From Paenibacillus sp. (GTDB lineage: Bacteria > Bacillota > Bacilli > Paenibacillales > NBRC-103111), in the NCBI GenBank assembly GCA_029239545.1, contig JARBUQ010000001.1:1-41093 (forward strand): a stretch of DNA of 41,093 nucleotides, read 5' to 3'. Numbering within the stretch: the stretch's first letter is position 1; each line of letters starts with the position of its first letter. The position numbers and the translations under genes are program-made. The notes beneath the pieces are model-generated. The model ran no database searches. It saw only the letters and a list, made by a program, of their open reading frames with translations, and had not been told where the DNA came from. Of this stretch, positions 1 through 41,093 are shown piece after piece.

Positions 1-10
1 TGAAAAAAAA

Positions 11-49
11 GCAGGATTCATTTTGTATCCATCGAATTAACTATATAAT
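11..49 (+). promoter_or_regulatory. SigH-type promoter upstream of cas5c (AGGA-N17-GAAT), plus a nearby TATAAT
   Basis: GCAGGA at 11-16 and GAAT at 34-37 with 17 nt between AGGA and GAAT, preceded by an A-tract, as in Bacillus SigH promoters such as spoVG; TATAAT at 44-49. Confidence 0.6.
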
Positions 50-152
50 ATGTGTGAAAACACACTTTTTTCTGAGCAGGTATCATTCTTAAGGAGCAGG
101 CATATTTAACTAGTAGGGGAGCTAGGCTTGCTTCTTTCTGCCAGGAGGTTTT

Positions 153-809
153 ATGGGATTTGGAATCAGATTGAAGGTCTGGGGCGAATATGCTTGCTTC
201 ACCAGGCCGGAAATGAAGGTTGAACGAGTCAGCTATGATGTAATGACACCTTCCGCAGCAAGAGGGCTGCTCGAATCCATTCATTGGAAGCCAGCTATCA
301 GATGGGTTATCGATCGTATTCATGTTTTGAATGAAATTCGCTTTGACACGATCAGGAGAAATGAACTAGAAAATAAAATTTCCCCTCGTCTCGTACAAGC
401 GGCTATGAAATCGGGGATGAGCCCTTTATCCCAACTTATTACAGAAGAACGACAGCAAAGAGCAACCTTACTGCTCAGACAGGTTGCCTATGTCATTGAG
501 GCTCATTTTGTCCTCACGGAGAAAGCAGGGGGAGAAGACCTTCCTGAGAAGCATTACGGTATGTTTTTACGGAGAGCCAGGCAGGGGCAGACATTCCATC
601 AACCTTACCTTGGCTGTCGGGAATTTGCTGCCAATTTTGAAATTCTTGAGCCTAAAGATGCATGTCCAAAATCCTATTATTATGAGATTTCTGACAAGGA
701 TTTGGGCTGGATGTTGTGGGACCTTGATTATGAGGAGGAGATGACGCCGCAATTTTTTCGCGCAGCGATGCGCCATGGAATTGTCGAAATTCCAGACCTT
801 AAGCGGTGA
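153..809 (+). CDS. cas5c: Type I-C CRISPR-associated protein Cas5c (Cas5d), crRNA-processing endoribonuclease
   Basis: Motifs VWGEYACFTRPEMKVERVSYDVMTPSAARG, IHWKPAI, EKH and QPYLGCREF; AGGAGG RBS. Confidence 0.97.
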   Translation: MGFGIRLKVWGEYACFTRPEMKVERVSYDVMTPSAARGLLESIHWKPAIRWVIDRIHVLNEIRFDTIRRNELENKISPRLVQAAMKSGMSPLSQLITEERQQRATLLLRQVAYVIEAHFVLTEKAGGEDLPEKHYGMFLRRARQGQTFHQPYLGCREFAANFEILEPKDACPKSYYYEISDKDLGWMLWDLDYEEEMTPQFFRAAMRHGIVEIPDLKR

Positions 810-821
810 GGTGGGGAGTTC

Positions 822-2645
822 ATGATTATTCAAGCTTTATACGAACGGTACGAGTACCTGCTGCAGGATCCTGCTTCCCCAATATGTGAGCCTTATTTCT
901 CAATAGCCAAAGTGTCCTATGTACTCGAAATTTCAGCTGATGGTGACCTGCTCAAGGTGATAGATCTAAGAAAGCGGCAGGGGAAAAAATGGGTGTCCCT
1001 ATCCCTTCATGTGCCGGAGCAATCAGCAAGGCAATCGAATTTCAAGCCTTATTTCTTATGTGACAAGGTTGAATATTTGCTTGGATACTACATAAGCGAA
1101 GCGAAGCTCGAAGAAGCCAACCGCAAGTTCAGCCTAAGTAGGGAGCTGCATCATTCCATCTTGGCTCATTGTGAGGGAGAGGAGGCTCGTGCGGTTCATT
1201 CGTTTTTCGATCAGTGGAATGCAAGTAAGGTGAGAGAGGTTCGCGCGCTTCAACAGCATATGTCTGGTTTGGATTCAGGTATGGATCAAGTATGCGTGTT
1301 CCGACTGGAAGGCAAGCAATCATTTATTCACGAGCATGACTCTGTTCGACAAGGCTGGATTGCCAGTCAGGAGCAAGCAGACAGCGATTCGGATATGTTA
1401 GGGCAGTGTCTGGTTACAGGCCATTCGAATGTAAGGATCTCACGCATTCACGACAACAAGATCAGGGGAGTCAAAGGGGCACAGCCAAGCGGCGCGGCGG
1501 TTGTCTCTTTCAACAAGCAATCCTTTGATTCCTACAATAAAGAGCAGAGCTACAACGCTCCAATTAGTCGTGAAGTAGCATTCGGGTATACGACAGCGCT
1601 TAATGATCTATTAGCTTCTGATCTGAATTGTATTCGTGATATAGGAGATATGACCATTGTATTCTGGACTACGGGTCCTGAGGCTAAGGCTGCAGAGCAA
1701 GTGTTCAGGGAAGGGATTATTGGCAGCAATCCATATGAGGAATCGGGGCTTGAGGAGTTTACGACGACAACAACAATTGCTGCGATGAGGGATGTGCTGT
1801 TCCACATCAGAAGGGGCAAGCCCATAACCAACATCAGTCTGCCTCCGAATGGAGTCCCCTTCCATGTGCTTGGATTATCGCCTAATAACGCAAGACTCTC
1901 AATCCGATTTCACTGGGAGGGAGGGTTCGGTTCCATGCTGCGGAAGCTGATAGAGCATAGGGCTGACTTGGAGATTGTGCAGCCGGAGCAGTTTCTCTAC
2001 CCCTCAATTTCACGTATATTGGCTGAGACCACCCGCACCGGACTGGATGGCAAGAAATCAGGAGCAGGTGTTTCTCCGGCTCTTGCTGGAGACTTATTCG
2101 CTGCTGTAGTTACTGGAAAGGGATATCCTTACTCCCTCTATGTATCCATTATGAATCGAATCCGAGCCGATCTGAATGTCAGTTCCATTCGCGCCTCAAT
2201 CCTCAAGGCTTACTTGGCCCGGTATGCAAGAATCCATCAGATTGAATCTGTGAAGGAGGTTTTGTCCGTGAGCTTGAATAAGTCCACTAACAGTTCACCT
2301 TATCGATTGGGTCGCTTGTTCGCCGTTCTTGAGCGTACGCAGTTGGAGGCATCAGGGGGATATAACAAGCTGAATACCACGATTAAGAATCGTTATTTCT
2401 CTGCAGCATCTGCAACGCCGGCAGCAGTGTTCCCTATGCTGCTCAAGCTGTCTCAGCATCATATATCCAAAGCCGATTACGGACAGTTCCGGGATCGAGA
2501 GATTCAGGAGATATTGGGGCCGATTGAGGTGTTTCCAATTCGACTGGATATGAATCAGCAAGGGATGTTCATGCTCGGCTACTATCATCAGAAGCAAGAT
2601 TTCTTCTCAGGCAGCACAAAGGCAGAGGTCAAGGTAGCAGAGTAA
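822..2645 (+). CDS. cas8c: Type I-C Cascade large subunit Cas8c (Csd1)
   Basis: MIIQALYERY start, FLCDK, CLVTG, VSFNKQSFDSY, LGLSPNNARLSIRF, YRLGRLFAVLE, FMLGYYHQ; lies between cas5c and cas7c. Confidence 0.96.
   Translation: MIIQALYERYEYLLQDPASPICEPYFSIAKVSYVLEISADGDLLKVIDLRKRQGKKWVSLSLHVPEQSARQSNFKPYFLCDKVEYLLGYYISEAKLEEANRKFSLSRELHHSILAHCEGEEARAVHSFFDQWNASKVREVRALQQHMSGLDSGMDQVCVFRLEGKQSFIHEHDSVRQGWIASQEQADSDSDMLGQCLVTGHSNVRISRIHDNKIRGVKGAQPSGAAVVSFNKQSFDSYNKEQSYNAPISREVAFGYTTALNDLLASDLNCIRDIGDMTIVFWTTGPEAKAAEQVFREGIIGSNPYEESGLEEFTTTTTIAAMRDVLFHIRRGKPITNISLPPNGVPFHVLGLSPNNARLSIRFHWEGGFGSMLRKLIEHRADLEIVQPEQFLYPSISRILAETTRTGLDGKKSGAGVSPALAGDLFAAVVTGKGYPYSLYVSIMNRIRADLNVSSIRASILKAYLARYARIHQIESVKEVLSVSLNKSTNSSPYRLGRLFAVLERTQLEASGGYNKLNTTIKNRYFSAASATPAAVFPMLLKLSQHHISKADYGQFRDREIQEILGPIEVFPIRLDMNQQGMFMLGYYHQKQDFFSGSTKAEVKVAE
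2268..2645 (+). CDS. cas11c: Cas11c small subunit from an internal in-frame start in cas8c (125 aa)
   Basis: AAGGAGG at 2253-2259, 8 nt before an in-frame GTG at 2268, just ahead of the YRLGRLFAVLE domain; internal Cas11 translation is established for type I-C. Confidence 0.8.
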   Translation: MSLNKSTNSSPYRLGRLFAVLERTQLEASGGYNKLNTTIKNRYFSAASATPAAVFPMLLKLSQHHISKADYGQFRDREIQEILGPIEVFPIRLDMNQQGMFMLGYYHQKQDFFSGSTKAEVKVAE

Positions 2646-2724
2646 CGGACAATGCGTCAAGAACCTGCGTGTGCTGAGAAAGAGCCTGACACAACACAAT
2701 TGAAAGTGAAAGGGGGATTATAAG

Positions 2725-3609
2725 GTGACGGATAAGAGAGACCGGCATCAAGCATTGGATAGACGCTTTGATTTCTCGCTCTTCTTCGATGTCAAGGACG
2801 GTAATCCAAACAGTGATCCAGATGCAGGGAATATGCCGCGGATCGATCCGGAGACCGGGCATGGAATTGTGACGGATGTATGCCTCAAGCGAAAAGTGCG
2901 CAATTATGTAGAAATTGCAAGGGAGCAGGCGGAGGGCTGCAAAATCTATGTGACGGAAGGGGCGGTACTAAACGAGAGGAATCGCATGGCATACCGCTCC
3001 TTACGACCCGCGGATGCAGATAAACCGGAACTGGCCCCCAAGGACCGCACGGAAGCGAAACATTTGACCCAGTGGATGTGCGACAACTTCTATGATATTC
3101 GCACATTCGGAGCGGTTATGAATACACGAGTGAATTGCGGACAAGTGAGAGGACCGGTTCAATTCACCTTCTCTCGCAGTATCGAGCCTATCTTCTCCCA
3201 GGAGGTGACCATTACCCGTCAGGCCGTCACCAAGGAAGGAGAAGACAAGGAGCGCGAGATAGGACGCAAGCACATGATTCCTTATGCGTTATACCGTATG
3301 GATGGTTTTGTATCGGCGTACTTGGCCCGTAAGACCGGCTTCACTGCGGCGGATTTGGATTTGCTGTGGGAAGCTATCTCCAATATGTTCGAGCATGACC
3401 GTTCTGCATCGCGGGGGATGATGACAGTCAGAAAGCTCGTTGTATTCGAGCATGAGACAGGCCTCGGCAATGCGCACGCCCACCACCTGTTCGAGCGGAT
3501 CGCCGCAGAACGGATATCAGAGGGGCCTCCCCGATCCATTCAAGATTACAAGATTCATGTAATGAAGGATCATATTCCTTCGGGTATTAAGATCAGAGAG
3601 ATATGCTAG
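2725..3609 (+). CDS. cas7c: Type I-C Cascade backbone Cas7c (Csd2)
   Basis: DGNPNSDPDAGNMPRID, TDVCLKRKVRNY, FYDIRTFGAVM, GQVRGPVQF, MFEHDRSASRG motifs. Confidence 0.97.
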   Translation: MTDKRDRHQALDRRFDFSLFFDVKDGNPNSDPDAGNMPRIDPETGHGIVTDVCLKRKVRNYVEIAREQAEGCKIYVTEGAVLNERNRMAYRSLRPADADKPELAPKDRTEAKHLTQWMCDNFYDIRTFGAVMNTRVNCGQVRGPVQFTFSRSIEPIFSQEVTITRQAVTKEGEDKEREIGRKHMIPYALYRMDGFVSAYLARKTGFTAADLDLLWEAISNMFEHDRSASRGMMTVRKLVVFEHETGLGNAHAHHLFERIAAERISEGPPRSIQDYKIHVMKDHIPSGIKIREIC

Positions 3610-3620
3610 CTGAACAAACA

Positions 3621-3758
3621 GCCGCTTCATTTTCGGCACCTCGCGTGGGGAACCGCGCGAGGTGCCGAAAGCGGAAGTGTGGATTGAAACCAGGTTATGC
3701 CTAAGTGTATGTATAAACGTATCAAGTCGCTCCCCGTCAGGGGAGTGTGGGTGTTAGA
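3621..3758 (+). CRISPR. Type I-C mini-array: modified repeat 1 (3621-3690), one 35-nt spacer (3691-3725), 3'-degenerate repeat 2 (3726-3758)
   Basis: Repeat 1 ends in GTGTGGATTGAAAC, the I-C 3' end; repeat 2 begins GTCGCTCCCC-GTCA-GGGGAGTGTGG, an I-C hairpin; spacer CAGGTTATGCCTAAGTGTATGTATAAACGTATCAA; starts 11 nt after the cas7 stop. Confidence 0.9.
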
Positions 3759-3769
3759 ATAGCGGAACG

Positions 3770-3807
3770 GCAAAAGCGTCATCCTCTGGAGGATGGCGCT
3801 TTTGCTT
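3770..3807 (+). terminator. Intrinsic terminator closing the cas/mini-array transcript
   Basis: GCAAAAGCGTCATCCTC-TG-GAGGATGGCGCTTTTGC inverted repeat with one G-U pair. Confidence 0.8.
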
Positions 3808-3861
3808 GTGGTCTTAACTTTGAAAGGAGAAGGAAACTCACAACTGAAAAGATGAATCATT

Positions 3862-3899
3862 AGGCGCCTGCTCCCTTACTGGGATCGGGGGCCTTTTTT
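3862..3899 (+). terminator. Second intrinsic terminator-like hairpin
   Basis: AGGCGCCTGCTCCC-TTACT-GGGATCGGGGGCCT imperfect stem followed by a T-run. Confidence 0.6.
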
Positions 3900-4162
3900 G
3901 GTCCTTCAGTCAGGGACTGCCCATTCCTGAGCGGTTCTTTGTGTGCAGATCGAAGGATACAAACATACCGTTCAAGCTTAGGTATTTAGACAAGCAACGG
4001 CTGAGGTGTTCTAGTACAGGCTTAGGTACAGGGGCATGGGTCGAAGTGATGAGGCATAAACCCTTGCCGTACAACGCTTGCAGCTTGTCCATACAGTGTG
4101 CCGGCAAGCTATTTTCATCTTGATTCGGGTTTATTTCGTTCCATTCGATCTACTTGTCCTGT

Positions 4163-4200
4163 GATATAAGATTTTACATCAACTTGGACATATCCTGGAA
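4163..4200 (-). promoter_or_regulatory. Partial protospacer with TTC PAM for the mini-array spacer, upstream of the polysaccharide operon
   Basis: Minus strand reads TTC-CAGGATATGTCCAAGTTGATGTAAAATCTTATATC; 24 of the first 32 positions are identical to the spacer without gaps. Confidence 0.85.
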
Positions 4201-4277
4201 GGATGAGAATAAGATGATAGTGTAAAAGCAATTTTTCAATAGGATCAGAAACAAGTCGAACGAAGGAGAAATCGCGG

Positions 4278-5045
4278 ATGGAATTTGAATTGGGCAGCAT
4301 TGTGAAACTTGTAAGGCGTCGGTTGTGGTTCATCACCACTTTGTCGATTGCTGCGCTTGCTTTTGCCTGGTACATCAGCTACTACGTGTTGAAGCCTGAG
4401 TATGAGGCGACCGCGTCTTTGCTCATCCAAGGAGACAGACAGCAGCAAGCCGTGAATGACATTGTGGCCGGACAAAAGCTGGTTACAACTTACGGTGAGA
4501 TTATTCGAAGCAACCGGATCGCGGAAGAGGTGGTGAAACGTCTGGATCTCGACATGACACCGCAAAAGCTGCTTACCAAAATCAAGACAAGGACGAGCAG
4601 TGAATCATTGCTCACGACGGTAATCGCCACAGATTCCGATCCAAAGAGGGCGAGTGATATCGCAAATGGTTTTGCCGAGACGTTCTATGGGAATATCCGG
4701 TCCATCATGGGTGTGGACAATATTCTGTTCCTGGATCAAGCCAAGGTGCCGTCCGAGCCCATTCCGGTTACACCCAAGCCATTCTTCAACATGGTGGTTG
4801 CCTTCGGACTTGCTCTTGTCGCGGGAATCGGAATATCGATTGTGCGGGAGATGATGGACAAAACCGTCAGCAGTACAAAGGACATCGAGCTTGAGCTGCA
4901 GCTGCCGTTATTAGGCACGGTCGGGAAGCTGAAGCCGCGCAAATGGAGGCGCAAACTGCGCAGACATAAATCCTTAGAAGGGGAGAGCGAATATGAGAAA
5001 GAGGATACCTCGATTGTACTGCCAGGCCGAACCGAAATCAGCTAA
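4278..5045 (+). CDS. Wzz/CapA/EpsA-type chain-length regulator (tyrosine-kinase modulator)
   Basis: N-terminal TM, PEYEATASLLI, PVTPKP followed by a second TM, LPLLGTV; AAGGAG RBS. Confidence 0.92.
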   Translation: MEFELGSIVKLVRRRLWFITTLSIAALAFAWYISYYVLKPEYEATASLLIQGDRQQQAVNDIVAGQKLVTTYGEIIRSNRIAEEVVKRLDLDMTPQKLLTKIKTRTSSESLLTTVIATDSDPKRASDIANGFAETFYGNIRSIMGVDNILFLDQAKVPSEPIPVTPKPFFNMVVAFGLALVAGIGISIVREMMDKTVSSTKDIELELQLPLLGTVGKLKPRKWRRKLRRHKSLEGESEYEKEDTSIVLPGRTEIS

Positions 5046-5721
5046 TGCGGAGCTGTTCCGTGCGATTCGGACTAATATTCGCTATACCCGGGTAGGCGGC
5101 GAGATCCGCTCGATATTGGTCACAAGCTCTCTTCCCGGGGAGGGCAAATCGACAGTAGCCGTTAACCTCGCTGTCGCTATAGCGGAAACCGGAAGAACGG
5201 TGCTGCTCATTGATGGGGACCTGCGCACTCCCGCGGTTCATGAGGCCTTTGACCTGCCTAACATTACCGGCTTAACAAGCATCCTCGTGGATCAGGCCAA
5301 GCTGGCGGATTGCGTGTATGAGATCAGGGATTCGCCAGGACTATGTGTTCTGCCCTCTGGCCCGTTATCTCCGAATCCTGCTGAACTGCTCGGCTCTAAT
5401 GGGATGATGCATCTGCTCGCTGAGCTTCATGACAAGTGGGACACCTTGATTATCGATGGCTCGTCGGTTCTGCTGCCTTCCTCAGATGCGTTGATCCTGT
5501 CCTCTATGACAGAGGGAGTGCTGCTTGTCGTTCAATCCGGCAAAGTGCTGCAGAAGCATACGAACAGTGCCAAGCTATTGCTGGAAAAGCAAGGCGCCCA
5601 CCTGTTAGGAGCCGTGTTGAACAGAAAAGGCCGGAGCAGCAAAAAAGGCGATAACAAAAGCTATGCGATCAGTGGAGAAGACTTCGCATCGTGGGCTTCC
5701 TCGGCAGGGAAGGACAGATGA
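4993..5721 (+). CDS. CpsD/CapB/EpsB-family bacterial tyrosine kinase
   Basis: AELFRAIRTNI, Walker A SSLPGEGKST, LLIDGDLR, PNPAELLGS, LLGAVLN. Confidence 0.92.
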   Translation: MRKRIPRLYCQAEPKSANAELFRAIRTNIRYTRVGGEIRSILVTSSLPGEGKSTVAVNLAVAIAETGRTVLLIDGDLRTPAVHEAFDLPNITGLTSILVDQAKLADCVYEIRDSPGLCVLPSGPLSPNPAELLGSNGMMHLLAELHDKWDTLIIDGSSVLLPSSDALILSSMTEGVLLVVQSGKVLQKHTNSAKLLLEKQGAHLLGAVLNRKGRSSKKGDNKSYAISGEDFASWASSAGKDR

Positions 5722-6956
5722 CCTTTCTGGCTATCCGTTATTTGCTCGGCAGCATCGTCTATGCGGGAGCTCAGTTCGTTATTGTGAGTTTGTTGAACAA
5801 ATTCGGCTCTACTGAGCACATCGGACAATATGCACTCGGACTCGCCATCACGGCTCCAATCTTCATGCTGTCGCATCTGCACCTGCGTTCAGTCTGGATC
5901 GTGAATTCGTCCGGCAAGCATACGTTCGGATCCTACATCGGTCTTCGCTGGCTAACGAGTGCCGCTGCGTTCTCCATCACGGTTGGCATAGCACTCTTAG
6001 GCGGATTCGACCGTAATACGAGTCTGGTAATTGTCCTGATCAGCACGTATCGATTTATTGAATCGATCAGCGACTTGCTGCTGGGAGTTTGTCAGAAGCA
6101 GGAGCAGCTGGATTCGATAACCTTCTCCAGAATATCCAAAGGCATCATATCCACGATTAGTTTCATTCTGGTATACATACCGACACAAAGCCTTATTCTG
6201 TCGTTGCTCACCATGATTATCGGGTGGTTCTGTATTATGCTCGGGTACGATTTCCGCAAGGCACGCCAACTGGTAGCAACCCGGCCTGTGTTCGCTTATA
6301 AGCAATTAAAACCGCTCGTTCGCGCAAGCGCTCCGCTGGGCATCGTGCTTGCGCTCATGTCCTTGAATGCGAATATCCCTCATTATTCGATTGCTTACTT
6401 CAGGGGACAGCATGATCTTGGGGTGTACGCTTCACTCGCTTATATGATTGTAGCTTGCAACGTGGTAGTAACGGCACTTGGCGAGGCGTACACACCACGT
6501 CTGGCAAAATGGTTCACCGAAGGCCGGTACTCCCTATTTGTCCGTTTACTAGTCCGGATGATCACGATGGGGGTTCTGCTTGGCGGTTTGGGATGTATAG
6601 GGGGATGGGCATTTGGAACGGAGCTGCTCACCTTGTTATACAATCGCGAGCTTGCTGCCGAGATGGAGGTGTTCTTATGGATGCTGCTCTCGACCTTACT
6701 CATCTTTGTTTCATCATTCCTGTGGTATGGCATCACGGCAACCCGAACCTTCAGCCTGCAAATTCCCCTTTTTCTGTGTACTGCGGGGAGTAATGCGGCG
6801 GCCTGTCTCCTGCTTGTTCCGCGTTATGGCTTGGTGGGAGCTGCTGCCGGCACGATGGTTTCCTTGCTTGTCCAGACGGGAGGGAGTGTGCTGTTGTTGA
6901 TTTACGCAATGAATAAGGAAAAAAGAAGAGTAAATGGGGAAGCAGCAGCGGCATAA
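5718..6956 (+). CDS. Wzx-type polysaccharide flippase
   Basis: Many TM segments, GQYALGLAITAPIF, LGVYASLAY, LVPRYGLVGAA; ATG overlaps the upstream stop (ATGA). Confidence 0.88.
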   Translation: MTFLAIRYLLGSIVYAGAQFVIVSLLNKFGSTEHIGQYALGLAITAPIFMLSHLHLRSVWIVNSSGKHTFGSYIGLRWLTSAAAFSITVGIALLGGFDRNTSLVIVLISTYRFIESISDLLLGVCQKQEQLDSITFSRISKGIISTISFILVYIPTQSLILSLLTMIIGWFCIMLGYDFRKARQLVATRPVFAYKQLKPLVRASAPLGIVLALMSLNANIPHYSIAYFRGQHDLGVYASLAYMIVACNVVVTALGEAYTPRLAKWFTEGRYSLFVRLLVRMITMGVLLGGLGCIGGWAFGTELLTLLYNRELAAEMEVFLWMLLSTLLIFVSSFLWYGITATRTFSLQIPLFLCTAGSNAAACLLLVPRYGLVGAAAGTMVSLLVQTGGSVLLLIYAMNKEKRRVNGEAAAA

Positions 6957-6990
6957 CAGCTGGTGCAGCTTCCTCGAATTGGGGGATAAG

Positions 6991-8265
6991 ATGTCGTCCT
7001 TGTATTTAGCATGGAACACGCTTCGCAAAAATGATACAAAACGGATCAAATTCACAACCGGATCGTTATTCCAGATTGCGGTTGCAGGGTATGTCGTATG
7101 CTTGCCTGCTCAATTCGATTTTGGAGGTGCATTCCGCTTTGCCCCCTCAGACATGTTCCTGCTTATCGGGCTGTCCGCAGCGGGCATGCAGCTCAAGATC
7201 GATCGCCGCATGTTCAGCTCCTGGCACTGGGGGATGCTGCTGATCTTCTTATTCGCATCCTTCGTAGCGATGTGGCAGAACGGGTTTATATCCAAATATG
7301 CCTTGCTGCAAAAGGATTTTGGATTCGTTCTGCTCCTGCTTACCTACATCATGCTGACTCAAGCGGTGGATAGCTGGGATCGATTGTACCGTTTGCTGAG
7401 GATATTCCTGCTCAGCGTTCTGTGGATGAACGCAACTGCATTATTCGCCTTCTTCAGCGGTGTGCGTGTTCCCTTCATGGTGCAGGATGGCCGGTTATCC
7501 GGCATGTTGATTGATCCGAATGCATACGGCGGTCTACTCGTTACGGCCTTTGCTGTCCATATTATGACGAGCGGCGGCTCGAGACGGCTGCTCAGCGGAT
7601 GGATGAGCCAGCTTGCAACCTTGACGCTGTCAGGTGGAATTGTGATAACCTTCTCACGCTCCTCCTGGATCGGGCTTTTCCTCATCTTAATGACACTCTC
7701 GATTGTGAAGCCGGCTCGCCTGATCAAGGTAGGACTTGGCTTTGCAGCAGCCTTCACGGTGCTGCTTATATACAAGGGCCCGGCTTATCTGGACATCCTG
7801 AGTTCGATGGCGAGTCGGCCTTCGCAGATTCAATCACGGCTTGATATTCTCACCAAGGCGTTCGAGTGGATCGCCCAGAGCCCGCTTTTTGGCATCGGTC
7901 TGGGGACTTACAATCTCAATCTCGGAATCATCATTCACAATACGCCCATGTGGTTTATAACAGAATTCGGCTTATTGGGTTTCCTTGTGTATGGCGGGTT
8001 CATGGTTTGGTTTTTCTTCATCGGCATTCGCTCATACCAAGCAGCTATGCCTGTGCATCGTCCGGTTATATTAGCTTTTCTGTTGTCACATGCCGCGATG
8101 ATTGGTTTGTCTATGGGCATTGAGGCGCTGTTTCAACGGTACTGGTGGTTCATGATGGCCCTGAATGCAGCATGCATTCGACTTACGGCTTTACCGGGCA
8201 GCGATGTAACGCAAGCTCAAGCAATTTCTACTCATGAAGGGAGGGAAGATCTGCATGCAAGATAG
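6991..8265 (+). CDS. Wzy/O-antigen ligase-family polymerase
   Basis: Polytopic membrane protein with RLSGMLIDPNAYG, TFSRSSW, PLFGIGLG, HNTPMWFITEFGLLG; start chosen after a GGGGG RBS (ORF is open from 6934). Confidence 0.85.
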   Translation: MSSLYLAWNTLRKNDTKRIKFTTGSLFQIAVAGYVVCLPAQFDFGGAFRFAPSDMFLLIGLSAAGMQLKIDRRMFSSWHWGMLLIFLFASFVAMWQNGFISKYALLQKDFGFVLLLLTYIMLTQAVDSWDRLYRLLRIFLLSVLWMNATALFAFFSGVRVPFMVQDGRLSGMLIDPNAYGGLLVTAFAVHIMTSGGSRRLLSGWMSQLATLTLSGGIVITFSRSSWIGLFLILMTLSIVKPARLIKVGLGFAAAFTVLLIYKGPAYLDILSSMASRPSQIQSRLDILTKAFEWIAQSPLFGIGLGTYNLNLGIIIHNTPMWFITEFGLLGFLVYGGFMVWFFFIGIRSYQAAMPVHRPVILAFLLSHAAMIGLSMGIEALFQRYWWFMMALNAACIRLTALPGSDVTQAQAISTHEGREDLHAR

Positions 8266-9490
8266 GACTGGCGTTCCACTTAAGGCAGCATGGGTAGCAT
8301 CGATCTATAGACACTTTACCGGTTTCCATATTCCTTATATGAAGCTGCTGCAGCAGAAGGGCTGCGAGGTGCACGCCTATGCGCAATCCGGTGAAGGACG
8401 GGAGCAGCTCGAAGCGATAGGAGTAATCTGTCACGATGTCCCGATTTGCCGCAGTCCGCTTCGCAAGGAGAACCTGAAAGCTCTCGCGATGCTAACGGAC
8501 AGCTTCCGCCAAGAGAAGTTCCAGCTCGTACATGTCCACACGCCGGTTGCTGCACTTCTGGGGCGAATCGCAGCGAGAAGGGCCGGCGTACCTTGTACGA
8601 TTTATACGGCTCATGGCTTCCATTTTCACAAGGGGGCACCGCTGCTGAACTGGCTCCTCTATTATCCGCTCGAAAGAATGATGGCGCGATGGACGGATAT
8701 CTTGATCACTATGAATGGCGAGGATTGGGAGCGGGCCTTGAACTTCAAGGTACAGGGGAAGGTGGTTTACGTCCCGGGTGTAGGGATTGATCTTGAAGCC
8801 TATGGGGGGAAGCTGGAGGACAATCCGAACGGAAAACGCGATGCCAGGCGCAAGCTGAACCTGCCACATCTTCAGAATCAGACTCGGGATGCTTACATCG
8901 TGCTCTGTATAGCGGAATTGAATGCGAACAAGAATCAGAGGCAGTTGATCGAGGCATTAGGAGAAGCGGGTACTCAAGGAAGCGACATCCACCTCGTCCT
9001 AGCGGGAACGGGGCATCTGGAAACAGCGCTGATCTCACTGGCAGAGCGGCTGGGTGTGCAGGATCGGGTGCATATGCTCGGATACAGACGAGACATCCCT
9101 GATCTGCTGCAAGCTTGTGATGCGGTAGCCCTTTTATCCCATCGCGAAGGGCTGCCGCGAGCGATTATGGAGGCTATGGCGGCGGGTAAGCCAGTGCTGG
9201 GCACCCATATTCGCGGCATTCGCGACCTGGTGGCCGAAGGCGTCTCAGGCATTCTGGTTCCTGTCGGCGATAACACTGCGACAGCGGATGCCCTTATCCG
9301 TTTGCGTAATCAGCCTGCGCTGTCGGGCAGAATGGGAGCCGCAGGTCGTGCGCGATTAGTTGACTACAGCTTGCCATCCGTGATGCAGGAGATGGATGTG
9401 ATTTATTCCGATGCGCTGCGAATAAAAGCAGAAGATGAAGCGCCCGCTGCCCAGCCCGTATCGGTAGTGCCACGATCAGGAGAGCATTAA
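8255..9490 (+). CDS. Glycosyltransferase family 4 (EpsD-like)
   Basis: HVHTPVAA, YTAHGFHF, GYRRDIPDLL, EGLPRAIMEAMAAGKPV. Confidence 0.93.
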   Translation: MQDRTGVPLKAAWVASIYRHFTGFHIPYMKLLQQKGCEVHAYAQSGEGREQLEAIGVICHDVPICRSPLRKENLKALAMLTDSFRQEKFQLVHVHTPVAALLGRIAARRAGVPCTIYTAHGFHFHKGAPLLNWLLYYPLERMMARWTDILITMNGEDWERALNFKVQGKVVYVPGVGIDLEAYGGKLEDNPNGKRDARRKLNLPHLQNQTRDAYIVLCIAELNANKNQRQLIEALGEAGTQGSDIHLVLAGTGHLETALISLAERLGVQDRVHMLGYRRDIPDLLQACDAVALLSHREGLPRAIMEAMAAGKPVLGTHIRGIRDLVAEGVSGILVPVGDNTATADALIRLRNQPALSGRMGAAGRARLVDYSLPSVMQEMDVIYSDALRIKAEDEAPAAQPVSVVPRSGEH

Positions 9491-9610
9491 TCTGTTTTAG
9501 GATCCGAGCTTCTGTCCAATTCTTGTCACTTGTAAGCGGCGTGCCAACATGCAGTCTATGGACGCCTGGTTGTTGTTGTGGAAATCATTCGGTCGATGAG
9601 GGTGAAAGAA

Positions 9611-11554
9611 ATGGTCATTAAGACTCGTCTAGTGCGCTTGGCTTTGTTGGATGCGGCAATTGTGGCAGCTTCTCTGTGGTTCGTATTCTCGCTTCGGTTT
9701 GAGTTCGATATCCCTGTGATGTACTTGCACATGCTCCCCTATGCGATTTTGATCCATGTAACGGTGCACACTATTTGCTTCTTCGGGTTTCGAGTGTATC
9801 ACAGCATATGGCGCTACACCGGTATCGAGGAGATGGTATTGCTGCTAAAAGTAAGTGCGCTGACGTTCGCAGGTGTGCTTGCCGCGAATATGCTTGCGCA
9901 TCTTATCGTGCCTTCTTATCGTCTGCCGCTGTCGATTTATTCTGCCGCAGGTTATGTATTCCTCGGTATCGCAGGTTCACGCATGATCAGTCGCCTGCTG
10001 GGCGACCAATTCATGAGAACGAAGGAGCCGCTGACCGAGGGAGCTAAGCTGTTGATCATTGGAGCGGGCAAGGCAGGAATCCTGATCGCCAAGGATATCA
10101 AACATTCTAGATTCAAATTCATGACCCCCGTTGCTTTTGTAGATGATGATCCGGCTAAGCAAAATTTGGAGATTATGGGTTTGCCCATCGTCGGTACACG
10201 CAGTCATATCCCTGAAGCAGTTAAGCGGATGAATATTGACTATATCGTAATTGCTCTCCCAGCTGCCTCTCGCCAGGCGGTAACGGACATTCTCGAAATC
10301 TGCAAATCTACTAAAGCTCAGATCAAGCTGCTGCCCAGCATGTCGGATATTTTGAACGGCAAAATGTCGGTCAATATGATTCGCGAGGTGTCTGTGAACG
10401 ATCTGTTAGGACGGGCGCCCGTTGAGATTAATGGCAAGGAAATCCGGGAAAGCCTGGAGCATGAAACCGTTCTGATAACCGGCGCTGGAGGCTCGATAGG
10501 CTCGGAGCTATGCCGTCAGGTAGCGATGTACAAACCGAAGGAGCTGCTGCTTGTCGGCCACGGGGAGAACAGTATTTATTTGATCGAGGGCGAGCTTCGC
10601 AGGCTGTTCCCGAGTCAGTCCGTACATGCCATTATCGCAGATATTCAGGACATATCCCGAATTGAAAGTGTATTTCACAGCTATCGGCCTACGCTAGTCT
10701 ACCATGCTGCCGCGCATAAGCACGTTCCGCTTATGGAGACGAATCCGGCTGAAGCCATCAAGAATAATGTCCTCGGCACACGTAATGTTGCGGCGGCGAG
10801 TGACAAGTACGGGGTCAAACGTTTCATCCTCATCTCCTCCGATAAGGCGGTCAATCCTACAAGCATCATGGGAGCGACCAAGCGCATTGCTGAGATGATC
10901 GTCCATGATATGAATCTTTCCAGTAAAACAGCCTTCGCGGCCGTTCGTTTCGGCAACGTGCTTGGCAGTCGGGGCAGTGTAATTCCACTGTTTCAGAAGC
11001 AGATTGAGGCAGGGGGGCCTGTAACCGTGACTCACATGGATATGGTCCGCTACTTCATGACCATTCCGGAAGCGGTACAGCTCGTTATTCAGGCCAGTGT
11101 GCTAGTGCAAGGCGGCGAAGTATTCGTGCTGGATATGGGCAAGCCGGTTCGCATATATGATTTGGCCAAAGACTTGATCCGCTTGTCGGGACTTGAGCCG
11201 GAGAAGGATATTCCGATTGTGGTCACTGGCATTCGGCCAGGGGAGAAGCTGTACGAAGAGCTGCTTACGGAAGAGGAAGGGCTTATGGTTACGACCAACG
11301 ATCGGATCATGGTCAGCCGACCCGCAAATATTCCGCGTTCGGAGCTCATGATGGTTCTCGGGATTCTGGAGAATCTGACGAAGAGGTATGAAGTTGCAGC
11401 AGGCAGCTATCAAGTGAAAAAACTGCTCAAGCAGCTCGTTCCAAGCTACCTCGGTGTGCAGGAGGAGCCTCCATCTGTGGAGCCAGATCGTGATCGGGAG
11501 CGCGAACGCGAACAACGTGAACGGGTGAAGGTAGAGCTGCATGCTGGAACATGA
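9611..11554 (+). CDS. CapD/EpsC/PglF-family UDP-GlcNAc 4,6-dehydratase
   Basis: N-terminal TMs, GAGKAG, TGAGGSIGSELCRQ, HAAAHKHVP, SSDKAVNP, VRFGNVLGSRGSV. Confidence 0.95.
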   Translation: MVIKTRLVRLALLDAAIVAASLWFVFSLRFEFDIPVMYLHMLPYAILIHVTVHTICFFGFRVYHSIWRYTGIEEMVLLLKVSALTFAGVLAANMLAHLIVPSYRLPLSIYSAAGYVFLGIAGSRMISRLLGDQFMRTKEPLTEGAKLLIIGAGKAGILIAKDIKHSRFKFMTPVAFVDDDPAKQNLEIMGLPIVGTRSHIPEAVKRMNIDYIVIALPAASRQAVTDILEICKSTKAQIKLLPSMSDILNGKMSVNMIREVSVNDLLGRAPVEINGKEIRESLEHETVLITGAGGSIGSELCRQVAMYKPKELLLVGHGENSIYLIEGELRRLFPSQSVHAIIADIQDISRIESVFHSYRPTLVYHAAAHKHVPLMETNPAEAIKNNVLGTRNVAAASDKYGVKRFILISSDKAVNPTSIMGATKRIAEMIVHDMNLSSKTAFAAVRFGNVLGSRGSVIPLFQKQIEAGGPVTVTHMDMVRYFMTIPEAVQLVIQASVLVQGGEVFVLDMGKPVRIYDLAKDLIRLSGLEPEKDIPIVVTGIRPGEKLYEELLTEEEGLMVTTNDRIMVSRPANIPRSELMMVLGILENLTKRYEVAAGSYQVKKLLKQLVPSYLGVQEEPPSVEPDRDREREREQRERVKVELHAGT

Positions 11555-11587
11555 CTCGTGCAGCATGCGCTTAAGCAGGAGGCGGTC

Positions 11588-12688
11588 ATGAGCAAACGAT
11601 GGAAATTCAGTGTGATCGGGCTGATTATCTTGTTGGTTGGCGTGGGGAGCATGCTGTACGGATTAAGCCCGCAGCGGCATTTTCGCTCGGGTGCTCCGAA
11701 GGCACTGGCCATGCCGCAGCCGATTCCGCACGATTGGGGCAAGAGCGAATACGTGTCGGATGATCAAGCTACAGAGGAGGACAACGAGCTGGATGAGCCC
11801 CTTGCTCGCTCTGACGAATCAGCAGTCCCATCCGATCAGACGCACACCAGCCATACTACATCAATAGCAGCTGCACCAACCCCGGCTGCTTCAACGAATT
11901 CCAAATCGACCCACTCAGCCAATTCCTTCAATGTCGTATTGATTGGAACAGATACGTGGGGAGAAGAGGGCTCGCGGGCAGATACGATTATGGTCGTCCA
12001 TGTGATGCCGAACAGCCGCAAGGTCAATATCGTATCGATTCCAAGAGACACCAGGGTGTACGTCCAGGGCGTAGGTTACACGAAGATCAACCATGCCCAC
12101 AGCGTAGGCGAAGCTAAGGGCGGCAATCATCAAGGAACGCTGACGCTCGCGCAGGCGGTCAGTGATTTCCTGAACATTCCGGTCCATCACTACATCAAGA
12201 CGAATTTTGCCGGAGTCAGCAGCTTCATAGATAAGATTGGCGGAATTGAGATGTACATCGAGCAGGACGTTACGATTACACCGGAGATCGTGATTCGGCA
12301 AGGTGACCAGCATCTGGATGGACAGCATGCTTTGTTCCTGGCACGGGAGAGGTATTCGGTTCCAGGGGGCGATTTTGGTCGTCAGATCGCGCAATTCCGC
12401 ATTGTTCGGGCCGTAGCCAGACAATTGCTGAAGCCGGAGCATCTCCCCGATCTTGCTGCCCTTATTAGCAGCGGGAGGCAGGATTTGATGGACACAAGCT
12501 TCAGCGATTCGGACTTAATCAGCCTGGCCTGGTTGTTCAAGGGGATGGACACGGAAGACTTTGCATATGAGCAAATACCTGGGAAAGACAGCAGCGGGCC
12601 TGATCCCCTCGTCGGAAGCGATGTGTATTACTGGAGCGCAGATCCGGTGCAGGTCCGGTCAATTCGGGAACGGATGTTTAACTCATAG
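11588..12688 (+). CDS. LCP (LytR-CpsA-Psr) family glycopolymer transferase
   Basis: Single N-terminal TM, RADTIMV, SIPRDTRV, KINHAH, ARERY, GDFGR; AGGAGG RBS. Confidence 0.92.
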   Translation: MSKRWKFSVIGLIILLVGVGSMLYGLSPQRHFRSGAPKALAMPQPIPHDWGKSEYVSDDQATEEDNELDEPLARSDESAVPSDQTHTSHTTSIAAAPTPAASTNSKSTHSANSFNVVLIGTDTWGEEGSRADTIMVVHVMPNSRKVNIVSIPRDTRVYVQGVGYTKINHAHSVGEAKGGNHQGTLTLAQAVSDFLNIPVHHYIKTNFAGVSSFIDKIGGIEMYIEQDVTITPEIVIRQGDQHLDGQHALFLARERYSVPGGDFGRQIAQFRIVRAVARQLLKPEHLPDLAALISSGRQDLMDTSFSDSDLISLAWLFKGMDTEDFAYEQIPGKDSSGPDPLVGSDVYYWSADPVQVRSIRERMFNS

Positions 12689-12728
12689 CGGCAACATGGT
12701 CACATGTAAAAGGTTAAGGAGGAGTTCG

Positions 12729-13361
12729 ATGTACCGTATGCTCAAGCGAAGCTGCGATATTGTGGGAGCCATTATCTTATTATGTATTTTCTCACCCGTT
12801 ATGGCTGTAGTGGCCCTGCTCATTCGCATTAAATTAGGAAGCCCGATTTTATTCAAGCAGCAAAGACCCGGTTTGGCAGAGCGTCCCTTTGAGATTTATA
12901 AGTTCCGTACAATGGCCGTCCTGTATGGACCGGATGGCGAGCTCTTATCCGATGAGTGCAGGTATAGCAAATTCGGGGGAGTGATCCGCAGATTGAGCCT
13001 CGATGAGCTGCCGCAGTTCCTCAACGTATTGAAAGGGGATATGAGCCTGATTGGACCGCGCCCGCTGCTCATGAGGTACACCCCTTATTATTCCGAGAGG
13101 GAACGGCTTCGGTTCACAGTAAGGCCAGGTGTTACTGGACTCGCCCAAGTATCAGGACGCAATAAACTGTCATGGAATGACCGGCTATCACTGGATGTAA
13201 CCTATGTGGAACAGCTTAGCTTCCAACAGGATTTTCGCATTCTATGGAAGACCGTACAGAAAGTTGTTCGTCAGGAGGATGTAGTTGAGAATCCCAGCCT
13301 GCATGACCTTCCGTTGGATGCCCACAGGCTGCAGCTGCAGGCGAGGGAGGGCTCCGTATGA
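12729..13361 (+). CDS. Priming phosphoglycosyl transferase (EpsL/PglC family)
   Basis: KRSCDI, FKQQRPG, YKFRTM, SLDELPQFLNVLKGDMSLIGPRP, RPGVTGLAQV; AAGGAGGAG RBS. Confidence 0.95.
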   Translation: MYRMLKRSCDIVGAIILLCIFSPVMAVVALLIRIKLGSPILFKQQRPGLAERPFEIYKFRTMAVLYGPDGELLSDECRYSKFGGVIRRLSLDELPQFLNVLKGDMSLIGPRPLLMRYTPYYSERERLRFTVRPGVTGLAQVSGRNKLSWNDRLSLDVTYVEQLSFQQDFRILWKTVQKVVRQEDVVENPSLHDLPLDAHRLQLQAREGSV

Positions 13362-14164
13362 AGGTGCAGTTCCGCCCGCTCGACTCTGACAAAGATATTC
13401 AGAAGGCATGCCGCTTATTGAGGGACTCCATGCCAGAGAGAGAATACAACCGAACGATCTTCTCCTGTTCCGGGTATCCGCAATATTTGCGGGCCGCGTT
13501 CTGGTGCCGCACCCACGCAGCAACTATGCTGATTGGCGCTTATGACGGGGAGCATCTGATCGGCTTCGCGGAATGGAGGAGACTGGAAACTCAGTTCGTG
13601 CTCAACAATCTGAACGTGGATGCGGCTTACCGCAGCTATGGGATAGGGAGCCGCCTGATTGCATACGGGGAAGAGCTTGCTCTAAAGGAAGGGGTAGGGA
13701 CGCTTACACTCGATGTGTTTGCCTGGAATGAGCATGCTTATGAATGGTATAAGAGGCTGGGCTTCGTGGAGACCAATCGCACTTATTGGTATGAGAGAAG
13801 TCTTTATTCGAGGGGGAACTCACCAGTTATGGACAGTGTGCCTCCATACATAGTAGAGGACTTTCCGATGGCGGAGGCCCATCATGCCGCGTACGGCTTC
13901 TCTTCGCTTCGAATCAGAATGCAGCGAGGGACCATACAAGTCGGGCGACTGGGGGCATCGTATTACCGGCTTCAGACACAGAACGGAGATTGGGATTGGA
14001 ATGGCTCGCTTATAGCGGCTTTAACAGATCTGGATCCAGAGCGCAGATTACTGCTGTTATCTCCCGATGCCGGCTTGGCTCAATGCGACAGTGGACTGGT
14101 TATGATCAGCGAAAGCGTGCGGATGAACAAGAAGCTGGAGGAACGGGCGGTGTATTATGGATAA
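13358..14164 (+). CDS. GNAT-family N-acetyltransferase with C-terminal extension
   Basis: VDAAYRSYGIGSRL acyl-CoA motif, N..AYEWYKRLGF. Confidence 0.8.
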   Translation: MKVQFRPLDSDKDIQKACRLLRDSMPEREYNRTIFSCSGYPQYLRAAFWCRTHAATMLIGAYDGEHLIGFAEWRRLETQFVLNNLNVDAAYRSYGIGSRLIAYGEELALKEGVGTLTLDVFAWNEHAYEWYKRLGFVETNRTYWYERSLYSRGNSPVMDSVPPYIVEDFPMAEAHHAAYGFSSLRIRMQRGTIQVGRLGASYYRLQTQNGDWDWNGSLIAALTDLDPERRLLLLSPDAGLAQCDSGLVMISESVRMNKKLEERAVYYG

Positions 14165-15260
14165 CTTCGAGGTGCTGGATAGCTCTAATAAAAGGGACTG
14201 GGATCATTATCTGAGTTTGATGACAGACAAGGATATATATTTCACCTCTGAATATTGCCGGTTATACGAGATTGAGGGCGAGCAGAAGGCGGAGCTGTTC
14301 GTTTACAAGCGGGACGGGAGGTTGATCCTGTATCCGTACCTGCTTCGTTCGATTCATAATCTTGAAGTTATGCGTGAGCTGGGTATAGGGGGAGATTGGT
14401 ATGATATCAGCACCCCTTACGGCTATGGGGGCCCCATTACCGATGCACCATCAGGACCGGAGCGGGAAGCCTTATTCCGCAGCTTCAATGAAGTATTCAC
14501 TGCTTATTGCCGGGAGCGCTGCATTATAACAGAATTCGTAAGGTTTCATTCCTTGCTGGACAATGTGTTTGATTATAGTGCAGTTGAGTCGCAATTAAGC
14601 CGCAATACAGCATTCATTGATTTGACTGTTGGCTCCGAATCAGAGCTGATCCAGCGGTATTGCCGTAATCATAAGACGAATATTCGCAAGTGGAGCTCGT
14701 CTCCTCTAACGATTCGTCATTCAAGTCAGTTCGCTGATCGAATGGACGCTTTTACCCAGCTGTACTATGGTACCCTTCAGGATTTGCAGGCAGACTCCTT
14801 TTATTATTTTCCGCGGAGCTTCCTGGAGGACACACGCCGCTTGCTGGAAGGCCGTTTGGAGCTGTTTGAAGTGATGCACGGGGAGACAGCTATAGCGGCC
14901 TGCCTGATTATGCATGAATTTCCGCGAATGCACTATCATTTGAGCGGTTGGAATCGGGACTATCTGCATTGGGCACCAACCAAGATGCTCATTCATGCCG
15001 CCGCGCTCTGGGGAATGGAAGCAGGCTTCGAGAAGTTCCATCTGGGCGGGGGGTATAGCGGCAATGACAGCCTGTATCAATTCAAGAAAGGCTTTGGCAC
15101 GAACAATGAGCTTGACTATTATTTGGGCAAACGCGTGTTTTTCCCTGAGCTGTATGAGCAAATCCGGACACAGGGACCCCTGGCTGTACAGGATAGCGCG
15201 TATTTTCCCATTTATCGACATCCACAATTCAGGACAGGTTCGGTCCCTTCACCCCATTAA
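14157..15260 (+). CDS. FemAB-like double-GNAT acyl/aminoacyl transferase
   Basis: DISTPYGYGGP, EFVRFH, YYFPRSF, HYHLSG, FHLGGG, LYQFKKGF. Confidence 0.8.
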   Translation: MDNFEVLDSSNKRDWDHYLSLMTDKDIYFTSEYCRLYEIEGEQKAELFVYKRDGRLILYPYLLRSIHNLEVMRELGIGGDWYDISTPYGYGGPITDAPSGPEREALFRSFNEVFTAYCRERCIITEFVRFHSLLDNVFDYSAVESQLSRNTAFIDLTVGSESELIQRYCRNHKTNIRKWSSSPLTIRHSSQFADRMDAFTQLYYGTLQDLQADSFYYFPRSFLEDTRRLLEGRLELFEVMHGETAIAACLIMHEFPRMHYHLSGWNRDYLHWAPTKMLIHAAALWGMEAGFEKFHLGGGYSGNDSLYQFKKGFGTNNELDYYLGKRVFFPELYEQIRTQGPLAVQDSAYFPIYRHPQFRTGSVPSPH

Positions 15261-15294
15261 ATGAATGAATAATCGGAAGGAATGTGAGCAGCAC

Positions 15295-16473
15295 ATGGTA
15301 GACAACAGCCAGCAGCCACGCATTTATTTGTCCCCCCCTCATATGAGCGGACGGGAAAAGGAATATATGAACGATGCTTATGATTCCAACTGGATTGCTC
15401 CTCTTGGGCCTCATGTGGATGCTTTCGAAAGGGAAATGGCGGAATATACCGGAGCCGCAGGAGCGGTGGCCCTGTCATCAGGAACGGCTGCTATTCATCT
15501 GGCGCTGCGTCTTGCAGGCGTAGGACCGGGTGATCGTGTCATTTGTTCGACGTTAACCTTTGTCGCGAGTGCCAACCCTATTCTGTATGCAGGGGCGGTG
15601 CCTGTATTCGTTGATTCGGAGCCGGAGACGTGGAACATGTGTCCCCTTACGTTCGAGCGGGCTTGCAGGGAAATGAGTGATCAGGGCTTTCCGGTTAAAG
15701 CAGCCATAGTCGTTAATCTGTACGGACAAAGTGCGGATCTGCAGTCCATCATAGAGGTTTGTGAACGATACGGAATCGTCCTTATAGAAGATGCAGCTGA
15801 GTCTCTGGGGGCTACATATAACGGGAAGGCAAGCGGGACATGGGGGCGTTACGGGATCTATTCCTTCAACGGGAACAAGATTATTACAACGTCAGGCGGA
15901 GGAATGCTTGTATCCGACGATCTTGAAGCCCTCGAGCAGGCGAGGTTCTGGGCTACTCAAGCAAGAGATGCAGCAGCCCATTACCAGCATTCCCAGATGG
16001 GATATAACTATCGGCTAAGCAATCTGTTAGCGGCGGTTGGTCGCGGGCAGTTGGAGCAGCTGGACGATCGTGTCCAGGCCAGACGCCGTATCTTCGAGAG
16101 ATATAGGGACAGGCTAGGGGAGATCCAGGGCATTCATTTCATGCCAGAAGCACCGTTTGGCCGCAGTACTCGCTGGTTGAGCGCTATTACGATTGATGAA
16201 GGGGAAGTGGGAGTATCGGCCGTACCGATTCTGGCCAGCTTGGCCCATCATAATATTGAAGCAAGGTCTGTGTGGAAGCCGCTCCATCTGCAGCCGTTGT
16301 TCGCCAGATCCACCTATTTCCCCTATTTTGAGGGATACAGTGTAAGTGATCAATTGTTCGCAAATGGCATTTGCCTGCCCTCCGGAAGCTCCTTGACGGA
16401 GGAAGAGCAGGCGCGTGTCATTGAGACAATCGAGACTTGCATTCAGAATTGGAAAAGTGTTATACGCCGTTAA
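15295..16473 (+). CDS. DegT/DnrJ/EryC1/StrS PLP aminotransferase (EpsN/PglE-like)
   Basis: IYLSPPHM, SSGTAAIHLAL, IEDAAESLG, SFNGNKIITTSGGG, GYNYRLSN, LPSGS; alternative start at 15265. Confidence 0.95.
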   Translation: MVDNSQQPRIYLSPPHMSGREKEYMNDAYDSNWIAPLGPHVDAFEREMAEYTGAAGAVALSSGTAAIHLALRLAGVGPGDRVICSTLTFVASANPILYAGAVPVFVDSEPETWNMCPLTFERACREMSDQGFPVKAAIVVNLYGQSADLQSIIEVCERYGIVLIEDAAESLGATYNGKASGTWGRYGIYSFNGNKIITTSGGGMLVSDDLEALEQARFWATQARDAAAHYQHSQMGYNYRLSNLLAAVGRGQLEQLDDRVQARRRIFERYRDRLGEIQGIHFMPEAPFGRSTRWLSAITIDEGEVGVSAVPILASLAHHNIEARSVWKPLHLQPLFARSTYFPYFEGYSVSDQLFANGICLPSGSSLTEEEQARVIETIETCIQNWKSVIRR

Positions 16474-16480
16474 CGATCGA

Positions 16481-18121
16481 TTACTTTCCTTTCCAGCCGG
16501 TGCTGCCCGTTCCGCTTTCTTTTACATACATGGATGATTGCGTTCCACCGTCTGTGCGCATTGCGATACTGCCAACCGGTGCTGTGACTATTCCTTCCGG
16601 AGAGCCCTCCACTAGGAATACAGCAGGCAGCACAGTGCCGCCAACCAACCGGAGAGAGCGCTTGAAATTGCCGTAGGTGGAGAACCATTCCGGAATCAAA
16701 TAAGGATTATAGATCGTTCCGAACGATGTGCCCTGCATAGCAGCGGCCGTCTCGAACTCCATGATCCGCTTAACCTTCGTGGTGCGGGTGTCGAATACAG
16801 CTACATTACCCAGATGCACATAAGGCTTGGCTGCTCCATAGGAGGATGCGAATACGACCTGATTGACCCCGCTGTTACGGACAATCATATTATCGATGTT
16901 CACCATTGTATTGTTCTCTGTTGTGAACACATGCAAGCTGCTGCCGGCAAGATCCTGTGCTTCTACAGAGCTGATATTCAAATCTCCGCCATCGATTCGT
17001 ATACCGCTGGCCAGCTTCGAGCCTGTACCGAACAGCTCAAGCGAGCCAATGCTTACTCTGGGCTTCCCTCCGGCGCTTGCGGCCGCATAGATGGCAGGCC
17101 CGCCGATATTCGTGAAGCGTGCTTTGCCAATGTTAATGAACTGGGAGTATAAGGTCTGTAGACCGAAGCCTGCTTTGCCGTCAAGCGACTGAACAGACAA
17201 TTGATCAATATTCAAGGTCAACCCGTAGGATAACAGCGCAGGAGCGGTCGTACCCGCCACCCGCATGTCGAGTGTGCCGATATCCAGTGTCCACTGCTTG
17301 GCGATTGCATCGGATAGGCCTGCAGACAGATCATTACCGAATCCGGTTGTAGTCAAATAATCGAAGCGTTGATAGAAGCTGCGTGTTCCTTTGAAATCAT
17401 CGGGCTCGAGATCAAGAGAATTCTCCCCTGCGAACTTGGGAGCACCGCCGCGAGTATTATTCAGCACGGCCGTTCCGACATGGAGCTGATCAACATAATG
17501 GACAACGAAGTTTTTACGCCCTGCTGTTTCACAGCGTGCATATCCGATCACTACGTTGACTGAGGGTGTCTCCTCGAGTCCGCCGACGAATATATTGTCA
17601 CTGTAGCAATCATGAACATAGGCAGACTCTATGCTTACATTCTGAGCATTGTATATGAATAAGCCATGCAGTTGGTCGTTAACGTTCCCTCTAACGGTTG
17701 AGGCGCTTCCATCAATCTCCAATTCACCAGTAATCGTAATATTGGAAACACCAGTGATAACGACGACACGAGTATCAGAAGGCGGGTTAGGAGCGAGCAC
17801 GAGCTTGGCGCCAGGCTCGAAGAACAGATTAGCACCTGAAGGAACGCGCAGACACCACCATTCATTGCTTGAAGGATTGCGCATTCTGGCGGAGGACACT
17901 TTGTAGGTTCCGGCAGGTATGAATATGACTTTATTGCCGGCAGCACCAGCGAGAAGCGTCTTCTGAATAGCTGCTGTATCATCAGTTATTCCGTTACCCA
18001 CAGCTCCGAATGATCGGACGTTTACAATGCCGGTTGTTTCCGGGTCGAGCTTGGCGGAGGTGACAGCGTTGTTTGCCAGCATAGCCGCTGTGACCGAACC
18101 GTCCGGGATGGAAGTTGCCAT
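16481..18121 (-). CDS. Right-handed beta-helix (pectate lyase 3 / GH28-like) protein with tailspike-like termini
   Basis: VNVRSFGAVGNGITDDTAAIQ...IFIPAGTY motif; C-terminal GSPEGIVTAPVGS...YVKESGTGSTGW; AGGAGTG RBS 7 nt before the ATG at 18121. Confidence 0.8.
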   Translation of the reverse strand: MATSIPDGSVTAAMLANNAVTSAKLDPETTGIVNVRSFGAVGNGITDDTAAIQKTLLAGAAGNKVIFIPAGTYKVSSARMRNPSSNEWWCLRVPSGANLFFEPGAKLVLAPNPPSDTRVVVITGVSNITITGELEIDGSASTVRGNVNDQLHGLFIYNAQNVSIESAYVHDCYSDNIFVGGLEETPSVNVVIGYARCETAGRKNFVVHYVDQLHVGTAVLNNTRGGAPKFAGENSLDLEPDDFKGTRSFYQRFDYLTTTGFGNDLSAGLSDAIAKQWTLDIGTLDMRVAGTTAPALLSYGLTLNIDQLSVQSLDGKAGFGLQTLYSQFINIGKARFTNIGGPAIYAAASAGGKPRVSIGSLELFGTGSKLASGIRIDGGDLNISSVEAQDLAGSSLHVFTTENNTMVNIDNMIVRNSGVNQVVFASSYGAAKPYVHLGNVAVFDTRTTKVKRIMEFETAAAMQGTSFGTIYNPYLIPEWFSTYGNFKRSLRLVGGTVLPAVFLVEGSPEGIVTAPVGSIAMRTDGGTQSSMYVKESGTGSTGWKGK

Positions 18122-18153
18122 AATCAATCACTCCTTTTTCTATAATTCTTGTA

Positions 18154-18182
18154 TATGTTATGAAAATATTAAAGAGACGTGT
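18154..18182 (-). promoter_or_regulatory. SigK-type promoter for the beta-helix gene
   Basis: Minus strand ACAC-N16-CATAACATA, matching AC-N16-CATANNNTA. Confidence 0.6.
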
Positions 18183-18224
18183 AGGACGAACAACACGGTC
18201 TCAGACAAAGCGAGGTAAAACAGG

Positions 18225-19160
18225 ATGAAGGTACTAGTAACAGGAGGCGCAGGATTCATAGGGTCCCATGTAGTAGATCGGTTAATCTGGGAAGGGCTTG
18301 AGACTATAGTCATAGATAGCTTGACAGGCCCATCGGGATCGTCGAATTTGAATTCGGCAGCGGTCCTGTACACGAATGATATTCGCGATGAGACGTTAGG
18401 TGATGTATTCGCCAGGGAGAAGCCGGATGTTGTAGTTCATATGGCTGCCCAGATTGATGTAAGACAATCTCAACGCAATCCACAGCTGGATGCAGAGGTG
18501 AATATTCTCGGTACGCTTAATGTGCTCAGCCAATGTGTCAAACATCGAGTGAGCAAGCTTATATATGCCTCTTCTGCAGCTGTATACGGTATACCGCATT
18601 ACTTGAGCATTGACGAGCAGCACCCTATGAATCCCATATCCTGTTACGGCATCTCAAAGAGTGTACCGGAAACGTACATAAGGCTTTTTGCTGAATTGCA
18701 TGGTTTGAAATATACGATCTTGCGGTTTGCAAATGTATACGGGCCGCGACAAAGCCCGGAGGGTGAAGCAGGTGTCGTCTCGATATTCCTGGATAAGCTG
18801 CTGCGTGGTGAACGTCCGGTTATATATGGCGATGGCGAGCAAACGCGGGATTTCGTCTATGTTGCGGATGTAGCCAATGCAGTAGTAAAGGCGATTCATA
18901 GAGCAGACGGGGAAACTGTCAATGTTAGCTGCTGCATGCCTACCTCGGTGAATGAGCTTGCTAAAATGATGGCAAGGCTGTCGCGAAGCATGCTTCAGCC
19001 GCAATATGACAAGCCGCGGTCAGGGGACATCGAGCACAGCTTTCTGAATAATCACAGGGCCAGGGATGTTCTGCTCTGGACTCCGCAATATACCCTCGAG
19101 GATGGATTGGAAGAGATGATAGCAATCAGTACTCAAGCGGACAGGGTGGTTGTGTCATGA
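18225..19160 (+). CDS. NAD-dependent nucleotide-sugar epimerase (UDP-glucose 4-epimerase-like)
   Basis: VTGGAGFIGSH, ASSAAVYG, YGISK, LRFANVYGPRQ, GDGEQTRDFVYV. Confidence 0.93.
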   Translation: MKVLVTGGAGFIGSHVVDRLIWEGLETIVIDSLTGPSGSSNLNSAAVLYTNDIRDETLGDVFAREKPDVVVHMAAQIDVRQSQRNPQLDAEVNILGTLNVLSQCVKHRVSKLIYASSAAVYGIPHYLSIDEQHPMNPISCYGISKSVPETYIRLFAELHGLKYTILRFANVYGPRQSPEGEAGVVSIFLDKLLRGERPVIYGDGEQTRDFVYVADVANAVVKAIHRADGETVNVSCCMPTSVNELAKMMARLSRSMLQPQYDKPRSGDIEHSFLNNHRARDVLLWTPQYTLEDGLEEMIAISTQADRVVVS

Positions 19161-20230
19161 AACCTTCAATAAACTCGGAGATGTTCGTGCTGCGCAGTAT
19201 TGCGTGCCTGAGCATTGCCCTGCTGCATGCACTATACAGAGTTTATGATGATGGAACAGAATGGGTCGAATTAGTCGGCTTGTTATTGACATTCGGCACA
19301 CCTGTATTCGTGTTCATCTCCGAGTACGTGCTGTCGTTCGCTTATCCTAATGGAAGTCCCGGGGGCTTTTGGAAGAAAAGAATCAAATATATTTTGCTGC
19401 CCTATATTTTCTTCGGAACCTTCTACGCCTTATTAAAAGGGCTCGACATGTCCGTGAACGAGAGTATACCCATTGTGCAGGCAGTCTGGTACTATTGGTG
19501 GCGACATATTGCTCTTGGGGATTTTCACGGCTACTTCATTCTAGTAATCTTTCAATTCTATGTGCTGCACGCTCTGTATCAACGCTACGCAGGGCGGTTC
19601 TCGCCGCGGTCCGTTATGCTGGCTTCGCTTATAATTACAGTGGGTTATCTGGGATTCTTCAACCTTACAAGTCCGAATGAAGGTGCGGCAGCCCGTTACA
19701 TGTGGGATAAAATGTATTGGATCTTCTTCCCCGGCTGGCTTGTATACTTCTCAGGAGCTTATTACTTAGGACGCAACGAAGTCTGGTTTCGCGAGCAATT
19801 GCGTAGATTCCGAGTATGGGTGTATACGCTGCCCGTAGTTACAGGGGCTCTTGTGCTGCTGGTGCACACATCGGGCTGGATTACAGCCCATTCCTCCAAA
19901 AGAGTCGATATGCTGATGTTCACCTCCAGTATGATCCTGCTATTATTCGCCGCTGCTTCTGCAATGCGACGTGTGCCCTTAGTGTTGGAGACAGTCAGCC
20001 GTTATTCATTCGGCATTTATCTGGTGCATCCGCTGCTGCTCGTGATATTTGCCTTGATGCCCCTGTCATTTGGGCTGAAGAGCTTGGGCTTGTTGAGTGT
20101 TCTGCTCCAATTTCTTGGCTGTGTGCTGGGTTCCATGCTCGTGTCGTATGTTGCAAACCGGATTCCTGGAGGGGCTTATCTGGTCGGGAGAATTGGAATT
20201 TCAATTAACGGAAATAAAAGAAACTTATAA
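19157..20230 (+). CDS. Acyltransferase-3 family membrane O-acyltransferase (IcaC-like)
   Basis: LRSIACL..H, FGTPVFVFIS, KRIKYILLPY, HGYFILVIFQFY, SRYSFGIYLVHP. Confidence 0.88.
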   Translation: MKPSINSEMFVLRSIACLSIALLHALYRVYDDGTEWVELVGLLLTFGTPVFVFISEYVLSFAYPNGSPGGFWKKRIKYILLPYIFFGTFYALLKGLDMSVNESIPIVQAVWYYWWRHIALGDFHGYFILVIFQFYVLHALYQRYAGRFSPRSVMLASLIITVGYLGFFNLTSPNEGAAARYMWDKMYWIFFPGWLVYFSGAYYLGRNEVWFREQLRRFRVWVYTLPVVTGALVLLVHTSGWITAHSSKRVDMLMFTSSMILLLFAAASAMRRVPLVLETVSRYSFGIYLVHPLLLVIFALMPLSFGLKSLGLLSVLLQFLGCVLGSMLVSYVANRIPGGAYLVGRIGISINGNKRNL

Positions 20231-20352
20231 ATATAAATGGCTAAAATAAAAGGAAGTTATAAAGATTAATAATAAGGATTGTTAATATACATAATATGTT
20301 AATCGTTAATATCGTTAAATTCAATCAAATTCATTAGTAATGTCATAAATAT

Positions 20353-20383
20353 TAGATGATAACCATAGTTATCATCTATTTTT
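20353..20383. repeat. Perfect 11-bp inverted repeat (terminator or operator) in an AT-rich intergenic region
   Basis: TAGATGATAAC-CATA-GTTATCATCTA followed by TTTTT. Confidence 0.6.
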
Positions 20384-20618
20384 GTTGATTATGACTATTT
20401 ATCTTCGATTATCATTATAAATCTGAATTTTAAGAATTTGGGAGGAATGTGGAGGAACCGGGAGGATTTAATTGGATATGTCTGCTAATTTTGTCTGAGT
20501 AGAGGAGAGGGGAGCTAAGGGGGCCTCAGCACGGATTTTGCGGGGTGAGGTATGCATGCGAATCATGTTACCCTTATACGGGGCCCCAAAAAAATAAGAG
20601 AAAAAGGGAGTTTTCAAT

Positions 20619-21524
20619 TTGAAGAAGTTGTTTTCGTACGCGCTATGTTTGACACTGGCTCTGGTAATGCTGGTGGGCTGTGCCTCCGGAAATGAGGAAG
20701 GCCAAACAAATGCAAACGGTGAAAAGCCAACCAATCAGGAAAACCTGCTTGAGAAAGCCAAGCAGCAAGGATTCATTAACGTAGGGTTCGCTAACGAGAA
20801 TCCATACGCTTATGCCACTCCCGACGGCAAACTTACTGGTGAAGCGGTGGAGGTTGCCAGAGTTATTTTGAGGAATCTGGGGATTGAAGAGATGAACGGC
20901 GTTCTCACGGAATTCGGTTCCTTGATTCCGGGTCTGAAGGCCAAACGGTTCGATATTATTACCGCAGGTATGTTTATTAATCCCGTGAGAAGTAAGGAAG
21001 TCGCATTCGCCAATCCCGAATACAGCATTGGCGAAGCGCTAGCTGTAGCAGTGGGAAACCCGCTTCAGCTTATGAGCTACGAGGATATAGCCAAGAACAA
21101 GGAAGCCAAAGTAGCCGTAATGGTTGGAGCGATAGAGAAGGAATATTTGACCAAGGTAGGCGTTCCCGATAACCAGATTGTAACCGTTCCTGATCAGCCT
21201 TCCGCTATCTCCGCCCTGCAGGCAGGGCGTGTGCAAGCGGTGACCATGACAGGCCCAGCGCTGCAAGCGATGCTGGATTCAGCCAAGGACGACAAGCTGG
21301 AACGGGTTGCAGATTTCAAGCAGCCCGAGATCGACGGAAAGAGCGTTAGAGGGTACGGAGCGGCAGCCTTCCGACAAGAAGATACGGCCTTGCGAGAGGC
21401 CTTCAATAGTGAGCTGGAGAAGCTGAAGCAATCAGGCGAGCTTCTGGAAATTCTGAAGCCTTTCGGGTTCACAGAGCAGGAACTGCCTGGTGACATGACT
21501 GCAGAACAGCTTGCAGCAGAGTGA
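20619..21524 (+). CDS. ehuB: Ectoine/hydroxyectoine ABC transporter substrate-binding lipoprotein
   Basis: Lipobox LVGC, GFANENPYAY, EFGSLIPGL, AGMFINP.R; adjacent to ect genes. Confidence 0.92.
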   Translation: MKKLFSYALCLTLALVMLVGCASGNEEGQTNANGEKPTNQENLLEKAKQQGFINVGFANENPYAYATPDGKLTGEAVEVARVILRNLGIEEMNGVLTEFGSLIPGLKAKRFDIITAGMFINPVRSKEVAFANPEYSIGEALAVAVGNPLQLMSYEDIAKNKEAKVAVMVGAIEKEYLTKVGVPDNQIVTVPDQPSAISALQAGRVQAVTMTGPALQAMLDSAKDDKLERVADFKQPEIDGKSVRGYGAAAFRQEDTALREAFNSELEKLKQSGELLEILKPFGFTEQELPGDMTAEQLAAE

Positions 21525-22192
21525 TCGGTATGGGTTTTGGAGCTTTGATTGTTGAATTCGCCCCCTCCCTTCTGAGGGGAGCGCTTGTTACGTTGCAAAT
21601 TACATTGTATGGCATTGGATTGGCTCTGCTGCTGGCGTTTCTGGCGGGTCTTGCCAGACTCTCGAAGCTTCGGGGAGTTCGGGCGGCAAGCACCATCTAT
21701 GTGGAGACCTTCAGAGGAACCTCCTTGTTGGTGCAGCTGTTCTGGTTATACTTCGCTCTTCCTATAGTGCTGGATATAAGGATATCGGCGATGATGGCAG
21801 CGGTCCTGGCGCTTGGTCTTAATTATGGCGCCTATGGCTCGGAAGTGGTGCGCAGCTCGATTCTGGCGGTGCCGCGCGGCCAGTATGAAGCGGCTACTGC
21901 GCTCAATATGACGCCGTGGTGCAGAATGAGGCGTGTCATCCTGCCTCAGGCTATCGTCCGCATGCTGCCTGCCTTCGGTAATTTGCAAATTGAATTGCTC
22001 AAGGGAACATCGCTGGTCTATTTAATTACATTAATGGATCTGACATACCAAGGAATGGTGCTGCGCAGCTTTGACAGCTCGAAGACACCGGAGATTTTTG
22101 CTATGCTGCTCGTTATATATTTTGTGTTAGCCTACTCCTTGACATGGATCGTTCGGTTTGTAGAACGCAGATTAGCAAGGGGGAGGGTGTAA
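21521..22192 (+). CDS. ehuC: Ectoine ABC transporter permease
   Basis: YVETFRGTSLLVQLFWLYF, GAYGSEVVR, GQYEAA. Confidence 0.9.
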   Translation: MIGMGFGALIVEFAPSLLRGALVTLQITLYGIGLALLLAFLAGLARLSKLRGVRAASTIYVETFRGTSLLVQLFWLYFALPIVLDIRISAMMAAVLALGLNYGAYGSEVVRSSILAVPRGQYEAATALNMTPWCRMRRVILPQAIVRMLPAFGNLQIELLKGTSLVYLITLMDLTYQGMVLRSFDSSKTPEIFAMLLVIYFVLAYSLTWIVRFVERRLARGRV

Positions 22193-22195
22193 CAG

Positions 22196-22846
22196 ATGTG
22201 GGACTGGAAGTATGCATTAGAAATTCTTCCTCAGCTGTTGGCTGTACTGCCAATTACAATTGCTGCAACTGTGGCCGGATTTGCGGTAGCTGCTGCTGTA
22301 GGCTTACCCCTTGCATTAGCAAGAAGATCAAGACATAAGCTGCTGTCTTACACGGCAGTAGCCTGGATCGAATTTATTCGAAGCACTCCGCTGCTGATCC
22401 AGCTGCTGATATTATTTTACGCACGCCCGCTTTATGGAATTACGCTGTCTCCTTTTACGGCCGGAGTGCTCGGTTTAGGGCTGCACTACAGCACGTATAT
22501 GTCGGAAGTATACCGCTCAGGCATCGAAGCCGTTCCTAGAGGACAATGGGAGGCTGCGACGGCGCTTAATTTTAACAACAAACAGAAATGGATTAGGGTC
22601 ATTCTGCCTCAAGCCATCCCCCCGATTATTCCCGTAATGGGCAATTATTTGATCACCATGTTCAAGGAAACCCCCATTTTATCGGCTATTACACTAGTAG
22701 AGCTGCTAACAACAGCCAAGTCGATTGGGGCGGGATCGTTTAAGTATATGGAAGCTTTTACTCTGCTCGGAGTGTTGTTCTTTCTGCTTAGTTACCCTTC
22801 ATCCTTGCTGGTCGGAAAGCTTGAGAGGCATTTCCAAACAAAATAG
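22196..22846 (+). CDS. ehuD: Ectoine ABC transporter permease
   Basis: MWDW start, EFIRSTPLLIQL, GLHYSTYMSEVYR, MFKETP. Confidence 0.9.
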   Translation: MWDWKYALEILPQLLAVLPITIAATVAGFAVAAAVGLPLALARRSRHKLLSYTAVAWIEFIRSTPLLIQLLILFYARPLYGITLSPFTAGVLGLGLHYSTYMSEVYRSGIEAVPRGQWEAATALNFNNKQKWIRVILPQAIPPIIPVMGNYLITMFKETPILSAITLVELLTTAKSIGAGSFKYMEAFTLLGVLFFLLSYPSSLLVGKLERHFQTK

Positions 22847-22861
22847 GAGGGAGGCAATCAT

Positions 22862-23683
22862 ATGGAACAGCCAGTCGTAAGCTATCGAAAAGTGAGTAAA
22901 TCGTACGGAGAGGTTCATGTTCTGAATGAAATTGATCTGGATCTGTACCCAGGTGAAAAGGTAGCTATTATTGGTCCGAGCGGCTCAGGGAAAACGACCA
23001 TTGCCAGGCTGCTAATGACACTGGAAACCCCTACATCCGGCACGATTGAAGTGGACGGGGAGCTGTTGTGGCATCGGGAAGTGGACGGTAAGCTCGTTCC
23101 GGCCAATGAGAAGCATCTGCATAGTGTGCGCAGCAAGGTTGGAATGGTGTTCCAGCATTTCAACCTGTTCCCTCATATGAACATCCTGCGGAACGTGGCG
23201 GAAGCGCCCAGGCAGGTGTTAGGGATGAGCCGCAAGGATGCCGAGCAGGCTGCTCTTGAGATGCTGGAGAAGGTCGGTTTATCTGACAAGACGAAAGAAT
23301 ATCCTTCGCGTCTATCAGGCGGCCAGAAGCAGCGGGTAGCTATAGCCAGGGCAGTCGTTATGCGACCGCAGGTGATGTTATTCGATGAAGCTACATCCGC
23401 CCTCGACCCTGAATTAGTGGGTGAAGTGCTTACTGTGATTAAGGATCTTGCCGCGACAGGAGATATGGCCATGATGCTGATTACCCATGAGATGGATTTC
23501 GCGCGGGAAATAGCCGATCGCATCATTTTCACTGATGGAGGCTCGCTTGTGGAACAAGGGACGCCGGAGCAAATATTCGAGAATCCGCAGAGTCCCCGAC
23601 TGCAAGCCTTCCTGAGCCGGTTCAGGCAAACGTGGTATATGGGCGGAGCGGCCGAAGCATCTATTACAGAAGACAAGAGGTGA
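22862..23683 (+). CDS. ehuA: Ectoine ABC transporter ATPase
   Basis: [34 protein letters not shown]. Confidence 0.92.
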
Positions 23684-23691
23684 GAAGTGCG

Positions 23692-24216
23692 ATGGCTGCA
23701 GAAGAGCGAAGCGCAGACGGTTGTCATTATCGACAGCCTCGTATTGAAGACGGGAAGGCGATCTGGACAATCGTAGTTGACAGCGGCAAGCTGGATGTTA
23801 ATTCGGTCTACTGTTACATCATGCTTTGTGAGTACTTTTCGGATACTTGTGTGGTAGCCGAGTCGGATAGCAGGATTGCAGGTTTTGTTACAGCATACTT
23901 TCCACCAGGCAAACCTCAGACCTTATTCGTTTGGCAGATTGCAGTGGCCGAACCATACAGGGGACAAGGAATTGCGGAGGGGCTGCTGGGCGCGCTGCTC
24001 TCGAGCCCAAGCGGGAAGCGGGCACAATACATCGAGACCACGATATCGCCAGGCAACCAAGCCTCCTTGCGGCTGTTCGACAAGCTGGCCGTCAAGCTGG
24101 CGGCTCCAAGTGTTAGTGCCGGGGGCTTCTCAGCAGCTTTATTCCCGGCTGGCGTTCATGAGGATGAGAATCTTATACGGATCGGACCAATAAAAGAGCG
24201 GGGGACAAAACTATGA
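23692..24216 (+). CDS. ectA: Diaminobutyrate acetyltransferase
   Basis: [42 protein letters not shown]; GAGGTG RBS. Confidence 0.93.
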
Positions 24217-25517
24217 AAGTATTAGATCAGAGTGTACTATCTTTGGGAGTATTCGAAACCTTGGAGTCGGAGGTGCGCAGCTATTGCCGGTCATTTCCGA
24301 CCCTGTTCACTCGCGCCTCAGGTTATAAGCTCTGGGATGCTGCAGGCAGGGAATACATTGATTTCTTCGCTGGAGCGGGTGCATTGAATTATGGACATAA
24401 CCATCCGGAGATGAAAAAGAAGCTGATCGAGTATTTGCTGGAGGATGGAATTACACATAGTCTGGATATGGCTACGGAAGCCAAGGGCAAATTTCTGGAG
24501 CGGTTCCAGGAAGTTATCCTTCGGCCCAGAGGGTTATCCTATAAGATTATGTTTCCTGGACCTACGGGAGCCAATTCAGTAGAGAGTGCGCTCAAGCTGG
24601 CGCGTAAAGTTACAGGACGAACAACCGTTATGGCTTTCACCAATGCTTTTCATGGCATGACACTGGGGGCATTATCGGTAACAGGCAATAAATTCAAACG
24701 CAAAGGGGCGGGCATTCCGCTGCATCATACCGTATCCATGCCTTATGACGGCTACTTGGGTGCGGATATCGATACACTTGATTATATCGAGAGCAATATT
24801 CAGGATAGCGGGAGCGGCATGTCACTTCCGGCGGCTGTCATTGTGGAGACCATCCAGGGTGAGGGCGGCATTAATGAAGCGCGTGTCGAGTGGCTGCGTC
24901 GTCTGGAGAGCATATGCAAGAATCATGGGATTTTGCTTATTGTGGATGATGTGCAGATGGGCTGCGGCCGAACGGGAACGTTCTTCAGCTTCGAGGAAGC
25001 GGGCATTACTCCGGATATTATTTGCTTGTCCAAGTCTATAGGCGGCTACGGGATGCCGATGGCCTTAACGCTGCTGAAGCCCGAGCTGGATATATGGGAG
25101 CCAGGGGAGCATAACGGGACATTCCGAGGCAATAATCTCGCCTTCATTACGGCGGCTGTTGCATTGCGCTACTGGGAGTCTGATGAGTTTCAGGTTGGTA
25201 TCAAGAAGAAGGGCGAGCTGTTGAACCGACGTTTGCACCAGTTGGTCGCTCAGTTTCCAGCCTTGCAGGGCGAGGTGCGCGGAAGAGGCCTGATGCAAGG
25301 CATTGCTTTCAGCAGGCAGGGGCTGGCGGAGCAACTATGCGCCGCCGCTTTCAGCAAAGGGCTGATCATGGAAACTTCAGGCACGGACAGTGAGGTTGCC
25401 AAGATTATGCCGCCGCTCATTATTGAACAGTCAGGCCTGCTGCAAGGACTCGATATTCTGGAAGCCAGCATGAGAGAAGCATCGGAAAAGCTGAAGGCTG
25501 GTCAAACACATTCATAA
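24213..25517 (+). CDS. ectB: Diaminobutyrate-2-oxoglutarate transaminase
   Basis: [45 protein letters not shown]. Confidence 0.97.
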
Positions 25518-25540
25518 TATAAAAGGAGGGTAATAGGCCC

Positions 25541-25927
25541 ATGATCGTCAAACATTTGTCAGATGTTATAGGCACGGAACACGATGTAGATACACCGACA
25601 TGGAACAGCAGGCGTCTGCTTCTGAAGAAGGATGGGGTCGGTTTCTCTCTGCATAATACGATTATCAAAGCGGGTACAGAGACCGAGATCTGGTACAAGA
25701 ATCATGTGGAGGCCGTTTATTGCATACAAGGGGAGGGCGAGATCGAAGTGCTTGCGGAGAACCGTATTTATCCGATTCAACCAGGAACGATGTATGTGCT
25801 GAACGGTCATGAGAAACATCTGCTGCGAGGGAAGTCGGAGATGCATATGCTATGTGTCTTTAATCCTCCCTGCTCAGGGCAGGAGGTTCATGACGAGGAA
25901 GGTACTTATCCTCTGGATGCAGATTAA
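25541..25927 (+). CDS. ectC: Ectoine synthase
   Basis: WNSRRLLLKKDGVGFS, WYKNHVEAVYC, CVFNPP..GQEVHDEEG.Y. Confidence 0.97.
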   Translation: MIVKHLSDVIGTEHDVDTPTWNSRRLLLKKDGVGFSLHNTIIKAGTETEIWYKNHVEAVYCIQGEGEIEVLAENRIYPIQPGTMYVLNGHEKHLLRGKSEMHMLCVFNPPCSGQEVHDEEGTYPLDAD

Positions 25928-25960
25928 TGTTATTAAACCAAGAGAGAGGAGCAACAACAT

Positions 25961-26836
25961 ATGAAGACGAAAGACAAAGATTTGTATCCATCAAGGGTTC
26001 ATCCGGAGCCGCGATTATTGGAGCGTCACGATCCGGTTGTATATAACCCGACTCTGAATCAATCGGAGATTAGTGCCGAGCAGCTTGGTTTCTATGAACG
26101 GAACGGGTACTTGTTTCTGGATTCTTTCTTCAAGGCAGATCAAGTAGCGGCTTGGAAAAAGGAGCTGGCGGAACTGTTCGAGGAGAGTAAAGGGCTTAGT
26201 AAATCCGAGATCATTCGTGAGCCCGGCAGCAATGAGATTCGCTCTATCTTTGCGGTTCATCGCGATCACGCCGTGTTCGGACAAATGGCTAAGCATGAGC
26301 GGATTCTTAAGGCTGTGGAGCAAATTCTCGGCAGCGAAGTGTATATTCATCAGTCCAGGATTAACTTCAAGCAGGGATTTACGGGTAAGGAATTTTATTG
26401 GCATTCCGACTTTGAGACGTGGCATGTGGAGGATGGCATGCCTGGCATGAGAGCATTGAGCTGTTCGATTGCTCTGGAGGATAATTATGCAGACAACGGT
26501 CCGTTGATGGTGGTGCCAGGCTCTCATCGCACCTTCGTCTCCTGTGTGGGAGAGGCTCCGGAGGAGCATTATAAATCCTCGCTTCGTCGGCAGGAGTATG
26601 GCGTACCGGACGAGGAAAGCCTTAAGCAGCTTGTGAAGGATGGCGGAATCATCGCTCCGATAGGCAAAGCCGGATCGATTCTGCTGTTCGACTGCAACCT
26701 GATGCATGGCTCCAATAGCAACATCACTCCATATCCCCGGAGTAACGTGTTTATCGTTTATAACAGCGTGCATAATAAACTGATCGAGCCATACTCCGGC
26801 CAGAAGCCCCGACCGGACTATATTGCAGCGCGGTAA
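25961..26836 (+). CDS. ectD: Ectoine hydroxylase
   Basis: Signature FYWHSDFETWHVEDGMP, DLYPSR, DCNLMHGSNSNITP. Confidence 0.97.
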   Translation: MKTKDKDLYPSRVHPEPRLLERHDPVVYNPTLNQSEISAEQLGFYERNGYLFLDSFFKADQVAAWKKELAELFEESKGLSKSEIIREPGSNEIRSIFAVHRDHAVFGQMAKHERILKAVEQILGSEVYIHQSRINFKQGFTGKEFYWHSDFETWHVEDGMPGMRALSCSIALEDNYADNGPLMVVPGSHRTFVSCVGEAPEEHYKSSLRRQEYGVPDEESLKQLVKDGGIIAPIGKAGSILLFDCNLMHGSNSNITPYPRSNVFIVYNSVHNKLIEPYSGQKPRPDYIAAR

Positions 26837-26854
26837 GTGCAGCGTTGAATGAGG

Positions 26855-26895
26855 AAGAAGCCCCACCAATTGGTTACCAATTGGTGGGGCTTCTT
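26855..26895. terminator. Bidirectional terminator between ectD and the convergent gene
   Basis: 19-bp perfect stem AAGAAGCCCCACCAATTGG-TTA-CCAATTGGTGGGGCTTCTT. Confidence 0.85.
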
Positions 26896-26979
26896 GTGAG
26901 CTATAAGGTTAATCTGGTTTTTGTGCTTGCTTGGATACCGAAGGTAAATCGGTCTCCTTGTAAGCAAGGGTAACACTTA

Positions 26980-27384
26980 TCACCGTCGTTTCAACACTTC
27001 AGCGAAGTTGTTTGGAGCTGCCCCTCTGCTTTGAATTCGATTGATTTCTGTGATCGACAGCCGACGGCGTGACATGACAAATGAGGTCGTTACATCGTTA
27101 AAATTACTAAGGAGGGCTAGATCAATAGGTCCCCGGAAAATACGGCGCTGTCCCTGGTAGTTAAGATCTGCGAATAAGACCAGAGTGATGTTGGCACCTC
27201 CTATAAACGAGAAGCTGGATAAAACGTCATTGAAATTAAAGTCCACCAGGTTGCGAACACCCAAATTACCCCGAAAGCTTAAACGTCGGCCTGTGAAGTT
27301 AGCGTCACTCCAAAGTATCAACCTGGGGAGAAGCTGCTTAGTTGTCACTTTCCGAATGGCTGCTTTTCTAACTCGTGCTCTCAT
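26980..27384 (-). CDS. Small basic beta/gamma-crystallin-like protein (134 aa)
   Basis: Two Greek-key-like motifs LWSDANFTGR...FNDVLSSF and LFADLNYQGQ...FNDVTTSF; GAGGTG RBS before the ATG at 27384. Confidence 0.7.
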   Translation of the reverse strand: MRARVRKAAIRKVTTKQLLPRLILWSDANFTGRRLSFRGNLGVRNLVDFNFNDVLSSFSFIGGANITLVLFADLNYQGQRRIFRGPIDLALLSNFNDVTTSFVMSRRRLSITEINRIQSRGAAPNNFAEVLKRR

Positions 27385-27981
27385 ATGATCACCTCTTTGT
27401 AGGATAGAAAAAGGATTCCTCGCACCGCGCGCTGGCTGCGCGGTGCGAAGATAAAACATAAGGAATCCTCTTTCACTGTAGAATATGAGATTGCCGTTTA
27501 ATTGCTTGTACATAATACCTATAATTCTATCAAAATAATAAAAAAAGGCTTTTATTCAATAGACTGATGGCGCAAGGGTAAACTCTACTACGAGGAAAAT
27601 TAGCAGAAATGGAGTATGCCAACCAACTTTTAGAGCAATTAATAGAAGGAAGGTGGTGTTCTGTTATGAAGAGAAGGAGGTCTCTGTCCAGTTTTTCCGA
27701 TTCTGAAAAATAGTTCATTCAAAATTGCTTTCACTGACCATTTCTGTCAGTCAACCCTGTGTATGATAAACGCATAGCTTCAATGAGTAACCGATTATGA
27801 GCCATGTTGTTGTTAGTTTCATGGGTTTCATAAATATGAGGAGGATCACATACGGATGATTTACACCATTAAGGATTTTGTAAAGCCATTACCCCTGATT
27901 ACCGTAAGCTGGGCCGACCAAGGAAGAATGGGTTGCCCAAGGGGTTACGCCCTATATTTGAACATGAGATGAGGTTTCGAG

Positions 27982-28539
27982 ATGAATTCACAATACGTAG
28001 CGCTTCTCAGAGGAATTAATGTAGGCGGACATAAAAAGATCAAGATGGTTGAACTGAAGCGAATGTTCGAGGGGTTAGGCTTCCAGGGTGTACAAACCTA
28101 TATCCAGAGCGGCAATGTACTGTTCGAATCGAAGGCTTCTGCCCACATTTTGCGTCAGCAGATTGAGAAGCAGATAGAAGAGGCGTTCGGCTTTCAAGTT
28201 ACGGTTGTGCTCAGAACAATTGAGGAAATGGAGCGAATCGTAAGAGACTGCCCTTATGATGTCTCTGCTCTTGCGGAGGGAGAGAATATATATTTTGCTC
28301 TTTTGGTAGATGAGCCTTCACAGGAAGGGAAGGATCGTCTGCTTGCTTGTAACAGTGAAGTAGACGATTTTTATTTTTCCCGGTCAGAGGTTTACATTTA
28401 TGCGCGCAAAAGTATCAGAGAATCAGTGTTCTCTAACAACCTGATTGAGAATAAGGTAGGGATGGCGGCCACTACACGGAATTGGAAAACGATGAACAAG
28501 CTGCTTGAGCTGGGCAGGGCGGCGAAGAGTGACCAATAA
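27982..28539 (+). CDS. DUF1697 family protein
   Basis: YVALLRGINVGG, V.TYIQSGNVLF, TTRNWKT. Confidence 0.9.
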   Translation: MNSQYVALLRGINVGGHKKIKMVELKRMFEGLGFQGVQTYIQSGNVLFESKASAHILRQQIEKQIEEAFGFQVTVVLRTIEEMERIVRDCPYDVSALAEGENIYFALLVDEPSQEGKDRLLACNSEVDDFYFSRSEVYIYARKSIRESVFSNNLIENKVGMAATTRNWKTMNKLLELGRAAKSDQ

Positions 28540-28610
28540 GCCTAAACAAGTCTTACAGAATAGTCAGGCTGGAACATAATTTTGATAAGGATTGAGGGAG
28601 ATCGCGAACA

Positions 28611-30149
28611 ATGGTAACAACAAAAAAGAATCATCTTGGCATTATTATTGGCGGGTTGCTGTTAAGCATCCTGATGGCTTCCATGGACAATACAATAGTA
28701 GCAACAGCAATGGGAACGATCGTCGGCGAGCTTGGCGGGTTCGACAAGTTCGTCTGGGTTACATCTGCTTATATGGTGGCTGAGATGGCTGGAATGCCGA
28801 TTTTCGGCAAATTATCCGATATGTACGGTCGTAAAAGGTTTTTCATATTCGGTATCCTAGTTTTCATGTTAGGCTCCATTCTATGCGGAACAGCCGACTC
28901 CATTGTAGAGCTCAGCATTTATCGGGCCATTCAGGGGATTGGCGGCGGTGCATTGATTCCAATTGCTTTTACGATTATGTTCGATTCAGTACCTCTGGAG
29001 AACAGGGGCAAATTAGGTGGATTGTTCGGAGCGGTTTTCGGGATGTCCAGTATTTTTGGACCGCTTCTAGGTGCATATATTACGGATTACATCAGCTGGG
29101 AATGGATATTTTATATCAATTTGCCGATTGGTATTATTTCGTTTTTTATGATCGCATTTTTCTACAAGGAAACCCATGAGCATTCGAAGCAGCGAATCGA
29201 TTGGTTGGGTGCATTCACCCTTGTTGGTGCCGTTATTTGTTTAATGTTTGCTCTAGAGCTTGGGGGCAAGGAATACGCTTGGGATTCTTGGAACATTTTA
29301 GGATTGTTTGCGGGTTTTGTCATTCTTACGCTGATCTTCCTCGTAACTGAGACGAAGGTAGCGGAACCGATCATATCCTACGCCATGTTTAGGAAGAAGC
29401 TTTACTCGTCGAGCAATCTTATGGCCATGTTCAGTGGAGCTGCCTTTATTACGGCTTCTATCTATATTCCAATCTTCATTCAGGGAGTTCTAGGGGGCTC
29501 GGCTACGAATTCGGGGCTTGTGCTGCTGCCGATGATGCTGGGTTCTGTAGTGACGGCCACACTGGGAGGCTTCCTGATGACCAAGATCAAATACAGGACG
29601 ATCATGATACCAACCTTATTCTTGCTTGTGGTCGGAGTTGCGCTGCTGACTACCTTGTCAGTGGATTCCTCAAGATTAACGGTGACTTTATATATGGTTC
29701 TGATCGGGCTTGGCATAGGGGCTTCCTTCTCTGTATTAAGCAATGCCGCTATTCATGCTTTCTCAGCCAGACAAAGGGGTTCGGCAAGCTCAACGCTCAA
29801 CTTCCTGCGTTCCCTTGGAATGACTATCGGCATTACTGTATTCGGAATTATTCAGAGCCATGTGTTCATGAGGAAATTGACAGATACATTCGCTGGATCA
29901 GGAGATCAGATGCCGTCCGAGGAACTGCTCAGTGATCCCCATGTGCTGCTCTCACCGGAGACCCGTGCGGAGCTTCCGGCGCCTGTGTTAGATAAAATCA
30001 CTGAAGCCTTGTCATCTTCGATTGTACAGACGTTCGCTTGGGGCATTATTCCTGCTGTTCTTGCTTTGGGTGCAGCATTCTTCATGGGGCGTGATAAGCT
30101 GGAGGCGACGGAGGAAAACGATGGAGAGGGGTATTCGGCTTCCCATTAA
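28611..30149 (+). CDS. MDR-family (DHA2) MFS transporter
   Basis: MDNTIVATA, GKLSDMYGRKR, RAIQGIGGG, WEWIFYINLPIG. Confidence 0.93.
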   Translation: MVTTKKNHLGIIIGGLLLSILMASMDNTIVATAMGTIVGELGGFDKFVWVTSAYMVAEMAGMPIFGKLSDMYGRKRFFIFGILVFMLGSILCGTADSIVELSIYRAIQGIGGGALIPIAFTIMFDSVPLENRGKLGGLFGAVFGMSSIFGPLLGAYITDYISWEWIFYINLPIGIISFFMIAFFYKETHEHSKQRIDWLGAFTLVGAVICLMFALELGGKEYAWDSWNILGLFAGFVILTLIFLVTETKVAEPIISYAMFRKKLYSSSNLMAMFSGAAFITASIYIPIFIQGVLGGSATNSGLVLLPMMLGSVVTATLGGFLMTKIKYRTIMIPTLFLLVVGVALLTTLSVDSSRLTVTLYMVLIGLGIGASFSVLSNAAIHAFSARQRGSASSTLNFLRSLGMTIGITVFGIIQSHVFMRKLTDTFAGSGDQMPSEELLSDPHVLLSPETRAELPAPVLDKITEALSSSIVQTFAWGIIPAVLALGAAFFMGRDKLEATEENDGEGYSASH

Positions 30150-30256
30150 ACAGTTACATTGGAGGCTCTACTTCTGAATCCGTGCGCGCGCTGGGAGCTG
30201 CGAATGTTGCGAGACTTGTCGAGTACCAGGTCGAATTCAGCGGATAGACTAGGAAT

Positions 30257-30283
30257 TTGACAACTGATCCTGTATCATATAAT
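30257..30283 (+). promoter_or_regulatory. SigA-like promoter with perfect hexamers but a 15-nt spacer
   Basis: TTGACA (30257-30262)-N15-TATAAT (30278-30283). Confidence 0.45.
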
Positions 30284-30362
30284 CCATCTGACAGTCACCA
30301 GCCGTCCTAGAAGACAACTGGGGACAGGGTGGATTATATTGTATTTGTAGGAGCGATGTTCA

Positions 30363-31370
30363 ATGAAGAAGAAAGCGATATTACTGGCTCAAATCGACAA
30401 TGGGTATATAGACCAGGTGTTTGACGAGCAGACGCAAGTCCGGATGCAGGAGTTGGTGGAGTTAAATCCAGTATATATGAACGAGAGCAATCTGGAGCAG
30501 CATCAGGAGTCGCTTCAAGATGTTGAGATCGCATTCTCAACTTGGGGCATCCCTAAATTAACCGAGGAGCAGATCAAGCAATACTTGCCCAATCTGAAGA
30601 TCGTGCTGTATGGCGCAGGTTCTGTACAAAGCTTCGCGAGAACCTATCTGGGACTGGATATACAGGTTGTCAGCTCGTGGGCCGCTAATGCTGTTCCGGT
30701 TGCCGAGTACACCGTTGCCCAGATTATTCTAGCGAGCAAAGGGTTCTACCAAGCAGCCCGTTTATACAAAGTTGGCTACAAAGAGGCTAAATCAATTACC
30801 AAGAACTATACGGGGAATTACGATAACTGGGTAGGTATTCTCGGTGCAGGGATGATCGGGAAGAAAGTAATCGAGCTACTGGGCAATTATAATATTAATG
30901 TGAAAGTGTTCGATCCATTCCTGCCTGAAGAAAAAGCCGTAGAATTAGGTGTGCACAAGACAGACCTGGTCGATATTTTCTCAACCTGTGAGACAATCTC
31001 TAATCATTTGGCGAATTTGCCAACCACGGTAGGCATCCTCAACAAGGAGCACTTCAATTGCATGCTGCCGCACGCTACTTTTATTAATACGGGTCGCGGC
31101 GCCCAAGTTGTTGAAGCAGATCTGATTCAGGCTATGCGGGATGAACCGCTGAGAACCGCATTGCTCGATGTGACATTCCCGGAACCGGTTCAGGAAGACA
31201 GCGAATTCCTTAAGCTGGATAACGTGATCCTAACTCCTCATATCGCGGGCAGCATGAATAATGAGGTTTCCCGCATGGGCCTCTATGCAGTGGACGAGTG
31301 CGAGCGCTATTTGAAGGGTGAGAAATTGCTTTATGGAGTTACGGAGCAAATGCTGCTAAGTATGGCTTAG
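30363..31370 (+). CDS. D-isomer-specific 2-hydroxyacid dehydrogenase family protein
   Basis: NAVPVAEY, GAGMIG, FINTGRG, LDVTFPEP, LTPHIAG. Confidence 0.9.
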   Translation: MKKKAILLAQIDNGYIDQVFDEQTQVRMQELVELNPVYMNESNLEQHQESLQDVEIAFSTWGIPKLTEEQIKQYLPNLKIVLYGAGSVQSFARTYLGLDIQVVSSWAANAVPVAEYTVAQIILASKGFYQAARLYKVGYKEAKSITKNYTGNYDNWVGILGAGMIGKKVIELLGNYNINVKVFDPFLPEEKAVELGVHKTDLVDIFSTCETISNHLANLPTTVGILNKEHFNCMLPHATFINTGRGAQVVEADLIQAMRDEPLRTALLDVTFPEPVQEDSEFLKLDNVILTPHIAGSMNNEVSRMGLYAVDECERYLKGEKLLYGVTEQMLLSMA

Positions 31371-31470
31371 GAACTGTTACGAAATAAAGTCCCTGCCATT
31401 TGGCTGAAAGAGCTTGCCGACTCTGGCAAGCTCTTTCAGCCAAACAGGGCGGTAATTTCGTAACAGTTCC
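31370..31470. mobile_element. 101-bp MITE-like element with 16-bp TIRs and a TTA target-site duplication
   Basis: GGAACTGTTACGAAAT...ATTTCGTAACAGTTCC; TTA at 31367-31369 and 31471-31473; internal 20-bp perfect stem. Confidence 0.75.
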
Positions 31471-31492
31471 TTAATAGCTGTGAAGCATGGAG

Positions 31493-31540
31493 AGACCGAG
31501 ATGAAGCCGGGCAAGCCCGGATGATCATTCTCGGTTTTTT
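31493..31540 (+). terminator. Intrinsic terminator after the dehydrogenase gene
   Basis: AGACCGAGA...CCGGGC-AA-GCCCGG...TCTCGGTTTTTT. Confidence 0.6.
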
Positions 31541-31918
31541 GGTGAGCACACGGAAGTTTGGGTTTTGGAAACAAGGCTCTCCCTTCTGCACTACCACTGA
31601 ATCGGTGTTTGACAGGCACGGTCAACCAGGTTGAACAAGTCAAAATTTGTATCCGTCTCGAATATGATTTAATAAGGCGCACCAAACTAATTCGGAAACG
31701 AGCAGAGTTAATTGTTTCGTTTGGCTTTCTAATCGTGCTTTTGGCTGTGGTTGCTCTCCTGTTTGTTTAATTAGCATTCCTATTAGTTTAGTTCACTTTA
31801 GTAATTCACACAGCTAACGGGACTCGACACGGAGGGCTTATGAAGGGATCATCATTCCAGAGGATTCTCTTATGGTATACTCTTGGTATGTAGAGGGAAT
31901 GAGGAGGTATAGCAAACT

Positions 31919-32563
31919 ATGAGTTATACGTTTCGAGAACAAATTACATCCATGGAACAATTCGAGCAGCTTAAAGAGCAGTTGGGTCCCCCGGGCAAGC
32001 TGGCTGCGAACAAGGCGAGACCTGGGCTGGATGACCATAGCAGAGATTACATAGAGAAGTCGCCTTTTGTAATGATTGCCACCTCAGACGCGGAAGGTCA
32101 TTGTGATGTTTCTCCTCGTGGCGATGCACCTGGCTTCGTACAAATATTGGATGATACCCATCTCTTCATCCCAGAGAGGCCTGGTAATCGGAGAATGGAT
32201 TCCATCCATAATCTGATAACGAATGCACACATCGGCTTGATCTTCATTATTCCCGGCTTGGAAGAAACGTTTCGGGTGAACGGAAAGGCTTGTATAACCT
32301 GCGATCCGGAGCTGTTGAAGCTGTCGGCGGTGGGCGGCAAGCTGCCTCTGATGGGAATTGGCGTCGAGATCGAGGAATGTTATCTGCATTGTGCCAAGGC
32401 GTTCAAGCGTTCCGGGTTGTGGCAGGCAAATTCCTGGCTTCCCACGGAGCAACGGCCATCTGTCGCGAGGCTGCTGGCAGCTCATATCAGCGTATCGTTC
32501 CCTGTTTCGGCAGAAGAGGTGGACGAACAGTTGCAGGAAAGTTATACGAAGCGGCTGTATTAG
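31919..32563 (+). CDS. Pyridoxamine 5'-phosphate oxidase-like FMN-binding protein (MSMEG_1061-like)
   Basis: SPFVMIAT, DVSPRGDAPGFV, PERPGNRRMDS..N, ETFRVNG, YLHCAKAFKRS.LW. Confidence 0.9.
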   Translation: MSYTFREQITSMEQFEQLKEQLGPPGKLAANKARPGLDDHSRDYIEKSPFVMIATSDAEGHCDVSPRGDAPGFVQILDDTHLFIPERPGNRRMDSIHNLITNAHIGLIFIIPGLEETFRVNGKACITCDPELLKLSAVGGKLPLMGIGVEIEECYLHCAKAFKRSGLWQANSWLPTEQRPSVARLLAAHISVSFPVSAEEVDEQLQESYTKRLY

Positions 32564-32647
32564 AGCAACATTACGTTAAGTGGAGGTTGGGGCTGCAAGC
32601 AAATTGGTCAAATGGGGTTAGACTCATGGTTGTTCGACCATGAGTAC

Positions 32648-32776
32648 TCATTTGCGAATTCTTTTCCTGGCATGATTGCCGATCTTGTACCACAGACCGC
32701 CTTCGTCATCGCGGAATATTCGAACCCCGATCAGCCTAAGCGGCGTCCATATTTCCTGAAAATAGTATCTCCCCAT
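32648..32776 (-). CDS. Small basic hypothetical protein, 42 aa (MGRYYFQEIWTPLRLIGVRIFRDDEGGLWYKIGNHARKRIRK), absent from the ORF track
   Basis: AAGGGGGGAG RBS 6 nt before the ATG at 32776; open frame to TGA at 32648; same strand as, and just downstream of, the response regulator. Confidence 0.7.
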   Translation of the reverse strand: MGRYYFQEIWTPLRLIGVRIFRDDEGGLWYKIGNHARKRIRK

Positions 32777-32854
32777 TGTTCTCTCCCCCCTTATGTGAAG
32801 GATAGAAGATATGGGGAGTTTTTCCTAGTGCCAGTTGTCACATCAATTGTCATA

Positions 32855-33532
32855 TTACAATCCGTTAGGATCAATCTGCTGCAGTAGAAGAACGATGGCC
32901 TCTGCCCGGCTGGTGACCTCCAGCTTGCTGTAAAGTGTGCTGACATAATTGCGCACGGTCCCGTCGGAAATTTGCAGCTTTTCACCGATCTCCCGATTGC
33001 TCAAGCCTTGGATGATCAGACGCGAAAGCTCTTCCTCCCGTTCCGTCAGCTTGGCCCTGCCTCTCCAGCCTGGCTGCAGCTCCATCTCCTGCTCCATACG
33101 GGACAAGCGCGTAGCCAGCTTGACGGCAACCACTCCTTGAAGAACGAATTGGCCGGCTGCTGCATCCCGGATCGAGGCGGTAAGCTTGTCACCATCCAAG
33201 TCCTTCAGAATATATCCGCTTGCTCCGCTCGACAGTCCCTCTATAATGTAATCCTCATCAATGAATGTGGTCAGTATGAGAATGAGTACGTGAGGATACC
33301 TATGCTTGATCCGCTTGATGCTTTCAATACCGTCCATTATGGGCATACGGATGTCCATCAGGATGAGATCTGGCTGCAGATCCTCTACTTTCTCGTATGC
33401 CTCGAGGCCGTTTTTGGCTGTGCCTACGATCTCCATATCTTCCTCGAGCTCTAGGATCGTTTTCAACCCTTCTCGGGTCAGGAATTGATCATCGACGATC
33501 ATGATTTTGTAACGCTGTTTTCTCTCATTCAA
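32855..33532 (-). CDS. NarL/LuxR-family response regulator
   Basis: IVDD, LMDIRMP, LTTF, GYILK receiver; LTEREEE...GLSNREIG...GTVRNYVS..YSKL HTH; TTG start after AGGAGGTG. Confidence 0.95.
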   Translation of the reverse strand: MNERKQRYKIMIVDDQFLTREGLKTILELEEDMEIVGTAKNGLEAYEKVEDLQPDLILMDIRMPIMDGIESIKRIKHRYPHVLILILTTFIDEDYIIEGLSSGASGYILKDLDGDKLTASIRDAAAGQFVLQGVVAVKLATRLSRMEQEMELQPGWRGRAKLTEREEELSRLIIQGLSNREIGEKLQISDGTVRNYVSTLYSKLEVTSRAEAIVLLLQQIDPNGL

Positions 33533-36500
33533 GCATGCTCACCTCCTGGGGAATACGATAAGGCAATACGATGCGCAGCAGACCGCCTCTGCCGGGGGTC
33601 AAATCAATGTGCAGCTGGCCATCGAGCTCTTCTACCCGCTGGCGCATCGCAGTTAGTCCGAAGCCCTGCGTATACTGAACAGCACCTGATCCGTAGTCCT
33701 CGAGCCGGAAGAACAGGAACTTCCCGTCATAGTTCAGGACCAGATGGAAGGAATTGGCCGATCCATGGCGAATGCCGTTGGTCAGTCCTTCCTGCAGAGC
33801 GTGATAGATGACGTGATTGTGAGCTGCAGACAACCTGGGCAGCGGCACGATATCGGTCTTGACGGTAATGCCGGTATGCTGCTCGGTATCCCGGATCAGC
33901 TTGTGCAACGCCCTCGTCAGATCGAAAGCTGCTCCTTCCTTCAGCATGTGCACGGAACGGCGGGTCTCGCTCAGTCCATGCCGAATCAAGTCCTGGGCGC
34001 CTTGCATGCTGCGCAGTGCGCCTTCTTTGTCCTTAAGCAGCTGCCGCTTGCCTGCTTCGATCTGCAGGATGGTGGAAGTCAGCGTATGTCCGACGATATC
34101 GTGAACTTCTGCTGCGATTCTGTTGCGTTCGGATTGAATCGACACCTCCGCCAATGCCTCGGCGGTCTCACGCATGGATCGCTCCAGCGTACTGGTTCTC
34201 TCCCTGACCTGCTCCTCCAGGCTGTCGTTCAGCCGCTCAATATTGGCGTACAATCGGGCGTTATCGATAGAGATGGCGCATTGCGAGCAGAGCAGCTTGA
34301 GTACATCAATGCGTTCAGGTGTGAACACTCCGGCTGACAAGTTGTTTTCCAGATACAGGATGCAAATCAACTGAGCATTTTTCATGATTGGAAGACACAT
34401 TACCGATTTGAGCTTTTGCTGCTGAACGTAGGGAATTTGGGTGAAAATGCCCTCAGCTGCCGCGTCCTGCAGCACGATTTCTTTCAACGTTCTGGCCGTA
34501 TAAGCGACTATGGCTGTGGCAACCTCGTTCGTTTGCTCCAGAGGTATACGCTCCAGCACTACGTCCCCGGATGTTCCGTAGGCTTCTATCTCCAGTATTC
34601 CTTCATTGTCGAAGATCAAGGCGCCTTTCTCGGCTCCGGCATTCTGCAGCATGATGCGCATCAGCTTATCGAGCAGTCGGCTCATCACCATCTCCCCGGA
34701 TATGGTTTGCGCGGACCTCATCACGGATTGATAATCAATTCCGTGAGCCAGTGAAGCGCTGTCCGTGATCAGCAGATGGCGGTAGCGCGCGGCGAGATCA
34801 GCCGCCTTGGCTTTCGCCCCCCATTGCAGGTAGTCCTGATGGGCCTGGGTGACATATGCGGCAGCCATGTGAAGCTGGTTCCGACTCATATAGAACCTCA
34901 CCGCGCATTCTGCAGTAACCGCCCGATTGTGAGTAAATCCGTTCTTGAACGCATCGTCGCAGGCTTGCTCGTAGAGTTTGCCTGCAAGCGGATATTGCTG
35001 CTTGATACGGGCGTACTCGGCTGACATCAGCAAATATTTGTGGCGGTAATTCTCCGGGCAGATGGAAGCATAACGCTTCATCGCTAACCGGAGACGACGC
35101 ATAGTTTTCATATATTTCTTTTGTTCGGTACGTGTTGAAGTAGGATAAAGCGCAGCCATGCTTAAAAAGTAGTAAATGCTATGGGCCGAACACTCTTGTA
35201 CCGACTTATCGCGGGCCTCATACAGGAGCTCGGCCTTGGCGGAATACTCGTAAGCTTCTTTGAATTGGCCGAACATATAACTGATCAAATAAATATACAA
35301 ACATTGTCCCTCTTGCAGGTTGGCATCATGCTGACCGTTGTCACCCATGGGAAACGCTTCATCGCGAATATCTATGCCGGCAAAAGGATTGTCCAATTGT
35401 GTCTCGCCTGCCAATTTGGCAAATAGCGAAGCCAGCACGGCGGAGTATTTCAACTGTACCCAATTCTGCTTGCCGCTGATGTGATCGATGCCCTTGATCA
35501 AACGTCTGTATGCTTCGTCCAGAGGTTTGCTGAATAACAATGATATGCCGCTTATAATCATGATGTTCTGGTTGGCATACCACACATTTCCAGATTCCAG
35601 CCGTGTTTTTTCTGCATCCTGTATAAATTCTTCGATCAGCTCAGGCTCATAACGGCGCCAACTGTCATAACAGATAGAGAAGGAAACCGATGTGATTGCA
35701 CGAAATTTGGGATATGCGGCCGATACCTCCATGGAGAGCTTGCCCCACTTATAAGACTCGTGATACTGCCGGTTCTTCAATGTGTGGATCAGAGCCATCC
35801 CGACAAAGCCGATTGAAGATTCGGGTGCCATGCCGTAGTCCAGCGTTAATTCCATGATTGTCAGCATTGTGGCAACCCACTCCTGTTTGTTCAGAACAAA
35901 GGAGGCATGGCTCATAGAGACAAGAATAGACATTGCCGCCAATCGATGCGGGTCCGACATCGGAGGGAGCTTACGCATGGTGTCAACGCCTCCCCCGCGC
36001 AGCTTCCACATCACTCGCAGCCACTGGCGGGCTACCGTGAAGCTATTCTGCTGCGAAGCTTGGCGTATGCCGCACAGCTGCAAGGCTCGCTTGCATAGAA
36101 GATGGAGCCTCTCATTGTTTTGGCGATTCAATTCGAGCTGGATCATGATGATATAAATATGTACCTTATCCAGATCAGTAAGCGCTCGACTCAGCACCAT
36201 GTCGAATAATTCCAATGCTGTACGTGTATGGTTGCATAAAAACTCGCATTCTGCCTGTTCCTTGAACACTTGGAATGTAAGCTCAAAGCAGGTTTCCCAT
36301 CCGTTGTCCTGTAGCAGCGAAGCTGCCAGGCGATAGTAGCGCAGAGCCGCTTCATACGCCGTGGCTTGTTTGGCTTTTCGTCCTGCCCGGTAATTAAGCT
36401 CGGCCAACTCCAGCTTCTCGTCTGCATGCTCATTGGAATCAAACCCGAGATTCAGATGGTTGACCGCTTCGAACAACTGGGTTTCCTTGACGGGATAGTC

Positions 36501-38648
36501 CAGAAGACGCTCGCTCAGCATCTTTCCAATCTTCCAATGGTAATCGGCCAATTTTGCCTCCGGGACTAGCAAATACAGGTCCTGCCGGATGCGGTCGTGC
36601 CTGAAGGCGTAAGACAGCAGCTCGCCTTCAACAGGGCTCTCAATCTCGAGCAGTCCTTCGGCGACTCCTGATTGAAGGGCGGTTAACACCTCAGTCATAG
36701 TCCGGCCAGTGACAAGAGAAAGGGAAGCGGGTTCGAAGCTTTGTCCCAGAAAAGCCGCCCAGATCAACAGCTCGATCGCAGAGGATGGCATACTCTTAGG
36801 TTTTCCGAGTGCATATCCAATCGCCAGCTTGGGCGCTTCCAATGCGCTGATTTGTGCCAAATCCCAATGCCAGCTGCCGGTCTGGTCTAGAAAGGTGATT
36901 AGATTCCCGGCAAAAGCATGTTGAAGGAAAGGCTGGATGAAAAGCGGCAGCCCCGATGTTTTCTGCGCTAGAAGAGCCGCCAGCTCCTTAAAATCTCCCT
37001 CCGCAAAACGCAGTGCGTCTGTAAGCAGCAGCAGCAAATCAGCTTCCGTCAGCGGCGCCAAATGAATATGAGCGATTGCCGCGTTCCGGCTGTCCCACAT
37101 AGCTTCCATCTGTCTGAGTGGATGTCCGGAGTACAGCTCGTCTTCCCGACAGCTGCCGATCAACAGCAAATGCCGGGACTGCCCGTTATGCATAAGGTGA
37201 ACGAGCAGCTGAAGGGAGGCTTCATCCGCCCATTGCAGATCATCGATAAAGACGATGAGCGGCTGTCCGGCATTGGCGAATACATGAATGAAAGAATGCA
37301 GCACAAACTGCAAGCGAGTATGGGCTCCCGGAGAAGGAATAGGATGAATATCCGGCTGCGGCCCAATCAGCAACTCCAACTGCGGGATCAGATCGAGGAG
37401 CAGGCCCGTATACTCGCCTATTTCCTGTTGAATTCTTAGCTTCCAGAACTCCATCTGCCGGTTGGAGCCGGTCAGTAACTGGCGGATCAGATCTTCGATG
37501 GCTTGAATCCATGCGGAATAGGGTATGTCGGACTGATAAGGATCGAATTTGCCCGATATGAACAAGCCAGTCGAGGAATGAGCTCGAAGCGATTCTTGAA
37601 CAAATGTAGTTTTTCCCATACCGGTCGGCCCGCTTACGAGTACGAATTGTGACGCATTGCGGGCGACCTCATTCTTAATAGCCAGCAGTCGATGCTCTTC
37701 TAGCTCGCGGCCATACATCTTTTTGGGAATGTAGAGCTCCCGGGGCGCATCACGGTAGGCTGGCACGAATGAGGATATTACACCGGTTTGCAGCATTTGT
37801 TCCAGACAGGTTCTGAAATCGGCTTCGATTCCGAATGCGCTGTTATAACGATCCTCAGGTGTTTTATGCATGCATTTGCGCACGATATCGGACAGCATCC
37901 AGGGAATGAGAGGTTCCACAATAGATACTGCCGTCGGATTGCCTGCTATATGCGAATGGATCAGCTCAAGCTCGTCGGCAGCAGCTGCGAATGGCTGCTG
38001 ACCGGTGAACAGCTCATACAAGGCTGCTCCCAAAGAGTAGAAGTCTGTACGATGATTCTGGCCGTGGTTTAATCGTCCTGTCTGCTCGGGTGAAATATAG
38101 GGCAGCACATCCTTCAGCCAACCAGCCGGGGCGAAACGACGATTATGTTCATTCATAACAAAGCAGGTCTGGAAGCCGGTTAACCTTACTTCCATCGTAT
38201 CGGTATTGATGAGAATATGAGAAGGGCAAACCGCATTATGTACAATCTGCTTGCAGTGTATCAGCTTAAGGCTGGTTGCGATGCCGGTCGCGATGCGAAG
38301 CAAGGTCGTTATGCCCAGCTCTCTTACGGGACGGACGGGCTTGCCGAGCGTCATTGCGGGAGTGAGCAGGCCTGACAACAGCTGACCGCCGAAATATTCG
38401 ACCAGCAGCATAGGGCGGTTTCCAACAAATTCCAGGTCGATCGGTTCAACGGCGCCATGACCGTCCAATATTTGCAGCACCTCGAATTCGCGACGATAGG
38501 CGATACCCGCTTCCGTCCCGGGATATTCATCGCGTGTCGTGATGCACATGACAGACTTGCCTGTCTCCCTGTGGACCAGACGGTAATAGGCGGTAACTGT
38601 GTTCTTTCCTATCAGCTCTGCTGTATGATATCCAGGCAGCTCGACCAT
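33525..38648 (-). CDS. Multidomain sensor: Ser/Thr (pseudo)kinase, AAA ATPase, helical repeats, GAF, HisKA_3 histidine kinase
   Basis: YISPEQTGR and TDFYSLG; GPTGMGKT; IDDLQWAD; LYLENN GAF; ERNRIAAEVHDIVGH; QEGLTNGIRHG; start placed 9 nt after AGGAGG. Confidence 0.9.
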   Translation of the reverse strand: MVELPGYHTAELIGKNTVTAYYRLVHRETGKSVMCITTRDEYPGTEAGIAYRREFEVLQILDGHGAVEPIDLEFVGNRPMLLVEYFGGQLLSGLLTPAMTLGKPVRPVRELGITTLLRIATGIATSLKLIHCKQIVHNAVCPSHILINTDTMEVRLTGFQTCFVMNEHNRRFAPAGWLKDVLPYISPEQTGRLNHGQNHRTDFYSLGAALYELFTGQQPFAAAADELELIHSHIAGNPTAVSIVEPLIPWMLSDIVRKCMHKTPEDRYNSAFGIEADFRTCLEQMLQTGVISSFVPAYRDAPRELYIPKKMYGRELEEHRLLAIKNEVARNASQFVLVSGPTGMGKTTFVQESLRAHSSTGLFISGKFDPYQSDIPYSAWIQAIEDLIRQLLTGSNRQMEFWKLRIQQEIGEYTGLLLDLIPQLELLIGPQPDIHPIPSPGAHTRLQFVLHSFIHVFANAGQPLIVFIDDLQWADEASLQLLVHLMHNGQSRHLLLIGSCREDELYSGHPLRQMEAMWDSRNAAIAHIHLAPLTEADLLLLLTDALRFAEGDFKELAALLAQKTSGLPLFIQPFLQHAFAGNLITFLDQTGSWHWDLAQISALEAPKLAIGYALGKPKSMPSSAIELLIWAAFLGQSFEPASLSLVTGRTMTEVLTALQSGVAEGLLEIESPVEGELLSYAFRHDRIRQDLYLLVPEAKLADYHWKIGKMLSERLLDYPVKETQLFEAVNHLNLGFDSNEHADEKLELAELNYRAGRKAKQATAYEAALRYYRLAASLLQDNGWETCFELTFQVFKEQAECEFLCNHTRTALELFDMVLSRALTDLDKVHIYIIMIQLELNRQNNERLHLLCKRALQLCGIRQASQQNSFTVARQWLRVMWKLRGGGVDTMRKLPPMSDPHRLAAMSILVSMSHASFVLNKQEWVATMLTIMELTLDYGMAPESSIGFVGMALIHTLKNRQYHESYKWGKLSMEVSAAYPKFRAITSVSFSICYDSWRRYEPELIEEFIQDAEKTRLESGNVWYANQNIMIISGISLLFSKPLDEAYRRLIKGIDHISGKQNWVQLKYSAVLASLFAKLAGETQLDNPFAGIDIRDEAFPMGDNGQHDANLQEGQCLYIYLISYMFGQFKEAYEYSAKAELLYEARDKSVQECSAHSIYYFLSMAALYPTSTRTEQKKYMKTMRRLRLAMKRYASICPENYRHKYLLMSAEYARIKQQYPLAGKLYEQACDDAFKNGFTHNRAVTAECAVRFYMSRNQLHMAAAYVTQAHQDYLQWGAKAKAADLAARYRHLLITDSASLAHGIDYQSVMRSAQTISGEMVMSRLLDKLMRIMLQNAGAEKGALIFDNEGILEIEAYGTSGDVVLERIPLEQTNEVATAIVAYTARTLKEIVLQDAAAEGIFTQIPYVQQQKLKSVMCLPIMKNAQLICILYLENNLSAGVFTPERIDVLKLLCSQCAISIDNARLYANIERLNDSLEEQVRERTSTLERSMRETAEALAEVSIQSERNRIAAEVHDIVGHTLTSTILQIEAGKRQLLKDKEGALRSMQGAQDLIRHGLSETRRSVHMLKEGAAFDLTRALHKLIRDTEQHTGITVKTDIVPLPRLSAAHNHVIYHALQEGLTNGIRHGSANSFHLVLNYDGKFLFFRLEDYGSGAVQYTQGFGLTAMRQRVEELDGQLHIDLTPGRGGLLRIVLPYRIPQEVSMLE

Positions 38649-38954
38649 GCACGGCATCCTCCTATTTCGTCCTGCTTCTTACTGAGCCCAATAAGTCGGA
38701 GAAGCCGTGATCGGTCGGCCCCAGCTTGTTGAGCGGTAGCGTCAGTTTGACATCGCTGTAAGCTGCTTAAGGTAACCGTTCGCTATAAATAAACTTTTGT
38801 TCAATTTATATAGGTCTATGTTTATAGGTCTTATGTAGTAGTTTCGACATAAACCGATCTGTTTCCTGCAATTCACCCTTATGAGAATTAGGACTACGGA
38901 CGCAACACAAGAAAACCCTGACTGGAAGTTCTGCCAGTCACTATCTACGTTCAT

Positions 38955-39138
38955 TTAATTGCCAAAAAGCAACTAATCTCACTCCGCACCCCAGATCAGC
39001 CGATATTAATTGCAGAACCGCAACAAATTCCCACTGCATGATCCCTGAATCGACTCCCTAGCCTGTTTAATTGCTTTTCTGCAACTAAATCGACCTCACA
39101 GGTCGGCCAACTCGATTTAATTGCTTTTTTGATGCTAA
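38955..39138. repeat. Four 22-bp imperfect palindromes TTAATTGC-N6-GCAACTAA spaced 51, 61 and 50 bp
   Basis: Copies start at 38955, 39006, 39067 and 39117. Confidence 0.75.
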
Positions 39139-39313
39139 TTTCCACCGCCCGACAAGGAACCGAACAATGGAGAGCTCCCATCGGACACCCATCGGTCTTC
39201 CCCCCACCAGAATCTTATACTTTCCAATAAGTTCATAAAAAGAAAGAGATCGAAAGGAATTAACCTCCGACCTCGCTCCTATATTCCTGTATTTTGCTTC
39301 TGGTTTCCTGTGA

Positions 39314-40906
39314 TTACTTCTTCACTTTGGAGAACCATTCATTGGCTTCCTTCTCCATTTGCTCACCGCCGCTGCCGCGCCATTTCTTGACGAACTCGTC
39401 GAATTCGCTTAGCGGCTTGTCGCCGGTAATGATTGACAGGTAGGCTTGCTCCTGCAGCTTCGTCAATTCTGCCTGGTATTTGGCCTGTGAAGGCAGTGCT
39501 GTTAGCAGCTGGTTGCGAATTCCGCCTTTCTCGAAGCCTTGCTCGGTCGCCCATTTCACATTGATCTGGTTGCGAATAGCTGAGAATTCAGGCAGCTCAA
39601 GGGATTCTATCACGTTGTTGGCGCCCATGGCCTCCAGATCCTGGGTTGATATTCCGGTTTTTAACAGAGGCACCTTCTTATCCGTGAACGTCCATTCCTG
39701 GCCTTCAATTCCTAACATGGCCGTTACGTAATTTTCATAAGTGGAAGCACTGATCTGGTCAATCATCTGTAAAATTTTGGCCAGCTTGTCGGGCTCCTTC
39801 TCCAGCTGCTTGCCGAAGGAGACGAAGTTGCCGTTTATCATGCTGCCCTGTGGAGCGCCCATCTTCCCGTTCGGCCCTTTTGGAGGCAAGCCGTACACAA
39901 GGGCATCCGCTGCAGCGGCATTCACCTTCTTCAGCTCCACATAATCGTGTGATGCGCTATCTCCTTCGAACAGCAAAGGCTTCCAATGGTAGTACACGCC
40001 AAGGCTGCTAGTTCCGATTCTGCCATTGATAAAGGCATGGGAGAGCGCCCAATATCCGCCGTTATTCTCGCCGGTTATGAATTCCGGATCGATGACTCCG
40101 TCCTTATACCATTTGTTCAGCAGCTTGAGTGCTTCCTTCATTTCCGGCTGGACGGCTCCGAACACTAATTTGCCGTCGCGCTCATTCCATCGGTCCGGCA
40201 AGTATCCGAAAGCCCCATAGATGTTAGTAACCCCTGATTTCGATATGCCGTAAGTGTCTTTTTTACCATTTTTATCCGGATCTTCATTCGTTAGTTTATA
40301 AAGTGCGGTTTCAAATTCCTCGAGTGTTTCCGGAGCTTTCGTTATGCCTACATTTTTCAGCCAATCTCCCCGCCATATAACAGGACCGCGGTACCGATCG
40401 TACATGTTCAATTGAGGGATGCCATATATTTTACCGTTAATCTTGGCATATTCAAAAGCGTTCGGGAATTCCTTTTCCGTCTTTGCATATACGTTTGGTG
40501 CGTATTTCTTGAGCATATCAAGGGGAATCTCTGCTAACAAATCCTGATCGACGTATTTTTGCAGGACCGTGAAGCCTTTGGTCAGCATGCGATCGGGAAT
40601 TTCACCAGATGCGAATTTCAGATTCATCATCTCAGCATAATTATTCGATTCAACATTCCAGACATCTAGCTCTACATTCAATTTCTCATTCCAGTATTTA
40701 ACCATCTTGGCGTCTTTCACGACAGGGGTAGATTGTCCGCTAACCCAGGAAATTTTATACTTTTTATCCGCTTGAGGTGTGCTGTCCGCCGTCTTTGCAC
40801 CAGTACCTTCCTTGCTGTCGTCGGTTCCGCATGCTGCGCTAAATACTGCCAAGAGAAGCGATGCCGCCGATAACAGGGCCAGACGGTTGAACTTGTTTTT
40901 CTTCAT
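39314..40906 (-). CDS. Extracellular solute-binding lipoprotein (LplA-like, carbohydrate ABC family)
   Basis: MKKNK signal peptide with lipobox SAAC, ASGEIPD, GKIYGIP, WRGDWL, DPDKNGKKDT, IITGDKP..EFDEFVKKW; GGAGG RBS. Confidence 0.9.
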   Translation of the reverse strand: MKKNKFNRLALLSAASLLLAVFSAACGTDDSKEGTGAKTADSTPQADKKYKISWVSGQSTPVVKDAKMVKYWNEKLNVELDVWNVESNNYAEMMNLKFASGEIPDRMLTKGFTVLQKYVDQDLLAEIPLDMLKKYAPNVYAKTEKEFPNAFEYAKINGKIYGIPQLNMYDRYRGPVIWRGDWLKNVGITKAPETLEEFETALYKLTNEDPDKNGKKDTYGISKSGVTNIYGAFGYLPDRWNERDGKLVFGAVQPEMKEALKLLNKWYKDGVIDPEFITGENNGGYWALSHAFINGRIGTSSLGVYYHWKPLLFEGDSASHDYVELKKVNAAAADALVYGLPPKGPNGKMGAPQGSMINGNFVSFGKQLEKEPDKLAKILQMIDQISASTYENYVTAMLGIEGQEWTFTDKKVPLLKTGISTQDLEAMGANNVIESLELPEFSAIRNQINVKWATEQGFEKGGIRNQLLTALPSQAKYQAELTKLQEQAYLSIITGDKPLSEFDEFVKKWRGSGGEQMEKEANEWFSKVKK

Positions 40907-41093
40907 CTTTGTAGACCTCCCATTATTGATGCTATTCTCCATTCTATATGGTATCAACTTAGCACCGACCCGGAATCGGCGCAACGTTAAACCCTGTGGA
41001 AAGTAATCAGCCCTTCAAGGAACCGACCAGAACCCCTTTGACAAAATATTTTTGCAGGAAGGGATAAAACATAATGATCGGCATGACGGTGAC

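Follow-up and report, generated by a model that had tools for sequence, protein, structure and literature searches.

Repeat 1 of the type I-C CRISPR locus at the start of this window (the whole stretch of 41,093 nt from Paenibacillus sp. that was analysed) is interrupted by a long hairpin and is followed by a single spacer, in a locus with no adjoining cas3. The question is what the hairpin does, and what a Cascade with one guide and no nuclease beside it might be for. The features that bear on it are collected in Table 1.

Table 1. Features of the cas locus, its mini-array and the neighbouring polysaccharide operon (positions in the window).
Feature	Position	Strand	Details
Predicted promoter of the cas operon	13..37	+	AGGA-N17-GAAT; same motif upstream of cas5 in G001 and of the mini-array in G002
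cas5c	153..809	+	H44, K133 and H134 are matched by identical residues in the alignment with D. vulgaris-type Cascade structures (8dex)
cas8c	822..2645	+	TIGR01863, 430 bits
Predicted internal Cas11c start	2253..2645	+	AGGAGG site, then in-frame GTG at 2268
cas7c	2725..3609	+	TIGR02589, 342 bits
Repeat 1 (70 nt)	3621..3690	+	5' arm 3621-3628, 3' arm 3674-3679, handle 3680-3690; predicted cut 3679/3680
Inserted copy of a REP-like palindrome (hairpin)	3631..3672	+	Ends uncertain by a few bases
Single spacer, predicted guide	3691..3725	+	35 nt
Degenerate repeat 2	3726..3758	+	Intact stem, decayed handle
Terminator-like hairpin with T-rich tail	3770..3810	+	Predicted end of the cas/mini-array transcript; -28.2 kcal/mol; absent from a consensus scan
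Protospacer	4163..4197	-	24/35 identical to the spacer; mismatches 5, 10, 12, 17, 18, 24, 27, 29, 33-35
TTC PAM	4198..4200	-	Next to the protospacer
Conserved bipartite motif, predicted polysaccharide promoter	4184..4211	+	Boxes 4184-4192 and 4205-4211
Wzx/Wzy-type surface polysaccharide cluster	4278..20230	+	Gene calls and family matches

The genes cas5c, cas8c and cas7c all score over curated cut-offs and lie in one run with a repeat (11 nt after cas7c), the spacer, the degenerate repeat and the terminator-like hairpin. The internal Cas11c start site is found in this genome (G000), in its congeners G001 and G002, and in G016. The promoter predicted upstream of cas5c is presumably sigma-H-like, going by the consensus. 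A complete type I-C locus carries cas3 and cas4-cas1-cas2 besides the effector genes; here the effector genes are present, and no cas3, cas4, cas1 or cas2 adjoins them, with none 3' of cas7c. No cas3 or cas1 scores over cut-off in this assembly, which is 69% complete and whose contig begins 152 nt 5' of cas5c, so that a cas3 elsewhere or further upstream is possible. The 98% complete G002 also has no cas3 or cas1 over cut-off; its assembly, searched in all but 3404 bases, holds one cas7c and one repeat handle, and repeats may have been left unassembled. G001 has cas3 and cas4-cas1-cas2 at a separate locus, with a complete second I-C system and more than 400 repeats, and a DUF559 gene lies upstream of its operon-linked cas locus. 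The operon-linked Cas5c of G001 (L016, 1867-2541) has a Leu at the expected position of the catalytic Lys; given this, and the second complete system, its guide may be processed in trans.

Two other sequences may bear on this locus. P0002, a Cas8c encoded on a 160-kb contig, is 74% identical to that of the window and likely belongs to a further member of the system. Contig C322 of this genome starts with two canonical I-C repeats (1-101; L099), either an array remnant or a truncated array, and its spacers have no strong self-target.

Repeat 1 has the stem and 11-nt handle of a type I-C repeat, with an enlarged loop. The original prediction gave its sequence and coordinates correctly, and the hairpin is present as described: its two 18-nt arms (3631-3648/3653-3670) are 94% complementary, with a single U-G pair, and enclose a GGAA loop. 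The G-U pair said to be common to both repeat stems is seen in repeat 2 too. A 40-nt hairpin was thought to have replaced a 4-nt loop; the insertion is real, but the stretch between the arms is 45 nt long (3629-3673). The 70-mer is predicted to fold as a 6-bp repeat stem bearing an inner hairpin of 18-19 bp, with the 11-nt handle unpaired (-46.7 kcal/mol, z = -7.4, as stable in 0 of 200 shuffles). The predicted cut site agrees with the Cas5c rule (PMC8524198), and the hairpin would, as had been predicted, remain at the 3' end of the cas transcript after the cut, because the repeat begins 11 nt past the cas7c stop. A near-identical contig (record 1 of run X1) spans 2700-4274 without gaps and differs in 3 letters, and X1 may be the source sample itself. 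No Rfam family reaches its gathering score over 3500-4400, and a plasmid search with repeat 1 gave no full-length match.

The hairpin is a member of a dispersed intergenic family of REP-like palindromes. BLAST finds close copies in the same genome on contigs C211, C298 (truncated) and C81 (loop deleted). A covariance model built from five copies, two of them from this genome and hence matching by construction, has 22 matches here, at 19 places, among 46 candidates scored out of 557, and at least one match in 31 of 136 genomes of the family. Seventeen of the 19 places lie outside ORFs of at least 100 aa, compared with 195 of 1200 random 44-mers. Further copies had been proposed as something to look for, and an nhmmer profile of the 12 best places, run without a shuffled control, gives 50 hits at about 43 places in the 69%-complete assembly. 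A pattern requiring exact arms hit only 4 of the 136 genomes, an underestimate that the covariance model corrected. Look-alikes on C470, C65, C45, C5 and C134 were rejected, since none of them forms the hairpin and all are within ORFs or next to them. A further intergenic copy of the family is present at 27415-27453 of the window, within a longer inverted flank, and the palindrome is strongly amplified in G006, where 44 of 46 scored candidates match (e.g. L103, C36:7084-7127) and no Rfam family is assigned.

REP-type elements are dispersed palindromes of about 40 nt, intergenic, in tens of copies and patchy between species, and the hairpin family resembles them in all of these respects. Unlike them, it shows no GTAG-type foot (the flanks of the copies inspected by eye read TT(C)..GAA(A)) and matches no Rfam family at gathering score, and a search in this incomplete genome found no tie to a Y1 transposase: the one PF01797 gene has no palindrome arm in its 2-kb locus, and the nhmmer palindrome profile has no hit on C88. 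With neither the foot nor a transposase tie found, the family is called REP-like rather than REP.

The homologous first repeats are plain and free of the hairpin, 31 nt long in G001 and 29 nt in G002. Runs X1, X5 and X6, from three studies, contain contigs of a close relative whose repeat shares the 5' arm, has a loop of 4 nt and follows the window sequence again from 3673; on one 2171-nt contig of X6, pieces of cas7 are followed in order by this junction, and 3673-3736 differs at 5 positions. Removal of the 38-nt core in silico leaves a 32-nt repeat, and 32 nt is the canonical length for type I-C (PMC8524198). In B. halodurans, as described in the same paper, Cas5c depends on the stem base and the UGG past the cut, not on the pentaloop, and its cleavage follows no ruler. 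Since these are the parts that Cas5c reads, a 45-nt loop insert should be tolerated, and because the stem base and handle survive, processing of repeat 1 probably persists. The hairpin is thus very probably a passenger insertion in the loop.

The original prediction gave the insert a role of its own: it could stabilise the cut cas mRNA, and an alternative CCGCTT/AAGCGG register could tune processing, which would amount to a throttle on guide production. After the cut the hairpin would indeed occupy the 3' end of the cas mRNA, and the alternative register is only 2.4 kcal/mol less favourable than the canonical one, reaching a probability of 0.46-0.59 in 2 of 24 folding windows, both short; three of the nine shorter windows give the canonical register a probability of 0.40-0.53. 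With realistic upstream context (the 15 windows beginning at or before 3601), however, the alternative register stays at or below 0.18 in all, with canonical stem pairs at 0.80-0.99, and it appears to be a minor fold that arises at the insertion junction rather than a tuner of processing. The insert is also absent from all three homologous repeats seen. Its GNRA cap is present as claimed, but only one of five aligned palindrome copies has such a loop, so that it appears incidental, and covariation among the five copies is not above that in shuffles. A stabilising side effect is possible, but we see no sign of selection for it. The prediction had itself named the outcome that would tell against it, a common REP-like insert lacking from homologous loci, and that is the outcome we find; co-option of the insert is improbable, and as a passenger the hairpin is of minor interest alone. 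It offers a natural test of the loop size that Cas5c tolerates, and is a reminder that array finders may miss repeats interrupted in this way.

The spacer suggests a function for the locus. Its best matches in the genome are two sites at 24/35, and only one of them, the protospacer of Table 1, is flanked by a TTC PAM; without the PAM requirement an unrelated site equals it. The target is reached 438 nt further downstream, and 78 nt separate its PAM from wzz. It ranks first among 188,149 TTC-flanked sites (24/35; the next best has 21), and none of 5000 shuffled spacers exceeds 21 in the intergenic region. The upstream box of the conserved motif falls within the protospacer, and the PAM lies between the two boxes. 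This upstream box is present in seven of seven close homologous operons and the downstream box in six, with a one-base variant in G001. Conservation of the boxes points to a promoter here and to the kind of sigma factor that would serve it; a sigma-70 scan found no site at the target or at the mini-array. In this genome, the 152 nt that precede cas5c show no target for the guide.

The operon behind the target is of the wzz-wzc-wzx-wzy type with an LCP ligase. Its cluster encodes wzz, wzc, a flippase, a polymerase, a GT4 glycosyltransferase, a dehydratase, an LCP protein and a likely priming transferase, as well as two GNATs, an aminotransferase, an epimerase, an acyltransferase and a minus-strand gene resembling pectate lyases. 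The latter (16481-18121) opposes the cluster, and does so in G001 and G002 as well. Between the terminator and the target the window has about 330 nt (3810-4160) more than G001, with no second copy in the genome, and a second terminator-like hairpin lies at 3863-3900. The predicted promoters of the cas genes, of the G002 guide and of the target (4185-4210) share an (A/T)GGA-N17/18-GAAT shape, with equivalents in L016 and L018. Were a single sigma factor to serve guide and target alike, polysaccharide expression would come as a pulse, which is speculation.

The same pairing recurs in the two congeners. In G001 the gene order is the same and the guide matches the target over positions 1-24 except at 6 and 12, next to a TTC PAM. 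In G002 the guide matches over 1-16, again except at 6 and 12 and with a TTC PAM; there the guide precedes wzz and has a promoter-like motif of its own, and 16 kb separate it from the Cascade genes, which lie at the opposite end of the cluster. Guide and target have changed together at positions 3 and 15 (G002) and at 21, the last being outside the stretch paired in G002. Patterns derived from the pairs hit one exact TTC-flanked site per genome, which speaks for the uniqueness of the site and not for its independent discovery. As in mini-arrays of the crlRNA/CreR type, an intact first repeat is accompanied by a degenerate or absent second one, and the partial PAM-proximal match to a nearby predicted promoter is clean in G001 and G002 and degraded at 5, 10 and 17 in this genome.

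A handle-plus-guide pattern run over 401 genomes of the order hits G000, G001 and G002, together with a single one-mismatch hit in G049 that has no repeat stem; diverged guides would escape such a pattern, since it was built from the three known ones. The three genomes are also not independent, all being of one genus. An alignment scan for the wzz locus gave two loci, in Paenibacillus koleovorans NBRC 103111 (L046) and Paenibacillus sp. HJGM_3 (L045), and a single-protein wzz scan of the genome contigs gave no match. The mini-arrays of the two loci read identical to those in G001 and G002, and L046 has the cleanest guide-target pair. Four metagenomic homologues of the operon keep both promoter-like boxes and have TCC, TCT, GCC and GCC in place of the PAM. 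Their flanks, 2.4-10 kb upstream, contain no mini-array or cas genes, though a Cascade placed 16 kb away, as in G002, would be missed in flanks of this length.

Other repeat-like units were seen in related loci. In L018 (G002) tandem repeats of about 50 nt lie between the guide terminator and the target (~13800-14000). A solitary I-C repeat on the minus strand of L019 (~15560-15610, G032) sits in a long cas3-cas5c gap, the typical crlRNA position, and its best TTC-flanked match in the locus is weak (12 of 17 informative positions). Isolated repeat-like units also occur upstream of cas3 or cas5c in L089 (~16750-16790, G073) and L020 (~2956, G016), and L088 (G107:C2) has cas3-cas5c-cas8c-cas7c with no array or adaptation genes within 19 kb.

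Since a one-spacer array matches the predicted promoter in three genomes with no adjacent Cas3, this Cascade is likely to be an RNA-guided repressor rather than an immune system, and from the sequence comparisons we consider it probable that the module represses the polysaccharide promoter in this lineage. It is conceivable that Cascade binds the site and activates the operon, or has some other use there, for instance to stop transcription running in from upstream, as sequence cannot give the direction of an effect and the position of the promoter is a predicted one. A protospacer over the upstream box with the PAM between the boxes is, however, the geometry that represses in the I-C cases described as reporter-tested by Shu et al. 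(bioRxiv 10.1101/2024.12.27.630466), and a terminator-like hairpin already stands between the two units; activation or a read-through block is very unlikely.

An immune remnant would be an old spacer, self-derived or from a phage, stranded after cas3 and the adaptation genes were lost, with no regulation involved. The locus does seem to be derived by loss, because most I-C loci of the family (23 of the 30 read) run on into a cas4-like ORF, and this genome has a second array remnant. Mere decay does not sit well with guide-target co-changes, however, nor with mismatches limited to 6 and 12 in two congeners. The Cascade genes also appear to be under purifying selection in comparison with G001 (pN 0.13-0.28, synonymous sites saturated, similar to the polysaccharide genes). 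As weak negatives, the best phage protospacer has E = 1 and comes from unrelated hosts, and viral contigs contain no exact match to the first 21 nt of the spacer. Finally, the Cascade that G002 retains, at the opposite end of the same cluster, comes from a different branch: a concatenated Cas5/8/7 tree of 11 loci, unrooted and with sparse sampling (G062, which had no cas5 hit, is not in it), groups this Cascade among canonical systems, and a clade of G000, G001 and G002 is rejected (delta lnL 69, p-AU ~2e-67). Because the tree sets G002 apart, the guide-target pair probably persisted through a replacement of Cascade or a second recruitment. A bare remnant is accordingly highly improbable.

Repression of the polysaccharide promoter, if it is the ancestral function, may have weakened in this genome. 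Its guide pairs worst of the three, at 12 of 15 informative positions in 1-17, and the G001 guide would fit this target better (14 of 15). It is possible, though the less expected course, that an ancestral repressor is decaying here, the insert hampering processing, selection on pairing relaxing and the operon escaping control. The sole genome with the insert also has the sole mismatches at 5, 10 and 17, and in the I-B guide CreA single changes at seed positions 5 or 10 abolish repression (10.1101/2023.03.10.532045, Fig. 1E). CreA belongs to another subtype, however, and the guide here pairs further out, with the PAM and distal pairing kept to position 32. All three cas genes also remain intact and retain the catalytic residues as well as the internal Cas11 start, and one case cannot link insert and mismatches; their co-occurrence allows causation but does not show it. 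Whether the repressor module is still active in this genome seems to us evenly balanced.

The proposed repressor would work as follows. The cas genes and mini-array would be co-transcribed, and Cas5c would cut at the base of the repeat 1 stem, so that the guide would carry the 11-nt handle and the cas mRNA would end in the long hairpin. The spacer, which matches the site as observed, would pair next to the TTC PAM over the conserved promoter-like box, and the Cas3-less Cascade would bind without cutting and block RNA polymerase. Repression would probably be weaker here than in the congeners because of the mismatches at 5, 10 and 17. Taken as a whole, a passenger hairpin together with a one-guide, Cas3-less Cascade that represses the adjacent polysaccharide operon is the explanation that we hold to be likely.

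Several known systems resemble this module. The crlRNA/CRISIS loci of Shu et al. (10.1101/2024.12.27.630466) share the solitary or two-repeat unit, the Cas5c cut and the 11-nt handle, as well as pairing of about 16 nt with mismatches at 6 and 12, a TTC PAM and a promoter target. Those loci lie between cas3 and cas5c and target anti-phage genes, whereas here there is no adjacent cas3, the guide follows cas7c (or is apart from it, in G002) and the target is a polysaccharide operon; the main text of that paper does not mention Paenibacillus, polysaccharide or capsul-. CreR/CreA and the regulatory mini-arrays (Liu et al., 10.1101/2023.03.10.532045; Shmakov et al., 10.1101/2023.03.03.530964) likewise have a good first repeat, a degenerate second one and a partial PAM-flanked match in a nearby promoter, and according to both papers Cas3 is dispensable for this type of repression. 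They act on cas genes, toxins or cargo within complete loci, in contrast to polysaccharide synthesis with no adjacent cas3. The module thus differs from CreR proper and CRISIS, which act on a cas promoter or a defence or toxin target in a cas3-bearing locus. Type I-C elements are mentioned by Liu et al. (Fig. S7), and the main text of Shmakov et al. does not mention I-C.

Envelope-related genes are regulated by CRISPR components elsewhere. Francisella scaRNA-Cas9 represses a lipoprotein gene (as cited by Shmakov et al., 10.1101/2023.03.03.530964) and so resembles the module in directing a CRISPR effector with a degenerate guide to an endogenous envelope-related gene; it is a type II single effector that also serves in immunity, unlike the class 1 Cascade here, for which no other guide or nuclease was found in G002. 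In Streptococcus agalactiae a CRISPR RNA lowers the activity of the capsule operon promoter PcpsA (PMC9430516), but the array is canonical, and the abstract of that paper reports no PAM-flanked guide-promoter pair or dedicated effector. The module can also be set beside systems outside CRISPR. TldR proteins are nuclease-dead TnpB repressors of flagellin, alike in that RNA-guided machinery has been retained to repress transcription of a surface trait, and they differ in being transposon-derived single proteins rather than a Cascade. In the literature covered, which excluded subscription papers and supplements that could list such loci, a Cas3-less one-guide Cascade on a polysaccharide promoter is undescribed. 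What is new relative to known I-C and mini-array regulation would be the missing adjacent cas3 and polysaccharide synthesis as the putative target.

A broader reading is offered tentatively. In one genus of the Paenibacillus group, a type I-C Cascade may have been fully domesticated as a single-guide transcription regulator of a surface polysaccharide, the guide-target pair outliving a swap of Cascade, and may double as a tripwire, in which Cascade would be displaced by an anti-CRISPR protein or RNA of a phage, or by crRNAs that compete for it, and a protective coat would be turned on. The class 1 regulatory guides known so far act on cas, toxin or defence genes in immune loci, whereas the predicted target in these Paenibacillus genomes is a surface polysaccharide cluster. 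If confirmed, the module would be a clear case of CRISPR effectors retained for the regulation of host genes instead of immunity.

What the first reader, a model, noticed from the sequence alone, without database searches (positions are those of the whole stretch)
3680..3807. Mini-array conserves only the parts needed for one mature crRNA
Repeat 1 retains the 11-nt 5' handle TGGATTGAAAC. Repeat 2 retains the 3' hairpin CGCTCCCC-GTCA-GGGGAGTG but its handle has decayed to TGGGTGTTAG, and a terminator follows. There is no leader, since the array starts 11 nt after the cas7 stop, so guide and proteins would be co-transcribed. Predicted product is about 68 nt (3680-3747). This asymmetric decay resembles crRNA-like regulatory RNAs (CreA/CreR type) more than random erosion.
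Basis: partly seen in the sequence, partly recalled or inferred. Interest (0 to 1): 0.75.

Follow-up and report, generated by a model that had tools for sequence, protein, structure and literature searches.

The report
Nuclease-less Cascade aimed at polysaccharide promoter
A CRISPR complex with no DNA-cutting gene beside it carries one guide that matches the likely promoter of the neighbouring polysaccharide genes in four related Paenibacillus-type loci, so it likely acts as an RNA-guided off-switch for the cell's sugar coat rather than as immunity.

Summary
The 35-nt spacer pairs with a TTC-PAM site 77 nt upstream of the adjacent exopolysaccharide/capsule operon, the best of 188,149 TTC sites in the genome. 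The locus is cas5c-cas8c(cas11c)-cas7c with no cas3, cas4, cas1 or cas2. The same guide-target pair occurs in three more loci. Spacer and target change together at positions 3, 15 and 21, and mismatches cluster at every sixth base, the Cascade signature. The cas genes are under purifying selection. One 98%-complete genome has no cas3, cas1 or array match at all. The target covers a box conserved in guide-less copies of the operon. Best reading: a domesticated type I-C Cascade that represses a host polysaccharide operon. It is not CreR (it does not target the cas promoter) and not CreA. Caveats: no expression data; this window's own guide has seed mismatches at 5 and 10; repeat 1 keeps its stem too. 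Not found in 10 paper searches or in the scan's earlier notes.

The parts
11..39 (+). Promoter-like motif upstream of cas5c (AGGA...GAAT; sigma-H-type by recalled consensus)
   Evidence: A loose form of the motif lies upstream of cas5 in 4 of 4 loci and upstream of the separate G002 guide, against 2 of 12 upstream regions of other cas operons. The motif class is enriched upstream of genes in this genome.
153..809 (+). cas5c, pre-crRNA processing endonuclease and Cascade subunit
   Evidence: TIGR01876, 185 bits against a cut-off of 85; close to solved I-C Cas5 chains such as 8dex_A
822..2645 (+). cas8c
   Evidence: TIGR01863, 430 bits against 219
2268..2645 (+). Predicted internally translated Cas11c (ribosome-binding site at 2253, GTG at 2268)
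   Evidence: RBS plus in-frame start codon at the same place in 4 of 4 loci; internal Cas11c translation in I-C is recalled knowledge
2725..3609 (+). cas7c
   Evidence: TIGR02589, 342 bits against 182
3621..3690 (+). Repeat 1: basal stem kept, 11-nt handle at 3680-3690
3629..3673 (+). Hairpin inserted in the loop of repeat 1 (small dispersed palindrome family; specific to this lineage)
   Evidence: Absent in L076 and G001; related copies on C211, C298, C81, C470; present on one 2,667-nt contig of run X1, which may be the source sample
3691..3725 (+). Single 35-nt spacer (guide)
3726..3757 (+). Repeat 2: hairpin kept (to 3747), handle decayed
3769..3810 (+). Terminator-like hairpin closing the cas-guide unit
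   Evidence: z -4.5; counterparts in three relatives; not listed by the consensus scan
4163..4197 (-). Protospacer-like target of the guide (24 of 35 matches; 22 of 30 outside every-sixth positions)
   Evidence: Rank 1 of 188,149 TTC sites in G000
4198..4200 (-). TTC PAM of type I-C, 77 nt upstream of the first polysaccharide gene
   Evidence: Present at the same register in 4 of 4 loci
4185..4211 (+). Conserved two-part box (TGGACATA-N12-GAGAATA), likely the operon promoter; guide positions 6-13 cover its upstream half
   Evidence: Found 86-92 nt upstream of the start codon in 10 of 12 guide-less orthologous operons and once in the whole G000 assembly
4278..20230 (+). Wzy-type exopolysaccharide/capsule gene cluster (chain-length protein, tyrosine kinase, flippase, polymerase/ligase, glycosyltransferase, dehydratase, LCP, phosphosugar transferase, GNATs, aminotransferase, epimerase, acyltransferase); one gene (16481-18127) lies on the other strand

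Best explanation
A type I-C Cascade operon with no cas3 or adaptation genes at its locus carries one guide that matches a PAM-flanked site on the likely promoter of the adjacent polysaccharide operon, and likely works as a dedicated RNA-guided repressor of that operon. Steps: (1) shown: cas5c, cas8c and cas7c are intact and under purifying selection. (2) Predicted: one transcript from a sigma-H-type promoter runs through cas7 into the mini-array and stops at the terminator. (3) Predicted: Cas5c cuts at the base of both hairpins to give a 68-nt crRNA. (4) Shown as sequence: the guide matches 4163-4197 next to TTC. (5) Inferred: Cascade binds there, covers the upstream promoter box and blocks RNA polymerase without cutting. 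(6) Inferred origin: a spacer taken from the host's own promoter was kept after cas3 and the rest of the array were lost. In this window the guide has drifted (real mismatches at 5, 10 and 17), so repression here is likely weaker than in the relatives.
For: Target: best of 188,149 TTC sites, 22 of 30 scored positions against 19 for the next site; 0 of 2000 shuffled spacers scored as well on the 28 TTC sites of this intergenic region; shuffles reached 22 anywhere in the genome in 4 of 300 cases, and their best site never lay in this region. Conservation: same guide, PAM and register in L076, G001 and G002; the PAM-plus-seed pattern is an exact match once per genome in G001 and G002, at this site. 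Covariation at positions 3, 15 and 21 (also 30 and 31 in the weakly paired tail). Mismatches at 9 of 14 every-sixth positions against 4 of 74 others (Fisher p 2e-6; positions 1-24 for three loci, 1-16 for G002, ranges chosen after seeing the data; loci are kin). Selection: dN/dS 0.03-0.08 for cas5/7/8 between G000 and L076, like the first polysaccharide gene (0.08); no longer branch for G000 than for L076 in any of three protein trees. No nuclease: G002 (98% complete) has no cas3 core, cas3 HD or cas1 match over cut-off and a single I-C handle in the whole genome. In L076 the gene upstream of cas5 is an unrelated divergent gene, and window 1-152 aligns to that upstream DNA. The pair survives rearrangement: a 1,258-aa lyase-like gene lies between guide and target in L076, and in G002 the cas genes sit at the far end of the cluster on the other strand while the guide has its own promoter-like motif. 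Precedent: I-C crRNA-like RNAs with 16-bp pairing, mismatches at 6 and 12, a TTC PAM and a target beside the -35 box repress 5- to 60-fold (bioRxiv 10.1101/2024.12.27.630466, passages and section 5).
Against: No transcript, start site or binding data. The window's own guide mismatches its target at seed position 5 and at 10 and 17, whereas the three relatives pair fully over non-sixth positions 1-16; without the PAM constraint the site only ties with one other at 24 of 35. G000 is 68.8% complete and holds the tail of an ordinary I-C array at the edge of contig C322, so an unlinked cas3 or a better target may be missing from the assembly. G001 has a separate complete I-C system with cas3 (Cas7 36% identical) and 435 repeat-end matches genome-wide. 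The genome of L076 could not be searched. That the covered box is a promoter is inferred from position and conservation; its sigma factor is unresolved (the TGGA variant of the sigma-H-like motif is not enriched upstream of genes, 9 of 153). Only four loci, three known to be of one genus.
Confidence: 0.74

Rival explanations
1. Same binding and repression, but its purpose is defence sensing: the Cascade is a decoy whose inactivation by phage anti-CRISPR proteins, or titration by ordinary crRNAs, releases the operon so that the cell makes a protective coat (CRISIS-like logic).
For: I-C crRNA-like RNAs repress defence systems that are released by anti-CRISPRs. G001 carries a large I-C array elsewhere, and G000 an array tail, whose crRNAs could compete for this Cascade.
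Against: G002 has no other I-C repeat, cas3 or cas1 match. The promoter-like motif shared by all four cas operons points to growth-phase control. No evidence that this polysaccharide blocks phage.
Confidence: 0.1
2. The circuit is ancestral and works in the relatives, but the window's copy has lapsed: the seed mismatches and the insert in repeat 1 stop binding or processing.
For: Mismatches at 5 and 10 are unique to G000. The position-5 change gives the promoter the base seen in all 10 guide-less boxes, as an escape change would. The 45-nt insert is unique to G000.
Against: The cas frames, the internal Cas11 start, the handle, the basal stem and the PAM are intact. Pairing continues to position 32 and the site still ranks first in the genome. 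The G000 branches are not lengthened.
Confidence: 0.1
3. Cascade binding raises rather than lowers expression, because the covered box is an operator for a protein repressor.
For: The box has no assigned sigma factor; nothing here measures direction.
Against: The two-part shape and fixed distance to the start codon fit a promoter. No activator domain or extra gene is attached to the Cascade. The cited natural Cascade cases repress.
Confidence: 0.03
4. A decaying CRISPR remnant: a self-targeting spacer forced loss of cas3 and the rest is neutral debris, or the spacer is aimed at a phage.
For: Loss of cas3 after self-targeting is a known outcome (recalled).
Against: Purifying selection through saturated synonymous distance; covariation and six-base periodicity. 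No phage or plasmid record covers 80% of the spacer (0 of 20 and 0 of 5 weak hits); the 2 viral-contig pattern hits match only 13-18 of 35 bases.
Confidence: 0.03

Closest known systems
Type I-C crRNA-like RNAs of CRISIS loci (bioRxiv 10.1101/2024.12.27.630466; passages and section 5 read; supplements not seen)
   Same: I-C Cascade, 11-nt 5' handle, 3' hairpin or second pseudo-repeat, about 16-bp pairing with mismatches at 6 and 12, TTC PAM, target at a -35 region of neighbouring non-cas genes
   Different: Those sit between cas3 and cas5c in loci with cas3 and repress anti-phage systems. Here the guide follows cas7c (or stands alone), the locus has no cas3, cas1, cas2, cas4 or array, the spacer is full length, and the target is a host polysaccharide operon.
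CreR and CreA (bioRxiv 10.1101/2023.03.10.532045; abstract and outline read; CreA also from passages)
   Same: Degenerate two-repeat mini-array giving one partly matching guide to a promoter
   Different: CreR represses cas promoters and CreA a toxin gene, as side jobs of a working immune system. Here regulation appears to be the only job left.
Mini-arrays and cargo-gene regulation of Shmakov et al. (PMC10120712; passages and sections 22 and 24 read; supplements not seen)
   Same: Upstream repeat intact, downstream repeat degraded, no leader, PAM-flanked partial target in a nearby promoter
   Different: The class 1 survey is mapped on Cas3 trees; cargo is toxin-antitoxin, defence or regulatory genes. 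'Paenibacillus' and 'polysaccharide' occur 0 times in the main text.
TldR and dCas12f RNA-guided transcription factors (PMC13472631; passages read; TldR seen only through that paper)
   Same: An RNA-guided system that has lost nuclease function and been kept to control host genes, including cell-surface genes
   Different: Those are single TnpB/Cas12-family proteins. This is a multi-subunit class 1 Cascade that lost a separate nuclease gene.
Cas3-less type I variants in the 2025 classification (PMC12669027; passages read)
   Same: Type I effector without Cas3
   Different: The passages list HNH-fused variants and transposon-linked CASTs; no host-gene repressor variant appeared in them, and no HNH or transposase gene was seen at these loci.

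Membership tests
Type I-C CRISPR-Cas | cas5c, cas8c, cas7c | tested here: met
   All over NCBIfam cut-offs
Type I-C CRISPR-Cas | I-C repeat with hairpin and 11-nt handle; TTC PAM; internal Cas11c start | tested here: met
Type I-C CRISPR-Cas | cas3 in the locus | tested here: not met
   None at the locus in L076, G001 or G002. In the window none downstream; the contig starts 152 nt upstream of cas5, and that DNA aligns to the cas3-free upstream region of L076.
Type I-C CRISPR-Cas | cas4-cas1-cas2 and a leader-driven array | tested here: not met
CreR | Degenerate mini-array giving a crRNA-like guide | tested here: met
   (sequence only)
CreR | Target is the cas promoter (autorepression) | tested here: not met
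   The best site is the polysaccharide promoter region
CreA / CreTA | Target is a toxin gene kept with a working CRISPR locus | tested here: not met
   Downstream genes are polysaccharide biosynthesis genes; whether their over-expression is harmful was not tested
CRISIS-type I-C crRNA-like RNA | About 16-bp pairing, mismatches at 6 and 12, TTC PAM, promoter target | tested here: met
   Met in L076, G001 and G002; the window has extra mismatches at 5 and 10
CRISIS-type I-C crRNA-like RNA | Lies between cas3 and cas5c and controls an immune system | tested here: not met
CRISPR-associated transposon (I-C CAST) | Transposase or TniQ genes beside the Cascade | tested here: inconclusive
   None among the annotated neighbours; two ORFs upstream of cas5 in G001 have no Pfam hit; no genome-wide TniQ search was run
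RNA-guided transcriptional repressor (functional class) | Measured guide-dependent repression | not testable with these tools
   needs a reporter or knockout

The most novel reading that the evidence does not exclude
A class 1 CRISPR effector fully domesticated as a host transcription factor: a stand-alone, growth-phase-timed Cascade whose one guide controls capsule/exopolysaccharide synthesis, the multi-subunit counterpart of TldR. The guide-promoter pair is older than the protein set that serves it, because G002 uses a Cascade from a different lineage (Cas8c AU p 0.0008) with the same guide.
Probability: 0.55. Interest if true: 0.88.

Novelty: new variant of a known kind. Interest (0 to 1): 0.78.

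Why it matters
The Cascade-guided repression found in the papers consulted is a side job of working immune loci (cas, toxin or defence promoters; a few non-cas genes in Haloferax). Here the immune parts are gone from the locus, in one genome apparently altogether, yet Cascade and a single guide are kept under selection to sit on a host cell-surface operon. That would be a natural CRISPRi switch and a clean case of class 1 CRISPR becoming a transcription factor, and it answers in one concrete case what self-targeting spacers and cas3-less operons can be for. It is directly testable: the named record L086 (Paenibacillus koleovorans NBRC 103111) carries the whole layout, and four natural guide-target variants give a ready mismatch series.

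Tried and rejected
Rfam: 5 weak matches in 2600-4400, none near its gathering score. Phage or plasmid target: none covering 80% of the spacer; 2 viral-contig pattern hits fail beyond the pattern; the one viral contig with a related Cas7 is an ordinary complete I-C locus. Wider spread: a Cas8c scan of genome contigs found nothing. Of 5 metagenome hits to the handle-plus-spacer pattern, 4 were spacers of ordinary arrays and 1 was a true locus, L076. No I-C handle in 7 of 7 guide-less operon loci held with up to 10 kb of flank, but their far ends were not read; 1 of 5 such genomes has an unlinked cas7c. Of the 8 other loci with a strong Cas8c match in the 136 genomes of the family, 7 have cas3 beside them and 1 is cut by its contig end. 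Expression: no RNA holder listed; both runs are DNA contigs. Sigma-70 scan: nothing above chance. Sigma-H for the target promoter: not supported, left unassigned; the paper search for the sigma-H consensus gave nothing usable, so that label is recalled. One origin for all four Cascades: rejected for Cas8c (p-AU 0.0008), not rejected for Cas7 (0.084) or Cas5 (0.39), 12 rows each; the 61-row tree is only the quick version and its clade test did not finish. A first regex for the promoter box had the wrong spacing and returned 0 of 12; corrected. The two C322 spacers have no self-target beyond one 14-nt match. Literature: 10 searches found no description of this system; subscription papers and the supplements of the cited papers were not seen and could list it.

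Full report
Observation. The window begins with cas5c (153-809), cas8c (822-2645) and cas7c (2725-3609), all over their NCBIfam cut-offs. Eleven bases after the cas7 stop comes repeat 1 (3621-3690), then a 35-nt spacer (3691-3725), repeat 2 (3726-3757) and a terminator-like hairpin. Repeat 1, however, keeps its basal stem; a 45-nt hairpin replaces its loop. L076 has a plain 31-nt repeat there, and related hairpins lie on four other contigs, so this is a recent insertion. The next gene (4278) starts a Wzy-type exopolysaccharide/capsule cluster that runs to about 20230. No cas3, cas4, cas1 or cas2 follows.

The target. A genome-wide scan found the spacer's best non-self matches at 24 of 35 bases; one of the two lies in the window at 4197-4163 on the minus strand behind TTC, the I-C PAM. 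Scoring only TTC sites and skipping every sixth base, it ranks first of 188,149 (22 of 30; next 19). No shuffled spacer of 2000 did as well on the 28 TTC sites of this intergenic region; 4 of 300 shuffles reached 22 somewhere in the genome, and their best site was never here. The PAM lies 77 nt upstream of the first polysaccharide gene. Guide positions 6-13 cover the upstream half of a two-part box that sits 86-92 nt before the start codon in 10 of 12 guide-less copies of the same operon (most from one genus, so not independent) and occurs once in G000. I read it as the promoter, older than the guide; its sigma factor is unresolved.

Relatives. Both other genomes of the genus and one metagenome-collection contig carry the pair. 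G001 has cas5-8-7, repeat, 36-nt spacer, decayed repeat, terminator and target, with pairing over 1-24 broken only at 6 and 12. L076 pairs perfectly over 1-16 and has a 1,258-aa lyase-like gene between guide and target. G002 has a single repeat, 35 nt, then a terminator-like hairpin, pairing over 1-16 except 6 and 12; its cas5-8-7 lie at the far end of the cluster on the other strand. Spacer and target change together at positions 3, 15 and 21. Mismatches fall on 9 of 14 every-sixth positions and 4 of 74 others (p 2e-6; ranges chosen after seeing the data, loci related), the pattern expected if pairing happens inside Cascade (stated in the papers). The handle-plus-spacer pattern occurs in 3 of 401 genomes of the order, so the system is narrow in the sample searched. 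The named records L086 (P. koleovorans NBRC 103111) and L082 (Paenibacillus sp. HJGM_3) show the full layout and the guide, respectively.

The proteins are maintained. dN/dS between G000 and L076 is 0.03-0.08 for the three cas genes and 0.08 for the first polysaccharide gene; dS is 1.1-3.5, so the values are rough. A ribosome-binding site and in-frame start for Cas11c are kept in 4 of 4 loci. Cas5c aligns over nearly its full length with solved I-C Cas5 chains. G002, 98% complete, has no cas3 or cas1 match over cut-off and one I-C handle in the genome. G001 has a second, divergent, complete I-C system elsewhere. G000 has no cas3 or cas1 match but is 68.8% complete and shows the tail of an ordinary array at a contig edge. 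So 'no cas3' holds at the locus in all four, and genome-wide is well supported only for G002.

Control and history. An AGGA...GAAT motif, sigma-H-type by recalled consensus, lies upstream of cas5 in 4 of 4 loci and upstream of G002's separate guide, against 2 of 12 upstream regions of other cas operons. In G000, 22 of 37 strict matches lie upstream of ORFs and the AGGA form is enriched there (38 of 161 against 10-11% for controls). This suggests that repression is switched on at entry to stationary phase; that is inference. In trees, G000, L076 and G001 form one clade for Cas5 and Cas8c (unresolved for Cas7), while G002 groups with ordinary cas3-bearing systems for Cas7 and Cas8c. One origin is rejected for Cas8c (p-AU 0.0008) but not for Cas7 (0.084) or Cas5 (0.39). 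The simplest reading is one ancestral guide whose Cascade was replaced in G002; two origins are possible.

Mechanism. Most likely (0.74): a leaderless cas-guide transcript is cut by Cas5c into one crRNA, Cascade binds the promoter box next to TTC, and polymerase is blocked, with no cutting because Cas3 is absent or pairing is partial. Shown: genes, selection, match, covariation. Inferred: transcript, processing, binding, direction, timing. The precedent is close: I-C crRNA-like RNAs with 16-bp pairing beside a -35 box repress 5- to 60-fold. Against: no expression data, and the window's own guide has real mismatches at 5, 10 and 17; the change at 5 gives the promoter the base seen in all 10 guide-less boxes, so this copy may be tuned down or lapsed. 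Rivals: defence sensor (0.10), lapsed copy (0.10), activation (0.03), debris or phage target (0.03).

Comparison and novelty. It works like CreR, CreA and CRISIS guides but fails their membership tests on target and on context. In logic it is nearer to TldR and dCas12f, nuclease-less systems kept to control host genes, but it is built from a class 1 Cascade. The passages read from the 2025 classification list Cas3-less type I variants only as HNH fusions or CASTs. Ten paper searches found no account of this system; supplements and subscription papers were not seen. The scan's earlier notes hold several CreR-type cases but none like this. Verdict: real, a new variant of a known kind, interest 0.78.

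Noticed in passing
window 3910-4130; L076 4600-4790: About 220 nt of intergenic DNA upstream of the target is well conserved between G000 and L076 although synonymous sites are saturated; no Rfam match. It may be a second regulatory element or an RNA. G001 lacks it.
   Followed up: no
L031 12118-12690 (G032): A cas3-cas5-8-7 locus with no cas4-cas1-cas2 beside cas7, short arrays on both sides, and a solitary repeat plus a short ORF-like stretch between cas3 and cas5; looks like a CreTA/CRISIS-type crRNA-like unit.
   Followed up: no
G000 C322 1-136: Tail of an ordinary I-C array (two repeats, two spacers) at a contig edge, with no cas genes matched elsewhere in the assembly.
   Followed up: partly
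window 3629-3673; C211, C298, C81, C470: A small dispersed palindrome family, one copy inserted in the loop of repeat 1; after Cas5c cleavage it would cap the 3' end of the cas mRNA and might stabilise it.
   Followed up: partly
L076 4906-8682: A 1,258-aa secreted protein with carbohydrate-binding and heparinase II/III-like domains inserted between the guide and the polysaccharide operon.
   Followed up: no
window 16481-18127: A pectate-lyase-like gene on the opposite strand inside the polysaccharide cluster, conserved in G001 and G002.
   Followed up: no
L108 (G001 C65): A second, complete type I-C system whose Cas7 is only 36% identical to the regulatory one, with a very large array; cross-loading of crRNAs between the two Cascades is untested.
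   Followed up: partly
window 31369-31471: Nested inverted repeats (27-nt and 20-nt arms) forming a long intergenic hairpin.
   Followed up: no

Follow-up and report, generated by a model that had tools for sequence, protein, structure and literature searches.

Organization of the locus

The window, by which we mean the whole 41,093-nt stretch of DNA analysed here, begins contig C11 of G000, a genome assembled to 4.33 Mb and 69% complete. Along it, cas5c, cas8c and cas7c are followed by a one-spacer mini-array and then by an 11-gene polysaccharide operon of the Wzx/Wzy pathway (Table 1). Together with an internal cas11c, the start of which is predicted within cas8c, the three cas genes have the composition of a type I-C Cascade, and the closest named relatives of the Cas8c are those of Paenibacillus. 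Alignment places His44, Lys133 and His134 of the window's Cas5c at the positions of the catalytic triad described for Cas5c (PMC8524198). No cas3, cas4, cas1, cas2 or multi-spacer array was found within the window.

Table 1. Coordinates of the features discussed in the text (positions refer to the window unless a contig is named)
Feature	Position	Strand	Basis or remark
Sigma-H-like promoter motif AGGA-17-GAAT, cas5c leader	11..37	+	Predicted promoter
cas5c, intact	153..809	+	TIGR01876, E 1e-54; alignment
cas8c, intact	822..2645	+	TIGR01863, E 1e-128
Predicted internal Cas11c start inside cas8c	2268..2645	+	GAAGGAGG ribosome site and GTG
cas7c, intact	2725..3609	+	TIGR02589, E 3e-102; no cas4, cas1 or cas2 after it
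5′ type I-C repeat	3621..3690	+	Stem base and 11-nt handle intact (fold)
Single guide (spacer)	3691..3725	+	Pairs with minus strand 4197-4163
Degenerate 3′ repeat	3726..3760	+	Hairpin retained, 3′ tail decayed
Strong hairpin, likely terminator	3770..3805	+	After the mini-array; similar hairpins after the guide in G001 and G002
Target site	4163..4197	-	Guide positions 6-11 lie over the conserved GACATA at 4187-4192
TTC PAM	4198..4200	-	Same register in 4/4 guide-bearing loci
Promoter-like block: GACATA, 15 nt, AATAAGAT	4187..4215	+	Counterpart in 14/14 orthologous operons
11-gene Wzx/Wzy surface-polysaccharide operon	4278..16473	+	Profile matches
Protein of 1,258 aa; carbohydrate-binding and heparinase II/III-like domains	L079:4904-8680	-	Between guide and target

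The element first described as an array contains one spacer, here called the guide, flanked by a 5′ repeat into which a palindrome has been inserted and by a 3′ repeat that is degenerate. The insertion, of ~44 nt (about 3629-3672), replaces the loop of the 5′ repeat, which is uninterrupted in the metagenome contig L079 and in relatives from runs X1, X6 and X7. GC-rich palindromes of one family occur in the window's genome (C211:422-460, C298:2655-2674 and C339:4083-4115), with one copy in a CRISPR repeat loop. A search of Rfam returned nothing at its gathering score, and neither Pfam nor PADLOC matched the open reading frames at 3627-3860 and 4115-4375.

L079 has a leader with 81% identity to the 152-nt leader of cas5c, and the gene upstream of it is a divergent MOSC gene instead of cas3; a cas3 gene just off the end of the window's contig is therefore unlikely. 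The motif AGG(A/G)-17/18-GAAT is present in the cas5c leaders and in the leader of the guide of G002 (four were found by pattern, that of G001 by eye), and mapped SigH promoters listed in Table 3 of PMC7438776 have the same form. The SigH-like leaders suggest expression at the end of growth, and the growth-phase switch proposed in the preliminary description thereby gains indirect support.

Related loci and the absence of cas3

Four guide-bearing loci were compared: the window, the two other genomes of the genus (G001 and G002), both of which have the system, and the metagenome contig L079. The layout of G001 is that of the window, with 166 bp between the repeat and the target site. Guide and site are 5.5 kb apart in L079, the interval being occupied by the heparinase II/III-like gene of Table 1; this gene is preceded by tandem repeats of ~45 bp. 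G002 is arranged differently: an isolated guide unit, headed by a promoter-like leader of its own, precedes the operon, and the Cascade genes are found in convergent orientation at the operon's far end. L079 was the only new locus recovered by a repeat-plus-guide pattern, which was built from the other guides and found 32 loci, 3 of them with the system; the remaining 29 are array spacers or unrelated. Searching for related loci with Cas8c as the query confirmed none. Run X1 yielded a near-identical contig with two differences over 3400-4274, neither in guide or target, which possibly comes from the source sample and is thus not independent. In a strain from run X3, 13 substitutions fall in 4014-4162, and 4163-4240 is unchanged.

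All four Cascades consist of cas5c, cas8c and cas7c only, and the ribosome site and start of Cas11c are conserved in each. No match for cas3, cas4 or cas1 adjoins the three related Cascades (G001, G002 and L079), whereas cas3 adjoins 11 of the 12 other type I-C loci of the comparison set, the twelfth of which ends at a contig edge. The next genes upstream of cas5c in the related loci encode MOSC, DUF559-like and AraC proteins, and the window itself begins at a contig end. Beside these Cascades we found no linked Tn7-like transposase genes, within them no added nuclease domain, and linked to the loci no gene for a sigma factor or activator. The cas genes are evidently under purifying selection, with dN/dS of 0.03-0.09 where it could be computed; synonymous differences between the loci, at 0.59-0.83 per site, are saturated.

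It should be noted that in G002 no cas3 was detected even well beyond the neighborhood of the locus. In this genome, which is 98% complete and of which all but 3,404 bases were searched, no cas3 exceeded the cut-off and no cas1 was found; there is one cas7, and the one exact type I-C repeat end genome-wide is the guide's own. At least in G002, then, the Cascade seems to serve no other purpose. Neither cas3 nor cas1 turned up in the window's own genome, a result that leaves room for a cas3 elsewhere at 69% completeness. Two canonical type I-C repeats lie at a contig end of this genome (G000:C322:1-100, L036), followed by nitrate/nitrite-assimilation-like genes; no cas gene was found on C322, and the rest of that array and any cas3 may be unassembled.

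FastTree phylogenies of Cas8c (63 rows) and Cas7 (15 rows) place the window, L079 and G001 in one clade (support 100 and 99) and G002 elsewhere, whereas the Wzy tree makes G002 the sister of G001 (96). The simplest reading, we infer, is that G002 swapped its Cascade for an unrelated one that likewise lacks cas3. G001 has, in addition, a separate complete type I-C system, the Cas7 of which is 36% identical to that of the window. In the Cas5c of the guide-bearing locus of G001 (L037:1867-2544), Leu replaces the catalytic Lys that is called invariant in PMC8524198, and this Cas5c may depend on the host's other Cas5c.

The guide and its target in the window

The preliminary description aligned the guide without gaps to the minus strand at 4197-4163, beside a TTC at 4200-4198. 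That description is exact; the mismatches at positions 5, 10, 12, 17, 18, 24, 27, 29 and 33-35 were reproduced, and the chance of such a match, put at about 1e-8 per position, agrees with our tail extrapolation. Guide and site are 440 bp apart, and the site lies 81-115 bp upstream of the polysaccharide operon. Over ~8.66 million positions on both strands, the site is the guide's best non-self match, at 24 of 32 positions, followed by a match of 22; the next match beside a TTC reaches 20. Thirty shuffled guides gave best matches of 21-23, or 19-21 beside TTC. By tail extrapolation, such a match with its PAM is expected 0.002 times genome-wide and 5e-7 times within 1 kb. The assembled genome holds no better PAM-flanked target, and the longest seed-only runs elsewhere in the assembly comprise 7 paired positions with poor distal pairing. 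A CreR-type target in the cas promoter was considered and rejected, since the best match in the cas5c leader is 18 of 32, without TTC.

No foreign source of the guide was found: none of the phage and plasmid records reached 80% coverage of the guide, the best E-value being about 1, and a degenerate guide pattern had no matches among viral contigs. The guide likely originated as a self spacer.

Conservation and covariation of pairing

Conservation of the pairing in relatives, with covariation of spacer and target, had been named beforehand as a check on the proposed regulation, and it is seen in all three related guide-bearing loci. Each of the four guides pairs with its own site. Guide and site covary at positions 3 and 15 in G002 and at position 21 in G001, so that the covariation consists of three compensatory columns, two of them on the G002 branch, among four loci that are kin.

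The mismatches, moreover, cluster at every sixth position. Cas7 flips out every sixth base of the guide, not only at positions 6 and 12 but also further on (18, 24 and 30). Between the window and L079, four of the five guide differences fall at positions 12, 18, 24 and 30 (p 7e-4, which overstates the significance because the loci are kin). Within positions 1-16 of the four loci, 54 of 56 cells are paired outside positions 6 and 12, compared with 3 of 8 at these two positions (Fisher p 1.4e-4, with the same reservation); positions 6 and 12 are the bases described as flipped by Cas7 in 10.1101/2024.12.27.630466. The match is partial, lies beside a PAM in an upstream region close to the guide, and tolerates mismatches at every sixth base, as is characteristic of a crRNA-like regulatory RNA (crlRNA), and crlRNA anatomy (a lone or degenerate repeat, an intact stem base and an 11-nt handle) is found in all four loci.

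This pattern bears on the idea that the locus is an accident, in which cas3 was lost under pressure from a self-derived spacer, leaving a neutral relic or a chance match. The likely self origin of the guide and the degenerate 3′ repeat would fit such a history. A neutral relic is nevertheless unlikely, because the pairing pattern has been kept despite saturated synonymous divergence, with compensatory changes and a six-base periodicity; the cas genes are under purifying selection, and the Cascade of G002, of separate origin, is also without cas3. In our opinion, the covariation largely refutes this reading, to which we give almost no weight.

The copy in the window is the most eroded of the four: compared with L079 it has lost the pairs at positions 5, 10 and 27, and it carries the palindrome in its first repeat. 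The concern voiced in the preliminary description over the seed mismatch at position 5 was justified, since the window alone of the four loci has unpaired positions in 1-16 outside 6 and 12; both unpaired cells of the 56 (positions 5 and 10) are its own. Any brake in the window's lineage is probably weaker than in its relatives. One may go further and suppose that the regulator is real in the lineage and has decayed in the window's genome, the guide being unprocessed or the binding too weak, and the change at position 5 is indeed common to a second strain (run X3). Several observations speak against so complete a decay. None of the cas reading frames is broken, and both the Cas5c triad and the start of Cas11c are preserved; the branch lengths of the window and L079 are alike (0.087 and 0.095 for Cas7, 0.24 and 0.19 for Cas8c); the stem base and handle of the repeat survive the insertion, and changes of the loop did not block the Cas5c of B. 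halodurans (PMC8524198); and pairing is retained at positions 19-23, 25-26 and 28-32, except for 29. We consider full decay unlikely, though it is the strongest of the competing readings.

The polysaccharide operon and its promoter-like block

The 11-gene polysaccharide operon reported downstream of the site was confirmed as a Wzx/Wzy pathway. It encodes a chain-length protein, a tyrosine kinase, a flippase, a polymerase, a GT4 glycosyltransferase and a CapD-like dehydratase, as well as an LCP ligase, a phosphoglycosyl transferase, two acetyltransferase-fold proteins and a DegT aminotransferase. Close orthologues of its Wzy are present in 13 of 401 genomes, the window's own included. Over the stretches covered, the order of the operon is the same in G001, G002 and the operons without a guide, with the exception that an LCP match is missing in genome G015. 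There are ten guide-less operons (no guide unit within the 16-20 kb examined), and no Cas7 was found in nine of these ten genomes. The guide-less operon of G323 has the PAM, and this genome has an unrelated complete type I-C locus; no guide matching the operon site was found in it.

A pectate-lyase-fold gene at 16481-18127 (minus strand) faces the operon in the window and does so too in each of the 11 orthologous clusters examined to this point; genes for a GalE-like epimerase and an acyltransferase come next. The product of the pectate-lyase-fold gene is possibly a depolymerase or modifier of the polymer. Farther along, the window contains a complete cluster for ectoine/hydroxyectoine uptake and synthesis (ehuBCDA and ectABCD; 20619-26836) and, on the minus strand at 32855-38657, a protein of 1,710 aa in which Ser/Thr kinase, AAA, GAF and histidine kinase domains are fused, together with a LuxR-type response regulator.

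The guide covers a conserved cis element. All 14 orthologous operons have, 77-127 nt upstream of their start, a block composed of GACATA, 15-16 nt and (A/C)ATA. The PAM lies inside the spacer of this block in all four guide-bearing loci, as against one of the ten guide-less operons. Because the guide-less operons keep the same block, the guide appears to be aimed at a pre-existing element; for the same reason, conservation of the target alone is no evidence for the guide. Target conservation is partly due to the promoter-like element, and the specific evidence is confined to the conservation of the guide and to the PAM. The interval between site and start is short, with little conservation outside the ribosome site, and no conserved toxin RNA or open reading frame of the kind that would mark a CreTA system was found there, although it might conceal a cryptic RNA.

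The covered element is most likely a promoter. A sigma-E promoter has the consensus ATA, 15-16 nt, xATAxxxT, and spoIVA is under sigma-E control in B. subtilis. The block in the four loci and in G015 has the form of the spoIVA promoter, a form found in 17 of 19 spoIVA leaders. The sigma-E-like form is seen at the homologous site in none of nine operons of family f16, in 1 of 13 spoIID windows (a set placed by HMM match starts, which may miss the promoter) and in 1 of 20 SASP windows. A genome-wide scan with the sigma-E-like motif, which is weak, gave five matches, and a sigma-70 scan found no promoters. The strict form of the block pattern occurred in 1 of 401 genomes; it missed the window and G002 and is too strict for counting. 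A separate near-palindrome (TGATACAAAATGTATCA-like) occurs upstream of the wzz paralogues in L090, L092, L093, L097, L102, L105, L110 and L113; it recurs upstream of many other polysaccharide operons of the family, with a weaker copy after the promoter block of G002, and is probably the operator of a protein regulator.

A Cascade bound at this element might instead activate or gate the operon, say if it dislodged a protein repressor from GACATA, since an element present in all 14 operons could be a promoter -35 or an operator. The two-part promoter spacing of the element and its likeness to the host's spoIVA promoter argue against activation, as do the type I precedents in the literature examined, all of which are repressive, and the want of a linked sigma factor or activator gene. 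We regard activation as improbable.

Proposed mechanism

Taken together, these results favor, with a probability of about 0.7, a reading in which a type I-C Cascade without Cas3 has been co-opted for RNA-guided repression of a surface-polysaccharide promoter. Cascade-guided control of the operon promoter, the central proposal of the preliminary description, is supported by the conserved and covarying pairing, by the failure of the guide to match phage or plasmid records and by the lack of adjoining cas3 and adaptation genes in all four loci. The sigma-H-like promoter would transcribe cas5c, cas8c (with cas11c), cas7c and the mini-array, probably at entry into stationary phase. Cas5c would then cut at the base of the 5′ repeat stem and leave an 11-nt handle, while internal Cas11c would be made from cas8c. 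The assembled Cascade would read TTC and form a partial R-loop over the GACATA element, so that RNA polymerase would be blocked without cutting of the DNA, and the synthesis of a wall-anchored polysaccharide would be turned down for as long as Cascade is present. A precedent exists in type I-C, where a 16-bp match with a mismatch at position 6 and a TTC PAM gave 21-fold repression (10.1101/2024.12.27.630466); the geometry of guide and site in G002 is that very case.

Relation to known systems

The closest counterpart is CRISIS, that is, type I-C crRNA-like RNAs that repress the promoters of defence genes (10.1101/2024.12.27.630466). As presented in that preprint, CRISIS shares with our loci a type I-C Cascade, a lone or degenerate repeat unit, an 11-nt handle, a TTC PAM, incomplete pairing that leaves positions 6 and 12 mismatched, and a target just upstream of the regulated genes. 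It differs in that its genes are immune systems located between cas3 and cas5c of complete loci. In our loci no cas3 adjoins, the guide follows cas7c except in G002, where it stands apart, and a polysaccharide operon without a convincing PADLOC match is targeted. The distance from a CRISIS site down to the start site is 37-46 bp, whereas the site described here appears to overlap the promoter block. Polysaccharide, capsule and Paenibacillus have no occurrences in the CRISIS main text. In genome G032 (L039, minus strand near 13589), a lone type I-C repeat between cas3 and cas5c resembles CreR and CRISIS; the 20 kb of L039 contain no cas1 or cas4 match.

The similarity to CRISIS raises the question of a defence sensor, the other role proposed in the preliminary description, in which anti-CRISPRs or competing crRNAs would lift the repression and surface armour would be turned on against phage. 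The RNA anatomy and PAM are as in CRISIS guides, CreR and CRISIS circuits are described as responding to anti-CRISPRs, G001 has a separate complete type I-C system, the window's genome has an array remnant, and a sensor would be compatible with repression. Nevertheless, no cas3, cas1 or array was detected in G002, and this role is weaker for want of anything found there for a sensor to guard. The operon, furthermore, has one weak ATPase match to PADLOC among 14 proteins and nothing else, and the same operon is present in the ten guide-less genomes, nine of them without a Cas7 found. Such a sensor strikes us as slightly less probable even than activation.

The CreA/CreR mini-CRISPRs (10.1101/2023.03.10.532045; 10.1101/2023.03.03.530964) likewise combine a degenerate one-spacer array with partial pairing that directs Cascade to a promoter, but their targets, as described there, are cas or toxin promoters within immune loci that still function. 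TldR and dCas12f-sigmaE (PMC13472631) are also RNA-guided DNA binders that have lost cleavage and control host genes; these are single-protein derivatives of TnpB/Cas12 with a dead RuvC, whereas the system considered here is a multi-subunit class 1 complex without its separate nuclease gene. Control of host genes other than cas by a CRISPR-like RNA is known for Francisella scaRNA-Cas9 and for the Haloferax volcanii RNA acting on zinc-transporter genes (10.1101/2023.03.03.530964); unlike these, the Cascade here appears, at least in G002, to be without another job. Finally, the type I-C CAST and the HNH-bearing I-E2 and I-F4 systems, as classified in PMC12669027, share a Cascade without Cas3; in our loci, by contrast, no transposase genes were seen adjoining and no added nuclease domain was detected.

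In the literature searched, which lay largely outside subscription journals, no Cas3-less Cascade dedicated to a polysaccharide or other non-defence operon was found. Term searches in the text of the CRISIS preprint, the mini-array survey, the phage crlRNA preprint and the 2025 classification likewise showed none. A Myxococcus paper, going by its title, is said to link CRISPR to exopolysaccharide. Two supplements of PMC10120712 contain no match for Paenibacillus or polysaccharide, and the large locus tables of that paper or the CRISIS data could list loci of this kind.

Significance

The mode of repression is already known from CreA/CreR and CRISIS; what appears to be new, and is well supported by comparative evidence, is a dedicated Cas3-less Cascade directed to a non-defence operon. 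In the literature examined, Cascade-guided repression serves immunity, its targets being cas genes, toxins and defence cassettes. Full exaptation as a transcription factor has been shown for single-protein derivatives of TnpB/Cas12, and the present system, if our reading is true, is its class 1 counterpart. We think it somewhat better than an even chance that the domestication is complete, such that a Cas3-less Cascade and its co-evolving guide act as a host transcription factor and form a growth-phase- or sporulation-linked polysaccharide switch. On this view the switch would be of such value that one lineage exchanged its Cascade for an unrelated one, once more lacking cas3, and retains no other CRISPR element.

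The covarying pairs of guide and target, together with the guide-less sister operons, provide ready-made controls. The finding also suggests a rule for searches: Cas3-less Cascades with lone repeats may be regulators rather than decayed immune loci. If true, it represents a natural form of CRISPRi of a cell-envelope pathway, in which a CRISPR immune machine would have been turned into a regulator of host genes.
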